This document shows, piece by piece, positions 1 through 64,000 of a stretch of 64,000 bases of DNA; the first letter of the stretch is position 1, and the number at the start of each line of letters is the position of its first letter. The notes beneath the pieces are model-generated. The model ran no database searches. It had not been told where the DNA came from and saw only the letters and a list, made by a program, of their open reading frames with translations. Made by a program: the position numbers and the translations under genes. Source of the stretch: Eledone cirrhosa (taxonomy: Eukaryota); contig OZ024740.1 in NCBI GenBank assembly GCA_964016885.1, positions 214,520,001 to 214,584,000 of the forward strand. Reading direction: 5' to 3'.

Positions 1-2592
1 GCGCTCCCTCTCAGTCTTCGCTTGACCCAGGACTGCAGCTCCGTCAAGGAAACGAGCTGGGGAAATACGTGTCTAGCAAACGGCGACCACACCTGATCAC
101 CGTCGAGGAAGAGGTGGAGATGTCGTAGCCTGAGCGCGTGCCTGCGCATCATCAGCCACGGCATGCCCAGCCCTCCACGTAGCGGGTGTTGACAACAGAT
201 GGACCGCCTGACCATCGGAGCGCGTCCCTTCCACAAAAAGCGAAAGCGCAAACGCTCCAGCGCAGTCAGGCGAGGCTTAGGACAAGGCACCACGGTCAGG
301 CGGTAGCAGATGACAGACGCGATGTACGCGTTAGCCACCTCCGCTGTTGGACGGCATGGACCTGCCTCTCCAGGTGCCGAGCTGCAGGCCCACTGACTTT
401 TCCTGGTTGATCATTGCTCCTGTCACCGCTTCGTATTCTCTTAGTGTAGTGCCGATCGCCTCGATGTGTTTGGCGTTCGACACCACTACGGTGACATCGT
501 CCGCATATGCTGACACGGATCTTCCGCATCCTAGTTCGCGCGGGACGCCCCTCAACGTCTCCAGTTTGTGCAGTAATGGCTCGAAAGTCAATACGTACAA
601 GAGGGACGAGAGGGGACATCCTTGGCGGACCGAGAGCATGATGTTGAACGGTTCCGACAGGTGACCGTTCACTCTCACCACAGAGCAGATGTCGCTGTGC
701 ATGGCAGCGATCCAGCCTCTGAAGACGGGCCCAAAGCCAGCCGCCCTCAGGACTGCCGCTAGGTAACGATGGTCGACCCTATCGAAAGCTTTCGACTGAT
801 CTAAATTGATCAAGGACCCACCCGTGCCTGGTTCCCTAGCTACCCTCTCTACGATGTATCGCATGAGGTGGAGGTTGTTGTGGATGGATCTGTCGGGAAT
901 GGCGCACGTCTGCGCCTCTCTCACCAGACCACCAACGACAAGCGCAAACCTCTTTGCTAGCACCTTGGCCAAAATCTTTAACTCTGTGTTTAGCAGAGTT
1001 ATGGGCCTAAAATTATCTATGTTATCCCCCTTGTTCGGATCCTTTCTGAGCAGCGCCACAGCTATTCGGCTCACAGAGCTGGGAATTCTCCCGTTCTGTT
1101 GCCAGTTGCAGTAGACATCCGCCAAGAGGCCACCGAACAAGTCTGGCATCTGTACGTAAAGTTCATAGGGCAGACCATCCAAACCAGGCGATTTACCCCT
1201 TGTGCAGCTAGTCATTGCCTCCCGTACTTCAGCGGCTGTTATCGGCTTTTCGAAACACCCCGCCTCAGTGGCCGAGAGCCGCGGCAGACCGTCGAGGTAG
1301 ACACTAAAGTCCATCCTTCGATCCGGTCCGCCGCTGCCCCCGAACAACTGAGCGAAGTGTCGCTGAAAAGCTTCACACATTTGCCCGGGATCGAGTAACA
1401 TGCGCCCGTAGTGGTCCACCAAAGACCGGATCGTGGCTTTGTTGCCACGACGCGCCTCCGCCACTCGGGCCCATTGAACGGCTTTCGTCCCCTCGTGTCT
1501 GAGAGCACGCACCCTAGCTCTGACAACGCAGCCTTCCTGCTTTGCATTGAAGAATTGGTCAAGGGCCAATTTCGCCGCAAGTACGTCGGTAGCGATGCCT
1601 TTGCTAAGCGCCTCGTCTAATTTTCTATCTAATTCTCCCTCTGCTCTATTTTTCTCTATTGCTAAAGCCTTACTAAACCTAATGGAGTCTATTCTAATTG
1701 ATCTTTTCAGAGCAAACCACCACTTGTTGTTGACGATGGCCCCCGTCAACGCCCGCTTAACTAGTTCGCTAATCCGGTCTCTGTAGGCCTTGCGCGCTGG
1801 TAAGGACGCGTTTAGCTTCCAGTAGCCGGGTCCTCGTCTATGAAGCCTATCTAAGTCAAGCACACAGATCACGAATTTGTGGTCCGTGTAGCTGACTATC
1901 TTGAATTGTGGACAGCCTATGCTAGACCTATCTATTTCCCTACAAAATACTCTATCTAGATATGATCTGGATGACCCTATGCGATTTGTCCAAGTCCACA
2001 TTGGCACATTTGGGAAATCCAATCGGTACCTGTCAGACAGTTCAAAACGCCTGAGTAGGTTGGTGAGGTTCTTGCACTCTCCTCCCCTATCCGCTAATCC
2101 CACACAGTCCCAGCTTGCATCTAAGATCCCGTTCCAGTCGCCCACTAACACTAAAGAGCGGGACGTTCTAAGAAAGGTCTCCAGACGCCGGAAGAAATCA
2201 GGCCGCCTTGCTCCTGTCGGGGCATAGACGGCCACTAGCCTGAAAGCTTTCCCGTCTCCGCTGGTCACGTCCAGCACCACCAACTTACCTTCTGGGTCCA
2301 GGAAGATGGCCCGTATGGCGAGATCCAAACCTCTCCGAAAAAGCACAGCAACTCCTTCCCCCGATCCAGGACGGCTGGGAGATGCGTACACATCGTGGCC
2401 GCCGAAGATCGGTGCGAAGGCCCGTGCTTCGGAGATTCTGGTCTCGCTGAAGGCCACTACATCTATCTTTAGTGACCTGAGGTCGTTGAGCAGGTGGCCC
2501 TGCTTCCATGACGACCCCAAGCCACGCGCATTTATGCTGCCTATTCTTAGTGAGGTCATGTTGAATGGAGTGGAAAAGATGGGAAAGACCAC
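1..2592 (-). pseudogene. Tx1 ORF2 (APE endonuclease + reverse transcriptase), frameshifted near 340
   Basis: SINARG, VGDWN, SYLDR, TDH (APE); KSPGLDG, FRPITLLN, DQSKAFDRV, VRQGCPLS, YADD (RT); ATG at 2559. Confidence 0.92.
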
Positions 2593-4533
2593 TTACCTTA
2601 CTTCTCGTAGAGGAAGGATGGTTTCTCCATCCTTTTCACTGCTTGGAGACTCCTCCGGAAGGATGTCCTTATAAATCCTCCTGGAGAGTGCTTGTCGGAA
2701 GTCTCCGATGTCTTTGGGGAATTTTTGTTTTAGTGTCGTGTGCGTTTTCTGTGTGATGCGAGTGATTTGTATGTGTGGAGGTGGTGTGAACTTTTGGGTT
2801 GTTGTATAGTCCTTTTCTGTGATGCTGTTATTGTGTTGCATGTAGTGTAATAATTGGTTGTTGTTCAAATTTAATGCTGTGTAATGTGTATCGTTTTGGT
2901 TGTTTTGTTTTGTTTGCGTTTGTTGTGGGTTTGTTTCTGTTACGCTCTTTGGTGACTTTTGTGGTGTTGGTGATGGTGGTGTTGGGGTTAATGATGGCGA
3001 TGGTGTTGGTGTTTGTGGTGATGGGGTTGGTGATGCTGGTGTGGATGGTGGCATATCTGTCCTATCTTTTTTGTTTGATAGTTTATTTGTTTCCCTCTGT
3101 ATTTTGTTTTTTGGGGGGGAGGGAAGAGAATTTTTTCTTTTTTGGTTTCTTTTTTTCTTTTTTCCTGATACCGTTTCCCACTCCTCGTCGTCACAATCTG
3201 TCTCCAGCTGTGATAGGCCGGAGAGTGGAAAGTCCTCCACAGGCGTTGGTTTTGGTTGTGGCGTGGTGGATGGCGTAGGCGCTGGTGCTAGTTCTGGCGC
3301 GTCGGATGGTGGTGGTGTTGGTTTTGCTACTGTTGCTGGGGTTGTTGCTGTTACAGTTGCTTCTGTTGTTGCTGTTACAGTTGTTGCTGCTATTTCTGCT
3401 GCTGGTGGTGATGATGGTTGAGTCACTGGGGTGGGTAAGAGAGGTGGCCTCAACCTTTTAGCCTGAGGACAGAAAGCCCTTAGGTGGGTTCCTTCACCAT
3501 AAACGACACACCTAGGCCTTCTGCCTTCGACGATTACGGTGAGGTGGCTGCCGTCAGTGAGGTCTATTACCTCTGGGATCTCCTCAATGCTTTTTTGGTC
3601 CGCTTGGATCAGGAGCTCCATCCCAGATCCGAACCATTTCTCCTGCTTTTCTTTCGCTATTTCGATTATCTTGGTGTTGGGTTCGATGCCGGCGAGGACG
3701 GCAGCTATTAGCCAGGGCATTTCGATGGCCGGTGGAACGTGGGTCACGCTGATCTTCACGAGTCTCTGGCCACAATAGCTTGGGACGAGTGTGAAGTCGT
3801 CACTTCTTAATGGGGCCATGGAGTGTTCTCTGGCCTCCTGTGGTGTTTCAAAGAACACGTCCACGGTTCCATATTTCTGCCCACGTCTGAGGTATGTTTT
3901 TTGCCCACACATGTCCCAAAGCTTTTTGGATTTGGGACTTGGATGCCCGTTCCACTCGGCGCGATTTTATGCTAATCCTTTGATAAGATACGGTGAATAG
4001 GCGCCGATGCTCCATTTTATTAGTTGGGGGGTGAGGCTGACCCTGTACCCATCTTTCTTTACCATTATTTTGGCTTCTTCTAATTCCTCCTGAGTTACCT
4101 GGAATGCTTCGCACTGTTTTGCTACTCTGGCAAAACTCAGGGTGGTTTTCTTAATTTCATTGTTGCTGTTGGTGTTATCGTTATTTTTGTTATTGTTAAT
4201 TTTAGTTTCAGTTGTGGTGGTGGTGGCGTCAGTGGTGTTCGGTGTGGAAGAGTTCATTTTGGTTGAATTCATTTTGATATCACGAGTTAATTTATTTTTT
4301 TCTTTTGTTTCTGTTGTCGCTGTGTTGGTGGTGGGGGTGGCGGCTTTAACACCTGCAGTCATTGGTAATGGCGGGAAATGAATGTCTGCCTGAGACAAAT
4401 TTAAAATATTGCTACTGCTTATATTTTTAGTGTTGGCAAACGTAGTAATATTTACAATGGTGGTGTAGGTGTGAGGTGTTAGTTTGTGAGTTTGTGAGGA
4501 AGGTGTGACACTGAGTCGTCCATGATTTTTCAA
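2593..4533 (-). pseudogene. Tx1 ORF1 (gag-like nucleic-acid-binding protein), frameshift near 3960
   Basis: ORFs 3967-4533 and 2593-3912; degenerate knuckle CVVYGEGTHLRAFC; W..V..KKKKR basic motif; SFARVAK motif matches TFAQTVK of copy 2. Confidence 0.8.
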
Positions 4534-4736
4534 AGAAAAATCTTTGTTTGATAATTATAAAAGTTTAAATTCTGGGCTCAAGGCCCCAATATTTTTGAGT
4601 GTCCTTTTCAGAAATCAATGTATGTGCACTTATATACAGTTAATAATAAACATTTTCCATAAATGGCAATTTTAAACAACTGAAAATAACAAACCTTTGC
4701 GGAGCTCACGATGATACGATTTACTACGTAGGTGGC

Positions 4737-8475
<3,739 letters not shown>

Positions 8476-8477
8476 TA

Positions 8478-11400
8478 ATTTGTTTATGGGTGTTCGTATA
8501 CAGCGTGGTGATAATGCCACACAAGGGCCAAGTGGGATGGCGGATCCACAGATGGCTATGTAAACATACATTCGCCAATCCTCGATAAGAGTGTTTAAAT
8601 ATCGAACATAAACAGTTCGAATAACGGTGAAATGGAGACTAGAACGTCATGTGACAGACTCTCACCCAACAGGTGCCCCCTGGCTCAGCAGCAGGAACCT
8701 GACTGTCAACCAAATACTGCTGATGTTGGAGGAAGGAGAAGAAGGAAAGGGGCCAGAACCAACTGGACGAAAGAATTGAATAGAACTGTTATGCAATGCT
8801 ACCTGAAAAGTAACCCCAAGGAGAGGGGCTACAGGAGACGGATGCATAACATCTGGAACGAGATTGGTTTATTTAAATTAGATGAACAAAAATTGGCCAG
8901 GCAGGCTCGGGTAATAAGAACTAATGGGTGGATAAGCGAGCTGGAACTGGAGGAACTGAGCAGAGAGAATGGCTTGGAGATGGCGGGTGTAGTATGCCAG
9001 ACAAGCGAGCCGGTGGGAAATGAAGGTGAGGAGGTCCTGAGAACGGAGGAACCACCCGAAGCAGACAATGATCTGAGTACTGAGATAAATAATACCTGGA
9101 ACAGAGATACGGCCACTGAGGAGATGAATGCTGACGGGCTAGGACAAGATTCGGTTGACATCCTAAATTTAGTGGTAGATGAATTGAACAATGATAGTGG
9201 GAGACCTATGAACCTAAGATTTGTAGACAGGAAAAAGTTAAAAGAAACAACAGCTAAGGTAAACAAAGTCATCCCATACCTTGAGGCGAGGAGCCTTCAC
9301 CAGTGCAACAATATCCTCAGAGCAACAGCAAATACGGTGAGGAAACTACTTGGTATAAAAGCGAGAGGAAACAACAGACAAGAAAGAGCAGAGCCGTGGT
9401 GGAAGAAGCGACTGAGTGGGCAAATCGGGGTAATGAGAAATGACATAGGAAAGCTTGAGTCACTACTGAATGGGACACTAAAAAACATAGGCACTAAAAA
9501 TAGACTGGAAATAAAATACAAAACTAGGAGTAAAAAGCTAAATATTATCATAGAGGAATTGAAGCAACGCATTGTAGCAAAGAGTGCAAAAATCAGGCGA
9601 TACGAGAACAGAGTCAGTCAGTATAAACAGAACCGCATGTTCGACAACAACCAGAAGATGCTGTTTGGACAGCTTGAGGGCAAAGAAAGAGGCAGCGACT
9701 TGATCCCTGGGGCGGAGCAAACTAAAACATTCTGGAGAGGAATATGGGAGCAGGATGTTAGACACAATGCCCAGGCAGGGTGGATTGAGACAGTACAGAG
9801 GGAGATCGGTGAGCAGGCACAGCAACAGACTGATTTGAGTATCACAGTTGAAACTCTTAAGGGGCAAGCCAAAAAACTAACCAACTGGAAATCACCAGGC
9901 CCAGATGGTGTGCAGGGGTATTGGATTAAACATCTAACATCCCTCCACCCGAAGCTGACGGCCATGTTCAATGACTGCTTGGTGTCGGGTGAGGTGCCAG
10001 AGTGGTTGACAAAAGGTACCACAGTTCTGATAATGAAAGACCGAATCAAGGGTAATGATGCTACCAACTATAGACCTATCACATGTCTGCCCGTAATGTG
10101 GAAACTGTTGACGAGCATTGTGTCTGAGGAAATCTACCATCACCTCCACACAAACAACTTGTTACCGGACGAACAGAAAGGATGCCGAAAGAAGTCACGT
10201 GGTACAAAGGACCAGTTGCTTGTTGATAGGATGGTAATGGGGAATTGCAGGAGGATGATAACATCAGACAGTTGCTAGGCAGGAGTATGGGGTCCTGGGA
10301 GACAGAGTTGACATCAACTGGAGTATCCTTGGGAAGCGTGAAGATCAAGAGAGGTATCTTCCAGGGAGATAGCCTGTCCCCTCTGTTGTTTGTCCTTGCC
10401 CTGATGCCCTTGACCATTATGCTGCGAAAAGTGAGAGCAGGATACAAGTTGGGAAGGGGAGAGCTTACCATCAATCACCTCCTCTTCATGGACGATCTTA
10501 AGCTCTTCGGGAAAAGTGAGAAGGAGTTGGATGTGCTTGTTGACACTGTCCGTATTTTCAGCAGTGATATATGTATGCAGTTTGGCATTGGTAAATGTGG
10601 AGTCATTGTGATGAAGAGGGGTAGGTTGAGCAGAAGTAACGGGATCCAGATACCAACAGGTGAGATGATAAAGGAAATTGACTCTGAGGAAGGATACAAG
10701 TATTTGGGCGTTCTGGAGGCTGATGGCATAAAGAACAAAAAAATGAAGGAATTGTTAAGAACTGAATACATTCGGAGAGTAAGGAGCGTATTGAAGTCAC
10801 ATCTGAACAGCAGAAATGCCATAAGCGCAGTAAATTCCCGAGCTGTGTCTATTATTAGGTACAGTGCGGGAATTCTGAGATGGAATGTTGCCGAACAGAA
10901 AGAAATGGATAGGAAGACTAGGAAGCTATTGACTATCTACAACATGTTCCACAAGAGGAGTGATGTCGATAGACTCTACCTAAGGAGATCTGAGGGTGGA
11001 AGAGGTCTTATCAGCATAGAGGACTGTGTTCAGATGGAGAAAAACCACCTATACAAATACGTGACCTATAGTAAGGAGCCAATGCTCAGAACTGTACTGA
11101 AGGAGGGGACAGTAGGCCAGGGGATGTCCAGGGAGGAAATAACATCAAGGAGGAAGAGCAGCCTTAAGGGAAAACCACTTCATAGTACCTTCTTTGAGAA
11201 AACTGAATTTAGAGATCCACAGACATGGAACTGGTTGAGAAGAGGAGACCTCAAAAAGGCTACAGAAGGAATGCTAATGGCTGCGCTGGAGCAGGCCCTC
11301 AAAACGAAGTGGTTGAAGCACCATATCTACAAGGAGGAGGCTAGCCCACTGTGCAGGATCTGTGGAGAGAGAGAGGAGACTGTGGCTCACATTGTGTCCG

Positions 11401-11998
11401 AGTGTAAACACCTAGCCCAGACCCACTATAAGGGCTGGAGACACGATGTGATGGGCAGGGTGATCCACTGGCACCTGTGCAAAGTAAACAATCTACCACA
11501 TTCTGAGAAATGGTATGAGCATAGGCCAGAGGCGGTGATGGAGAACAATCAGGTGAAGGTGCTGTGGGATTTTAGGATACAGACGGACAAAAAACTGGAA
11601 CACAATAGACCTGACCTGGTGGTTGTGGACAAAGAAAAAAGATCGTGCCTGATTGTTGATGTGGCCTGCCCGTTCGACACGAGAGTGCAAGAGAAGGAGA
11701 GGGAGAAAATTAACCGATACCAGGACCTAAAGTGGGAGGTGAAAAGGATTTGGAACTGCCATGAAGTCAAAGTGATCCCGATTGTCATAGGCGCACTGGG
11801 GACTATCTCCAAAAGTTTCCAGGGATGGTTAAAGAAAATCGGCCCCTTCACGCTTTTTGGAACGCTTCAAAAGGCATGCTTGCTTGGAACAGGAAGAACC
11901 CTCCGATACGTCCTGAATATCTGAGGCTGCAGGTAGTGGCTTGATATTCAATCCAACGGACTTTCCAGTTAACCAACATCAATGACTGAGATTCAAGG
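8478..11998 (+). mobile_element. R4/Dong-clade LINE copy B, tandem to copy A, same family
   Basis: ORFs 8632-10278 and 10245-11924 colinear with copy A; about 100-nt deletion in RT; (TAA)n at 8429-8472 and 12000-12057. Confidence 0.93.
8632..11924 (+). pseudogene. RT-RLE polyprotein of R4/Dong copy B, one frameshifting deletion at about 10256
   Basis: FMDD; CCHC; PD..D..K endonuclease RPDLVVVD-DVACPFD-EKINRYQDL. Confidence 0.9.
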
Positions 11999-12010
11999 AA
12001 TAACAATAAC

Positions 12011-12057
<47 letters not shown>

Positions 12058-13019
12058 GGGAAGAAGACGCACGAGGTGGTAGAAGGTCATGAAATCGCTC
12101 CCGTAAGTTTTTGATTTTTAACATATTTAAATCAATTGTGAAATAACAATTCTTAGTACAAATGTTGCATAAACCACCGAATGAAGTCCCATAAAATTTC
12201 GGATCCATATTATATTGTTATATCGCTCAAATATTCAATTTTGTATTATATATTTTGTATTCAAAAAAAGAAAATGGTTATAAATGGAAGAAAACACCCC
12301 CTGTCTACACTATATAGAACAGTCAAATAACAGCAATTTCACCAACACCAGAAACTTGATACACCACCTATCCCATCACACTAAATATAACAGCCAGATA
12401 ACGGCAATTTCACCACCACCACTATCAATACCGGCATGATAATAATAATTACTATTATTATTGTCTCAAATTTTAACAAAATTTTTAATTCCAATTTTAC
12501 GGGAATATGTCAACACAATATATATTAAACATACGAACACAAACTCATAGATACTACATATCACAAAACCCAGTAACCACAACGCCACCGCCGCCACCAC
12601 CCCATCCATCATCTTGCTACCACTATCCCATCGCCGCCGCCACCACTCCTTCATTGCTACCACCACTATTCCCCTGTTAACTTGAGAAAGAAAGGGGAAG
12701 GTGGCGGTATCACTAGACAAGGGAGAGGCTAGCAAAAGATATAAATTGATTGACTTAGTGACCTGGCGACCGGCCAAACGTCAACATCAACAACTATGGG
12801 ACTGCTGGCTCACCCCTTCCTCACCAACAATATAAAAAGCCCCGGCACCACCACCGACATAGCCAACAACAATAACAGGCAACTACAGCAAAAAGTATAT
12901 TATATTATTGTAATGCACTGGGTGATTGCTGGCCTTGTGCCTGGAGTGGAGACAATTATTAATAATTTCATTCTTAAGCCATGCAATCCTCACATTAAGG
13001 AACCACTCATGATAATAAC

Positions 13020-16000
13020 AATTTAAAAAAAACAACAAAAAGAAAACCCCGTGACCAAGAAATACCGGGATGGCGGCCGGCGGGGAATAGCCGTGTCTCT
13101 AGGGGAGAACGACCCCTCTAGTCTTGGTTGACACTCGTTCTAGAAGTGGTAACACGAAATGATTACCCCTTGGCGGATAAGGATAAAACGCGACAAAATA
13201 AAGTAAATGTCTAATGATAAAATCTCATACCGGATCGGCCGTCACCCGGGTAAAAAAGGGCCGTGTCCCTCAGAGAGGAACCAGACTGGGGTCGAAAAAT
13301 CAGCTAATGGTTCAAACCTTCCCATCACTTCGGAGCTGGAGACCTCCCATAACCGGAATACTCCTACTGTTGGCCCTCCATGCTCACCACCAAGAAATCC
13401 AAAGAAAAAGAGAGAAAAATGGTCAAGGGAAGATAATAAAGAAGTCCTTGAGGCTTTCTACACTGCCATGTACTACCCATCAAATACATCGAATACAGAA
13501 CAGACATATATCAACTGGAAAAAGAAACATCCCGAAAACAGAGGCTATATTGACAGTAAAAAACTAGCCAATATACGAAGAAATATTGTAAGAAAAAAGT
13601 TACTAACTGATATAGAAATTTATCAGATCAAGCTATTAGCACAAAGTCAGCGAAGGGAAAATGAAACATGTGTCAGTGAAAACGAGGTAAACTGTAACAC
13701 TTCGAACCCCAGGGTTGGGGCGGAATCACTGGCAACAGAACAAATTAAAGAAAGGATCGAAAAAGTGGAGGGAGTGCATGCTCAGGATGAAACTCCAAAT
13801 GAAAATAATGAGATCGTAAATGATAAAGAAATGAATGAGAATGAACTTGCCAACTTGAAGGATGAAATTATGATCGAATGGATGAAAATGAAAGAATCTG
13901 ACATGGGGCAACGAGACACCCTCCCTAAGATCCAGAACTCCAAACAGAACCAAAAGATAATACACAAGACTAACACAATTCTCAAAAACATTATCATCAC
14001 AAACAAACTAAACATGACTGATTTAAATCATCTCTACTATGCATCGGCGAAAGTCACCACTCACTTATGTGGAGTTAAGATGAAAAAACAAAGGAATTCC
14101 CACAAGAAATCTACTTGGCAAGAGAACATCAATCGCCAAATAAACCTTCTCCGATCTGACATAGAAATTTTAACAAACTATAAAGTAGGTGAACATGTTA
14201 AACAAACTAAACTTAGTAAATTGAAGAGAAAGTACAGTATAAAATCAACAAGTGACATAGACATGCTGATAGAAATAATCAAGCAAAAAGTGTAGGCCAA
14301 AGCTGCTCGTATAAGGCGCTTTGAAAAACGATCTAGATTCTATAAGGACAATAATATGTTCAAAAACAACCAAAGAAACTTCTACAGAAAAATTGGTAAG
14401 TCAACAATAACTGCTAAATCAATACCACCCAAGGAGGAAGTGCAAGAATTCTGGGAAAAGATCTGGGCCGAAGAAAAAGTTCATAACATACATGCCCCAT
14501 GGATAGACAGACAAATGAAAGATACAGCTCACCTTGAGGAACAAATATGGGAAAATATAACAGTTGAACAGTTGCGCTTGGCTCTAAGAAAAACCGGCAA
14601 ATGAAAATCCCCAGGAAAAGACAAAATACAAAATTTTTGGATAAATGCCTTCACAGAGTCTCATGAGCTGTTAGCCCAACTTTACAATGAAATAATTAAG
14701 GAGCCAGAAAAGATACCATCATGGCTAGTTAACGGCATTACATTCCTGCTTCCGAAGAATGATGAGACAAACAATCCCAAAAATTACAGACCGATAACTT
14801 GCTTGACCACAATGTATAAAATTTTAACATCAGTCCTAACTGAATACACATATGACCACCTGATAACAAATGATCTATTTCCCATTGAGCAGAAAGGGTG
14901 TACACGAGGCTCATATGGCTGTAAGGATCACCTTTTGGTTAACAAAATGATACTGGAAGATTGTCATAATAGACACAAAAATCTATCGATTGCTTGGATA
15001 GATTATAAAAAAGCATTCGATAGTTTGCCACACAGTTGGATTGAAAAATGTTTAGAGATTTTCAAAATATCCCCCGTTGTCAGGAGGTTTTTGTCATTCA
15101 GTATGAAGACATGGAAAACGACACTCCTTTTGAATAGTGAAACAAAATCACTGGAAGCTGGAGAAGTTAATATTAATTGTGGAATTTTTCAGGGTGACTC
15201 TTTATCACCGCTTTTATTCTGCATCGCACTTATACCATTAAGTAAAATGCTCAATGAAACAAAACATGGATATAAAGTCTATGACAAAACCATTAATCAC
15301 TTGTTCTACATGGATGACCTGAAACTATTTGCAAAAAATGATGAACAATTGCAAGGGCTATTATCCACTGTGGAGCAGTTCAGTGATGACATTAAAATGG
15401 AGTTTGGACTAGATAAATGCGCCAAAGCAACGTTCACCAGAGGAAAGCTGCTGAAGAGTTCAGGCATTAATCTTGATCGGGGGAACGTGATAAGGGAACT
15501 TGATCAAGAAAAACTTACAAATATCTAGGTGTTTGTGAAGGAGACGGAATCAAGCACTCGACAATGAGGGAAAGGATAAGGAAGGAATGTTACCGCAGAG
15601 TAAGAGCAATCTTAAGAACGGAATTGAATGCAAGGAATAGGATCGATGCCATAAACACGCTTGCCATACCAATAGTAACCTACAGTTACAATGTCATCAA
15701 CTGGTCAAGCACAGAGATCCGTAGGCTCGATACAAAAATTCGAAAATTCTTAACCATGCACAGAATGCATCACCCTAAGGTAGATATAGATAGAATATAT
15801 CTCCCTAGGAAAGAAGGAGGGCGTGGGTTAATCCAGTTAGACATTGCGTTGAAAACTGAAACAATTGGATTATCTACATATCTAAGGGAATCACATGATC
15901 GGAAAATCAAACTCGTTTTGAAACACGAAAGCATCAAAAGATCATATTCCATTACAAAAGATGCACAAAGATACAGTAATGGACTACAAATTTCAGAAGT

Positions 16001-17000
16001 CCCATTTACTGCTGAAATGGAAAACACAGAAAAAGCAAAGCAGGTAAAAGTAACTGCAAAGAAAGAACTGCTACAGAAACTGGCTAAGAAATGGCAAGAA
16101 AAGCCTCTGTATGGAAAATATCCAGAGCGAGCTAACAATCCTGATGTTGACAAAACTTTAACCCATCAGTGGTTGGCATCCTCTGGACTGAAATCGGAGA
16201 CTGAAGGACTGATTATATCAGCACAAGATCAGTGTCTGCCAACAAAAAATTACCAAGCCAACATAATAAAAAATGGATGCAGCCCATTATGCCGTGTATG
16301 CAAAAAACAACCAGAGACCATTGACCATATAATTTCAATGTGCAATCCTATAGCTCCAACCGAATACCTAAACAGGCATGACAGAGCAGCACAATACATG
16401 CATTGGATAATGTGTAAGCATTTTGACCTGCCCCATCAAAAGAATTGGTGGGAGCATCAACCACCTCCCATACTTGAAAAAGATCACATCTCAATCTTGT
16501 GGAACTTTAGCATCCAAACAGACCGAAAAATAGATGCAAATAGACCTGATATAATATTGAAGGACTTTAAAAAGAGGGTATGCCTGCTAATTGATATGTC
16601 TGTTCCAATAGACAAGAATGTATCTATAAAAACATTTGAAAAATTGAGCAAGTATAAGGACCTGGAGATAGAAATTGGAAAAATGTGGAAATTGAGAACT
16701 AAAACAATACCAGTGGTTGTAGGCGCTCTGGGAATGATACCTAAGGGGTCTAATGATTACTTATCGCAAATCCCAGGAAACCCGCGTATAGGAGAAATAC
16801 AAAAGATAGTACTAATGGGAACTGCCCATATACTAAGGAAGATTCTGTCAATATAAGTACATTACATGTCTAAACACTAAAGATGCATGTGTGTGTATGT
16901 ATGTTCTTTCCTGAACATGGCGGACCTTGTTGTCTCTTGAGGTCACTGGTTGTGACTTGGTGATAACTCGTATGAACATAAAGCAAGATAAATGCAACTG
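13020..17000 (+). mobile_element. R4/Dong-clade LINE copy C, second family, near full-length
   Basis: ORF 13207-16856 with stops at 14293 and 14602 and a frameshift near 15515; YMDD, CRVC..H..C, RHD, RPDII; ends in (TAA)n 17001-17021. Confidence 0.92.
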
Positions 17001-18913
17001 TAATAATAATAATAATAATAAGAAGAAGAATCTTTCTATTGACTTGAATGGATACATAAATGGAGACATCTGATTAGAAAATCTGAGGTTGGCTGACATT
17101 ACCTCACATATAGTCATATAATTTCTCCTTGTTGTTACAATCTAAATATGACTTCACTCGTTTTGAGTTTTCTCTTTATTTATTTCTTCTTTATCCTGCA
17201 CTCATTGTCTGATATCATACTCAGAATCAATGAAAATATTCTCTCAGTTATCTGCAGAAAGTCGTTTCATTTAACTTATCTTTTTTAAATATTGCTTTTT
17301 GTAAAAAAAAGATTTATAAGTTTTTGTTATATTCAAATGTTATTTTCATTTGTTGGCACCGAATTATAGCTAAAGCAGATGATGTTAATAGTAAGATCAA
17401 TCAATTTTTTGCTAGTAAAAGAAAATAGATTGTTTTATGGGTGTCAAAGTTTTACAAAGATCAGCACAATATTCCCCTCTAAGCTGTGCGCATGTGCAGG
17501 TATTTGTGATTTGCAACCAGACTGTAAATGAATTCTTTTAAGCAAAAAAAATATATATATATATATATATCCCGGAAACAAGACAAAAAGAAAAATTACC
17601 AATACAAGTTCACAGTAAATGCTTGATTGATAAACCAGAATATAACTTCAAAACAATAAGATACTTCATACAATACACAAGCACTCGTTTTTTATGAATA
17701 CCAATGAGATAAACGTAACTGAGATATGCATCAGAACATTTCTTAATAGTTTCAGATTTACATTAAAAATTCATTGCATATGTAGTTATTGCACTTTACA
17801 ACATTCTGTGCACACAAGCAATTAAATATTAGTGCTAAAATTGCTTCAGATCAACTCTTCTGTTCTGTAACCAGCAACAGAATATCACATATAAGAACAT
17901 TATGTATTAAAAAAATTGCCGTTTATATTTTCCTTCACTATTGTTGCTCTGCCAAATTCAAAGAATTTTATCTAAAAGCGAGAACGTTGCAATAACAGTA
18001 AAATGTTATGACATGTCAAACTTTATGAAAGGAGTTGAGTTATTGCAGTAATAATTTACATTTTTCAGACTATTAACTCATTCTTCTTTTGTATTTTTCT
18101 ATTTAACATTATGTTCTGGTCTTAACTATTATGCGAAGTTCAACAAAACGCTCTTAAGCTGTATGCCGTATTAGAATTCAAACACAACTAGAATTCAAAC
18201 ACAACTAAAGAAAACGTATATTAGCAACAATAGAGAAAGAGGATTCAATTAAACAATGTTCTCCAATAATTAGACTAATTTGTGTTATGTTTCAGTCAAT
18301 GAACTTCAGCAAAATTGAAGCAACGTTTCCAAGGTTTCCGTCGATAATATCGATCAGAGTAGTTTGATGTTTATTTTATCAATCCTGTTACAAACAAAAG
18401 GTAGATAGTATTCGGCGTAATAGGAAATATATCGATTTATCCTAAATACCGCCAGGTACTTTTGTTCGAGGGACACATTTTATTTCTCCCACATAGATAC
18501 AAGTATAGACATGTATGAATGTATGTTTCTTTTTACCTTTTAATTAATTAAATTCTACTAATGAAACAAAACTTTATTGTTAGAATTTGGATAACAAAAA
18601 CATTGAGTGTCAAATATTGAACTTTAGAAAAGTCTTGCATATTTTTACTGTTCCACCTACAGATTATATTTGAATGAACGTGTTAGCTGATGAATGTTTA
18701 AGCCAGAAAACCTTAACTATTCCAGATTGTCACTTAGATGTTGATTAACATGGCCACATGAACAGATAATTATCGCTATAATTCTGAATGTCTCAGAGAA
18801 GTATCACTGCATAGATTTTACTGACAAAACAAACCAGCAGGAGACACAGGGGGTAAACTCCGAGTAAGAAGGTTGGATAATATTTATGAGCTCGATGATG
18901 AGACAGAATTGTC

Positions 18914-19125
18914 AGAACGTCTGATATAATACATTCTGTTATTCCTTCGTCTCTGTTCTGAGAACGTCTGATATAATACATTCTGTTATTCCTTCGTCTC
19001 TGTTCTGAGAACGTCTGATATAATACATTCTGTTATTCCTTCGTCTCTGTTCTGAGAACGTCTGATATAATACATTCTGTTATTCCTTCGTCTCTGTTCT
19101 GAGAACGTCTGATATAATACATTCT
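18914..19125. repeat. 47-bp minisatellite, about 4.5 copies
   Basis: AGAACGTCTGATATAATACATTCTG... recurs at 18914, 18961, 19008, 19055, 19102. Confidence 0.95.
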
Positions 19126-19369
19126 TTGTCTTACATTCTTTAGAGGATGATATATAAAATCTAGTATTAAGATCGATTCTTCTTCTTCTTCTTCTTCTTC
19201 TTCTTCTTCTTCTTCTTCTTCTTCTTCTTCTTCTTCTTCTTCTTCTTCTTCTTCTTCTTCTTCTTCTTCTTCTTCTTCTTCTTCTTCTTCTTCTTCTTCT
19301 TCTTTAAGATTTAAAAGAGTCGAAGTCAGTGTTTCAGCAGCATATGTACAAACTTTATTTGCATATTAC

Positions 19370-20377
19370 AGTTGTTCATGAACAGGATTGACATGCGCAG
19401 CCGGGTAGGAAGTGGTATCATGACAAGCGGATGTAAAATCAGTCGACTGGAATTTGCAGACGACATGGTGTTACTTAACTCGACAGAAGATGACCTTCGA
19501 AATGCACTTGATAGATTTGATGCCGAGTGTTGCATGACTGGAATGAAAATCAGTGCTGCGAAAACTGACACACTCGTCCTCTCAAGGAAGCCTGCGCAGT
19601 GCACACTACATGTGAATGAGGTTCCACTGAAGCTGGTAGAGAAGTTCAAGTATCTCGGGGCCGTGTTCGCGAGTGGTGGAAGGCAGGAGGCTGAATTAAG
19701 TGCAAGAGTAGCAAAAGCTGGTGCAATAATGTTCCAGCTTCAGCATTCGGTAACCAGAAGAAGGGAGGTAGGTGTAAAAGCTATCTTTAATTTGGTTTTC
19801 GTGCCAAACCTTTCCTATGGCCATGAATCTTGGATAATGACCGAAATAATACGATCGCGAATACAAGCGGCCGAAATGGGATTCCTCTGAAGGGTCTTTG
19901 AGGTAGCTCGAAAATAAGAGAGTCACTCCAAGTAGGGCCACTACTTCTCCGAATTGAGGGATTACAGCTTCGATACTGTGGGCATGTGGTTAGAATGTCC
20001 CAGGAAAGAATCGTTGGGCAGATTTTAAAGGCAAAACCACCTGGCAAGAGACCCAGAGGTAGACCTCGAGCTTGGTTGGTTACACTTGGGGATCCAGGTA
20101 GATCAGTTGGAGACAGTTGTTTCTGACAGGGTCCGCTGGAGGGAGTGTTTGAGGACTCTGTCCCCACGACCCTCTCAGGAATAAGTGGGTGAAGGAAGAA
20201 GAAGAAGAAGAAGAAGAAGAAGAAGAAGAAGAAGAAGAAGAAGAAGAAGAAGAAGAAGAAGAAGAAGAAGAAGAAGAAGAAGAAGAAGAAGAAGAAGAAG
20301 AAGAAGAAGAAGAAGAAGAAGAAGAAGAAGAAGAAGAAGAAGAAGAAGAAGAAGAAGAAGAAGAAGAAGAAGAAGAA
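19370..20377 (+). mobile_element. 5'-truncated RTE-clade LINE with (GAA)n tail
   Basis: FADD, KFKYLG, LSYGHESW, RIQAAEMGFL, KRPRGRPR; (GAA)n 20195-20377; (TTC)n upstream 19177-19303. Confidence 0.85.
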
Positions 20378-20418
<41 letters not shown>

Positions 20419-20844
20419 CAGATTAACGTTTAAGCAAAGATTCACTTATATATATATATGTTTAGAGAGCGAGAAAGAAGGATGAGAATTTGAAAGAGAG
20501 AAAGAGACGGTAGGGTGATGGTAAGAGGATGGGAGAGCTGCAAGTAGCAAGCATTGTGTAATATAATCAACCCCAAGATCTCTAAGCTGCAGCTTTACAG
20601 TTATGAAAGGCATCAAAACCTCCTTAGGACAGAAACTCTCTTATATATGTTAGAAGTGAAAGATAACTTAATCTTTCCTGGTAAAACTCATTTGCTCACT
20701 TGATCGCTGCAACAACTCTTCTTTCAATGTGTTACTTATTATTATTATTAAACTGTACCTATGTTGTCATTGAGCTTGGGTAACGCACACAGTTTAGTCG
20801 GCCTGCACCGATCAAAGAGAAGGAAAGAAACAAAGAATGGAGGA

Positions 20845-20895
<51 letters not shown>

Positions 20896-21119
20896 GAGGA
20901 AACAAAGAGAGAAAGGGTGAAAGAAAGAGCGAAGTAGGTAGAACAATAGAGTTGAATGCAATAAGAGTAGCTCTCCATGTCAGAAGAAAGATGGCCGACT
21001 TTCTTCATTTAGACTATTGCAAGTAGATCCCTTCTCACATTACAAAACATATTAGAAGATGAATGAGAGGGATGAAAAGGTTGTGGAGAAGGGTGGTGGG
21101 TGGAGGAAGATGAGGAGGC

Positions 21120-22432
<1,313 letters not shown>

Positions 22433-22665
22433 ACATTCATATTGAATAAGAAATCTGCAGTTATTTCTATTGTTGGGAGTACATCAGTCCTACCAGTTTG
22501 ACGACAAACAAGGTAGGTGTCGTGTTGCTAGAAGGAAATATATAGGAAATGAGGTAAAGACAACGTGAGGAATATGACCTAACATTCTTTAAGCAATTCA
22601 TGCTGTGAGGTGATATCAATCCTGTAAAATAACAAACTATATAAGTTTGTTATTTATAAGATCCA

Positions 22666-23089
22666 TACGAGTGTCGGCTAAAAAGTTCATTGGCTGAAAA
22701 GGTCATAGGCTGATAAAGATACTCTCATGGAATGACCAAATGAGATTTATTTATCGAGGTCGATAAAAAAGTACCAGTCTACTACTGGGATCGATTCTTC
22801 CTCTTTATCTCTTTCTCATTTCCTCTCTATCATTATCTCTCACCTTCTCTGGAAGAAATCGTCTCTGATCAAACCTGGAGAGGAAATGGGTTCTGACATG
22901 TTTAAAATGCCCAAGATATGCCATATGCCACTCTAGCTCTTCTATGACTCCATCTGGAGATATGGATACATACATATGAGGGCCGGCTGAAATGTTCATA
23001 GACAGACCAAGATACTCTCCTGGAATGACCAAATGAGGTTTATTCTTCAACATAGGCCTTGGAAAGAAATAATGTAGTCGACCCTCGTA
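22666..23089. mobile_element. Mariner-type non-autonomous element
   Basis: TA-CGAGTGTCGGCTAAAAAGTTCAT ... GTCGACCCTCG-TA termini; family also at 24832-25008, 28561-29162, 46289-46470. Confidence 0.7.
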
Positions 23090-23109
23090 TATATATGTAT
23101 ACACACACA

Positions 23110-23737
<628 letters not shown>

Positions 23738-24075
23738 TTCTGCTTTTGGTACAAAGCCATTACTGGTACTTTATTTTATGAAAGGCAAAGTTAACCTCGG
23801 CGGGATTTGAACTCAGTCCATACAGGGACGTAACTCCATGCTGGAAAGCATGGCGTCCGACTCTCTACCGATATTGCCAATCCACGACCAAAAGTTCATA
23901 TATATATATATATTTATCAAGCGTCTAAATTTAACGGCTCTTTTGTGTTTTAACGTATCCTCATTAACATATATCCCTGGGATTTGAATTTTTCAATCAC
24001 TACCTTTAGTGGGCTTATACCATTAAGATCACATCAAGGTATGTCACTATCTTAACACCAAATATTATATTTTAT

Positions 24076-24118
24076 CTGACGAAAGCGTACTAAAATGTTA
24101 GTACCTTTGAAATACGTA
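24076..24118 (+). ncRNA. Hammerhead-like motif in a PLE pseudo-LTR fragment
   Basis: CTGACGA - stem II (GTACTAA/TTAGTAC) - GAAA TAC GTA; stem I weak. Confidence 0.55.
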
Positions 24119-25334
24119 TAATAACATAAATATAGTTTTGTAAATATATTTTCCATTTATTAATATTGTTTATATATATATATATATATACAAGTGGAAG
24201 CTTAGTAAAATCGAAGCTTTGGCTGTGGGCAAGCAAAGTCGACCTACAATATGAATGAGTTAGCAAAGCACTCAATAGAGTAATAACATACGTTTAAATA
24301 GCTTGACAAGTTGAACATTGTGGTAGGCAAAACCAAACACAATACAAAAGTAACGAAAAAACTAACAGGTTAAAAAGATACACCTGGACAAATCAAACGA
24401 TAAACGTTTAAAGTGTTTCTGTGAATCCGAAATCAAATATCCGACTTACGTAACAGGCACGCTCGTGGTATTCCACGATCGAACAGAGGATTCATTTCAT
24501 CAACAGGGATTCCGTTCTGCCAAAAAACCGGAGTGGACGAGCTAAATGCTGCTGCTATAAGCGAGCCACCATACATTTGGTTTGTCACGTGTTATTTCCA
24601 TCAAGGGAAGCAACCCCCGGTTTTTGGCGGGTAGATTCAAAGTGTTAACCAAAGGAAATATTCTAATTTCCGCTAACATTCAGAATATAAGCTCTCAACC
24701 AGATGTTATTAAACAAACACAAATAATTAACCAATCAACAGAATTGTCTAATTAAATTAATCAGTTAATTATTAAATCTAGGAGAAAATGATACAAGTGG
24801 AAGCTTATATATATGAACTTTTCAGCCAACTCTCGGCTGAAAAGTTCATAGGCTGACCAAGATACTTTCATGGAATGACCAACATAGTCCCTGGAAAGAT
24901 AGAAAGAAACAATGCAGTTATTGATAAGAAGAGTTAAAATTAATACATGCAAGATTTCACAGCGCTAGCATCACTCCTTCATAGTCAGCCTATGAACTTT
25001 TCAGCGTAATATACTGACTTGAAGAATGAATGCAGCATGTCTGAATGGTTAAGAAGTTATCTCCCCAATCCTTAGGTTCCCGGTTCAATCCCTCTGCTTG
25101 CCCTCTGGGGCAAGTGTCATTTATCATGACTACTGAGTGAAACTAGGTAGACGGAAACCTTTTGGAAGCCCGTTTAATGGGATGTATTTGTAGTTCAAAT
25201 AGCCAGTCTGTCATATACGGTGTCGCAATGAATCTTCCTGAGAATTTCACGTTAATTTCATCAGCAGGGTGTTTTTCTCTACGAACTGCATTGATATTCT
25301 CAGTTAATCGAAGTATTTCGTTAAAATTTAGATA

Positions 25335-26720
25335 CAATCTTGCCGAGGTTATCTTTGCCTTTCAACAATGAGAGGTCGTTAAAGTACCTACCGAGGGCGG
25401 GGAATTGGCGACATTGTTAGAGTATTCGACTAAATTCTTTACGCTGTTTGTTCCGGCACTTTACATTCTGAGTGTTCAAACATGTGTAGTAAATGTATTT
25501 TCACATAGCCAACAGGATGGTGTTTCATGGACGAAAGCAACAACAGCAACAACAAAATAAAACAAAGATTACCAGGTAACTAATTTTGTCATTACCTTCA
25601 TTTTGCGTTGTTTAGCCGTATATCAATTTCCACATTATATAAAAAAAAGAAAGAAAACCAAGAAGCAGGCAACGGGAAAACCACCTTTGATTTCTCGTAT
25701 GACAATTCTATAACAAAAACACAGCACTTCTTGTTCGTCGATCTGATAACATAAGGAAAGATATAGGATACACTATGTCTTCATAAAATACTGGATAGTC
25801 ATGGCTGGAGCGTCTTCCATCATAGCTATTCTCGATCATGGCTGACGTAGGACTAAACAACGATATCACATGGAATGTGATTGAAAAAAATCTATGAAAG
25901 CAGAAGCACATTGAAATGAAAATAATGAAATTGTAAACAAGAAAAGACCTCAGCACCGACAGTAATTGCACATCGAATATGGATAGAAATATAACAAAAA
26001 CACGGAAAAGATGATAAAAAAATATTTAAAAACTCTGCACAAATTTCATGAAAGAATACTGCCAAAGGTCGTTCAATAATTGACATAATAAATGATCATA
26101 CACACTCATCAGCTACAATAGCTTCTTAACAATCAAATAACACAGACTATTAGAAAACAACATGAATCAATAGCAAAGATGGTTCTTCCGTCAATTTCGA
26201 CGATGAGTATTCAGTTTTTCAATCAAGTGAATGTTAAATAACACGTCAGCGGTTGGATATACTACAGACACGTCTACTCTTAACATCTCAACTCTTATGA
26301 GATCAGTATTGAGAGGAGATAGGCCCCACCAAGTTTTAAAATGCCCTAGAAACAACGTATGTAAATACGGCACCCTAACGACTCCCTCGGGTGTTACGAG
26401 TCCATGCATGACACAATATAGTATGTAACAAGGTTGAACCCTTTGAGCACAGATACAATCCACCCGATAGGTTTCTACATAGCTTTTGAGTTAATCCTGC
26501 TTACGGTTATTTTATTTATGAGACACCATCCTGTTGGCAATGTGTAGGTAAATTTGCTACACATGTTTCAACACTCAGAACGTAAAAAGCCGGAACAAAT
26601 ACCATTAAGAAGTTTGTCCAATACACTAACAATTTCGCCTATTCCCCACCCTGGGTTGGTATTTTATTTTATCGACCTCTGATTGTTGAAAGGCAAAGTT
26701 AACCTCGGCAAGATTTTAAC
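25335..26720. repeat. About 190-bp diverged inverted repeats (25335-25530 / 26518-26720) around about 1 kb
   Basis: Arms share the same SINE-to-TGTT(C/G)AAACATGTGTAG...GCCAACAGGATGGTGT junction in opposite orientation. Confidence 0.7.
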
Positions 26721-27039
26721 TCAGAAAGTAAGGAATCGGGAAAATAAAACTAGATATTAAATTATCTGTCTATTGACGTTCAATATTTATTTTACTTTGG
26801 TAATAAACTTGTGAAAGAGCTCTGATGGCCGATCTTGTGGGATAACTCTATGTAGTGGTGGTCAACAATTGGTATTCTGACTCTGGCACTACGTTAGTAG
26901 CTAGGATACTATATTTGAATAGTCCGGCCCACTAGTCATAAAAAGGTACAAGGTAGGAATGAGGTCCTGCTCTAGTAGTGGCGGTACTGTTAAATCGCAA
27001 AATAATAGTGACATCTTAAGTGACATCTTAAAACATAAT

Positions 27040-28165
27040 TGTTTCTACTTTAGGCACAAGGCCAGCAATTACCCAGTGCATTACTGGTACTTTATTTTAT
27101 CGACCCCGTAAAGATGAAAGGCAAAGTCATGAGAAAATCATTGCTACACCGATGTAAATTATTTTTCACCCCTTGTCCTTGTTTAAATAATTGATTCTAA
27201 TTTTGGCACAAGGCCAGCAATTATCCCAGTGTATTACTGGTACTTCATTTTATCGACCCCGTAAGGATGAAAGGCAAAGTTAGGTGGGATTTGAACTGAG
27301 ACCGTAAGGGACCATAACTCTATGCTGCCAAGAATGGCGTCCGACCCTCTACCGATACTGCCATTAAATAATGGTTTCTACTATAGGCAGAATGCCAACA
27401 TATGGGGGAGGGGTAAGTCGTTTAAATTTACCCCAGTGTGTTACTGGTATTGTTTTATTGACCACGTAAGGATGAAAGGTAAAGCTAACCATGGAGGGAT
27501 TTGCACTCAAAATGTAAAGGTCCGTAACTCTATGCCGCAAAGCATGGTGTCCGAGACTCTACTGTTACTGTCACCCTTGTCCCAGTTTAAATAATGGTTC
27601 CTGATTTATCAATTTCGGGAGGAAGGGAAAGTCAATTAAATTGACTCCAGTGCATTACTGGTACTTTATTTTATCGACCCCCGTAAGGATGAAAGTCAAA
27701 GCTAACCTCGGTGGGATTTGAACTCAGATCGTCTATGCCGCAAAGTATGTTGTCCGATGCTCTACCGATACTGCCAATCCACCACCTTTGTCCCTGTTTA
27801 TTTCTGAGTATTATTGTCGAACGTTCTAAATATCTCTCAATATTTTATCATCAGTGGTTCAAATCCCGCCGAGGTTAACTTTGCCTTTCATCCTTACAGG
27901 GTCGATAAAATAAAGTACCAGTAATGTACTGGGTAATTGCTGGTCTTGCGCCAAAAAGCAGAAACAATGTTTTATCATCGGTGGATTGGCCGTATCGGTA
28001 GAGGGTCGGACATCATTCTTTGACGCATAGAGTTACGGCCCTTGCCATTCTGAGTTCAAATCTCGCCGAGGTTAACTTTGCCTTTCATCCTTACGCGGGT
28101 CGATAAAATAAAATACCAGTAATGCACTGGTTAATTGCTGGCCTTGTGCCAAAAGTAGAAACAAA
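27040..28165. mobile_element. Cluster of tRNA-derived (Nin-domain-like) SINE copies in both orientations
   Basis: Repeated TTTGCCTTTCATCCTTACGGGGTCGATAAAATAAAGTACCAG core; about 6 copies; more at 23740-23890, 30040-30835, 44500-44680, 45940-46080, 61560-61720. Confidence 0.88.
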
Positions 28166-28560
28166 TATTTTATCATCATCATCATCATTATCATAATTAT
28201 CCACTACCTCTCTCTTACATGATACATTACATTTATGTTTTCAACATGAATTATGTTCGTTTCTTATTTCAAAGATAACCCTCACTGAAAGTGTGCTGTT
28301 ATCTGGTAGATTAGTTATTGGTGTTTAAGTCAGTAAATATTTTGGGTAATATGAATAAGAGATTCAAAATATTATTGAAAAACGTGGCAAGTTACGGCGT
28401 TATTCTTTTTTCCTAAGTGATAAAAGTAGAAAATAAAATGAAATGTCTTCAGACGATTATTGAAAAGTGTAGCACCAGTAATAACAATAAGTGGATAAAT
28501 TACATAGTCTAGATTTAGCAACGGTAGTAGTTGAAACACTGGTAGAGTGGTCTCACTAAT

Positions 28561-29162
28561 TACGAGGGTCAGCTGAAAAGTTCGTTGACTGACTATGGAG
28601 GAATGATGCTAGCGCTGTGAAATCTTGTATGCATTAATTTCAATTCTTCTTATTTATAACTTCTTTGTTTCTTTCCAGGAATTATGTTGAAAAACAAACC
28701 TCATTTGGTCATTCTATAAGAGTATCTTGGTCAGCCTATGAAGGAATGATGCTAGAGCTGTAAAATCTAGCATGTATTAATTTCAACTCCAGGAACTATG
28801 TTGAAAAATGAATCTCATTTGGTCATTCTATGAGAGTATCATAGTCAGTCTATGAAGGAATGATGCTAGATCTGTTAAATCTTTGCATGCATTAATTTCA
28901 ACTCTTACTATTAATAACTACATTGACTCTTTCCGGGTTTTATGTACAAAAGAAAACCCTATTTGGTCATTCCATGAGAGTATCTTGGTCGGCATATGAA
29001 TGATTGATGTTAGAGCTGTGAAATCTAGCATGTATTAATTTCAACTCTTCTTATTAATAATTGTATTGTTTCTTTCCAGGGATTATGCTGAAAAATAAAC
29101 CTCATTTGGTCATTCCATGAGAGTATCTTGGTCAGCCTATGAACTACTTAGCCGTCCCCGTA
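28561..29162 (+). mobile_element. Mariner-type MITE with four internal 110-150-bp tandem repeats
   Basis: TACGAGGGTCAGCTGAAAAGTTC start, degenerate TIR at end; GATGCTAG-GCTGTGAAATC repeated. Confidence 0.75.
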
Positions 29163-29573
29163 CATCTAATACTTATACCAGTTTAAGTAAATAGAGCAGT
29201 GACAATTTTCTAGACAAATGTCTTCTCCATCATAAAGACTTCTTCATTCTGATTTTTGTAGTCTGTAAATAAATTTATTTTTATCTATAACCAATTGCTG
29301 TTACAGGTAAAATAAATTGCTGCACATTATTGATACTTTTATTGTTTTGTCCGCGACAACTAATCATTGCTGGTTGTAATTTCTTATTCATTATTTTGCT
29401 ATTCTAAACTAATATTTCTTTACTCAATCATTTCAATGCTGATTGTCACGATTTTCTTTAAATGAGATTTCAGTTTAAAATGTAATCTTAACTTTGAGAA
29501 ATATGCATCTAGAAACTTGTATGTTATCTAGTTCATCATTTTATTAAAGTCTCTCTCTCTATATATATATGCT

Positions 29574-29938
29574 TATTAAGAGATTGGGACTTTCTACGTC
29601 TGTTAGATGGAGGTAGAGTAACTTATATTTTATTAAACTTTCTATGCTATAAGAAATATATGTTCATTAAGAGATTGGGACTTTCTACGTCTGTTAGATG
29701 TAGGTAGAGTAACCTATATTTTATTAAACTCTCTATGCTATAAGAAATATATGTTCATTAAGAGATTGGGACTTTCTACGTCTGTTAGATGTAGGTAGAG
29801 TAACCTATATTTTATTAAACTCTCTATGCTATAAGAAATATATGTTCATTAAGAGATTGGGAATTTCTATGGCTGTTAGATGTAGGTAGAGTAACCTATA
29901 TTTTATTAAAATCTATATATTTATTCATTAAGAGATTC
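29574..29938. repeat. 91-bp tandem repeat, about 4 copies
   Basis: ATTAAGAGATTGGGA at 29575, 29666, 29757, 29848. Confidence 0.95.
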
Positions 29939-29960
29939 GACTCCACCATGAGTTACGGGT

Positions 29961-30006
<46 letters not shown>

Positions 30007-31405
30007 GTATATTTTTAATATTATCAATAATTGTTTCTGCATTTGGCACAAAGCCAGACATTTGAAGGAGGGGGAGGGTCGATCCCAGTGTGTTACGGGT
30101 ACTTTATTTTATCGATCCCATAAGGATGAAAGGTAAGGCTAACTTCAGTGGGATTTGAAGTCATACTGTAAAGGGCTGTAACTCTATGCTGCAAAGCATG
30201 ATGTCAGACGCTCAACCAACTGCTAATCTACCGCCATTAAAATTATCAATGAAGTAAACTTTGTCTTTCATCCTTACGGGATCGATAAAATAAAGTACCA
30301 GTAATGCACTGGGATAATTGCTGGCCTTATGCCAAAAGAAGAAATAATTAAAATTATCAATAATAGAAACACTGAAATAATTTCGATACTGCAAGATGTT
30401 ATACAGAAATAGTATTTCAACGTGAATTATTTTGTAGTTTTTATCAGGTGAAATTATACAGGTGGACCAAAGGTCAATACATAAGATAAATAATTACATT
30501 TTTAGGTTTCCACGCAGAGCATGTTACATGAATAAATTGTTTCCTATAAAAACATCTTTATTTTTAGGTTAACTTTGCCTTTCATCCTTATGGGGTCGAT
30601 AAAATAAAGTACCAGTAATGCACTGGGTAATTGCTGGCCTTGTGCCAAAAGTAGAAACAATTATTTTTCCTAAGGACAGTGGATTGGCAGTATCGGTAGA
30701 GGGTCGGACGTCATGCTTTGACTCATAGAGTTACGGTCCTTTCCATTGAGTTCACATTCCGCCGAGGTCAAATTTGCCTTTCATCCTTACGGGGTCGATA
30801 AAATAAAGTACCAGTAATGTACTGGGTAATTGTTCCACCCTGTATAGTGTTTAGTCTGTGTAGTTTGAAGAGCTTTAACATTGAATTTAGACGTAAGTTT
30901 TGCATCGCAAAATATTCACACATAATATTCGCATTGGTTTCGTCACTTGTCCTGCGTGTTTATGCCTCAAACTATATTCATATCAGCCATTGTGAGATTT
31001 TAGAATATTTAATTTATTTTTTACGTACTCCTTTTTACATTTTTATTTTGTTTTCCGAGTATACATATATTTTTAACATCCATTCATGATCCACGAAATA
31101 TCAAAACATATATCTTGTTAATCTGTTCTGCTACATTATCAACTTTATCCATTTTAATATCTTTATCACATACCTTAAAGGTATTGAAGAGACGTGTCAT
31201 TTGCAGAATATTTTACATTTCTTACATCTTATTTCACATTACCGGTTAAGTAAGGATAAATGGGGAAGTCCCTCCTATTTCATGTAGACTGAGGTTTTTC
31301 TAATTTCCTATAACGTTTTCACATACGCAAGTACACACACACACACACATATATATATGAAGCGCATGTAACAGGTCGATACACAATAACTTTCTCGTTT
31401 TTTTC

Positions 31406-31468
<63 letters not shown>

Positions 31469-31744
31469 TCTCTCTCTCTCTCTATCTCTCTCTATATATA
31501 TAAGTAAACGAAGTATCGTATAAGATAATCCAAGTAGAGGTTATGATTCATATTGAAGCAGCTGGAGAATCTAATAATTATTTTATTTTACATAAAAAAA
31601 ACAACATATATGACAAAAGAAGAACATTACAAGTAATTCCATAGTTACGAACGTACACTATACAATTGCTGATTTACCAAGAACCCCCCCCCCCTCCCTT
31701 GCGATTATTGTCAACCCTCCTATTATTTGGGACCCGAGGGTGCG

Positions 31745-32548
31745 CCGAACTCTCCCTTCTCTATGTCTGTCACAAAATACTTTCTTTTAACCCCCCCTCT
31801 CTGTATCTACTAAAACCAAACTCTACCCCTCTCTATATCTACTACGACACCACTTCTCATATCCCAGTCTCTATATCTAAAACTAATACACTCTCTCACT
31901 CTCTATAAATATCTATACTTATCTCTCCCAATCCCCCTCTGTATATTAATCACCCCTAAACTCTCACCCTCTCTATATCTACTACACGGCGCTCTCCCAT
32001 TATTACTCTCTGTAAGGGCGGTGGATTGGCAGTATCGGTAGAGGGTCGGATGCCATGCTTTGCAGCAAAGAGTGACGGCCCTTTATGATCTGAGTTCAAA
32101 TCCCGCTGAGGTTAACTTTGCCTTTCATCCTTACGGGGTCGATAACATAAAGTACCAGTAATGCACTGGTTAATTGCTGGCCTTGTGCCAAAAGTAGAAA
32201 CAATTATTACTCTCTGTATATTTACAACCACATAATTTCCCCCCTCTCTATATCTACTACTCGGAACTCTCTTCCAATCCCCCTCTCTATATCAATAAAC
32301 ATCAAGCTCTTCCCATTTCTATATCTAATTACCGCCAAAATATCCCCCTCTCTATATCTACAATATAACACACTCTCATTCTGTCTCACTCTATCTATCA
32401 CTACCGAACTCTCCCCCTCTCTATATCGAACTACACGGCCTATCTCTATCAATCCTCTCCCTCTATTCATACCACCAAACTCTCTCCCTCCCTACATCAA
32501 CTATACAACATACTTGCCCAATCCACCTCTCTATATCAATTACCACTT
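31745..32548. repeat. Degenerate ~31-bp CTCTCTATATC satellite, continues at 38260-38770
   Basis: Recurrent CCCTCTCTATATC(AAT/TAC) on both sides of Tx1 copy 2. Confidence 0.75.
32016..32208 (+). mobile_element. Full-length tRNA-derived SINE
   Basis: A-box TGGCAGTATCGG, B-box GAGTTCAAATCC, Nin-like core, ATT tail. Confidence 0.88.
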
Positions 32549-32746
32549 GATATAGACGTGAATTACTTCGCTCCGGATTTTTACGGATTATTGTCAAAAA
32601 AACTGTGAGTTCATTGATCAATTTAATAGCATTGTTTAGTTTAACCCCTTGCCTGGGCCGTCAGACGTTGAGTCAACTAATTTTCGCCCCTTTCTGGGGC
32701 GAAATTTTCATTTTCATCTCAAAACTGTGTAGACTTGGTATCAACA

Positions 32747-34538
32747 ATGGATGCCATTTCCACCTCGCACACTGTTGTGAGTGCCACGCCCGCTAAGAAA
32801 AGTGGTGGAGGGAAGGTAGGAGTACAAAGCTTGCAGCCTTCCCCCCTCGCATTATCGAAAAACGTTGAAAATATTGAAACTACGAAACCAAACCCGGTAA
32901 ATAATACCAGCACCAACAACAAGAACAATGACAATAACACCACAACCAACAACTGCAACAATAGCAACACCAAGGAAAACATGAACAATATTACCAACAG
33001 TGACAGCAACAAAAAAGACAGCACCAAAACAACATTCGCACAGACTGTAAAATAAAACGAACTATACACGCCAATAGACATAACAAATGCTAAACAACTA
33101 TTACAAGACGCAAAACAATTCGTGACTTTTGGCGAAAACGGTGCTTTTAGCATCAATTCTCCACAGGAATTACGTAGAGAGGCTGTCCTGAAAACTGTGG
33201 TTTTCAGGACAATATCGAACGAAACAAGAAAACCAGCTCAATTATCACAAAATGAAATTGAGCTGGTTCTAAAAGATGCAATGAAGGACTTAACCTTCAT
33301 ACAAAAAGGTAAACTGTTTGGTAGAATTTCGGTGCTAATGAACAACCAGTCAACAGCTCAAAAGAACTCGGTATCACCCATTGTGTCCCCCCGCTTCACC
33401 TTTTTCCCCACATACAGGGGAAAAAGGACACAAAGAATAAAAATAATGAGTATCACACCAAATGTAAATATTTGGTGGATACTATGTGGAATCATTGACT
33501 TTGACGAAGACAAGATAATTTCAATAGGAAAGTCCTCCGGAGGTGTATTTGGTGGGACCAGCGTAGAAGTTCTGGTGCAAATGAGCCCAGAACGAATAGC
33601 GAATATCCCACAACGCGTGCTTCTGGACGGGCTAACTTATATAAACATTTCAGTGGAGAGAAGGCGGCCGTCATGTTACCACTGCTTAAGCAGGGGTCAC
33701 CTGAGGGCTGCCTGTCCTCAATTAACGAGTAAAAAAAAAAGGCTCTTCTGCCAACCCCGAACACAACAACACAACCACCACCACCACCACAACAACAACA
33801 ACCACAACAACACGGAAAAATAACAACACAAAACACTGTTCCACCCAACCCCTCCCCACCTAAAACAAATACAAAAGCAACCACAACAAAACCCCAAAAT
33901 ATACCCCTCCCCAACAACACGGAAGAGGACTCCGTATCAACGTCACCCAGTGACGACGAGGGAGAACCCTTTCAACAGGTGAAAAGGAAAAAAAAAGGCA
34001 CCACATTAACAAAAATGCCACAAACACACAACCACTAGCACAAACAGAACAAACATCACAAATAAAAAAAAACACCCCTCCCCAAAACATAACACATACT
34101 GCAAAACGCAAACACGCACAAGAACAACAAACAAAAACAAACACAACACAACAAAAACTCTATACATACATTAACAAGAACAATAAAACGTTGATGAAAG
34201 CGATAGAAAATAACCCTTCGGTGGAAACCGAAGGGATCACTTTCACCTACGCAGCGAACAAACCGCACCTAATGATGATTAGGGTCCCAACGGAAAATTA
34301 TGTAACTTTGAAAAAGAACCATCCAATGCATGTGGGGACCAACTGCACCAAACCACTTAACCACGTCCTATTGAGATATTTCCCCACCCCCACACCAGAC
34401 ACCCACACCCCACCAAACGCCCTAATCCCACCACACACTGATGTCCTCACCCCACCACAAACCACCACCCCACCAAACAACCCTTCCAACACCCCCATGA
34501 AAATTGTGCAGCCTGGTCCCCAGGAGACGAAGAGGTAA
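32747..34538 (+). pseudogene. Tx1 ORF1 with CCHC zinc knuckle; stop at 33053 and later frameshifts
   Basis: CYHCLSRGHLRAAC; Asn/Thr- and Pro-rich linkers as in copy 1. Confidence 0.8.
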
Positions 34539-34573
34539 GTAATTTCCTTCCTCTTCCTTTTTAACTCTTCAGC

Positions 34574-37500
34574 ACCAACAAGGCCAATATAAGAGTTGGA
34601 TGTGTGAATGCACGCGGCTTGGGGATGTCCTGTAAACAGGGCAAACTCTTAAATGACCTCAGGTCGCACAGAGTGGATGTAATGGTTATTTGCGAGTCCA
34701 GGATCAGCAGCGGCGAGCGCCAACTGGCCCCCATCTTCGACGACTTTGAGATCGACGCATCTCTCTGTCAGCCGAGGGGTGAGGGTGGGGTTGTCGTTCT
34801 GCTGCGAAAGTACCTGGGTCTTGCCACACAGAAGGTACACCTGGACCCGGAGGGTCGACTGGTGGTTTTAGACGTCGGCAGTGGTGAAGGTGGAGCTTTC
34901 AGGCTGGTGGCAGCGTATGCCCCATCTGGGACACCGCGACCGGACTTCTTCCGACGCCTGGAGAATTTCCTGGGAACGTCTCGCTCCTTCCTTTTAGTGG
35001 GGGACTGGAATGGTATCCTGGATGCACGTTGGGACTATGTAGGGGCATGTCCCGATAGAGGGGGGTGTAACAGCCTCAAACGATTAATCGGCCGATTTGA
35101 TCTGGCCGATAGATATCGACTAGATTTTCCGACTGTGCCACGGTGGACGTGGAGTAATCGCAGCGGAACATCTAGGTCGTACCTAGATAGGTTCCTAGTT
35201 AGAAATAAGGATAGGGACATATTAAGCTGTCCACGAATGTTCATGGTTGACTATTCGGATCACAAGTTGGTGACCGGAGTGGTCAACCTTGATAGAACTC
35301 ATAGACAGGGACCCGGTTACTGGAAACTAAACTTGTCTTTACCGACAAACAAAGCTTACAATAAGCGGATTAGCACACTAGTTAAGCAGCATTTGACGGG
35401 GGCAATTGTCAACAACAGGTGGTGGGGCTCTCTCAAGAGAGAAATTAGAATAGAATCGATAGGTTTTAGTCGACAATTAGCATCAGATAGGAATAGAACT
35501 GAAAGGGAATTAACAAATTGAGGAGAAGAGGCGATTAGGAGTGGCAACGTGGCCGGCGTGCTGGCGTCAAGAACGGCCCTAGACCAGTTCTTTGATGCGA
35601 AGCACGAGGGCTGCATTGTCAGGAGTAAAATACGTGCTCTGGGTAACGAGGGAGCCAAAGCTGTTAGCTGGGCCCGAGTGACAGAGGCAAAAAGTGGAAA
35701 CAAGTCCACGATTCGGTCTTTGAAGGACCAGGATGGACGCGTGATCCTTGAACCTAAGCGGATGAGTGCGGCCTTTTAACGGCGCTTTGCACAACTGTTC
35801 GGGAGGGGCGGCGGGCCGGGTGGGGCCATGGATTTCGGTCCATACCTCGACGGTCTGGCGCGGCTCTCGGAAGGGGAGGCGAAGTCCTACGAGGGGCCGA
35901 TTTCAGCCGCTGAAATAGGGGAAGCGTTGAGCCAATGCGGCAAACGCAAATCTCCGGGTCTCGATGGTCTACTATACGAACTTTATGTAGCGATGCCGGG
36001 CTTGTTCTCCGGTCTCCTGGAGGCGGTCTACTGCAACAGGCAACAGAACGGGAGAATTCCCAGTTCTGTGACCAAGGGCGTAGTCACGCTGGTGAGGAAG
36101 GACGAGAACAAGGGGGATGACATAGATAACTTCAGGCCCATAACTCTGCTAAACACAGAGTTAAAGATTTTGGCCAAGGTGTTAGCGAAGAGGTTGGCGC
36201 TTGTCGTCGGGAACCTGGTGGGAGAAGCGCAGACATGCGCAATCTCGTCCAGGTCCATACACGACAACCTCCACCTCATGCGATACATCGTAGAGAGGGT
36301 AGGGAACGAACCCGGCTTTGGTGGGGCCCTGATCAACTTGGATGAATCTAAGGCGTTCGATAGGGTTGACCATCGGTACCTGGATGCGGTGCTCGCGGCG
36401 GCAGGCTTCGGACCCGTTTTCAGGGACTGGATTGCTACAATGCACAACAGCAACACCTGCTCGAGGGTCAAGGTGAACGGCTACCTCTCGGAGCCGTTCC
36501 AAATCACGCGATCCATTCGACAGGGATGCCCTCTCTCCTCCCTCCTGTATGTGCTGGCTCTCGAGCCACTACTGCGGAAGCTGGAGCTGATGCAGGGCAT
36601 CCCCTTGGAACCGGGATTGCGGAAAGCGGTGTCGGCCTACGCCGATGACGTGACAGTAATGGTGTCGTGCGCCTCGGAAATCGGGCAGATCAGCACCTTA
36701 CTGGAGGAATATGAAAGGTTCACAGGAGCCAAGCTGAACCGGGACAAGTCCGTCGGTTTGCAACTCGGGACGTGGAGGGGCAAAACGATGCCCTCCGACG
36801 GCATCGTCGGACGCTGGACGGAGGGACCGGTGAAGCTGCTCGGGGTCTGGTTCGGACCGGACCTCCAGGTGGAGAAAAACTGGGACGAGGTAACGGGCAA
36901 GGTCTTTGCACTCGCCCAGAAGTGGGTCGAGTGCAAACTATCCCTGAAAGGTCGAACGGAGGTGGCGAACGCTTATATAGCGTCCGTCATCTACTACCGC
37001 TTGACCGTCGTGCCTTGCCCAGAGAAAACACTCGCCAAAATGAAGCGCGCGCTCTTCCGATTTCTTTGGAAGAAGCGGGCTCCTTTGGTGAGAAGATCCA
37101 TCTGCTGTCAACACCCTTCGAACGGAGGGCTGGGGATGCCGTGGCTGACGATGCGTATACACGCATTAAGGCTACGGCACCTCCAGGTATTCCTCACCGG
37201 TCAGCCGGTGTGGGCCCTGTTTGTGAGGCGAGCCTTTCCGAGACTCGTCTCACTCACCGAGCTGCAATCCTGGGTCAAGCAAAGACCGAGAAAAGTGGGC
37301 GACTGGCACATTGAATGTGCCCAGGCGCTCACGGCCCTCTGGCAAGCGGATCCAGCAATCAGTGGAGACTCAACCTCAACATTCTATAGAGGGTTGGTGC
37401 GCAGTAAGTGCAACGACGCTCTCGGAGAGGCTCTGGGCATGGAGGAAGACGAGCTGGCCAGTTTGTTCGGTAGGACGTTTGGCCCGGGACCGATGGACAA

Positions 37501-38020
37501 CTTCCAAAAGTCCCTGGCTTGGCAATGTTACCGAGGAGCTCTACCCGTTCGGGACAAGCTCTACAGACACGGGCGCCCGGGTAGGGACCCCTCGAAGAAG
37601 ATCTGTCAGAGATGCGTGCGTGACGAGGAAACCGTCGCACACGCATTCGTACACTGCCCGGGCGTTGCTGACCTGTGGGGCTATGTAGAACGACTACTGT
37701 CGCGGGTGGCACCAATCCGGTTGACCACCGAGAACATTGTCACGATCAAACCGCCTCCCCCTTTCAAAAACGAAGGAGAGGCGGTTTTCCTCTGTGTGAT
37801 AGCCATGGCGAAATAAGTTGTATGGTGGACAAGGTTGAAAGGGCTGAGGTCAGACACCTTTCTCTCCGGCCAACAACTGGTCTTTTTTTTCAAGCACCAC
37901 TTTAGAAGAAGGATCAGAATGGAGAGAGAGGTGCTCTACCCCAGCAAGTTTTATGAAAGATGGGTGAAAGTAGCGAGAATGGCCCGAGTGAATGGGCCTT
38001 CTCTCTATATCAGCCTGTAG
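34574..38020 (+). pseudogene. Tx1 ORF2 (APE-RT-zinc finger); stops at 35519, 35777, 37814
   Basis: CVNARG, VGDWN, SDH, FRPITLLN, RQGCPLS, YADD, CQRC..ET..H...C. Confidence 0.92.
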
Positions 38021-39324
38021 GTGATAGAGGAGAAGAATGAGAAGAGGAAGGAAGTACCCGCTCTTTGTGCTCCTGAAGAGGAGGGTTGCACATTTTTTCG
38101 GGGGTGTGTGCGACCCATGTCAACGCCCCTCCCTATTGAGGACATCGATTGTTAAATTTAATTTGTTATATGTTTTTTACACGTCTTTTTAAATGTATGT
38201 AAACTCCCCCCTTTGTATTTGTCCCAATCTTTGATGCCCTGGTGGCAAATAAATAGAAATATATATCTACTGCACAACACTCTCCCTCGTTCCCTCTCAC
38301 TCTATCCATCACTACCAAACTCTCCCGTTTCGATATCAATTATCACCAAACTATCACCCTCTTTATATATATACCATACAGCACTCTTTCCAAATCTCCC
38401 TCTCTATATCAATTAACACCAAACTCCCCCCTTTCTGTATCTACTACACGGAACTATTTTCTAATTCCCCTCTATATATCAATTAGCATCAAACTCTCTC
38501 CCTTTCTATGTCTACTAAACAGAACTCTCTTCCAATCCCCCTCTCTATATCAATTAACGCTAAACTCTCTCCCTCTCTATATCTACAACATAGAACTAAC
38601 TCTCTTCCAGTACCCTTTTCTATATCAATAAACATCAATCTCTCCCCCTCTCTATATCTAATATACAACATACTCTCCCAACCTTCCTCTCTATATCAAT
38701 TATTACCAAAATCTTCCCCTCTCTATATCTATATCTATATCTATATCTTTCTCTCCTCTCTCTACACAACATGTACATAAATTGTAGCACATATACAAAT
38801 AGATGTGTGTTTTGGTAGTTTTGGGAGAAAAATATAATTATTGAGGAGAGGGGTGGGGGGTCCCCTGGCCACCCCAGTTCCACCGCCCATGTGTTGGCGA
38901 AGTCATTAGTACCGTTCACTGGTTCTCTCGTGGTATATGTGGTTTAGGTGAAGGGGGTCAGTGCTTCGACAACTGCACGTCCAACAACTTTACTTTATAT
39001 GTGTTTGTAATATCTATATATGGTAGCTGTTGATAACATGTTCATGAGATATATATTTTCGTACAGCTGTAGCTCATTTAGTGCTGCTTCTGTTAACCAG
39101 ATTCTCGACCTAATGATTTCTGATAATGTAAAGAAATTGACTTGTGATAGTAGCTATGACACAAACATTATATAACATTTCATTCCTTACTTTATATACC
39201 ATGCTGTCTCCACCAAAGACACAGTGACAAACGAAATAGGGACACATTTTGACACTGTGTTAGTATAAGTCACTGTGTTTGTGGAATACTAGCAGTCGCC
39301 CCTACATATCACTTTCCGCTCTCT

Positions 39325-39530
39325 ACGCCAATGTTGCTGTCCAAAGGTAAGGTAATGGCCGATACAGCTTGGCCCCAGTAATGTCACAACTCATTTCTAC
39401 AGCTGAGTGAGCTGGAGCATCGTGAAATAAAGTATCTTGCTCAAGCACGCAAACACATCGCTCTGTCCAGAAATCGAACTCACAACCACACGATTGTGAA
39501 GCGGACGCTGTAAGTAGTAAGCTTTGCGCC
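39325..39530 (-). mobile_element. tRNA-derived CORE-like SINE
   Basis: B-box GAGTTCGATT and CTTGAGCAAGA(C/T)ACTT core; family also at 25035-25125, 45331-45530, 48768-48883, 60317-60500. Confidence 0.78.
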
Positions 39531-39682
39531 TTCACTTGATATAAGTAATTTACACCTGTAATCTTCCTCCAAACTCTGTATTATACGGTCTGAGATGAAG
39601 CTGACTCTTGAAATTACAGATACACTTAGTGCAATGAGCTTCCACGTAGTTACTGTCGACCAAATTTTACACACGAGGCTTA

Positions 39683-40174
39683 TCTATATATATAAAACTG
39701 AGGATGTCTGTCTGTGTGTGAGTTTGAATCCCTAAAACTCGAGAACCACCCAACCGACTGTTTTCAAACTTTACACATGTAATACTTATGTTTCAGGGAA
39801 TGTTCTAAACAAAAGAAATTTCAAATGTTCAATGCCCAAGGGACGGCGTCAGGCGATTTAGCGATCTCTCTCTATAATTCTTACTTTTCTATATTTAGAT
39901 AGATACATACATATAACGTCGCGCCCTTATAATATCTGTCTGTATGTCTGGCTGTCTGCATAACGTCACTTCCCTGAGGATGTGTGTGTGTGAGTTTGAA
40001 TCCCTAAAACTCGAGAAGTACCCAACCGAATTTTTTTCAAACTTTACATGTGTATTACTTATGTTTCATGGAGTTTTATGCACATAAAATTCAACTTTTT
40101 GATCTCCTAGGGCCCACATCAGGTGAAAAACTGCGTTTTAACTTATCCCGTGCAACGCCGGGTACCACTGGTAG
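39683..40174 (+). mobile_element. Non-autonomous Helitron
   Basis: A|TCTATATATATAAAA start; 3' hairpin CCCG..CGGG then GTAG|T (CTAG variant); internal duplication 39698/39975. Confidence 0.75.
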
Positions 40175-40258
40175 TATCATATACAGTTAGCAATATACAT
40201 CAAATTGGAAATCTTATGACCGAGTAACGAACTTCTCAACCATTCAGTCTTGCCTGTT

Positions 40259-40404
<146 letters not shown>

Positions 40405-40429
40405 GCGTGCATACACACGTACATGAATG

Positions 40430-40463
<34 letters not shown>

Positions 40464-40508
40464 GTGACGAAACATAAGTCAATTGCATGAACTCATAATC
40501 CTTTATTT

Positions 40509-40564
40509 ACTGCTATATATATTTCGATGATAGCCATTGAATGGCTATGACCTCATCAGGCAGT
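40509..40564 (-). ncRNA. Type I hammerhead ribozyme
   Basis: ACTGC CTGATGA [ATAGCCA/TGGCTAT] GAAA TATAT ATA GCAGT, followed by AATAAA. Confidence 0.85.
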
Positions 40565-40696
40565 TAGTCAGTTCTTAGATATGCCAGCTCTGTGTGTATA
40601 GTGTTGGTGGTATCAGAGCCTTGGGACATATATATATATATTGGGACATATATACATATATATATATATTAGGACATATATATATATATATATATA

Positions 40697-41047
<351 letters not shown>

Positions 41048-41073
41048 AAGTATATAAGTATATATATATATAT

Positions 41074-42516
41074 ACAATTAAGTTAAAGATGTACATCCAT
41101 ATATGTATACTGAAATACTAGTATGTATATGAATACACACACGTATACATATGTAGATGTACCAAGTTTTTTCACTGGTCACTTTACTGTGAGTGGCCAG
41201 CTATTCTGTATGTAAACACACAGACAAACCGGTTTTTAGAGTCATACTGGTTTTTGAGGAAACACCTTTCCTCTATTCTCCAGAAAGCCAGACAAGGAAT
41301 ATTGAACTAGTTTCGTTGTTGTTACAACTCATCAGCAATATTTACCTATCTTCCGGCCTCTCTAGAGAATCGTAAAAGCACATATCGTTATATGCTTTTT
41401 CTATGAAAATTAGTAGTGGGCAGACTAATTTGCATAGAGTGTGAGTAAGTACCGGTTCAACGGAGACGATAAAAACAAAATAACGAAACGAAATTAAATT
41501 TCGTTTCGTTTGTAACTCACTTTTGTATGACTGACGCTTAAACAATTAAGTTAAAGATGTACATCCATATATGTATACTGAAATACTAGTATGTATATGA
41601 ATACACACACGTATACATATGTAGATGTACCAAGTTTTTTCTCTGGTCACTTTACTGTGAGTGGCCAGCTATTCTGTATGTAAACACACAGACAAACCGG
41701 TTTTTAGAGTCATACTGGTTTTTGAGGAAACACCTTTCCTCTATTCACCAGAAAGCCAGACAAGGAATATTGAACTAGTTTCGTTGTTGTTACAACTCAT
41801 CAGCAATATTTACCTATCTTCCGGCCTCTCTAGAGAATCGTAAAAGCACATATCGTTATATGCTTTTTCTATGAAAATTAGTAGTGGGCAGACTAATTTG
41901 CATAGAGTGTGAGTAAGTACCGGTTCAACGGAGACGATAAAAACAAATAACGAAACGAAATTAAATTTCGTTTCGTTTGTAACTCACTTTTGTATGACTG
42001 ACGCTTAAACAATTAAGTTAAAGATAATTTAATTTCGTTTCGTTATTTGTTTTTATCGTCTCCGTTGAACCGGTACTTACTCACACTCTATGCAAATTAG
42101 TCTGCCCACTACTAATTTTCATAGAAAAAGCATATAACGATATGTGCTTTTACGATTCTCTAGAGAGGCCGGAAGATAGGTAAATATTGCTGATGAGTTG
42201 TAACAACAACGAAACTAGTTCAATATTCCTTGTCTGGCTTTCTGGTGAATAGAGGAAAGGTGTTTCCTCAAAAACCAGTATGACTCTAAAAACCGGTTTG
42301 TCTGTGTGTTTACATACAGAATAGCTGGCCACTCACAGTAAAGTGACCAGTGAAAAAACTTGGTACATCTACATATGTATACGTGTGTGTATTCATATAC
42401 ATACTAGTATTTCAGTATACATATATGGATGTACATCTTTAACTTAATTGTTTAAGCGTCAGTCATACAAAAGTGAGTTACAAACGAAACGAAATTTAAT
42501 TTCGTTTCGTTATTTG

Positions 42517-42522
<6 letters not shown>
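41074..42522. mobile_element. 468-bp hammerhead-bearing unit: two tandem copies plus one inverted copy (retrozyme/PLE-like)
   Basis: Unit starts 41074, 41542, 42009; inversion at 42026; flanked by (TA)n. Confidence 0.88.
42183..42227 (+). ncRNA. Type I hammerhead ribozyme; identical copies on - strand at 41298-41342 and 41766-41810
   Basis: AATATTG CTGATGA GTTG-TAACAA-CAAC GAAA CTA GTT CAATATT; 7-bp stem I. Confidence 0.9.
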
Positions 42523-42575
<53 letters not shown>

Positions 42576-42582
<7 letters not shown>

Positions 42583-42791
42583 TAACAGATTAAAGTTTAA
42601 GCAAATAATCGCTGCTTTCACCCTTAACGGTATCCTCTGAAACTAACCCGTTAAGGGTGAAAGCAGCGATTCTTTGCTTAAACTTTAATCTGTTATTTTA
42701 ATAAATATTTGCTCTACGGTTCTTATATATTTGATATATATTTATCCTTATCGAGCCCTCTTTGGATTTTGGTCTTCAAATTTATTATTAT

Positions 42792-42795
<4 letters not shown>
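42576..42795 (+). mobile_element. Short PLE-like insert: about 55-bp inverted arms plus tail, in (TA)n; fragment also at 20411-20446
   Basis: TTAAAATAACAGATTAAAG...CCCTTAACGG mirrored at 42648-42702. Confidence 0.7.
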
Positions 42796-42873
<78 letters not shown>

Positions 42874-43079
42874 TTTCTGAATTTGTTTAGCAAGATTCTT
42901 TATCTGAAAACGTGTGTTGAAACCGATATTGTTATACTTTGGGAGGGTCATGTTGCCAATAAGAAACACACGCACCAGTTGCTTTCACTTCAATTTATTA
43001 TAATAAATTTATAAATTTAGGAATTTATAAATTTCCGGTTGGTTGGTTGGTTCTACAACCAGATGATTGTTTATATATT

Positions 43080-43122
43080 GTCAAAGTTCTTTCGTCACAC
43101 ATTCTGTGACCTCTTCAGTGAC
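43080..43122 (-). ncRNA. Type I hammerhead within a ~310-bp repeat (42871-43177; inverse copy 49135-49447)
   Basis: GTCA CTGAAGA G GTCACA-GAATG-TGTGAC GAAA GAA CTT TGAC. Confidence 0.75.
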
Positions 43123-43671
43123 TAGGGATTCTTTTCTTTGTTTTTGTGCCTCTCCTTTGTTCTGTCCTACGCCATCTTGTTTTTCTGTGTATATATATAT
43201 TGATTAGTTAATATCACTGATGTAGGTAACAGTAAAAGTATATTATTAACAATAGTTTCCTATTAGTTTTCAATGCTGTCCAAATCCTCAGCGCCGTCCG
43301 TGCTCAGCCTTAAACTGAATCTCTCAATGGTATTGACCAACAATGCGGGTATTAGTCTTGATCTTTACAAATATATAGAACCAATCCCAATCAGGAATAG
43401 ACACACAATCGTCCACCATGTCTTCCCATATAAAACTCATAGGAAATCTATATGTTACATGTGTATGTGTGTGTGTGTGTCTGTGTATTTTTGTGCATTT
43501 ATACACACACACACACGTATACATACATACATATATACATACATACACACACATGCATGCATGCATACATACACGCACGCAGACATACATACATATATAT
43601 ACACACATACATATATACATACATACATATATATATACATACATATATATATATACATACATACATACATG

Positions 43672-43759
<88 letters not shown>

Positions 43760-43800
43760 CATATCTACATACATATCTACATATATGCATACATATATAC

Positions 43801-43834
<34 letters not shown>

Positions 43835-43948
43835 ATACATACATACACGCACACATACATACATACACGCACGCACACATACACACATACGTACATATAT
43901 ACATACATACATATATACATACATATATATGTATATATACATACATCA

Positions 43949-44013
<65 letters not shown>

Positions 44014-44708
44014 CATACATCTACCCACACATGCATACATACATACACAAATACACACACACATACATACATTTACAGAAGTGATTAAAACAAAAGCATG
44101 GCTTGCTTTATAGACAAGAAAGTGACGAGAAAGAAATAAAACTTTCACATCATGCGGGTTGATTCTATCGATCATACTCCTTTATCGATCATACACTTCC
44201 CTAATAAACTGGCCCTTTGTCTATTCATAAGAAATTGTTATATTCATTATTTCTATTGATTTCTAACAGACACAAGACCTGAAATGGGGTGCGAATTATA
44301 GTTTATTATAGTGACTCTTCTATTGCAGCGATAGAGTGTAACTGGGAGATGAGTGAGTCACTCCAGGTAGAGCTGCTACTCCGAATTGAGAGATCAAAGC
44401 TCCAAGAAGGAAGAAGAAAGAGGAGGAGGAGGAGGAGGAGGAGGAGGAGGAGGGGGTAGTACTAGTAGTAGTAGTAGTAGTAGTAGTAGTAGAAATAATT
44501 GTTTCTACTTTTGGCACAAGGCCAGCAATCACCCAGTGTATTACTGGTACTTTATTTTATCGACCCCGAAAGGATGAAAGGCAAAGTTAACCTCGGCGGG
44601 ATTTGAACTCGGTCTGTAATGGGACGTAACTATGCTGCAAAGCATGGCGTCCGACTCTCTACCGATACTGCCAATCCACCCGTAGTAGAAATAATAATAA
44701 GAAGGAGA

Positions 44709-44747
<39 letters not shown>

Positions 44748-46659
44748 AATTGCTGGCCCTGTGCCTATAGTAGAAATCATTATTATTGTTATTAATACCA
44801 TCATTATTGTCATTTCTATTATTTTTTCATTTACTTGTCTAACGCATGTTTTTACATCCTTCCTGTTTCCTTCTCCACTCACTGACCTTGTGTCACGCGT
44901 AAGGTTCGTGGTCTGTATCGATCATTTATCTACCCGCATATCTGTAGATTGCTGCAGTTTTTCTAAAGCTTACATCTCATATTGTCTGCTGTCTCAGAAG
45001 AGGAAGAGACGGGTGCTAGTATGATGAAGTATGTACTGCCAACTAATTTCCGTTTGATTTCCTCACTTCAAAGGTAAACATTTTCAAACTACAACACTGA
45101 CATAATAGTTTCGGTCTTGTATTTCTTCTTTCCTTGTTCTGGTTTACAAGTACTTCAACTTAAACATCATCTAGTGGGTACTTAAGGAACAAGAGAAACT
45201 CATGCTCTATATATCTGAAAAACAAGTGATATACTGGCCAAGTGTGTCAGCTGCTGAAGCATGGCTTCTTATCATCAATGTCCTATCCATGATTCAAGAT
45301 TTTTCTGTCCTTATGCAGGTGTCAAGTGAAGGTGCGTGGTTTAATGGTTAGGGTATTGGGCTTGCGATCATGATATTGTGGCTTCAATTCGTGGAAAGGG
45401 TGGTGCGTTGTGTTCTCGAGCAAAACACTTCATTTCGCGTTAATACAGTACACCCAGTTGATAATGAACACCAACGATAGATAGGAGATAATCCTGCGAT
45501 GGTCTGGCGTCATGTCCAGGGCTAGTCATGTACTCTTTGTCGCTAAACGCCGAGAGCAGACTTTAATAAAAATTCAGGCGTTAAGATGTGTTGATCATTT
45601 TGAAGCACTCGACTTTAGTTCTTCGAAATAACTACTCACAGGCCTGAGATGTGAACCTGACATAGCTACCCCAGAGAAGATGAATATCTTATTCGTTAAT
45701 TATTTTTTATAGACACACGAAACCTCGAAATTTTAAGATTATATTGAGTGATGTTCTTATGTTTACTAAAAATGTGGTTCTGCGAATGATTGCGTCTACT
45801 ACACGCAACCAAATCTTGAGGACTGTGCTGTGTCGTATGGTATGTTGTAGTTATGAGGTAGGGCTGCGTAGGTTTAGCGAGGTTTCTATGATGTTGCATC
45901 ATATAGGAGGTTTCAATGATATTTTAATAATAACAGTTTCTGATTTTGGAACAAGGCCAACAATTTTGGGAGAGGGGGGAAATCGATTAAATCGATCCCA
46001 GTGCGTGACTGGTACTTTATTTTATCTACCCCGTAAGGATGAAAGGCAAATCTAACCTCTGCAGAATTTGAACTCACAATATGGTTTTGGTCTACCTCTG
46101 GGTCTACTGCCGGTTAGGTTTGGTCCCCAACAAAGAAAAGATATACTTCATATGCTTTTGTGTCCTATATAAGCTGAATGGACTAACCTCAGTGTTGACA
46201 AAGAGAACCCAGCCAAACAGGAAACCAATGTACGACTTATGTTGATTATGTCATGAACTAACTTGCAAATAATGATGTAGAGACAAACATACGAGGGTCG
46301 GCTGAAACGGCCATTGGTTGGTTATGAAGGAATGATGCTAGAGCTGTGAAATCTTGCATGCATTAATTCCAATTCTTCTTACTAATAACTGTATTGTTTC
46401 TTTCGCGGGACTATGTTAAAAATTAAACCTCATTTGATCATTCCATGGCCTTTTCAGCCAACCCTCGTCTATACCGATGATGTACAGTATCAGTTTATTC
46501 ATTTAACACTTTCTATACATTTGTTTGGCCATAAGTTAAAATAAAAATATTAGTTTGTATGATAACTCTGTGGTAAGTAGTACAGAGAATTATTCCTTCA
46601 CCCTCGTAATTTGCCAATATAATCTGGTGTCTCCGAAGAATGCTCTATAGCTGAACATT

Positions 46660-46960
46660 AGATGTTGGCTGCTTCTAGACTTTTCTATTGTCTAGATAAT
46701 CCCGTAGAGATTCAATATGGTTCAGGTTTGATCTTAGTTGAGTCGGGTCTGAATAGTTGAAATTCTTCAGATCACTGTTTCTTTAACAAACACCAGTGTT
46801 TTATGGTCGGTTGTTGCCATACTGAAAGATAAAGTAATTCCTAACAAGAGGCTTTCCAGATAACATTTTATGGCGGATTAGTAACTGGCGATATTTCTCA
46901 ATATTCATTATATCGGCGAATATTACTAAATATCTGACTCCATTGGCTGACAAATAACTC
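46660..46960 (-). pseudogene. Tc1-like transposase relic
   Basis: Degenerate IFQYGNNRP and SNLNHIESL resemble FQQDN.P.H / SPDLNPIENLW. Confidence 0.45.
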
Positions 46961-46983
46961 TTTACCTATATTTGATTATAGAG

Positions 46984-47048
<65 letters not shown>

Positions 47049-47252
47049 AGGTGTGTGTGTGTGTGTGTGTGTGTGCGTGCGTGTTACACCTCTTCTCACA
47101 CACCACATTTTGTCTATTGATTGATGCTGGTTAGTAAATACAGAATATCAAATATCGCCTACCGAAAAAGTTTGCACATTAGGGTATACACATACATATA
47201 CTCAGTCCCCCCCCCCCCCACCCCATACATATATATATATATTTCTACACAC

Positions 47253-47288
<36 letters not shown>

Positions 47289-47459
47289 GAAATATATACG
47301 GAGGCGAGGCTGTGTGGTTACTGAAAATGAAATGTTAGAAGGTAATCGGGACACAAACAAGATAAGAAATGTTTCCCTTCGTCAGCTGTTTACTACGGAT
47401 ATTGGATGTTTCGGTGCTTAAAACAGAACATCGATCCGTAGCGCGCCCATGGCCTTATA

Positions 47460-48200
47460 TATCTATCTATCTATCTATCTAGGGCGGGTAAAATTCCTGA
47501 GATCCATCGATGAGTTCTCTCCAGCGGTCGCTGTCCCGCATTATCGCTGCCATGTCCTGCGTCTCCAACAGACCAGTGTCTGTCCTTAGGGCATCAACAT
47601 ACGTTAACCTTGGTTTTCCTCTTCCAGTGTGTCCATGCAGGGGCTCCCACAGGAGCACTTAGTGCAGTGTCAACTCTGGAGGTCGGTGAGCATGTCTAGC
47701 TAACCTTTTGAGCTGACTTTTGGGAGTCTGCCGTACAGCTCTGAGTTCTTCATCCTCAGTGTATACTGATTAATGTTCAGAGCCATCCTCAGCATTCTCG
47801 TGTAGCACCCATCCAGCATCTGAGTGAATTTCTTTGTCAGTGTCCAAGTCTCAGACTCGTACAGCAGCACAGACTCTACTACAGCAACGAAGAGGCGGAT
47901 CTTCAGATCTTTACGAAGGTCCGATTTCCACACCGATCTCAAGCTGTGGCATGCCGCCCAGGCTTTGCTCTTCCTCTCGATCACATCATCTTCCTTATTC
48001 ACAATCTTTGCTCCCAAATACAGGAAGTCCTCAACCAATTCTAGCGGCTCCCCGCCTACATTAGTAATCTTCGCTGGCTTCTTAATATTCTCCACCATAT
48101 ATTTTATCTCAATCTCATTCATTCCCAGCCCCACACTCATCGACACAGTCTCCACCCCCTGCATCAAATCCTCTGCCTCCTTCACTGTGCTAAGGTTGCT
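47460..48200 (-). mobile_element. 5'-truncated RTE-clade LINE with (TAGA)n tail
   Basis: DFLYLG, VESVLLYESETWT, LDGCYTRMLR. Confidence 0.85.
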
Positions 48201-48310
48201 TGGATGCTTCCATAGGCGGTATGCGGCTGAGCACTCTATGCTCCTTCGGAGCAGAGTATAATAATATGGAAAACGAAGAATCAGTGATGCATCGAAACAC
48301 AATTTATTAA

Positions 48311-48399
48311 CGTATTACAATTGTTTGTCCGGCGAACAGCTCGAGGTGCGATGTTTGTGGATCGAACCTGACTCTGGATTCGCAAGTTCCTCAGATACG
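48311..48399 (-). ncRNA. Degenerate hammerhead (GAAA damaged)
   Basis: CGTAT CTGAGGA ... CAAA CAATT GTA ATACG then AATAAA. Confidence 0.5.
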
Positions 48400-48498
48400 T
48401 CTAGCGACTTCGAAGCAAATCCTCTGTCTGTTGCACTCCGACCCTTTGAATTTCTTGCGCATCCTTGATTATTGTTTGCTAATTTGTTGTGGAGTGAA

Positions 48499-48765
<267 letters not shown>

Positions 48766-49738
48766 AAGGCGTGTGGCTGAGTGGTTAGAGAATTGGATTC
48801 ACAATCTTGAGATTGTGAGTTCGATTCCTGGACTGGTCGATGCGTTATGTCCTTGAGCAAGACACTTTATTTCACGTTGCTCCTTCTACCTGGAGTTGCC
48901 ACCTATAGATAGTATTAGCAACTGGAATGACCGACGAAAACACTATTTCCTCGGTCAGATTTGACGAAAGTCGATCGATATATATATATATATATATATA
49001 AATGAAGTATTTCCATAGGAAAGGTAAAGTAAGAGAGAGTGCTCTCTGTAGGCTATATAGCTTTTTAGTTATGTAATAAACAACATAAGATAATTACTTC
49101 GTTTACCAAAGGTTTCACGAAGTTTACCAAAGGTAGATGGCGTAGGACAGAACACAGGAGAGGCACAAAAAACAAAGAAAAGAACCCCCAGTCACTGACC
49201 TCTTGGTCACAGAATGTGTGACGAAAGAACTTTGACAATATATAAACAACCATCTGGTTGTGGAACCAACCAACCAACCGGAAATTTATAAATTCCTAAA
49301 TTTATAAATTTATTATAATAAATTGAAGTGAAATAAGCTGGTGCGTGTGTTTCTTATTGGCAACATGACCCTCCCAAAGTATAACAATATCGGTTTCAAC
49401 ACACGTTTTCAGATAAAGAATCTTGCTTAACAAATTCAGAAACGAAATATATATATATATATATACGATATTAATAAATGGAAACTATATTTATAAAACT
49501 ATATTTATTTCATTATACATATTTCAGGGATACCACATTAAACCATGGTATGCCTTCATCAGACAAAATACAATATATAACAGTTTTACAAATAGGTTTG
49601 ACGTACCCTTTAAAATACAACCATTACTTTTGGAGGCTGTCTGGATAGTGATTTGTTTATATAATAAGTCATAGTGTTAAGCACAATTATAAAAAGACGG
49701 AGAGAAAGAAAAAAGACGGAGAGAGAGAAAAGAACAAA

Positions 49739-51606
49739 GACAAAACTAACAACCTTTATGGAGTACAAAAGGACATGTATAACGACCTTATATTGAAAGA
49801 ACTAAGGAAAAAGTACAAGGTAGCAAGTAAGGATGAACTAGAAAAAATGAATACAGATGCATCTTGTATAATGCATGAATTAGACATTGAGAATAAAACA
49901 CAACCCTTCATGCCTAGGAAACCCAAGATCAATATGAAGGATCACAAAAGAAACTTTGAAAATGATTTACCAGTCAGATTAATTGCACCATCTAAATCTG
50001 ACCTGGGCAAACTTAGCAAAAATATTCTAGACAGGGTAATACAACAAATTATAAACTTACCTAATTTATCTTACTTAAAATTATGGAAAGGGACTAGTGA
50101 GGTTATTGATTGGTTTAAAGAAATTAAATATAACTGTAATAATAAGTTTATTCAGCTGAATATTGCTAACTACTATTCATCTATCACTCCTAATCTACTG
50201 AATAAGGCACTAAATTACGCATTTAAACATACTGACCTAACTAGCAATGAAATGCACATTATATTATCGGCAAGGAAAACATTGATAGAATTTAATAACC
50301 AACTCTGGACTAGGGCAGATAGAAATAATAATTTCGACATAACTATGGGATCATCAGACTCAGCTCAGGTAACGGACCTTAATTTATAATTAATTCGCTA
50401 CATAGAAAAATACCAGGTGTAACCGGAGGATTATATCGTGATGACATGCTTTTACTTATAGAAGATAATAGCTGTGAACTAAATAGAAAAAGAAAACAAA
50501 TTATACAAATTTTTAATTACCTTAATCTAAAAATAGAAATAGAGAATAACCATAGAATAGTCAATTTTCTTGATGTAACACTAAATCTCAACACATGTCT
50601 TCATTATCCATTTCACAAACTAAATGAGAACTTGAATTATGTCAACTTTAACTCTAATCACTCCAGATCTGTTAAAAATACTATAGTGAACTCTGTTCAA
50701 GAACGAATTTCAAGAATTTCATCTAATAAAAATATATTTGATGAAAAAGCGCAGTATTACAACGAAGCATTAGCTAGAGCTGGATATAGAAATAAAATTA
50801 AATACATCGATAATAATAATAAGCAAACTAACCAAAATAATAACAATTTCAATTACGGTAACAACTTTAATAACTATAATAGAAAACATTACAATAATTC
50901 CAAAAGCCGAAAAAGAAATAGAACTAGAAATATATTATGGTTTGCTCCCCCGTTCTCACTAAATATTAAAACCCCTATTGCTAAACTATTCTTTAAAGCT
51001 CTTGACACACGCTTCCCTAGAACACATAAATATCACTCAATTTTTAATAGACACACTATAAAATTAACTTACTCGTCCACCAAAAATTTAGCACAAAATA
51101 TTAATAGAATTAATAATAGGAATTTAAAACCTAACCAAAATACCAATAATAACCCAAACAATATTCAATTAAATAACTGTAACTGTAGAAATAAATCTAA
51201 CTATCCGTTAAGTAACAACTGCTTAGCTAAAAATGTAGTGTACAATTGTAATGTTAAAACTAATTTAAATTCATTTAACTATGTTGGTGCCACCTCTACA
51301 GAATTTAAATTTCGCTTCAATAATCATAAGAATTCTTTCACAGATCCAAACAAAAAATCTTCAACTTCGCTATCTAGCCTACTATGGGACCTAAATCGAG
51401 ATAATATTAAGTATTCGTTGAGTTGGAATATTATTTCATAAGCTACTCCATTTAATTCCTCTTCAGAAAATTGTGATCTTTGTATTGAAGAAATATTCTT
51501 TATATTAAAGTTCAAAAATTCCCTTAATCTGAGGAACAATTTATTCAGTTGCTGCAGACATAGATTGAACTCAACGTTTAAATATAAATATAAATTTAAA
51601 ATGTAG
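49739..51606 (+). pseudogene. PLE reverse transcriptase + GIY-YIG endonuclease
   Basis: DKTNNLY, PVRLI, ITMGS, GLYRDD, NFLDVTL; CNCR..PL..C, VVY..YVG, CDLC, LN.R, CRH; frameshift about 50390, stop 51439. Confidence 0.9.
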
Positions 51607-53171
51607 TATAATTAATTTAAGTAATTTTAGTTAATATATGGAACCTGTCGATAATCCATTAGATTCCTTCACCTTTTTCTTTTTAAACTTTCTTCCTAAA
51701 TATAAACATGGATATAATAAACTACTCTAAAATGTCTATACTTCCAATGTATTAAATAAAATATACGTAAGGTAAATTTCTATATTAAATATAAGGTTAT
51801 CTGTAGAATCATTGGGTTTTTTAAACTTTTTAAATCTTTTAAATTATTTTTATTTATTTGATTATGATAGCTTCTCATAACTTTCACAAGTCTACCCTCT
51901 CAATATCTTGATTGAGATATACGTAGGATAAATTTCTATACTAAATATATAAAACATATTATTTTAACTTAAGATACTCTATAGTGTTTTAATGATATTT
52001 AATGCTTTGATATTTCTAGATTTCTTTTGACTATATAGTTGCATTTCCAAAATATATTCCTTTGGTATTTTAAATTTGTATTGTTATGGTTATATTTACA
52101 AATTATAATCCCTTGGTAATTTAATGATATTGGATTATCTCTATACAAATGCATATGTGTGCATAGAAAGTGTTATAGATTTTTTGTGTTTGTATATGTC
52201 TGTATATATACATGAGTGTTGCATGAGGACGCACGCAAATATTTATTTATACATATGTATGTGTATATATCTATGTGTATATATCTATGGTTGAGAGGTA
52301 TGTTGCAGATGTGCATAATATTAAACACATGAATCGTAATCGTATATATGAGGACATGATTGTTAATCGTATATATTTGTATATATATACTGTGAAATTT
52401 TTATAACACAATGAGTATATAGCAGTGATTAAGAGAAATCATTTACGATTTGTATGGCTATATTGTTGACTTGAGTAAACATAATTTCTATTTTCAGGAC
52501 GTGCGTATCTATATGTATGTATATATACATATATATCTGTACGTCTTTGCATAAAATACTAATCTCTAAAACAAGGGTACATTTTGAACTCGGATTTTGG
52601 TATATTGATCTCAAGTTTCTAAACTAAACGTGTGGTCATTATTGAACAATGTTTAATTTCTCATATTATATATCTATGTCCCATTCATGAATATTGATAC
52701 TTATATTTATATTTTTATTATTCATTTCATATAAATTGTTAACTCAACTTAATATGACATGACGTAAAGTTGTCACTGCCCCCCCCCTCTCTCTATATAA
52801 TATTTCTCTCTCTTGAGTTTTTCTTTCTGTATGATGACTTGATATCTCTCTGTTGCTTTCCTTTGTTTTTCTTATTCCTTCCTTTCTTTCTTTTTTATTT
52901 CCTCCTATCTTTATCTATCTCTTTCTTTTCTCCATACATTTCTCTCTCCGATATTTCTCCAGGTTTTCTTTCTCTTTTCTTTCTCTCTCTCTGTCTTTGT
53001 TCTTTTCTCTCTCTCCGTCTTTTTTCTTTCTCTCCGTCTTTTTCTAATTGTGCTTAACACTATGACTTATTATATAAACAAATCACTATCCAGACAGCCT
53101 CCAAAAGTAATGGTTGTATTTTAAAGGGTACGTCAAACGTATTTGTAAAACTGTTATATATTGTATTTTGT

Positions 53172-53218
53172 CTGATGAAGGCATACCATGGTTTAATGTG
53201 GTATCCCTGAAATATGTA
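53172..53218 (+). ncRNA. Hammerhead in PLE pseudo-LTR; mirror at 49516-49562 (-)
   Basis: CTGATGA AGG-ATACCA/TGGTAT-CCT GAAA TAT GTA, AATAAA follows; stem I weak. Confidence 0.7.
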
Positions 53219-53356
53219 TAATGAAATAAATATGGTTTTATAAATATAGTTTCCATTTATTAATATCGTATATCTACTCCAAACATTTGTCGAGTGCTTT
53301 ATATCAGTTATAAAAATATTTACTTGTTGTATCCCAACAACTTTAAATAGAACTTT

Positions 53357-53450
<94 letters not shown>

Positions 53451-54275
53451 ATATATATATACACACGCTCCTCATGCATACACACGTATACACACATTCA
53501 AACGTACACATATACATACATATATACACACGTACGCACATATATATACATACATACACACATACACACACACATATATATATATATATATATGCATGTA
53601 TACATATATATATATATATATAATATAAATTCAGCGAGAATCGTATTTCGGCTGGTAGAAAAAGCGAAACGAAACGCAAAATCGTAGAAATGCTGGCAAG
53701 CGCTCCAATAGTTAAGAAAACATAGCTAAACAATATGTTAAAACGCCATACAAACTGAAAAAGTGGTCAAGAAGGTATTAACTACCTAAGCCCCAAAAAA
53801 CAAATCAAGCTAAACAGGTCAAACAAAATAAATGATAAAAACAGACCTGGACCCAAGTGGAATTGATGGTAAAATCCAAATGCAGGGTTTCTATGACACC
53901 TAAATCAATAATATTGTCTGTTTAAAACTATAAGCTTTCAGCATAAAGATAGAACAAGGAATATCACGTTATCAACAGGTATTTTGCTCTGTAACCAACT
54001 TTGTGAGTGACGCAGAACTTTGTAAAAGCACATGTATATATATATATATATATATATACTCATATATATATATACATACATACACATACATACACATATA
54101 CACACATACACACACATATATAAACACAAACACACACACACACACATATATATATATAGTGTGTGAAACTAAAAACCATATCAGTTGTACTGCCTCTGTT
54201 TTCTGTTCATATAATAAATTACATATATATATACACATACACATATATTCACATAGACATACATACGCATATATG

Positions 54276-54343
<68 letters not shown>

Positions 54344-54482
54344 TATATACATATATATAAGGAAAAAAGTTGAAATCGAAAATGCAACTGGAGTCTTTTT
54401 TTTTTAAATATAAATATTTATTTGGTTCCTTTACCAGTTTCGCAGTGTCCTTCTGCTTTTCAAAAGTAGAGTTGAGATGGAG

Positions 54483-54625
<143 letters not shown>

Positions 54626-54745
54626 GAATAGAATGAAACGAAATTTCATTTCTCACTCTTAGTACGGCACTTACTTAAATGTAAGTATGTGTAAGTAAAG
54701 GAAAGTATATACTTTCGAACGTTCAACCATCTGGCAGAAGGGTAT

Positions 54746-54788
54746 ACGGTGCTGACGATAGCTAACAAGCTTGAAACTAGTACATCGT
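54746..54788 (+). ncRNA. Type I hammerhead in small element 54632-55020
   Basis: ACGGTG CTGACGA T AGC-TAACAA-GCT T GAAA CTA GTA CATCGT. Confidence 0.8.
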
Positions 54789-55019
54789 TCCTGTGTCAGT
54801 GTTGAACAAAAAGGTGACGTGGTTGCCTTAACACCGTACGGCATAAATCAGGCTGTCCGTTTGTTTACAAACGGACAAAGCGAGCGTTATAGTAAACGTC
54901 CGTTAAACTGATACGTACATATATATATGTGTACCTGTATGTATATATATATACATATATATATATGCATGCTACTGTACGTCTGTATACATATATGTAT
55001 GTACGTATACATACATACT

Positions 55020-55083
<64 letters not shown>

Positions 55084-55931
55084 AGTCTGGCTAGATGGCA
55101 AATTTCGTAAATATTTGGTTATAAACCAGTTTTCTAATGATAAACATCGTCCTTTACTCCGCGTATCATAAAAAAAACTGGTTTTCTGGTTTTCAACGAA
55201 ATTTTATTGAACTTGCTATCTATTCAGACATTTTCTCTAGTTGAAGTTTTTGGTGTAATGGAAGTGCCAGATATGCAGATCATTCCTCCAATCACCAAAG
55301 ACTGTATTTGTAGATGATTCTGTCAGTTCACTTACTTTTGGTTATTTCTTTGTATAGTAAAAGTTGTCAAAATAAAAATGTGTGTTTTTTTTTTATTACC
55401 ATAAGTAATAATAACTGTCAACTACTTCATAGAAATGTTCGTTTTGCGAAAAGAATATGTCAAACCTAAAAAAAAAAGTAAAAGCCATATTGATCATTTT
55501 GAACACGTTGGATATGTTGTTTCTTTACACTTTTCCACAGCAAGGTTTCTTTAAGATTAATACTTCATGAATCTATAAAATAAAAACACATAACACCCTT
55601 AGAGTTTTTATTCTTTTCCTTAATATCCTATTTTTATTTACAAGTTTTATCAGAACTACACCGTGTCCGATTTATTCTCCTGTAGTTGTTTATATAGAAG
55701 AAGAAAAAAAGTATCGTGTGACATATGAATTGTCATTTCAGATATATTTCCTAACATATTTATCAGTTATCACATGTGTTAGCAAGTTATTTGATATCTA
55801 CTGTACAAATCCCTTTAAAAGAAGATACTTCACAAAAAGCAGAGATAACTGTAAATCGTAAGTCTAGAGGTTCAATAACATTTCGCTAAAGCATTTTTAT
55901 GGCATTGCACTACAGCAAAATGTTATTCTAG

Positions 55932-56278
55932 CCATCTGGCTGATCTAACTACTACAGCAAATATGGTTACAACCCATCTGGCTGATCTAACTACTACAGC
56001 AAATATGGTTACAACCCATCTGGCTGGTCTAACTACTACAGCAAATATGGTTACAACCCATCTGGCTGGTCTAACTACTACAGCAAATATGGTTACAACC
56101 CATCTGGCTGGTCTAACTACTACAGCAAATATGGTTACAACCCATCTGGCTGATCTAACTACTACAGCAAATATGGTTACAACCCATCTGGCTGGTCTAA
56201 CTACTACAGCAAATATGGTTACAACCCATCTGGCTGGTCTAACTACTACAGCAAATATGGTTACAACCCATCTGGCTC
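55932..56278. repeat. 42-bp minisatellite, about 8 copies
   Basis: CCATCTGGCTG(A/G)TCTAACTACTACAGCAAATATGGTTACAAC. Confidence 0.97.
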
Positions 56279-56399
56279 ACAGTTATAGATTCTCTAATAT
56301 TCTCTCTAGAAGTTCGGTCATGGATAATTTGGTAAATAGTAACTTGTTTTTGTTTATGTGTAGACATGTATGTGTATACACACAAACAATATATGTGTG

Positions 56400-56401
56400 A
56401 G

Positions 56402-56436
<35 letters not shown>

Positions 56437-58350
56437 ATGTGTGTGTTTCTGCGTATGTACAAGTGTATGTCGGTGGGTGGGTGTGTGTGTGTGTATGTAG
56501 ATGTGACTGTGTGTGTGGATGTCTCTGTGTGTATGTTTATGTGTGCGGCGGGTAATTGTGCGTGTGTGCGTATGTGTACGTCTGTGAGTGTGTATGTGTC
56601 TGTGTGTATGTATGTGTATGTCTGTGTGTGTGAGTGTGCATGTGTGTGTGTGAATATATATGTGTGTGTCTGTGTGTGTGTGAATATATATGTGTGTGTC
56701 TGTGTGTGTGTGTGTTTCTGCGTATGTACAAGTGTATGTCTGTGGGTGGGTATGTGTGTGTGTGTGTGTGTATGTGTGTGTAGATGTGACTGTGTGTATG
56801 TCTCTCTGTGTGTGTATGTTTATGTGTGCGGCGGGTAATTGTGCGTGTGCGCGTCTATGTGTGTCTATGTGTATGTCTGTGAGTGTGTATGTGTCTGTGT
56901 GTATGTATGTGTATGTCTGTGTGTGTGAGTGTGCATGTGTGTGTGTGTGCGTGTGAATATATATGTGTGTGTGTGTGTGTTTCTGCGTATGTACAAGTGT
57001 ATGCGGGTAATTGTGCGTGTGTGCGTCTGTGTGTGTGTATGTGTATGTCTGTGAGTGTGTATGTGTATGTGTGTATGTCTGCGTGTGAGTGTGCATGTGT
57101 GTGTGTGTGTGTGTGAATATATATGTGTGTGTGTGAATATATATGTGTGTGTGTGTGTGTTTCTGCGTATGTACAGGTGTATGTCTATGTGTGTGTGTAT
57201 GTGTGTGTGTGTGTGTATGTGTGTGTAGATGTGACTGTGTGTGTGTCGATGTCTCTCTGTGTGTGTATGTTTATGTGTGCGGCGGGTAATTGTGCGTGTG
57301 TGCGTCTGTGTGTGTGTATGTGTATGTCTGTGAGTGTGTATGTGTCTGTGTGTATGTATGTGTATGTCTGCGTGTGTGAGTGTGCATGTGTGTGTGTGTG
57401 TGTGTGTGTGAATATATATGTGTGTGTGTGTGTTTCTGCGTATGTACAAGTGTATGTCTATGGGTGTGTGTGTGTGTATATGTGTGTATGTGTGTGTATG
57501 TGTGTGTAGATGTGACTGTATGTGTGTCGATGTCTCTCTGTGTGTGTATGTTTATGTGTGCGGCGGGTAATTGTGCGTGTGTGCGTCTGTGTGTGTGTAT
57601 GTGTATGTCTGTGAGTGTGTATGTGTCTGTGTGTATGTATGTGTATGTATGTGTATGTCTGCGTGTGTGAGTGTGCATGTGTGTGTGTGTGAATATATAT
57701 GTATGTGTGTGTGTGTTTCTGCGTATGTACACGTGTATGTCTGTGGGTGTGTGTGTGTATCTGTGTGTGTGTGTGTGTAGATGTGTCTGTGTGTGTGTGT
57801 GGATGTCTCTGTGTGTGTATGTTTATGTGTGCGGCGGGTAATTGTGCGTGTGTGCGTCTGTGTGTGTCTATGTGTATGTCTGTGAGTGTGTATGTGTCTG
57901 TGTGTATGTATGTGTGTGAGTGTGCATGTGTGTGTGTGTGTGTGTGTGAGTATATATATGTGTGTGTGTGTGTGTGTGTTTCTGCGTATGTACAAGTGTA
58001 TGTCTGTGGGTGTGTGTGTGTGTATCTGTGTGTATGTGTGTGTAGATATGATTGTGTGTGTGTGGATGTGTCTGTGTGTGTATGTTTATGTGTGCGGGGG
58101 GGGGGGGGGGGTAATTGTGCGTGTGTGCGTCTCTATGTGTGTGTGTGTATGTGCATGTCTGTGAGTGTGTATGTGTCTGTGTGTATGTATGTGTATGTAT
58201 GTGTGTGTGAGTGTGCATGTGTGTGTGTGTATGTGTGTGTGAGTGTGCATGTGTGTGTGTGTGTATGTGTACATGTGTGTGAGTGTGTATGTCTGTGTAT
58301 GTGTGTGTATGTGTACATGTGTGGGAGTGCGCATGTGCATGTGTCTGTGT
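56400..58350. repeat. Higher-order ~280-bp repeat built from (TG)n, about 7 copies
   Basis: Landmark GGGTAATTGTGCG near 56550, 56834, 57005, 57284, 57565, 57836, 58109. Confidence 0.9.
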
Positions 58351-59344
58351 AACCTTACAAATGAGAAGCGCTATGCTATATGATATCACATTAGATGGTT
58401 TCACTTTCACAATTTGTGACACCAAACAGTATCTATAATCAGAAAGATTCTACTTGACCTCTTACCTACTCCAGACTTCTACTAAATAAAAACAATCACA
58501 TTTACATTGTGGAATTACTATTTTTTTACACCAACTGCTATTAAAACAATCAGAATACAACGTTACTCTTGGAAAAATAACAGATAAAAGAAAAGAAAAC
58601 AAAATAAAGCTAACATAAAGAACCATCTGCTTCATTCCGAAATTCTATCCTACTTACAATCTTTAGATCTTCCAGCAACATTAAATCTATGTCAGTTCTT
58701 CTGATTTTACAAACGGTCTCTTCTCCAAACCGACTCCATTTTACCTCCTTCATAACATAGCTTCAACCCTCTCTTTCTTGTCAATGCGACTCGCTTTTTT
58801 TCCTGCCTAAGGCACCGACTAAATAAAACAATATTTCTTATCACAAAACTACATCTCATTACATCTCTCTCTATATATATATCTCTCTCTCTCTGTCTCT
58901 CTCTCTGTCTCCCCCTCTCTCTCTCTCTCTCTCACTACATCTCTCCTCTCTCCTCTCTCTGTTTCTCTATCTGTCTGTCTCTCCCTTTACTCTTCCACCG
59001 TCTTTCTCTCTCTGTCTCTCACGCTTTCTCTTTATCTCTCTCTGTTTCTATTCTCTCCTCTTTGACTGTTTATCTGTCTCTCTCTGCCTGTCTGCCAGTC
59101 TATCTCTGTCTGTCGGTCTATCTGTCTGTATCTCTCTCTCTCCCTCTCTCCCACTCTCTCTATCTTTCTCCATCTCTGTCCATTTACTTCTACTCATCAT
59201 TAACTTTCATCTCTTTTAAATGAACGATCTCCTTCAAATTTCCTATCATCCGTTCCTGGAAGGCTTCGTTCATGGACACACAAACACACACACACACAAA
59301 CACACACACGCGCGCACGCGCACACGCGCGCGCACGCACACACA

Positions 59345-59398
<54 letters not shown>

Positions 59399-59585
59399 AA
59401 CATACACAAACACATATACACATATACACGCGCACAAACATACACACTCACACAAACACACTCACACACACAAACAAACATACGCAAACATACACAGACG
59501 CACACAAACACTCGTACGCACACACATACATACACACATACACAAACATACACAAACATATACACACATATAGGTGTGTTTGTGT

Positions 59586-59622
<37 letters not shown>

Positions 59623-59729
59623 TGTGTGTGTGTGTGTATCACATCTGCTAACCCAACACTGCCCTAACTTAGGTTGTGTTACACCAACTCTGATCCAGTC
59701 TATGTCCCTCTTAACAGAAATAAATCTAT

Positions 59730-60120
59730 ATGACGTCTGTCGAAAAAGTTTCAGAACTTCATTTTTTCTTTCCGTGGGAAGTAATGACGTTAGGGAAAGA
59801 AAATTGCGCCGAGTGGAGCCACATATATTCATGCGCATGCGTGTCTTTTGGTGATCTCGCTGGATACCTCAGTCACTATCGGGTAGCTAGCGTGTGAGGG
59901 GTTGCTCTACTTACACGTTATATTTTCATTTTCCCCCAAATTTGTCAACAATTATCCTGAATTCCTGAATACTGTGAGAACTGGATATGAAACGTATGTT
60001 TTGGGGGGAGACCCGGAAACCAAAGCTCAGTCACCACAGTGAAAGCACTCAACGTCAGACAAACCCCCTAAAATCAGGTGAGGTAAAGGATCAAAATCAA
60101 GGCAATACTAACTATTTGGA
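59730..60120 (+). pseudogene. Mariner transposase relic
   Basis: FLNTVRTGYETYVLGGDPETKAQSPQ*KH matches the mariner TGDETW..YDPETK.QS.QW motif. Confidence 0.75.
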
Positions 60121-60942
60121 GTGATCGATCTCGTTGTAGCTCCTATATAAAGAGGTATAGAAGGGAATTCGATTTCTTACAAATAGGTATAGTAGTTCAC
60201 AACTTCCAGGCTTTCAATATTCCCAAATACTTGTTTCCTTTCAAAACCCGGGGTTTACCGCATTTCCAAATGTTATCTAGTATGATATTCAGAATCTCCG
60301 TATATATTTACAGGGAAAGCGCATAGTTTAGGAGTTAACGTCGCGAGTTCGATTCCCAGGTCTGGTGGTGCGTTGTGTCCTTCATCTAGACACTCTATTT
60401 CCCGTTGCTCCAGTCAATCCAGCTGGTAAAAAGGAGTTGTACCAGTAATTTAAAAGGGGCAGCTTTGTCACAGCTTGTTTCATACTGAATCTCCTTGAAT
60501 TTCACTTGAGCAACATGGGTGGACATGATAAATACAGCATAAATATGAAAAAAAAACAATGTTTTAGGACAACGGGATTTATACACTTTCTCTCCAGAGG
60601 TGGGCGTTGTTCGAGACGATAGATAGTATATAGATCTTTTCAAATATCCGAAGACGGTTGTAAGGGACAAAACCGAACCTAGGTGCAAAGCAAAATTGAT
60701 GTGGGTCAGAGATAGTGCCAACAGCCCAAACATTTTGTGAACATTACGCTAGTTAGTTATAAGTTCTCAGCTGATTATCACTAGTTCACTGCACTTACAA
60801 TGGTAACAGTGAAAAGAGATTATCTGTATTACAAGAGCGGAAAGCAAAAGTTTTTTTATTTTATTCAATTGATCAGTCCTCACCGGTATCTAAGTATTCC
60901 GACACACACACACACACATACACACATATATATATATATATA

Positions 60943-61365
60943 TATTAATAAGAGGAATTCCAACTTTGTCTGATTTACTCGTTTTATTTACAATCCTTTA
61001 AAATTTATAATGGTATTATAATGAAATAGTATGATAGAATATTAAATTCTAAGTGTTAATTGAACAAGTACTTTCATGCTTTCGCAATCTTCAGGTTCAT
61101 AATATGTGGTGACAGTCAAGTTTGCAATTTTCAACTGTTGAATATTGTAAACTTGACTGTCACCACATATTATGAACCTGAAGATTGCGAAAGCATGAAA
61201 GTACTTGTTCAATTAACACTTAGAATTTAATATTCTATCATACTATTTCATTATAATACCATTATAAATTTTAAAGGATTGTAAATAAAACGAGTAAATC
61301 AGACAAAGTTGGAATTCCTCTTATTAATATAATCTTCTATACACAATCATACACACCCGTGTATA
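60943..61365 (+). mobile_element. Near-perfect ~185-bp-arm palindrome with a hammerhead in each arm (61173-61211 +, 61061-61099 -) plus short tail
   Basis: TGAAC CTGAAGA T TGC-GAAA-GCA T GAAA GTA CTT GTTCA. Confidence 0.85.
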
Positions 61366-61369
61366 TCTA

Positions 61370-61428
<59 letters not shown>

Positions 61429-61726
61429 TCCTGTAACTCCTGATAGAATCGTAGGGGCGCCGTAGTCACGTACAGCGTTTTCTTGGGCATTTTAAGCCTG
61501 GCGGAGCCCATCCATCTCTAGGCCTGAGCACAGCAGATCTCTTCCAGAGAGAGGAAGAATCGACCCCAGTACTAGACTGGTACTTTTTTTTATCGACCTC
61601 GAAAGGATGAAAGGCAAAGTTGACCCCGGCGGGATTTGAACTGAGAGAGTAGCGAGCCGGAACGAATACCATAAAGCATTCAATCCGTCATTCTAACGTC
61701 TCTGCCAATTCACCGCCTTATGAAAA

Positions 61727-62225
61727 AAAAATGAAACGAAATTTCATTTTATATATATATATATATAAAATGAAATCTCGTTTCATTTTCTTTTCCGTTT
61801 ATCGTTTTCGGTGCACCCGGCCGATTAACCCACTCGATATGCAAATTGGCCTACTCAGCCGTTAATATGCCTAAGGTAAGTATATACGTTCAACAATCTG
61901 GCAGGAAGGTATACGTTGCTGACGATAGCTAATAAGCTTGAAACTAGTACAGCGTTCCTTTGTCAGTGTTGAACAAACGAGCAACGATGTTTGCTAGACA
62001 CTACGGCTTAATACGGGATGTTTGTTTACAAACACACCGAGCATTATAATAAATGTTCGGTGAATCCATACGTACATATATATATCTGTGTGCATGTATG
62101 TATATATATATACATACTACTGTACGTCTGTATACAGTATATGTATGTACGTGTACATACTTATATTTAAGTAACAGCCGTACTAGGAGTGGGAAATGAA
62201 ATTTCGTTTCATTTTTTCCGTTTAT
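61727..62225 (+). mobile_element. About 426-bp hammerhead-bearing unit with terminal redundancy (hammerhead 61913-61955)
   Basis: AAATGAAAT(C/T)TCGTTTCATTTT at 61768 and 62194; same family as 54632-55020. Confidence 0.8.
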
Positions 62226-62264
62226 ATATATATATTTATATATATATATACGTATATATATATA

Positions 62265-62570
62265 TAACTGATAACTTTGATAGGTTTCGACCAGTATTGG
62301 CCCAGGCCATGTCTAACTTAATAGCACCACCTGGCGAAGTCTTACAAATCAGTGTTTGGGCACCATGGCCCACTCGAGCAGAGAGTTATTGTTTACGGAG
62401 GCATATCCGGGTGTAGGAGGCTTATCCGGGATTTCTTGAAGGAATTTATCCAAAGACTTCTTGAACTTGATGGGGTCTGTCTCTGCTTTGATGTGTTTTG
62501 GTGTAATGTTAAAGAGTGCAGGGCCAATTGAGGTGAAATAATTGTGTCGTATTGTTGTTATTTGATGCGA
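62265..62570 (-). mobile_element. 3' fragment of a CR1-like LINE
   Basis: GPALFN..P....FKKSLDKFLQEIPDKP..GY...NSL C-terminal motif and 3' UTR; clade uncertain. Confidence 0.65.
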
Positions 62571-62654
62571 GTGGGATATATATATATATATATATATATA
62601 CTCTTTTACCTGTTTCAGCCATCCGGCTGAGGCCATATATACGTATATATACGT

Positions 62655-63275
62655 ATATATGAATGTATATATAGTGTATTTTGCAATACACTGTATGCTT
62701 AATTAAAAGCATTTCGAAGACCTTATGCTATTGTTTTAGAGTAGTGACAGTCTCACTTACTTTAAATTTCAGCAAACAGGGGAGATAAAGCTGACAGGGT
62801 CCTGTTTCGCATTTATTGATGCTTATCAAAGCCAACTACTCCTCCTGTTTGCTGAAATCATGGATGTTTGGTTCTTATAGAATTCTAGTAAATAATCAGG
62901 AATTGATTATACCGAGCGGTTGCCGGTCAAGCAGAAATTGAAAATTAAAATTGGTGCTCTGAAATAGCTATATATATATGAATGTATATATAGTGTATTT
63001 TGTAATACACTGTATGCTTAATTAAAAGCATTTCGAAGACCTTATGCTATTGTTTTAGAGTAGTGACACACTCACTTTAATTTTCAGCAAACAGGGCCCT
63101 GTCAGCTTTATCTCCCCTGTTTGCTGAAAATTAAAGTAAGTGAGTACGTCACTACTCTAAAACAATGGCATAAGGTCTTCGAAATGCTTTTAATTAAGCA
63201 TACAGTGTATTGCAAAATACAATATATATACATTCATATATATATAGCTATTTCAGAGCACCAATTCTAATTTTT
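62655..63275. mobile_element. 319-bp unit with partial tandem and inverted copy, carrying a variant hammerhead (62789-62833 -)
   Basis: GAATGTATATATAGTG at 62661 and 62980; inversion near 63095. Confidence 0.8.
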
Positions 63276-63279
63276 ATAC

Positions 63280-63347
<68 letters not shown>

Positions 63348-63486
63348 TAAATGTATATATATTTATTGAGTTAGGAACTCAAAATAGTCTCTTACAACAA
63401 AATACCTCTAAGAAAGAGATATTTCTGAGCCGTATATTATGATAGAATATAAAAGCGAAGCGAACACACATATATAGATATATGTA

Positions 63487-63534
<48 letters not shown>

Positions 63535-63535
63535 C

Positions 63536-63571
<36 letters not shown>

Positions 63572-63662
63572 CGAAGGAAATGTGGTAAGGAACCAGGTGG
63601 ACCATAACGCACCAAAGTACTCAATACTTGAGGTAGTAGAGTGGGTAATAGGAACCAGTAAG

Positions 63663-63756
63663 ACCCCGACAGCTGAGCTCAAGCCGTTTCGACGGCTAAT
63701 TCTGGACTAAATGAAAATTTATCCTGGTATTTAAATAGCCGATCATCTCAAGGGGT
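63663..63756 (-). ncRNA. Hammerhead-like motif with variant core
   Basis: ACCCC TTGAGAT GA-CGGCTA...TAGCCG-TC GAAA CGGCT-loop-AGCT GTC GGGGT. Confidence 0.55.
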
Positions 63757-63838
63757 AATTCCATATATGGTCAAAGTGATTGTCATATATATATATATAT
63801 ATATACATATACGTATATATATATATATATATACATAC

Positions 63839-63908
<70 letters not shown>

Positions 63909-64000
63909 GTGTATATACTTCCCTGTATGTGCCAAATTAATGATGAGAGAATATGCATATATATTTAATTCTATTTTTTTAATTTCTAACCAAAGTCAAA

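Follow-up and report, generated by a model that had tools for sequence, protein, structure and literature searches.

The window analysed here, 64,000 nucleotides of Eledone cirrhosa DNA, carries two diverged copies of a retrotransposon, copy 1 on the minus strand and copy 2 on the plus strand (Table 1). The Pfam domains Exo_endo_phos and RVT_1 were identified in both copies and zf-RVT in copy 2; L029 and L021 also have Exo_endo_phos and RVT_1, with zf-RVT under its cut-off. ORF2 of L029 matches LINE-1 ORF2p (E 5.5e-74, residues 4–863) far better than R2 (9e-24) in a comparison that covered only LINE groups with solved structures. In ORF1, zf-CCHC is found in L001, L029, P0062 and P0076, and the Atlas neighbours of ORF1 are CCHC proteins; neither window copy yielded a Pfam match in ORF1. 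Overall, these elements are two-ORF non-LTR retrotransposons of the L1 superfamily (L1/Tx1-type), putatively of the Tx1 clade to which the earlier note assigns them. Many Tx1 families insert at specific targets (RNA genes, microsatellites); an Rfam search of seven loci and of the window gave no match.

Table 1. Features of the two window copies (AG/GTAAGT, slash at the exon–intron boundary of the donor consensus).
Feature	Position	Strand	Remarks
Copy 1 ORF1	2593..4523	-	decayed; start likely near 4523, with a frameshift; internal stop 3969-3967; degenerate zinc knuckle, long low-complexity middle
Copy 1 predicted hairpin	2569..2640	-	core arms 2637-2619 and 2591-2573; encloses ORF1 stop and donor
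Copy 1 AG/GTAAGT, 5' splice-site-like octamer	2591..2598	-	donor G 2596; AGG (Arg) 2598-2596, TAA 2595-2593
Copy 1 pyrimidine tract	2561..2590	-	in the ORF1–ORF2 spacer; 3' arm of predicted hairpin
Copy 1 ORF2 start codon	2557..2559	-	same place as starts of P0007, P0009, P0011, P0013
Copy 1 first downstream AGs	2537..2547	-	ends 2546 (AAG, 8/14 pyrimidines), 2541, 2537; all weak
Copy 1 ORF2	1..2559	-	APE endonuclease and reverse transcriptase; frameshift near 344; 3' end beyond window
Copy 2 GTGAGT, 5' UTR	32605..32610	+	after A run; candidate donor-like site
Copy 2 ORF1	32747..34538	+	decayed, several stops or shifts; CCHC knuckle visible in translation
Copy 2 AG/GTAAGT, identical octamer	34533..34540	+	donor G 34535; AGG (Arg), TAA 34536-34538
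Copy 2 pyrimidine tract	34541..34572	+	closes with strong CAG 34570-34572, 38 nt from donor
Copy 2 AAG	34580..34582	+	where copy 1 and relatives have ORF2 start codon
Copy 2 ORF2	34580..38020	+	EN, RT, zf-RVT; three internal stops, one frame
Copy 2 candidate distal acceptor	37994..38013	+	12/14 pyrimidines, CAG ending 38013; phase matches donor; two codons ahead of ORF2 stop
Copy 2 polyadenylation hexamer	38248..38253	+	near element 3' end

In both copies, the last ORF1 codon and the ORF1 stop codon lie within the octamer AG/GTAAGT, which agrees with the U2-type 5' splice site consensus AG/GTRAGT and has strong complementarity to U1. The description given in the earlier note thus stands: the octamer overlaps the ORF1 stop in both diverged copies, and copy 1 ORF1 ends on the minus strand as Arg-TAA inside the donor, followed by a pyrimidine tract. 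The same is true of its account of the first downstream AG, a weak AAG at 2546 whose use would remove 51 nt in frame, and of the single frame, interrupted by one stop and with an ATG at 2559, that copy 1 ORF1 and ORF2 share. Its statement that the ORF1 C-termini are otherwise unalignable by eye is correct in that the copies can be aligned as nucleotides (71% identity) from the start of ORF2 onwards and not before, but a weak domain is common to both C-termini, upstream of the last 20–50 residues.

By a simple count of matches to the U1 consensus, rather than by a trained model, the octamer is the best of 211 GT sites in copy 1 and of 284 in copy 2. Across the whole window it is not enriched (5 matches versus 2.70 expected, with 5 or more in 16 of 100 shuffles), and the full donor is absent at the stops of three unrelated window elements, one of which is followed by GT. 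It is the position of the octamer, not its count, that exceeds chance: the probability of finding it at the junction is ~3e-4 per 25-nt window, or ~1e-3 given a TAA stop, and the position is repeated in a third lineage. Another occurrence of it, which is unconserved, lies in copy 1 ORF2 (2283–2290).

The relatives in this third lineage form head-to-tail arrays (array family), and their ORF2 is ~44% identical to those of the window copies. Here, 64 of 65 loci have the motif one base past the ORF1 stop; L064, a solo copy that has decayed, no longer has the GT. The stop precedes the donor, the frames of ORF1 and ORF2 differ, and the ORF2 ATG follows the donor after 7 nt without an intervening AG (64/64 loci). 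In seven representatives the motif is among the top 4–6 of 331–354 GT sites for U1 match. Each array unit has three donor-like sites, namely, in the 5' UTR (57 of the 58 loci with a flank long enough), at the ORF1 end and at the ORF2 end. The last, GT(A/G)AGT, reads GTAAGT in 42 and GTGAGT in 40 of 82 overlapping occurrences, and this variation at +3 is one that a donor would tolerate. Together with a pyrimidine tract and an AG 33–48 nt on, it forms a module kept in 82 of 82 matched occurrences, the pattern used being unable to match units lacking the module and a separate ORF2-end signature giving a count of 80. The GTGAGT in the 5' UTR of copy 2 resembles the 5'-proximal site and is a candidate counterpart of it. 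The octamer also occurs, unconserved, inside ORF1 of some array copies.

All three lineages with DNA thus carry the motif either at the ORF1 stop or a single base beyond it. Fourfold-degenerate identity between the third lineage and the window copies is 0.25–0.36 versus 0.25–0.26 expected, that is, near random, and the recurrence of the motif in 64 of 65 loci of such a lineage supports the suggestion of the earlier note that it is under selection. Furthermore, the stop shifts relative to the motif, lying inside it in the window copies and before it in the array family, which argues that the motif is not a coding by-product. ORF1 homologues count against the U1 explanation favoured below: of 10 that carry the C-terminal domain, none ends in Arg and only two end so as to fit the motif, in another phase; a terminal Arg is found in 8 of 150 ORF1 homologues (the best 150 of 229), mostly fragments. 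A search with the C-terminal domain for further homologues returned one match, already known. Chance or neutral inheritance could draw on the lack of window-wide enrichment, the unconserved octamers in copy 1 ORF2 and some array ORF1s, and the number of lineages seen, only three. However, neutral survival between the window copies would have a probability of ~0.002–0.008 for the eight bases (0.02–0.05 for the five bases outside the stop), to be multiplied, for the third lineage with its saturated divergence, by a further ~3e-4 to 1e-3, making this the least credible explanation of all.

According to structure prediction, the pyrimidine tract of each window copy folds back onto a purine-rich stretch located at, or immediately ahead of, the donor, and the donor itself would be mostly base-paired, a point against the splice-site explanation favoured below. 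The copy 1 hairpin, corresponding to inverted repeat I1, has a z of −3.47, with none of 200 shuffles as good and 2 of 58 background windows folding equally well; in copy 2 the predicted arms are 34529–34542 and 34543–34556. The junction hairpin is not general, z being 0.18 and 0.73 in the array family. Stop readthrough, possibly with A-to-I editing changing the two As of the UAA within the hairpin, would produce an ORF1–ORF2 fusion; editing is common in cephalopods, which speaks for this possibility, as do the in-frame ORFs of copy 1, with their one stop inside the hairpin. However, ORF1 and ORF2 are in different frames in copy 2 and the array family, both of which have an additional TAA in frame with ORF2, so that the shared frame with a single stop noted earlier holds in one of three lineages, which is the chance rate, and the donor is left unexplained. 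We regard readthrough as very improbable. Alternatively, a mini-intron of 38–60 nt could be spliced out, joining ORF1 and ORF2 in frame into a Gag-Pol-like protein. Copy 1 offers in-frame AGs 51 and 60 nt away and copy 2 offers them 38 and 59 nt away, of which that at 38 nt is strong, and copy 2 lacks an ORF2 ATG, its AAG at 34580 probably being a decayed start codon. The copy 1 AGs, however, are weak and all lie in ORF2 coding sequence, past its ATG, and in the array family a fusion splice is impossible, since the stop comes before the donor and the 7 nt to the ATG hold no AG. Moreover, spliced RNA making ORF2 in cis should return intron-less, but both copies retain the intron, and no fused protein was found among 150 ORF1 or 16 ORF2 matches: the endonuclease profile is absent from the best 150 of 229 ORF1 homologues, and an ORF1-like extension from ORF2 proteins of 666–2120 aa (0/4) and 176–562 aa (0/12), the two length ranges covered. 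The 51-nt fusion offered in the earlier note thus finds no support as a general mechanism, the ORF2 start at 2559 being an ordinary one that matches relatives, and mini-intron splicing is improbable.

No acceptor common to the three lineages rises above the synonymous-shuffle null (the best window is reached by 50 of 200 shuffles), and no spliced genomic copy is present in 39 array intervals. Splicing-independent docking of U1 is therefore a close rival, if a rather unlikely one. U1 would dock wherever a non-coding stretch begins (5' UTR, ORF1 end and ORF2 end) and suppress nearby cryptic polyadenylation, aid elongation or control nuclear retention of the intronless RNA. The three donor-like sites per array unit are consistent with this, as is the ORF2-end module, whose retention in all 82 matched occurrences implies that it is not lost through splicing of the template RNA. 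In 8 of 9 elements there are indeed polyadenylation hexamers ahead of the donor, at a distance of 196–937 nt; however, they occur at chance frequency for the A-rich ORF1, AATAAA and ATTAAA are absent from ORF2 downstream of the donor in all nine elements, and the ORF2-end donor of copy 2 is weak or absent. With still lower probability, the motif may be kept for a reason other than U1, as a DNA-binding site, an RNA–protein site or a multi-frame stop cassette governing how translation ends and restarts at the ORF2 ATG close by, perhaps together with the hairpin. At the motif, 14 identical bases, more than the donor alone, are shared between copy 1 and some of the array subfamilies; in every lineage the frame of ORF2 contains a TAA a short way ahead of the ORF2 start; the ORF1–ORF2 spacers are short (33 nt in copy 1, 41 nt in copy 2 and 14 nt in the array family); and the copy 1 hairpin (z about −3.4) would fit such a role. 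A precedent is provided by human L1, in which, in the available part of PMC5860796, one 5' UTR donor is conserved because it is part of a RUNX3 site. By contrast, AG/GT and the G and T at +5/+6 are superfluous for stops alone, the A/G variation at +3 of the ORF2-end site obeys donor rules, the array family has no hairpin, and overlapping stop-start of the SART1 type is absent. Two further candidates were rejected: UGGGA, a calicivirus-type motif, follows the donor in just 9 of 17 haplotypes of the array family and lies past the stop, and a TCT-type initiator or trans-splice acceptor ahead of ORF2 is at odds with the array family, which has no pyrimidine tract there.

Starting from the observed sequence, position and conservation of the motif and the separate start of ORF2, we tentatively favour, as the best single explanation, a 5' splice site that is bound by U1 and maintained by selection at the ORF1 end, which would divide the RNA into ORF1-only and full-length forms. 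U1 snRNP would bind the motif, and use of the donor with some downstream acceptor would remove ORF2 or at least its start, loss of the ORF2 start being the sole splice outcome possible in the array family. The product would be an ORF1-only mRNA with its exon junction at the stop codon, and for this reason it should escape junction-triggered nonsense decay. Where the donor is bound but unused, full-length bicistronic RNA would survive, with ORF2 beginning at its own ATG, and copying back into the genome would be restricted to this unspliced RNA. Exclusively unspliced genomic copies are expected under cis preference, yet they lend no support to splicing, and in copy 2 the nearest strong AG, only 38 nt off and ahead of the ORF2 start, speaks against it. 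A broader version, in which the spliceosome sets the ORF1:ORF2 ratio lineage-wide through a decay-resistant ORF1-only mRNA, the splice being throttled in convergence on retroviral balanced splicing, is unlikely. In the array family the throttle would be a second U1 site, located where ORF2 ends and immediately before an acceptor in the 3' UTR; in the window copies it would be the hairpin over the donor. Enough full-length RNA would thereby be left for transposition.

ORF1 protein is required by LINEs in large excess over ORF2 protein, and the known ways of achieving this act on translation (reinitiation, stop-start coupling). The persistence of a donor at the ORF1 stop over deep divergence points to RNA processing, a solution reported until now from LTR elements, Copia among them; our literature search found no published description of a donor at a LINE ORF1 stop. 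The donor G offers one exact base for junction-read searches and mutation, and elements of this kind would, in addition, seed host introns with strong donors.

The individual ingredients have counterparts elsewhere. The HIV-1 major splice donor suppresses the 5' LTR poly(A) site, U1 thus acting on an upstream poly(A) site, and in third-intron retention of the P-element a stop codon sits where the regulated intron starts; however, these are a retrovirus and a DNA transposon, and neither has to preserve its site while being copied from its own RNA in the manner of a LINE. In the Arabidopsis Ty1/Copia element EVD, as far as the accessible part of PMC5580714 describes it, a conserved U1 site after gag is proposed to yield a structural-protein-only mRNA while guarding full-length RNA. 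EVD is a single-ORF LTR element with a conserved acceptor and poly(A) site in pol, in which splicing makes the stop (PMC5580714). The present elements are two-ORF LINEs with their own ORF1 stop and ORF2 start, and a conserved acceptor and downstream hexamer were not found in them; what they share with EVD is a conserved canonical U1 site where the structural gene ends. As in the UAAUG coupling of SART1 and the termination-reinitiation of L1, in the excerpts of PMC3894237 and PMC5972666, ORF2 probably begins here by reinitiation shortly past the ORF1 stop, although the overlapping UAAUG is absent and the conserved feature is the donor consensus. Human L1 has conserved functional donors in the 5' UTR, gives rise to SpIREs and encodes proteins with cis preference for their own RNA, and of the 63-nt spacer between its ORFs the available text says only that it contains two in-frame stops (PMC5860796). 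The present elements are likewise L1-superfamily LINEs, but carry their donor at the ORF1 end rather than, as in human L1, in the 5' UTR.

Both window copies, decayed two-ORF LINEs of the L1 superfamily with an APE endonuclease and a reverse transcriptase, carry the same 8-mer, AG/GTAAGT, at the ORF1 stop and in the same phase. Everything the earlier note had described at the copy 1 stop is present in the sequence (2598-2546, - strand), where a pyrimidine tract, an ATG and the first AG come after the motif; copy 2 also has such a tract, with a strong CAG 38 nt downstream of the donor. The ORF2s of the two copies share ~65% protein and 71% DNA identity, and their DNA alignment begins only at the ORF2 start. 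Of 211 GT sites in copy 1 and 284 in copy 2, the motif matches U1 best, and the 8-mer would fall within 12 nt of a given stop by chance with a probability of ~3e-4 (~1e-3 given a TAA), both by a simple match score against a U1 consensus. Window-wide, the 8-mer is not enriched (5 observed, 2.70 expected; 16/100 shuffles). The small conserved domain ending ORF1 in both copies also ends ORF1 in ~10 database homologues and, more distantly, in the related LINE family described below.

Positions of the junction features and of neighboring elements in the window
Feature	Position	Strand	Remarks
Copy 1 ORF1 end, final Arg and stop TAA	2598-2593	-	two further bases complete AG/GTAAGT
Copy 1 ATG	2559	-	coincides with the start of four relatives
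Copy 1 first AG	ends 2546	-	51 nt from donor, in frame
Copy 1 further AG/GTAAGT	2283-2290	-	in ORF2, Glu-Gly-Lys codons; absent from copy 2; probably chance
Copy 1 ORF1 C-terminal domain	2650-2900	-	no Pfam match
Copy 2 identical 8-mer	34533-34540	+	phase as in copy 1
Copy 2 ORF1 C-terminal domain	34150-34400	+	no Pfam match
Copy 2 candidate acceptor	ends 38013	+	good; in phase with donor, two codons upstream of ORF2 stop
Three single-ORF LINEs of a different kind, two adjacent	5151-11924, 13207-16856	+	RT, then cysteine/histidine motif and nuclease-like C-terminus; presumably Hero/NeSL-like, by pattern
Penelope-like element, as we take it by pattern	49652-51441	+	RT and GIY-YIG-like end
AG/GTAAGT	50055-50062	-	antisense strand of the Penelope-like element
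~42-nt tandem repeat	55879-56400	+	repeated 14-residue peptide, open frame

Scanning genome contigs with the endonuclease alignment yielded 66 loci. A related LINE, arranged head to tail on contigs from a single record whose title names an Arenicella MAG, accounts for 64 of them. A decayed solo copy (L064) lies in another MAG record, and L066, a weak match (27% identity) without the junction, was set aside as unrelated. The contigs under the bacterial-MAG title (CAXXMW010000002-18; L001-L063, L065) consist largely of arrays of intact-looking 6.4-6.9 kb units, up to ~10 per contig, reminiscent of telomeric or self-targeting retrotransposons, and are probably eukaryotic host DNA. Over ORF2 the array subfamilies (L001-L062) share 89-94% identity, against only ~66-74% over the 5' UTR and the initial stretch of ORF1, and some units are mosaic, which suggests that the 5' half is swapped or fast-evolving. 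At L037:1808 a 5'-truncated unit is fused directly onto the 3' end of the previous one, consistent with target-primed insertion into the array.

The array-family ORF2 is ~44% identical to that of copy 1, its ORF1 is homologous (E 3e-13), and identity to the window copies at fourfold-degenerate sites is 0.25-0.36 (random, 0.25-0.26). AAG/GTAAGT occupies the junction in 64/64 array loci; in L064 the GT is gone. Across 17 array haplotypes the six bases on the intron side never vary and position +7 has three states, but such within-family invariance adds little, because the junction region is conserved generally. Judging from these sequences, the evidence for selection is the cross-lineage match: the motif recurs in a third lineage with fourfold-degenerate sites near random, bearing out the selection suggested previously and leaving chance the least probable explanation. 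The motif is genuine and under selection, in an element of a familiar type. Ten ORF1 homologues carry the C-terminal domain, and none of them has a terminal Arg. Two finish in Gly-Lys or Gly-Lys-Ser, compatible with the motif read in a different phase (a post hoc observation; background 0.006 per position), two belong to the array type, in which the motif would leave no trace in protein, and six give no clear sign of it. With endings so mixed, the motif may not be universal in the group.

Among the readings that the earlier note had offered for the copy 1 arrangement were splicing, with a 51-nt in-frame removal that would fuse ORF1 to ORF2, and stop readthrough. In the array family, however, the ORF1 stop lies one base upstream of the donor, the ORF2 ATG follows the hexamer by 7 nt (64/64 loci) with neither an AG nor a pyrimidine tract between them, and the ORFs are in different frames; therefore, neither process is workable there. 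The frames also differ in copy 2, whose ORF2 frame is shut by a further TAA. Readthrough is very improbable. None of 150 ORF1 homologues matches the endonuclease profile and none of 16 ORF2 protein matches has an ORF1-like extension, so that fusion, too, is improbable, if slightly less so. Copy 2 has AAG where relatives have the ORF2 ATG, which we infer to be decay. All three lineages share one arrangement: a site complementary to U1 at the stop of ORF1 and, shortly after it, a separate start for ORF2.

Further donor-like sites occur in the array family. One lies 3,495 nt on, at the ORF2 stop or up to 14 nt past it. Of its 82 occurrences, a figure that counts overlapping loci repeatedly, 42 have GTAAGT and 40 GTGAGT; seven have A at -1. 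Beyond the site come a variable pyrimidine tract and, 33-48 nt downstream, an AG. The ORF2 of two subfamilies, and that of L064, terminates with Arg-TAA within this site, as the window ORF1 does at its donor. Another lies near the unit 5' end in 57 of the 58 loci whose flank is long enough. The copy 2 ORF2 stop has only a weak donor match; copy 1 runs out of the window before its 3' end. Just upstream of the ORF2-end donor of the array family, a hairpin of six pairs is conserved (L021:6460-6475 and equivalents); its loop is UUCG or UUAG, the UUAG form generating the earlier ORF2 stop.

Tentatively, the most likely role of the ORF1-stop donor is to partition the RNA. Splicing from it would remove ORF2 or its start and give an ORF1-only message; an exon junction at a stop codon should not trigger nonsense decay, and this message would be expected to escape it. 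Unspliced RNA would yield ORF2 and be copied in cis, which is why the genome would retain the donor. The array family has candidate acceptors just past ORF2 and ~200 nt beyond. No acceptor common to the three lineages exceeds synonymous-shuffle nulls (best window equalled by 50/200 shuffles). Intervals between adjacent units, 39 from 52/64 loci (the others cut by contig ends or alone), suggest no inserted ORF1-only copy: 38 measure 6,376-6,862 nt and one, a 5'-truncated unit, 5,308 nt. U1 docking without splicing would account for the repeated sites and the missing shared acceptor at least as well as splicing, and yet on these sequences seems the less likely of the two; a role not involving U1 is more doubtful still. 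In ORF1, polyadenylation hexamers are about as frequent as chance predicts, and ORF2 has none in 9/9 elements (0.6-1.1 expected each). In both window copies, the pyrimidine tract is predicted to pair with the purine-rich ORF1 end, so that the donor is largely covered (z -3.47 in copy 1, equalled by 2/58 background windows; z -1.3 to -2.4 in copy 2, equalled by 25/71); the array family has no comparable junction fold.

Reviews of LINE ORF2 expression, in the parts available, describe stop-start coupling and reinitiation (PMC3894237, PMC5972666), and the available text of one lacks the word 'splice'. We found no published report of a conserved donor at a LINE ORF1 stop in the accessible literature, including the available portions of PMC13282606, PMC10294476 and PMC13534243; most subscription papers and Repbase reports lie outside this coverage. 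Human L1 has functional donors, one retained as part of a RUNX3 site, according to the accessible part of PMC5860796. If functional, the motif would be a new variant of retroelement splice-site control. The closest mechanism is that of the Ty1/Copia element EVD, which, in the portion of the source available, has a conserved U1 site after gag (PMC5580714): the position of the site is alike, whereas element type, acceptor and poly(A) site are unlike.

Follow-up and report, generated by a model that had tools for sequence, protein, structure and literature searches.

Element A, a decayed, near full-length LINE of the L1/Tx1 type, occupies positions 32557..38253 on the forward strand of the window, by which is meant the whole stretch of 64,000 nucleotides of Eledone cirrhosa DNA that was analysed. 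The 5' end of the element is approximate; its 3' boundary is set at 38253, where other copies diverge from the window sequence. Near the 5' end is a candidate donor-like GTGAGT (32605..32610, 7/9 consensus matches). ORF1 (32747..34538), with terminal codons AGG TAA, is broken, and carries a CX2CX4HX4C knuckle near 33675-33715. Its stop codon (TAA, 34536-38) is overlapped by a conserved splice-donor motif, GAG/GTAAGT (34532..34540; a slash within a splice motif marks the exon border). The C/T-rich spacer that follows (34541..34579) varies in length between copies and holds a proximal acceptor candidate, CAG, at 34570-72. The ORF2 start codon site (34580..34582, context AAC-AxG-G) is AAG in this copy and ATG in the family. 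ORF2 (34580..38020, ending in TAG at 38018-20) carries APE endonuclease (PF03372), RT (PF00078) and zf-RVT (PF13966) domains. A distal acceptor candidate (37997..38024), a C/T tract and then TAG/GTGA on the ORF2 stop, ranks 3 of 138, and a weaker CAG lies within the same region (38011-13). The 3' UTR (38021..38253) is purine-rich at its start and has AATAAA at 38248. All of these features are on the forward strand.

The preliminary description had called this copy decayed, and the damage is readily located. ORF1 has one stop (TAA at 33053-55) and one frameshift (somewhere in about 33730-33950), and ORF2 has three premature stops (35519, 35777 and 37814), of which that at 35777 is private to this copy (404/413 and 62/62 reads of other copies differ). 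In the 5' UTR, GTGAGT at 32605 and a TAG at 32730-32 (rank 11 of 138) may bound a 128-nt intron, 32605-32732. The element is embedded in a satellite built on CTCTCTATATC, with periods of 71 and 146 (window 31760-32556 and 38254-38731).

Judged by domain order, and compared without named Tx1 families, element A is an ordinary L1/Tx1-type LINE. The APE endonuclease lies at the N-terminus of ORF2 (PF03372, E 1.7e-13) and aligns with a human L1 endonuclease variant from the first strand on; RT (PF00078, E 1.1e-26) and then a C-terminal zinc-binding domain (PF13966, E 4.3e-7) follow. A separate ORF1 with a CCHC knuckle is visible in element A, and PF00098 is found on many ORF1 relatives; a Pfam scan of the ORF1 pieces of element A returned no family. 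Against PDB, the ORF2 of an intact relative (L029) best matches human LINE-1 ORF2p (E 4.7e-74), with R2 at E 9.3e-24, a ranking limited to clades with solved structures. Named homologues come from Argonauta hians, Octopus sinensis and O. bimaculoides, and L1-Tx1 elements of 13 families are annotated in Octopus vulgaris in the portion available of PMC13282606. Element A shares with the L1/Tx1 group its two ORFs, the ORF1 knuckle and the APE-RT-zinc finger order of ORF2, and its family shares an ORF2 that begins with M just upstream of the first APE strand. It differs from the elements of three papers on mollusc or L1 repeats (PMC13282606, PMC5203782, PMC10294476) in having a donor on the ORF1 stop and donors and acceptors round the ORF2 end, features that the available portions of those papers do not mention.

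Element B (window 1-4560, reverse strand) belongs to a second family and is 62% (APE) and 72% (RT) identical to element A. An internal deletion near 335-345 breaks its ORF2 after the RT domain; its ORF1 is interrupted by a stop (3964-66), and its APE region contains another 9/9 donor, at 2288.

A splice-donor motif at the ORF1 stop

Splice sites were scored by crude consensus counts. On that measure the donor at 34535 is the only one with at least 8/9 matches in the 5691 nt of element A, and a donor this good arose within -5..+10 of the ORF1 stop in 0.5% of shuffles. The motif AG/GTAAGT is found on or just past the ORF1 stop in three of the four lineages with DNA, namely A, B and L, where the junction donor has 8/9, 9/9 and 9/9 consensus matches, respectively. 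In element B the donor AAG/GTAAGT (2591..2599, reverse strand) lies on the stop itself, the end of ORF1 reading GTA AGG TAA GT, and the ORF2 ATG at 2557..2559 on the same strand is homologous to 34580. The L family, whose loci were found by protein pattern and independently of the donor, includes 65 loci with an intact ORF1 of 636-665 aa and an ORF2 of 1155 aa, the latter 39-44% identical to ORF2 of A and B. The L junction reads GAG TAA G/GTAAGT, then seven variable bases, then ATG. The sequence AGGTAAGT is present at the junction in 64 of the 65 L-type loci, the exception being a decayed copy; with 64 loci from one record, L counts as one lineage. Two decayed relatives differ at this point, L067 reading TAG GAG/GTAAGT, with 3 nt from stop to donor, and L066 having a deletion at the junction.

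Given a stop and the local composition, the chance of a donor with at least 8/9 matches is 0.5%, 0.9% and 1.5% per lineage, figures that measure retention and not independent origin, the lineages sharing ancestry. In a quick tree, all rows of which are unnamed, supported nodes lie between the A/B branch and the L branch, and the ORF1 tails cannot be aligned between A/B and L. The motif thus stands in three registers relative to the ORF1 stop, amid flanks with no alignable sequence, a pattern in favour of selection acting on the RNA; we consider it probable, with good confidence, that the donor motif is under selection. Among seven distinct ORF1 relatives with a native C-terminal motif, two have a C-terminal GK or GKS, as the donor reads in its third frame. 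The other five bear no trace of it in the protein, which would not show a motif lying past the stop. Family C13, placed with L in the quick tree, has no junction donor (best 5/9); its junction is made of the overlapping stop-start words TAATG or TGATG, and an 8/9 donor-like site lies about 220 nt inside its ORF2.

Candidate acceptors at the 3' end and a proposed skipping of ORF2

Joined from 34534 to 38021, the transcript of element A would lose 3486 nt and have K-R-stop rebuilt exactly, with no residue added. From the same donor, the nearer CAG at 38013 would add one residue, and other strong sites would add 19 or 37. Acceptor candidates also recur at the 3' ends of relatives. In three L subfamilies a TAG in the 3' UTR ranks 1, 1 and 4 and is invariant in nine aligned units, and the 3' UTR of C13 holds a long pyrimidine tract ending in TAG/GTGA that ranks 1 of 189. 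Both L and C13 have a second donor at, or 14-40 nt past, the ORF2 stop, and the distance from it to the 3'-UTR acceptor is 236-263 nt (L) or 143-144 nt (C13). The second donors and 3'-UTR acceptors together suggest a plan of the form ORF1-donor-ORF2-(donor)-acceptor-3' end. The idea that the ORF2 stop always serves as the acceptor was rejected, TCG being found there in L021 and L056, of two L subfamilies.

The most economical reading of this plan would be the strategy of copia, of which we infer all but the motifs themselves. The GGTAAGT on the ORF1 stop codon would act as a true splice donor, presumably bound by U1, and would be joined to an acceptor at the 3' end, so that all of ORF2 is skipped and an ORF1-only mRNA results. 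Unspliced RNA would serve as ORF2 message and as template, as in Drosophila copia, and the purpose would be an excess of ORF1 protein over ORF2. We put at roughly 0.4 the probability that the conserved donor splices out the whole of ORF2 (about 3.5 kb) to a 3' acceptor in this copia-like manner, yielding ORF1-only mRNA, an estimate drawn from sequence comparison. LINEs need far more ORF1 than ORF2 protein, a ratio thought to be set wholly during translation of a single unspliced RNA. Nonsense-mediated decay would spare a spliced RNA whose junction lies only a few bases from the stop. The preliminary description had proposed that one donor could switch between an ORF1-only product and an ORF1-ORF2 fusion; the ORF1-only product agrees with this reading, and it is a conserved fusion micro-intron that lacks support.

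As described in the portion available of PMC5580714, Drosophila copia removes an intron of about 3 kb covering POL, so that the RNA encodes gag alone, and the donor of Arabidopsis EVD has U1 binding as a further function, which blocks premature termination. The predicted intron of element A measures 3486 nt, beside the roughly 3 kb of copia. Common to copia, the shGAG RNA of EVD (Ty1-copia) and the present prediction are a donor after the structural ORF, a structural-protein-only RNA, and an unspliced RNA that is both RT message and template; a conserved donor just after the structural ORF is itself present in three of the four lineages here. Copia and EVD are LTR elements with a single gag-pol ORF and demonstrated splicing, whereas element A is a bicistronic LINE with splicing predicted. 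Within LINEs, human L1 likewise has splice signals in its transcript, giving spliced RNAs and SpIREs; as reported in the part of PMC5860796 available, those sites lie within the 5' UTR and ORF1, their use costs the RNA promoter or ORF1 sequence, and they are dead ends in evolution, whereas the present motif is placed on the ORF1 stop and has persisted between deeply diverged lineages. Drosophila TART, another non-LTR element, is similar in forming tandem arrays and in having transcripts that are spliced, but its introns, in the available text of PMC1636488, are in antisense UTR transcripts, and here it is the sense strand that bears the signals, at the ends of the ORFs. From these sources splicing of LINE RNA is already known (human L1, TART); no report of a conserved donor on the ORF1 stop was found in the open-licence literature, a scope outside which Repbase reports and most subscription papers fall. 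The mechanism by which more ORF1 than ORF2 protein is made is described as not fully understood in the part of PMC11485995 available. A conserved donor on the ORF1 stop would point to splicing or U1 control in a whole LINE clade, convergent with copia. If the skipping of ORF2 is real, a copia-like strategy of spliced subgenomic RNA would exist in non-LTR retrotransposons, with donors at both ORF ends, and ORF1-only retrocopies and cryptic donors would be predicted across octopus genomes.

Several findings stand against the skipping of ORF2. C13, nested with L, has no junction donor; the acceptors of L and C13 sit in the 3' UTR behind the second donor; and in element A the CAG at 38013 is nearer and competes, and 34572 scores above 38020. 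Spliced RNAs that retain the 3' end might be retrotransposed, yet no donor-to-acceptor deletion, and thus no spliced retrocopy, is among the eight internal joins in loci L001-L077, which are 5' truncations or deletions elsewhere. In the public runs no joint at 34534 is among the 15 listed of 307 joints, and no loose end at 34534 is among those listed. Depth before and after the donor, 167/15.5 in X6 (88 million letters) and 38,904/52,567 in X1, was weighed neither for nor against, as the figures come from contigs, which cannot show RNA level.

Three side observations may be recorded here. A canonical-looking 3'-UTR intron, running from the second donor through a long pyrimidine tract to a TAG, is kept in L and C13 copies (L029 7486 and 7735; L074 3024, 9573 and 16132), and a retrotransposon should lose such an intron if it were spliced in the template RNA. 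A 2209-nt contig from ENA (P0206) holds a complete 603-aa ORF1 relative ending in QGK and is about the size expected for an ORF1-only RNA, which may be mere fragmentation. About 145-160 nt before the ORF2 ATG there is a high-ranking TAG/G acceptor candidate (L029, L001, L015 3844; L074 12479), which in L and C13 sits inside a conserved ORF1 coding motif and may reflect protein constraint.

A second explanation is that the motif binds U1 snRNP and is seldom spliced, its role being to suppress premature cleavage and polyadenylation of a long intron-less RNA. Sites resembling donors are found repeatedly at the borders of ORFs: close to the 5' end in A and L, where ORF1 ends, and around the ORF2 stop. 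Of 107 3' ends of L (from overlapping loci), 95 have a donor on the ORF2 stop or no more than 40 nt from it, as do 3/3 of C13. All copies examined retain these stretches, so that the template RNA is unspliced, and the EVD donor provides a precedent (PMC5580714, in the part available). A role in U1 binding alone would leave unaccounted for the strong acceptor candidates that L and C13 likewise retain in their 3' UTRs, and in element A the precise restoration of the ORF1 end by the join fits real splicing. On this balance we regard U1 protection as the sole function of the motif as rather unlikely; ORF2-skipping splicing and U1 protection can coexist.

Still less likely, in our judgement, is that the motif is a signal for termination-reinitiation in translation, or a chance or inherited sequence without function. 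It does lie 13-45 nt before the ORF2 ATG, C13 has overlapping TAATG/TGATG words in its place, and translation of L1 ORF2, thought to proceed by reinitiation, can do without an AUG (PMC11485995, in the available part). Neither account sits well with an identical 8-mer across lineages that have unalignable flanks and three registers to the stop, nor with the second donor of L, whose only variant, GTAAGT to GTGAGT, keeps the splice consensus. UGGGA is known as a reinitiation motif. Its occurrence after the L donor was considered as such a signal and rejected, the sequence differing among subfamilies.

The spacer before ORF2 and the ORF2 start codon

The stretch from 34535 to 34572 had been put forward as a micro-intron whose removal would fuse ORF1 to an ATG-less ORF2. 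Its anatomy is as first described: it is 38 nt long, starts with GTAAGT, contains a C/T tract and TTAAC, and ends in TTCAG, and the AG at 34571-72 is the first past the donor hexamer, the sole earlier AG being inside GTAAG itself. Its removal gives ...ETK-STNKANIRVGCVNARG, in frame with the APE domain, and a TAA at 34562 closes the ORF2 frame upstream, both as had been claimed. By a simple pyrimidine score the acceptor at 34572 ranks 1 of the 138 YAG sites in element A. When the spacer is shuffled, 2.1% of the sequences have a YAG in frame and 30 nt or more from the donor; the statistic was chosen post hoc, and the surprise is at most what this figure conveys. At 34547, 14/24 reads have an extra T, an instance of spacer variation that falls inside the intron and would leave the spliced frame unaffected.

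The claim that no ATG precedes the first APE motif holds for this copy and fails for the family. The codon at 34580 is AAG here, in the context AAC-AAG-GCC. Public runs were compared with the window at 80% likeness, X11 as raw reads and X1, X4 and X6 as contigs. The presence of an ATG in other copies had been named beforehand as the point to check, and an ATG is there: T stands at 34581 in 71/71 raw reads of X11 (17/17 and 54/54, with 21 start places) and in contigs of X1 (28, depth 69600/69600), X4 (2) and X6 (1). The cleanest X11 read with this T has no other difference to element A, and it therefore belongs to the A family. The lysine codon at 34580 aligns with the M of element B, which reads AAC-ATG there, and the distant L family also has its ORF2 ATG at the corresponding position. 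Of 76 fetched proteins, 41 have the N-terminal motif and all 41 begin with M, 6-11 residues before it, weak evidence as gene callers force M. The family ATG stands nine residues ahead of the first catalytic Asn. From these comparisons ORF2 almost certainly has its own ATG, lost here by one substitution. With a family ATG at 34580, ORF2 needs no fusion to ORF1, and the proposed rescue of an ATG-less ORF2 through a micro-intron is an artefact that comes from reading a single decayed copy.

Nor does the intron recur. An acceptor before ORF2 with the stop inside the intron is absent in B, L and C13. Element B has no AG between the donor hexamer and the ATG; its first AG (AAG), 51 nt on, is in frame and is weak and within ORF2. 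In L the stop is upstream of the donor and the 13-nt spacer has no AG, and the position of the stop makes an ORF1-ORF2 fusion impossible there. With the proximal acceptor absent in B and L, a conserved micro-intron is not supported by these sequences. The U-rich tract after the donor, we assume, may belong to a donor module and not to a nearby acceptor.

A weakened form of the fusion model, in which the A/B clade removes a short intron at a low rate to give a minor ORF1-ORF2 fusion, seems to us improbable. The best donor and the best acceptor of element A do lie 38 nt apart and in frame, undisturbed by the extra T; B likewise has its stop inside the donor, a C/T-rich spacer and a first AG in frame; and human introns of 37-65 nt, at the lower edge of which 38 nt would fall, are listed in the portion available of PMC4463651, 15 of them with splicing evidence. 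These points are met by the good context of the family's own ORF2 ATG, by the place of the in-frame AG of B, which is weak and lies beyond the ATG, and by the order of stop and donor in L. No fused protein of 801-2285 aa was found in what was a weak search, and there is none among 13 proteins inspected (380-861 aa) of 150 listed profile matches. As doubtful is a pairing of the acceptor at 34572, first of the 138, with the 5' donor at 32605 to give an ORF2-only mRNA with its ATG 8 nt into the exon: that GTGAGT has no ATG upstream of it in the element, a donor lies about 30 nt into L as well, and human L1 has functional donors and acceptors in its 5' UTR and ORF1 (PMC5860796, available portion), but neither B nor L has an AG before the ATG, and the strong donor 38 nt upstream of 34572 would compete.

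Source records, arrays and other retroelement remains

Metagenome pattern scans gave 46 and 310 matches with none related, viral contigs gave 10, 15 and 15 matches with none related, and a pattern of donor, ATG and APE gave 85 loci, none with an APE relative. Plasmids gave no match. Among further genomes 1/243 and 1/14 were positive, both being the two bacterial records already found. Rfam gave no match in seven loci and the window, nor in an L spacer at E up to 1, so that neither the motif nor the arrays described below can be put down to a gene for an snRNA, a tRNA or a spliced leader. No telomeric repeat was found in four loci.

The L loci lie on contigs filed in two bacterial metagenome-assembled genomes (L001-L065 and L074-L077; G001 contigs C3-C19 and G002:C16). 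The LINE DNA in those records is evidently host DNA, as we infer, and eukaryote-type LINE DNA in two bacterial records is a flag for contamination. Many G001 contigs are head-to-tail arrays of intact elements of 6.4-6.9 kb, each contig largely of one subfamily, and 5'-truncated units are joined directly behind the preceding 3' end. Such abutting of truncated units on previous 3' ends suggests insertion next to earlier copies. Target-site preference is common in Tx1. Past 38253 other copies of the A family run into ATCT-type repeats, a possible target preference; together with the head-to-tail arrays of L and their 5'-truncated members, this describes the context of insertion and defines no target.

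Further retroelement remains lie in the window at 5151-11924 and 13207-16856 (both forward strand), 19315-19890, 47700-48314 and 49652-51441. By eye we take them to include long RT ORFs whose C-terminus is restriction-like (R4/Dong-like), as two tandem copies and a third family, and presumably also fragments of an RTE-like RT, and an RT of Penelope-like type that ends in a GIY-YIG-like part. Two gene models (P0251 and P0282) join a piece of ORF1 to host-like domains, protease-like and LDL-repeat-like by eye, and are possibly exonised LINE fragments or mis-predictions.

Follow-up and report, generated by a model that had tools for sequence, protein, structure and literature searches.

A splice-donor motif conserved at the ORF1 end and a predicted helix around ORF2 in a clade of L1-Tx1-type LINEs from the octopod Eledone cirrhosa

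LINEs of one clade in the genome of Eledone cirrhosa carry a 5' splice-site motif at the end of ORF1, and the pyrimidine-rich spacer that begins with it is complementary to the purine-rich start of the 3'UTR, giving a predicted helix, here called the clamp, that encloses the whole of ORF2. The motif exceeds chance. It is probably a selected trait of the clade, because it is conserved in all 12 subfamilies and rare among distant relatives. The reading put forward here, tentatively and at slightly less than even confidence, is that the motif serves as a U1 site and that this site and the clamp may regulate the RNA in its full-length, unspliced form, without ORF2 being cut out as a matter of routine.

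The window, that is, the whole stretch of 64,000 nucleotides analysed, contains one full-length member of the clade and part of a second, copy 1 (Table 1). The full-length element sits within a degenerate 30-40 nt CTCTCTATATC tandem repeat (31760-32550 and 38260-38750), and its 40 best genome matches have 97-100% identity. This copy is a dead element: in addition to the broken ORF1, the ORF2 start is mutated to AAG (34580-82; ATG in 29 of 29 other copies) and ORF2 has in-frame stops at 35519, 35777 and 37814. Intact ORF1s of about 640 codons, in which the same CX2CX4HX4C knuckle was read, occur in copies L199, L213 and L205; ORF1 has no Pfam match. Elsewhere in the window, three RT-bearing elements at 5151-16856 look R4/Dong-like and an ORF pair at 49652-51441 looks Penelope-like, both judged by eye from translations.

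Table 1. Positions of the LINE features in the window
Feature	Positions	Strand	Remarks
Full-length decayed L1-Tx1-type LINE, about 5.7 kb, subfamily A1	32550..38259	+	ends approximate
5'UTR donor-like GTGAGT, then U-rich run	32605..32610	+	by eye
ORF1 with CX2CX4HX4C knuckle, ending QETKR*	32747..34538	+	broken in window copy
Clamp 5' arm: donor and pyrimidine-rich ORF1-ORF2 spacer	34529..34577	+	predicted
5' splice-site/U1-complementary motif GAG/GTAAGT overlapping ORF1 stop	34532..34540	+	
ORF2, 1146 codons: AP endonuclease, reverse transcriptase, zf-RVT	34580..38020	+	PF03372, PF00078, PF13966
Alternative partner of the spacer 3' half in whole-element folds	37818..37842	+	window copy and subfamily C only; not in the other seven folds
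Candidate acceptor: pyrimidine run, CAG 38011-13, TAG 38018-20 (ORF2 stop)	37999..38021	+	
Clamp 3' arm: purine-rich 3'UTR start, its end pairing on or around the donor	38019..38067	+	predicted
AATAAA poly(A) signal of the LINE	38248..38253	+	
Copy 1, subfamily B1: AAG/GTAAGT over ORF1 stop, first intron base 2596	2555..2599	-	

The elements combine an AP endonuclease, a reverse transcriptase and a C-terminal zinc domain in ORF2 with a separate CCHC ORF1 and a target-sequence preference, all of which are L1/Tx1 features. The best solved-structure match of ORF2 is human L1 ORF2p (E 5e-54, against 3e-22 for R2). Most of 30 A1 copies lie in the degenerate CTCTCTATATC repeat, and all 30 of their 3' flanks begin with a TATATAT-like stretch, most going on in the same repeat; copies of B, D, E and F run into (ATT)n, and those of C, G, H, A2 and A3 mostly into (TATC)n-like runs. 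Copies often stand in tandem arrays, about 6 kb apart. Relatives and one Argonauta protein fall inside the clade in a quick-method tree, Argonauta also being the source of the nearest named protein, and the L1/Tx1 assignment rests on structure and target preference. As described in the accessible text of PMC4494074, two ORFs, the same domains and target preference are shared by the Tx1-clade LINEs (Tx1, Kibi, Koshi, crocodilian Tx1 and the L1-Tx1 of Octopus vulgaris). In O. vulgaris, 13 recently active L1-Tx1 families are reported in the part consulted of PMC13282606.

A degenerate pattern for the ORF2 start gave 9,110 matches in the genome, and its reversed control gave 9 + 10. From 40 fetched loci and the window copy, 12 subfamilies were defined under our own labels (A1-A3, B1, B2, C, D, E, F1, F2, G, H); they have 60-96% ORF2 DNA identity and together form one clade. 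B1 and B2, with 51 of the first 100 matches to the pattern, make up roughly half of the copies. The distant relatives comprise 80 metagenome elements, 52 with the ORF2 start in view, and 26 of those with an ORF1 of at least 200 codons.

The motif was scored against the donor consensus MAG/GTRAGT. In the window copy it reads AAG AG/GTAAGT with the GT at 34535-36, overlapping the ORF1 TAA at 34536-38, just as the sequence-only reading had described it. At least 8 of the 9 consensus positions match at the ORF1 end in 12 of 12 subfamily representatives, and sites this good occur elsewhere only 0-2 times per element of about 5.8 kb. Positions -1, +1, +2 and +6 are invariant in all 12, and flanking positions agree in 4-10. 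A donor of at least 7/9 lies upstream of 125 of 142 distinct ORF2 starts; the other 17 are point or deletion variants, most of them fetched because they were mutated. Among the 26 distant relatives, the ORF1 stop carries a 9/9 donor in one and an 8/9 donor in one. The element L265, a distant relative whose ORF2 end could not be placed, has a perfect AAG/GTAAGT over its ORF1 stop (about 1146-1154). A further 8-9/9 donor was noticed in the endonuclease coding region, about 310 nt past the junction donor, in D, B1, F2 and E (L188, L216, L190, L186).

It could be argued that none of this has a function, and that the donor was simply inherited next to a stop codon while the helix follows from base composition. 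The 12 subfamilies are indeed one clade, and TAA or TGA supplies three donor bases. The motif, however, survives shifts of phase, being in phase 2 over the stop in seven subfamilies and in phase 1 just before it in four. It also survives the loss of the stop in H, which reads through (its frame was set by peptide likeness), and ORF1 ends that are unalignable. Swaps among TAA, TGA and TAG at the ORF1 end all retain the donor, and the relatives mostly have neither donor nor helix. Together with the pairing results below, these points make an account without function improbable.

The clamp is predicted as a helix of 26-41 bp between the spacer, including the donor, and the first 50 nt or so from the ORF2 stop. 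Its arms pair at -44.7 kcal/mol in the window copy and at -44.2 kcal/mol in copy 1, whose spacer is without AG. In 11 of 12 subfamilies the helix reaches z <= -2.4 against dinucleotide shuffles; H fails at z -1.5. The window just after the stop is the best partner of the spacer along the element in nine of 12. When whole elements (3.8-3.9 kb) were folded, the helix formed across 3.4 kb in seven of nine copies, those of H and A3 being the exceptions.

Strands rich in pyrimidines and in purines pair easily, and arms from different subfamilies still average -30 kcal/mol, as the account without function would have it. Arms of the same subfamily, however, average -38.8 against -30.1 kcal/mol for non-own pairs, and 0 of 100,000 permutations were as good, although this count overstates significance because the subfamilies are related. 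The helix ends are also registered: in nine of 12 subfamilies one lies at the third base of the ORF2 stop and the other 3 nt ahead of the AUG. The pair at donor +3 is A-U in B, C, D and F2 and G-C in A2. The helix takes up only 4-8 of the 9 donor bases and therefore does not explain the donor consensus, which persists where the helix pairs it poorly.

In distant relatives with intact ORF2, z lies above -2 in 25 of 27, the exceptions being L254 (-8.1) and L255 (-2.5). L254 is a distant L1-like metagenome element in which bases before the ORF2 ATG pair with bases after the stop (441-500 with 4236-4290), with 13 perfect pairs at its z of -8.1; this predicted helix is possibly an independent clamp. 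Subfamily H (L196, L197, L218-L220) combines an ORF1 end of the A type with a 22-nt extension and a short spacer, and its ORF1 overlaps the ORF2 start. Its spacer pairs better with B-type 3'UTRs (-40) than with its own (-24), and H looks like a recombinant at the junction.

In the proposed mechanism, the spacer would pair with the 3'UTR start and ORF2 would become one large loop. U1 snRNP would bind the donor, which has a U-rich run downstream, during transcription of ORF2, and would guard the nascent RNA. When the 3'UTR has been made, its arm would zip along the spacer, cover the donor and displace U1, and full-length RNA would escape splicing or retention. In the cytoplasm the fold would set the poly(A) signal about 180 nt, not 3,700 nt, from the ORF1 stop (the path is 3,711 nt, and about 183 nt when folded). 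Because the poly(A) signal would be brought near the ORF1 stop, the folded RNA may act as an uncut ORF1-only message, with efficient termination and protection from nonsense-mediated decay; ribosomes would have to open the helix for the ORF2 AUG, which would keep ORF2p low. The motif, its conservation, the complementarity of the arms and their fit to the own-subfamily partner were seen directly, and from them U1 binding, its displacement and the effects on translation and decay are inferred.

This regulation of unspliced RNA is consistent with the finding of no spliced retrocopies in the screened classes. It is also consistent with the donor-like motifs of six subfamilies, GTRAGT or GTAGGT with a U-rich run behind it, which lie no more than about 100 nt from the 5' end. 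They were seen by eye in the A1 window copy and in A3, G, H, C and F1, the copies read besides the window copy being L199, L191, L219, L221 and L205. Counting against it, no conserved poly(A) signal was found as a target of U1 suppression: in 21 copies, ORF2 holds no shared AATAAA or ATTAAA. In ORF1, AATAAA occurs 0-4 times per 1.5 kb at unshared places. H and A3 do not form the fold, and the ORF2 end has features that suit real splicing.

At that end, the sequence-only reading had proposed an acceptor that, with the donor, brackets ORF2 like a spliceosomal intron. All its parts are present: the pyrimidine-rich run, the CAG, and the ORF2 stop TAG followed by G. Joining in silico gives ETKR* at the TAG and ETKSL* at the CAG, as had been claimed. 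The joined GTGATAG holds for the window copy, whose second stop TAG is private to it; the same site reads GTGAGAG in 27, ATGAGAG in one and GTGACAG in one of 29 other copies, and the difference T38025G is also seen in sequencing runs. The window acceptor ranks 3 of 100 YAG sites by pyrimidine content and exceeds chance only modestly. One check suggested in that reading was whether related families have an acceptor at the ORF2 stop. The stop is TAG in 10 of 12 subfamilies and TAA in B1 and B2, the two that are commonest. In copy 1 the ORF2 stop, which lies about 700 bases outside the window on the side of position 1, is TAA and supplies no AG acceptor.

According to the rival account, an AG that either belongs to the ORF2 stop or lies shortly ahead of it is the acceptor for the donor. 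Splicing would yield an ORF1-only mRNA, and through the clamp some of the RNA would stay unspliced; the spliced RNA would lack the 5' arm and would not be copied back. The strong, apparently selected donor suits it. In the 10 subfamilies with TAG, the YAG at the ORF2 stop ranks 1-11 among 52-126 YAG sites, with a pyrimidine content of 0.61-0.78. A join at the first AG of the final 25 nt stops ORF1 after at most four codons in 11 of 12, and the phase-1 subfamilies D, F1 and F2, which have no AG before the stop, give V*, GW* and G*. This match of phase is post hoc, however, with a Fisher p of about 0.05 on nine related subfamilies, of which fewer are independent. Over the last 20 codons of ORF2, identity at four-fold sites is 0.76, compared with a mean of 0.60, but this falls below the 15 best of 223 windows (>=0.80). 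B1 and B2 would need GAG or a 3'UTR AG. The G or GT after the ORF2 stop has another explanation as well, because it pairs with CAAC ahead of the ORF2 start. Two further candidates were set aside: synonymous conservation is not raised at the other conserved AGs (34997, 37389), and B and E have a strong acceptor-like site in the 3'UTR that the remaining subfamilies lack in the 3'UTR sequence listed. Excision of ORF2 is thus a possible but rather doubtful reading. Of the proposed bracketing, the donor half is upheld, being kept across subfamilies and phases and once without a stop, and the acceptor half is unproven.

Spliced copies were sought in the genome. The junction in its window form (GTGATAG), which had been suggested as a check, gave 0 exact matches, and its family form gave 0 with at most one mismatch. 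The exact 16-mer of the ORF1 end occurs at 564 places. All 41 copies in which the next base is not G were read, and they show no join to the ORF2 end and no jump over the spacer. Another 233 copies with GT and then a base other than A were suspected of being spliced; the first 100 are all GTG, and 30 that were read belong to an older GTGAGT-type subfamily and are all unspliced (copies with G and then a base other than T lay outside the screen). Family B was screened twice, and the 16 distinct copies obtained are all unspliced, out of an estimated 3,000 or so with that exon end (9,110 x 51% x 10/16). Three matches of a family-D screen (L334-L336, contig C28) are a satellite of about 59 nt unrelated to the LINE. 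Copy L227 joins the B donor position to the interior of ORF2, through a 3-base microhomology and with no AG. In three sequencing runs of unrecorded kind, genomic-looking, no joint at the donor was seen among the joints displayed (15 of 311 and 15 of 19).

Intron-less copies of an ORF2-spanning intron were thus not found in the screened classes, even though the junction would lie only about 240 nt from the 3' end, which counts against excision of ORF2; such copies are not required if the spliced RNA is uncopied. LINE RNA shows cis-preference (PMC5860796, accessible part), and the absence of spliced retrocopies is for this reason a weaker negative. When ORF1 of a LINE ends in a stop of its own, ORF1p is already made in excess of ORF2p (PMC4091050, accessible part), and the gain from ORF1-only splicing would therefore be smaller than for copia. 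Both ideas could be combined, with the antisense arm as a splicing switch: with U1 on the donor, the ORF2-end acceptor and the 3'UTR arm would compete, the first leading to an uncopyable ORF1-only mRNA and the second to a copyable, clamped genomic RNA. This combination is doubtful, and we regard it as unlikely on balance.

An intron confined to the spacer, or an acceptor within it, is very improbable. The spacer could be a mini-intron, with 37-39 nt removed and ORF1 fused to ORF2, or an acceptor for the 5'UTR donor, giving an ORF2-only RNA. In A1 and A2 it has a branch-like TTTAAC and a top-ranked CAG (34570-72 in the window, inside the clamp 5' arm), and the join is in frame. The spacer ends in AG in only six of 12 subfamilies, however, being without it in B1, B2, C, D, G and H, and in A3 and E the reading frame is lost at the join. 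At 37-39 nt the spacer is far shorter than metazoan introns usually are. Such RNA would be copied in cis, yet 0 of the 41 copies with non-G after the ORF1 end show it, and ORF1 sequence is still present ahead of each of the 17 ORF2 starts, of 142, that have no good donor.

The sequence-only reading took its precedents from LTR retrotransposons. Drosophila copia reportedly has a splicing system comparable to that of the Arabidopsis Ty1/copia element EVD. Contrary to that reading, EVD does not splice out pol: according to the accessible part of PMC5580714, its shGAG RNA arises by removal of a short intron with early termination and poly(A) addition, and U1 at the donor protects the full-length RNA. 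The octopod LINE resembles EVD in that its structural gene ends in a conserved U1 site. EVD and copia, in contrast, are LTR elements with a single gag-pol ORF and need splicing to create the Gag stop; the LINE has its own ORF1 stop and no shared ORF2 poly(A) signal, and splicing was unobserved. The EVD pairing of a short intron and a conserved early poly(A) site was not found in 21 copies searched for AATAAA/ATTAAA.

Human L1 likewise has splice sites inside a LINE, and its spliced RNAs leave genomic copies, the SpIREs, in 131 of 6,609 full-length L1s (PMC5860796, accessible part). These are, however, dead-end 5'UTR events that keep ORF2, whereas the Eledone site is conserved and no spliced copies were found. 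For the proposed fold, the nearest likeness is an engineered 26-nt fold-back that suppresses nonsense-mediated decay in a human-cell reporter (Eberle et al. 2008, PMC2689704, accessible part): there too, sequence after the stop pairs near the poly(A) signal and the tail comes close to the stop. The LINE clamp differs in being natural, 26-41 bp, predicted, and enclosing a second ORF. In SART1 and L1, ORF2 also starts soon after the ORF1 stop and is reached by termination-reinitiation, for which RNA structure downstream of the stop matters in SART1; this structure is local, and long-range 3'UTR pairing is not described in the accessible part of that paper (PMC5972666). A literature search outside subscription papers, Repbase notes and supplements found no Tx1 donor at the ORF1 end, no ORF1-only spliced LINE mRNA and no helix enclosing ORF2.

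How a bicistronic LINE RNA balances ORF1 and ORF2, survives a post-stop stretch of 3.7 kb and avoids host splicing is only partly understood. The co-varying helix and the U1 site are two defined elements that can be altered and rescued in a reporter. If the splicing variant were true, a copia-like subgenomic RNA would exist in a non-LTR element. With more than 9,000 copies of the clade that have an ORF2 start, thousands of strong donors are scattered through the Eledone genome and could capture host transcripts.

Follow-up and report, generated by a model that had tools for sequence, protein, structure and literature searches.

A repeated hammerhead ribozyme family in Eledone cirrhosa, probably of the animal non-LTR retrozyme class, with a conserved octamer upstream of the ribozyme

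Two diverged repeat units, each bearing a hammerhead ribozyme and the octamer ATGCAAAT, lie in the 64,000-nucleotide stretch of Eledone cirrhosa DNA analysed here (the window), raising the questions of what kind of element they represent and whether the octamer acts as its promoter. The animal DNA of the window abounds in microsatellites and decayed retroelements. The first-pass annotation described units of 426 and 468 nt that share the octamer and a fixed order of motifs, and took them for an old superfamily of non-coding ribozyme retroelements with an internal promoter. All of the listed motifs are found in that order in both units, and the octamer is confirmed at 61839 and 42090. The assignment to non-coding ribozyme retroelements is supported as well, but the class has already been described, as animal non-LTR retrozymes (PMC7229834), within which this is likely a new family.

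The first unit, U426, is one whole 426-nt monomer on the plus strand (61768-62193, with a period running from 61768 to 62194). The second, U468, belongs to a tandem and inverted locus with three hammerheads, not appreciated when the two units were first paired as diverged relatives. Its plus arm (42026-42523, plus strand) holds one monomer and 30 nt and ends in (TA)n at an end point designated E2, and its minus arm (41074-42025, minus strand, 952 nt) holds 17 nt and two whole monomers, spanning from 17 nt before a second end point, E1, up to E1, followed by (TA)n. Two octamers (41903 and 41435) and two intact hammerheads are carried by the minus arm, the predicted cuts, at 41773 and 41305, being separated by 468 nt. 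The 468-nt unit, delimited earlier at 42026-42490, is real, but its period of 468 nt corresponds to 42026-42493. Besides these two, a third relative had been overlooked, U54k (54697-55024, plus strand), which ends at E1 in (TA)n, is 78% identical to U426 over 302 columns and has its hammerhead core at 54752; it lacks the octamer because this 5'-truncated copy starts downstream of the octamer region. U54k is accompanied by an inverted tail piece (54620-54696, minus strand) that starts 12-18 nt before E1 and ends at E2 in (TA)n, and U426 by a short inverted terminal-hairpin piece (61722-61749, minus strand), with a (TA) run between the piece and the monomer. The hammerhead-bearing copies of the family in the 64-kb window number five, at three loci: U426 (61768-62225), U468 and U54k (54620-55024). 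A separate repeat at about 61565-61720 is presumably like one found in octopus genomes.

U426 and U468 are homologous over their full length, with a local score of 191 against 29.8 +/- 4.8 for shuffled sequences (z = 33, none of 300 shuffles reaching 191) and a global identity of 293 of 405 aligned columns. Each of the four segments of the alignment is significant separately, and the homology of the 5' segment is seen even with the octamer masked (z = 7.8). Regarding coding capacity, the units encode no protein, a reverse transcriptase (RT) and GIY-YIG frame between the repeats is absent from all three loci, and no frame of at least 100 codons with gene-like complexity, as judged by eye, was found near them.

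The ribozyme of U426 is a type I hammerhead (61907-61959, plus strand) with its core at 61919 and a predicted cut after GUA at 61949, composed of a helix I with an internal loop, a helix II with a U.U at its base and a TAATAA loop, and a palindromic helix III (ACTAGT). Its counterpart in the U468 plus arm lies at 42178-42230, with a predicted cut after GUU at 42220. The core, the three helices and an NUH site are present in all five copies that reach the ribozyme region. These copies have in common the CTGANGA and GAAA core, a six-pair helix I, the ACTAGT palindrome as helix III, a GUA or GUU cut site, an internal loop with TAW on the 5' side and T on the 3' side followed by three further pairs, and a six-base loop 2 reading TAAYAA. 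The distance of 80-100 nt formerly given from octamer to hammerhead holds for the CTGANGA core (80 and 100 nt) but not for GAAACTAGT, which lies 101 and 121 nt from the octamer start. None of the eight letters of the helix II arms is identical between U426 and U468, with pairing maintained, and 19 of the 50 predicted pairs in the region from the ribozyme to the second hairpin are altered on both sides among the three subfamilies, a count taken from three sequences only.

At the gathering score, Rfam gave no match in the whole window. U468 aligns with Hammerhead_HH9 (RF02275; E = 5.3e-8, 37.7 bits, below the gathering score of 52), and the U426 hammerhead has no hammerhead match at E<=5, a failure that the U.U at the base of helix II probably explains. 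The HH9 ribozyme proper occurs in single copy, in an intron of amniotes. The helix I internal loop and six-base loop 2 of this schistosome-type fold align with those of the units, whereas helix III of the units is only a palindromic hexamer. The axolotl HHR_Amex2, described as a weak self-cleaver on its own and an efficient one when dimeric (PMC7229834), likewise has a U.U at the base of helix II, and the predicted helix III palindrome of the units fits the canonical metazoan dimer-type hammerhead, in which helix III is short and palindromic and a second copy is needed (PMC4209133). For predicted Xenopus retrozyme dimers, cleavage in vitro is reported for one of nine (10.64898/2026.07.22.740005). 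Compared with the mussel hammerheads, described as being without most of the loop 1-loop 2 nucleotides, the units keep an HH9-like helix I loop and the TAAYAA loop 2.

Beyond the ribozyme, two hairpins with conserved loops, G-TTTA-C (the GTTTACA motif) and AYARTA, and covarying stems lie at 62019-62062 (plus strand), followed by the alternating purine/pyrimidine tract (62066-62166, plus strand), a predicted long hairpin that ends at E1, just before TTAAG. The TTCCTT motif is the distal arm of helix I, and TTTCGTTTC is part of the terminal hairpin, which shows one compensatory change. This last motif had been reported for the 426-nt unit; the first U426 copy reads TCTCGTTTC instead, and the exact form occurs in the partial second copy near 62202. 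As the motifs are mostly hairpin loops and arms, together with an end signal of the element, and not promoter parts, their fixed order is largely conserved RNA structure. The monomer is predicted to be highly self-paired, the circular forms having fold z-scores of -6.9 and -10.0 against 40 shuffles and their antisense strands -3.5 and -6.4. In both units the purine/pyrimidine tract (62066-62166 and 42363-42451) forms a predicted long hairpin directly upstream of E1, and the tract may be target DNA that was captured, or may pair with the (TA)n target. Matches to miRNA families over this tract were rejected, being far below gathering and of low complexity.

Regarding the manner of insertion, five of the six outer ends at the three loci run into (TA)n. 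E2 falls 12 nt past TTTCGTTTC(A/G)TT in all three subfamilies, inside a TTTATCGT motif in U426 and U468, and E1 falls directly before TTAAG in U468 and U54k. At the U468 and U54k loci, E1 terminates one arm and E2 the other, and the start of one arm lies 12-18 nt before E1. The U426 locus is an exception, both arms ending near E2 with a (TA) run at the centre, so that the rule fits two of the three loci. The tail between E1 and E2 measures 59 nt in U426 (62167-62225, plus strand), where it holds the terminal hairpin (62194-62214) and E2 runs into (TA)n, and 72 nt in U468 (42452-42523, plus strand). An inverted part is present at all three loci, giving a partial tandem with an inverted truncated copy, and the tail is one-sided at two of the three. 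Insertion into (TA)n, a partial tandem arrangement with a truncated copy in inverse orientation, and a tail on one side only are among the hallmarks described for Penelope-like elements (PMC8557442). The likeness extends to the Hydra clade of these elements, in which the inverted copy is 5'-truncated and the repeat contains a hammerhead, as in the units; however, the units have no RT or GIY-YIG frame, and their tail of 59-72 nt is longer than the 30-40 bp described (PMC8557442). Elsewhere in the window, (TA)n borders near-perfect palindromes 140-400 nt long, at 23230-23624, 40628-41020, 42570-42708, 60941-61331 and 62941-63274; these are probably inverted remnants of Penelope-type insertions, and some could be assembly fold-backs.

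The abundance of the family was approached with read data, comparing four of 24 DNA runs with 61768-62215 at 80% likeness. In run X22, 66,772 of 12,467,656 reads match (0.54%), a proportion that is not a copy number because X22 is a reduced-representation library; matching contigs number 7,959 in X1, 10 in X9 and none in X14. The family is highly repeated. Among 15 of the 44 joints listed, five go back, nine change strand and one skips, including two head-to-tail joints of U426 that go back 423-424 nt. Four of these nine opposite-strand joints have one side at 62157-62179, near E1 (p about 0.04, for a window chosen post hoc), and one of the four, whose other side is at a restriction cut, may be a library chimera. 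A frequent loose end in the reads belongs to a subfamily that combines the downstream sequence of U54k with the AATTTTCATA arm of U468, bridging both units.

These data bear on the possibility of a satellite-like DNA repeat with a fossil ribozyme, spread by processes at the DNA level such as unequal exchange or assembly fold-backs. Many short palindromes in (TA)n do occur in the window, and some of them may be assembly artefacts; however, the ribozyme and the hairpins are kept by compensatory changes across about 30% divergence, arms of unequal length end at homologous points in different subfamilies, and joints of both types, head-to-tail and opposite-strand, occur in independent DNA runs, leaving this explanation very improbable. 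The units could also be the terminal repeats (pLTRs) of autonomous Penelope-like elements, seen as 5'-truncated remnants, since the insertion geometry is identical to that of Penelope-like elements, Xenopus retrozymes and pLTRs are reported as related (10.64898/2026.07.22.740005) and a Penelope pLTR is said to contain an internal promoter (preprint of PMC8557442). We regard this as unlikely, as the unit joins itself head to tail both in the window and in the reads, coding sequence flanks none of the three loci, and the hammerhead of the units is canonical, whereas those of animal pLTRs are described as mostly minimal (PMC4209133), like that of a Penelope-like relic in the window.

That relic is a decayed element with Hydra-clade motifs (49458-53276, plus strand), whose ORF pieces (49652-50389 and 50383-51441) are broken by a frame change and a stop. 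Its 3' terminal repeat (52992-53276) has a truncated inverted copy (49458-49742) at a (TA) run, and the repeat bears a different, minimal hammerhead at 53172 (plus) and 49562 (minus). RT and C-terminal nuclease motifs are present, 323 homologues were found, one of them 35% identical to the first piece, and the WK, CxC-X5, CxxC and CxH motifs, recognized by eye, are like those of the TA-targeting Hydra clade. Pfam returned no RT or GIY-YIG match for the frame, and a PDB search likewise gave no name. The terminal repeat has no nhmmer match to the units; as the two are not homologous, the relic represents only the class of the likely helper, not the parent of the units. The repeat ends in TATCGT-AT (53265-53273), a six-letter likeness to TTTATCGT at 61798-61805 around E2, which may be chance or a shared end signal.

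The window also holds a further remnant of the relic repeat (23230-23624) and four more hammerhead-like families, at 24076 (plus), 40559 (minus), 43118 (minus) and 61178 (plus)/61094 (minus). The pair within the palindrome 60941-61331 has a different palindromic helix III, AGTACT, and another copy of the 43118 repeat, its core broken, lies at 49135-49522. Long decayed frames of non-LTR retrotransposons, with RT motifs recognized by eye, extend over 331-3966 and 33056-37816, 4785-12049, and 13207-16856; among them are two related copies on opposite strands with an endonuclease-like N-terminus, and a tandem pair and a third element with a C-terminal zinc-finger and nuclease-like region.

Judging from sequence comparison and predicted folds, the units are most probably monomers of a protein-free, highly repeated hammerhead element, likely an animal non-LTR retrozyme that Penelope-like retrotransposons probably copy. 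Non-LTR retrozymes are described as tandem units that encode no protein and bear type I hammerheads. Their expression as circles is reported from coral, mussel and axolotl, and they have been proposed to use Penelope-like RTs (PMC7229834); in addition, a 2026 preprint links retrozymes to pLTRs in vertebrates (10.64898/2026.07.22.740005). The units share with the animal non-LTR retrozymes the non-coding tandem organization, the canonical type I hammerhead, the short palindromic helix III, a strongly paired predicted circle and the co-occurrence of Penelope-like elements. As for differences, their length of 426-468 nt compares with about 170-400 nt in PMC7229834 and 51-972 nt in 10.64898/2026.07.22.740005, and the inverted arms, the fixed end points with a tail and the octamer are found here but not in the retrozyme descriptions compared from these two sources.

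For such an element, the cycle would begin with the transcription of a tandem array, either by read-through or from an internal promoter, the octamer being the candidate for the latter. Two hammerheads would then pair through the palindromic helix III and cut after GUA or GUU, freeing a monomer, whose ligation would give a highly paired circle. A Penelope-type RT with a GIY-YIG nuclease, probably of the TA-targeting Hydra kind, would nick (TA)n and be primed at E2, just past the terminal hairpin. Going round the circle would produce copies longer than one unit, and a strand switch the inverted arm, with E1 being left at one end and the tail of 59-72 nt at the other upon resolution. For copies that run across the cut site, uncut multimers are an alternative source to circles.

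The octamer is real and unchanged between the U426 and U468 subfamilies. It occurs at six sites in the window, four of them in U426/U468 copies (61839, 42090 and, on the minus strand, 41903 and 41435), the exact sequence being found in all four family copies of the 64-kb window that include the octamer region; by chance, it occurs in 2-3% of shuffled units. It lies in a hairpin, which in U426 spans 61838-61873 (plus strand), where the 5' arm TATGCAAATT holds the octamer (61839-61846) and the 3' arm (61864-61873) is a degenerate inverted octamer. The window copy of U426 forms eight of ten pairs, or nine of ten with the A at 61871 that more than 95% of reads show. In U468, the hairpin spans 42088-42124 (plus strand), with the octamer at 42090-42097 and 13 of 14 pairs. 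A 10-nt identical run is expected about one to four times at this identity, so the two units alone are no proof that the octamer is constrained. The further family members sampled neither contradict conservation of the octamer, the refuting outcome set in the first-pass annotation, nor confirm it. The single X9 contig reaching the octamer aligns from 61842 only and is read as a truncated copy, a small deletion through the octamer being the alternative.

Two readings of the octamer have to be weighed. In the one that we lean towards slightly, it serves only as the 5' arm of a hairpin in RNA or single-stranded DNA, or as a protein-binding site on the RNA, and the match to a POU site is a coincidence in an AT-rich element transcribed by read-through. 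The predicted pairing in U468 and in the majority form of U426 agrees with this reading, as do the hairpin nature of most other conserved motifs, the identical runs expected anyway, and a review according to which retrozymes seem to be promoter-free (PMC7761336). However, the octamer stem shows zero compensatory changes, with mismatches tolerated on the partner arm only, and in the window copy of U426 the first five octamer bases are predicted to be unpaired.

The other reading, more tentative, is that the octamer is a DNA promoter element, a POU/Oct site or part of an snRNA-type promoter, present in each monomer and making every new tandem copy self-transcribing; it adds to the retrozyme explanation and does not replace it. 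The 5' arm is identical between U426 and U468 at 10 of 10 positions, against 41 of 72 for twelve other stem arms (about 0.05 allowing for 14 arms), and the pair-breaking differences, two between subfamilies and one private, are all on the 3' arm, which is identical at seven of ten. However, the terminal and TTTA hairpins are almost as conserved between the two units (13 of 16 and 10 of 12 arm positions). Among 40 of the 64 variants listed, none falls at 61831-61847, and strong ones are found at 61848, 61850 and 61853; against this, any given 10-nt stretch has a chance of 0.17-0.36 of being without a variant in the same list, several other stretches of at least 17 nt are equally quiet, and the RAD reads of X22 begin at an AATT overlapping the octamer, hence being selected for AATT.

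The position of the octamer, 80-100 nt upstream of the hammerhead, also suits a promoter, as transcription of a two-unit array from a start near it would release a monomer cut at both ends. In snRNA genes, however, the octamer is described at -250 to -170 (PMC9652321), a spacing at which transcription would start downstream of the first hammerhead. An element lying 40-100 nt upstream of the start would place the start just before the ribozyme. Further against a promoter, no proximal element was identified alongside the octamer in the unit, and in the five other hammerhead families of the window the exact octamer is found within 300 nt upstream at none of eight sites, many of them truncated. 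The spacing CAC-N6-GCAAAT in the unit may resemble a vertebrate proximal sequence element. A possible TATA box, some 42 nt past the octamer, was rejected, since in U468 and U54k the block forms a hairpin or palindrome. U468 does not have the splice donor at 61875, which varies in the reads, and a bacterial promoter scan found nothing.

Promoters within hammerhead repeats are reported from other systems. The promoter of newt satellite 2 is said to include an octamer and a proximal element. Plant retrozyme LTRs are described as carrying a promoter. Newt satellite 2 also consists of tandemly repeated hammerhead units a few hundred bases long (Coats, Zhang and Epstein 1994, via PMC2220036), reported as being transcribed by Pol II from an internal snRNA-type promoter, and a schistosome satellite has a Pol III promoter (PMC2220036); the likeness of the units to the newt repeat is one of description, not of compared sequences.

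Outside the window, relatives of the units were found neither in viral contigs, searched with two patterns, nor in prokaryote genomes. None of 12 pattern-matched metagenome loci is related to the units by nhmmer, and the exact octamer lies upstream in none of the 12. Three of these loci (L002:466-718, L010:466-718 and L003:478-698) contain real-looking hammerheads with an ACTAGT helix III inside inverted repeats, which are probably Penelope-type remnants of host DNA. A one-mismatch octamer in L003 was discarded because it lies in an inverted copy of downstream sequence, and L005 was rejected as a hammerhead because it looks like bacterial coding sequence. The literature search returned no description of this family or of an octamer in retrozymes; repeat databases were outside that search, and the family may be catalogued there.

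Animal retrozymes yield very abundant circular RNAs, and what transcribes and copies them is an open question, their link with Penelope-like elements having consisted so far of co-occurrence and repeat phylogeny. The end points found here, common to subfamilies about 30% apart, read like the integration footprint of a Penelope-type enzyme, and they mark the terminal hairpin as the likely recognition signal of the RT. Regarding transcription, the family offers a candidate promoter of 8 bp, open to mutation that leaves the pairing intact. If the octamer is functionless, this would be an ordinary new family within a known class. It is conceivable, though we hold it doubtful, that these retrozymes have their own POU/Oct-dependent or snRNA-type promoter upstream of the hammerhead, with insertions that would be self-transcribing, self-cutting and mobilized by Penelope-like elements. 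In that case, the promoter design of newt satellite 2 would be general or repeatedly evolved among animal retrozymes, and such self-transcribing units would run against the view that retrozymes depend on read-through.
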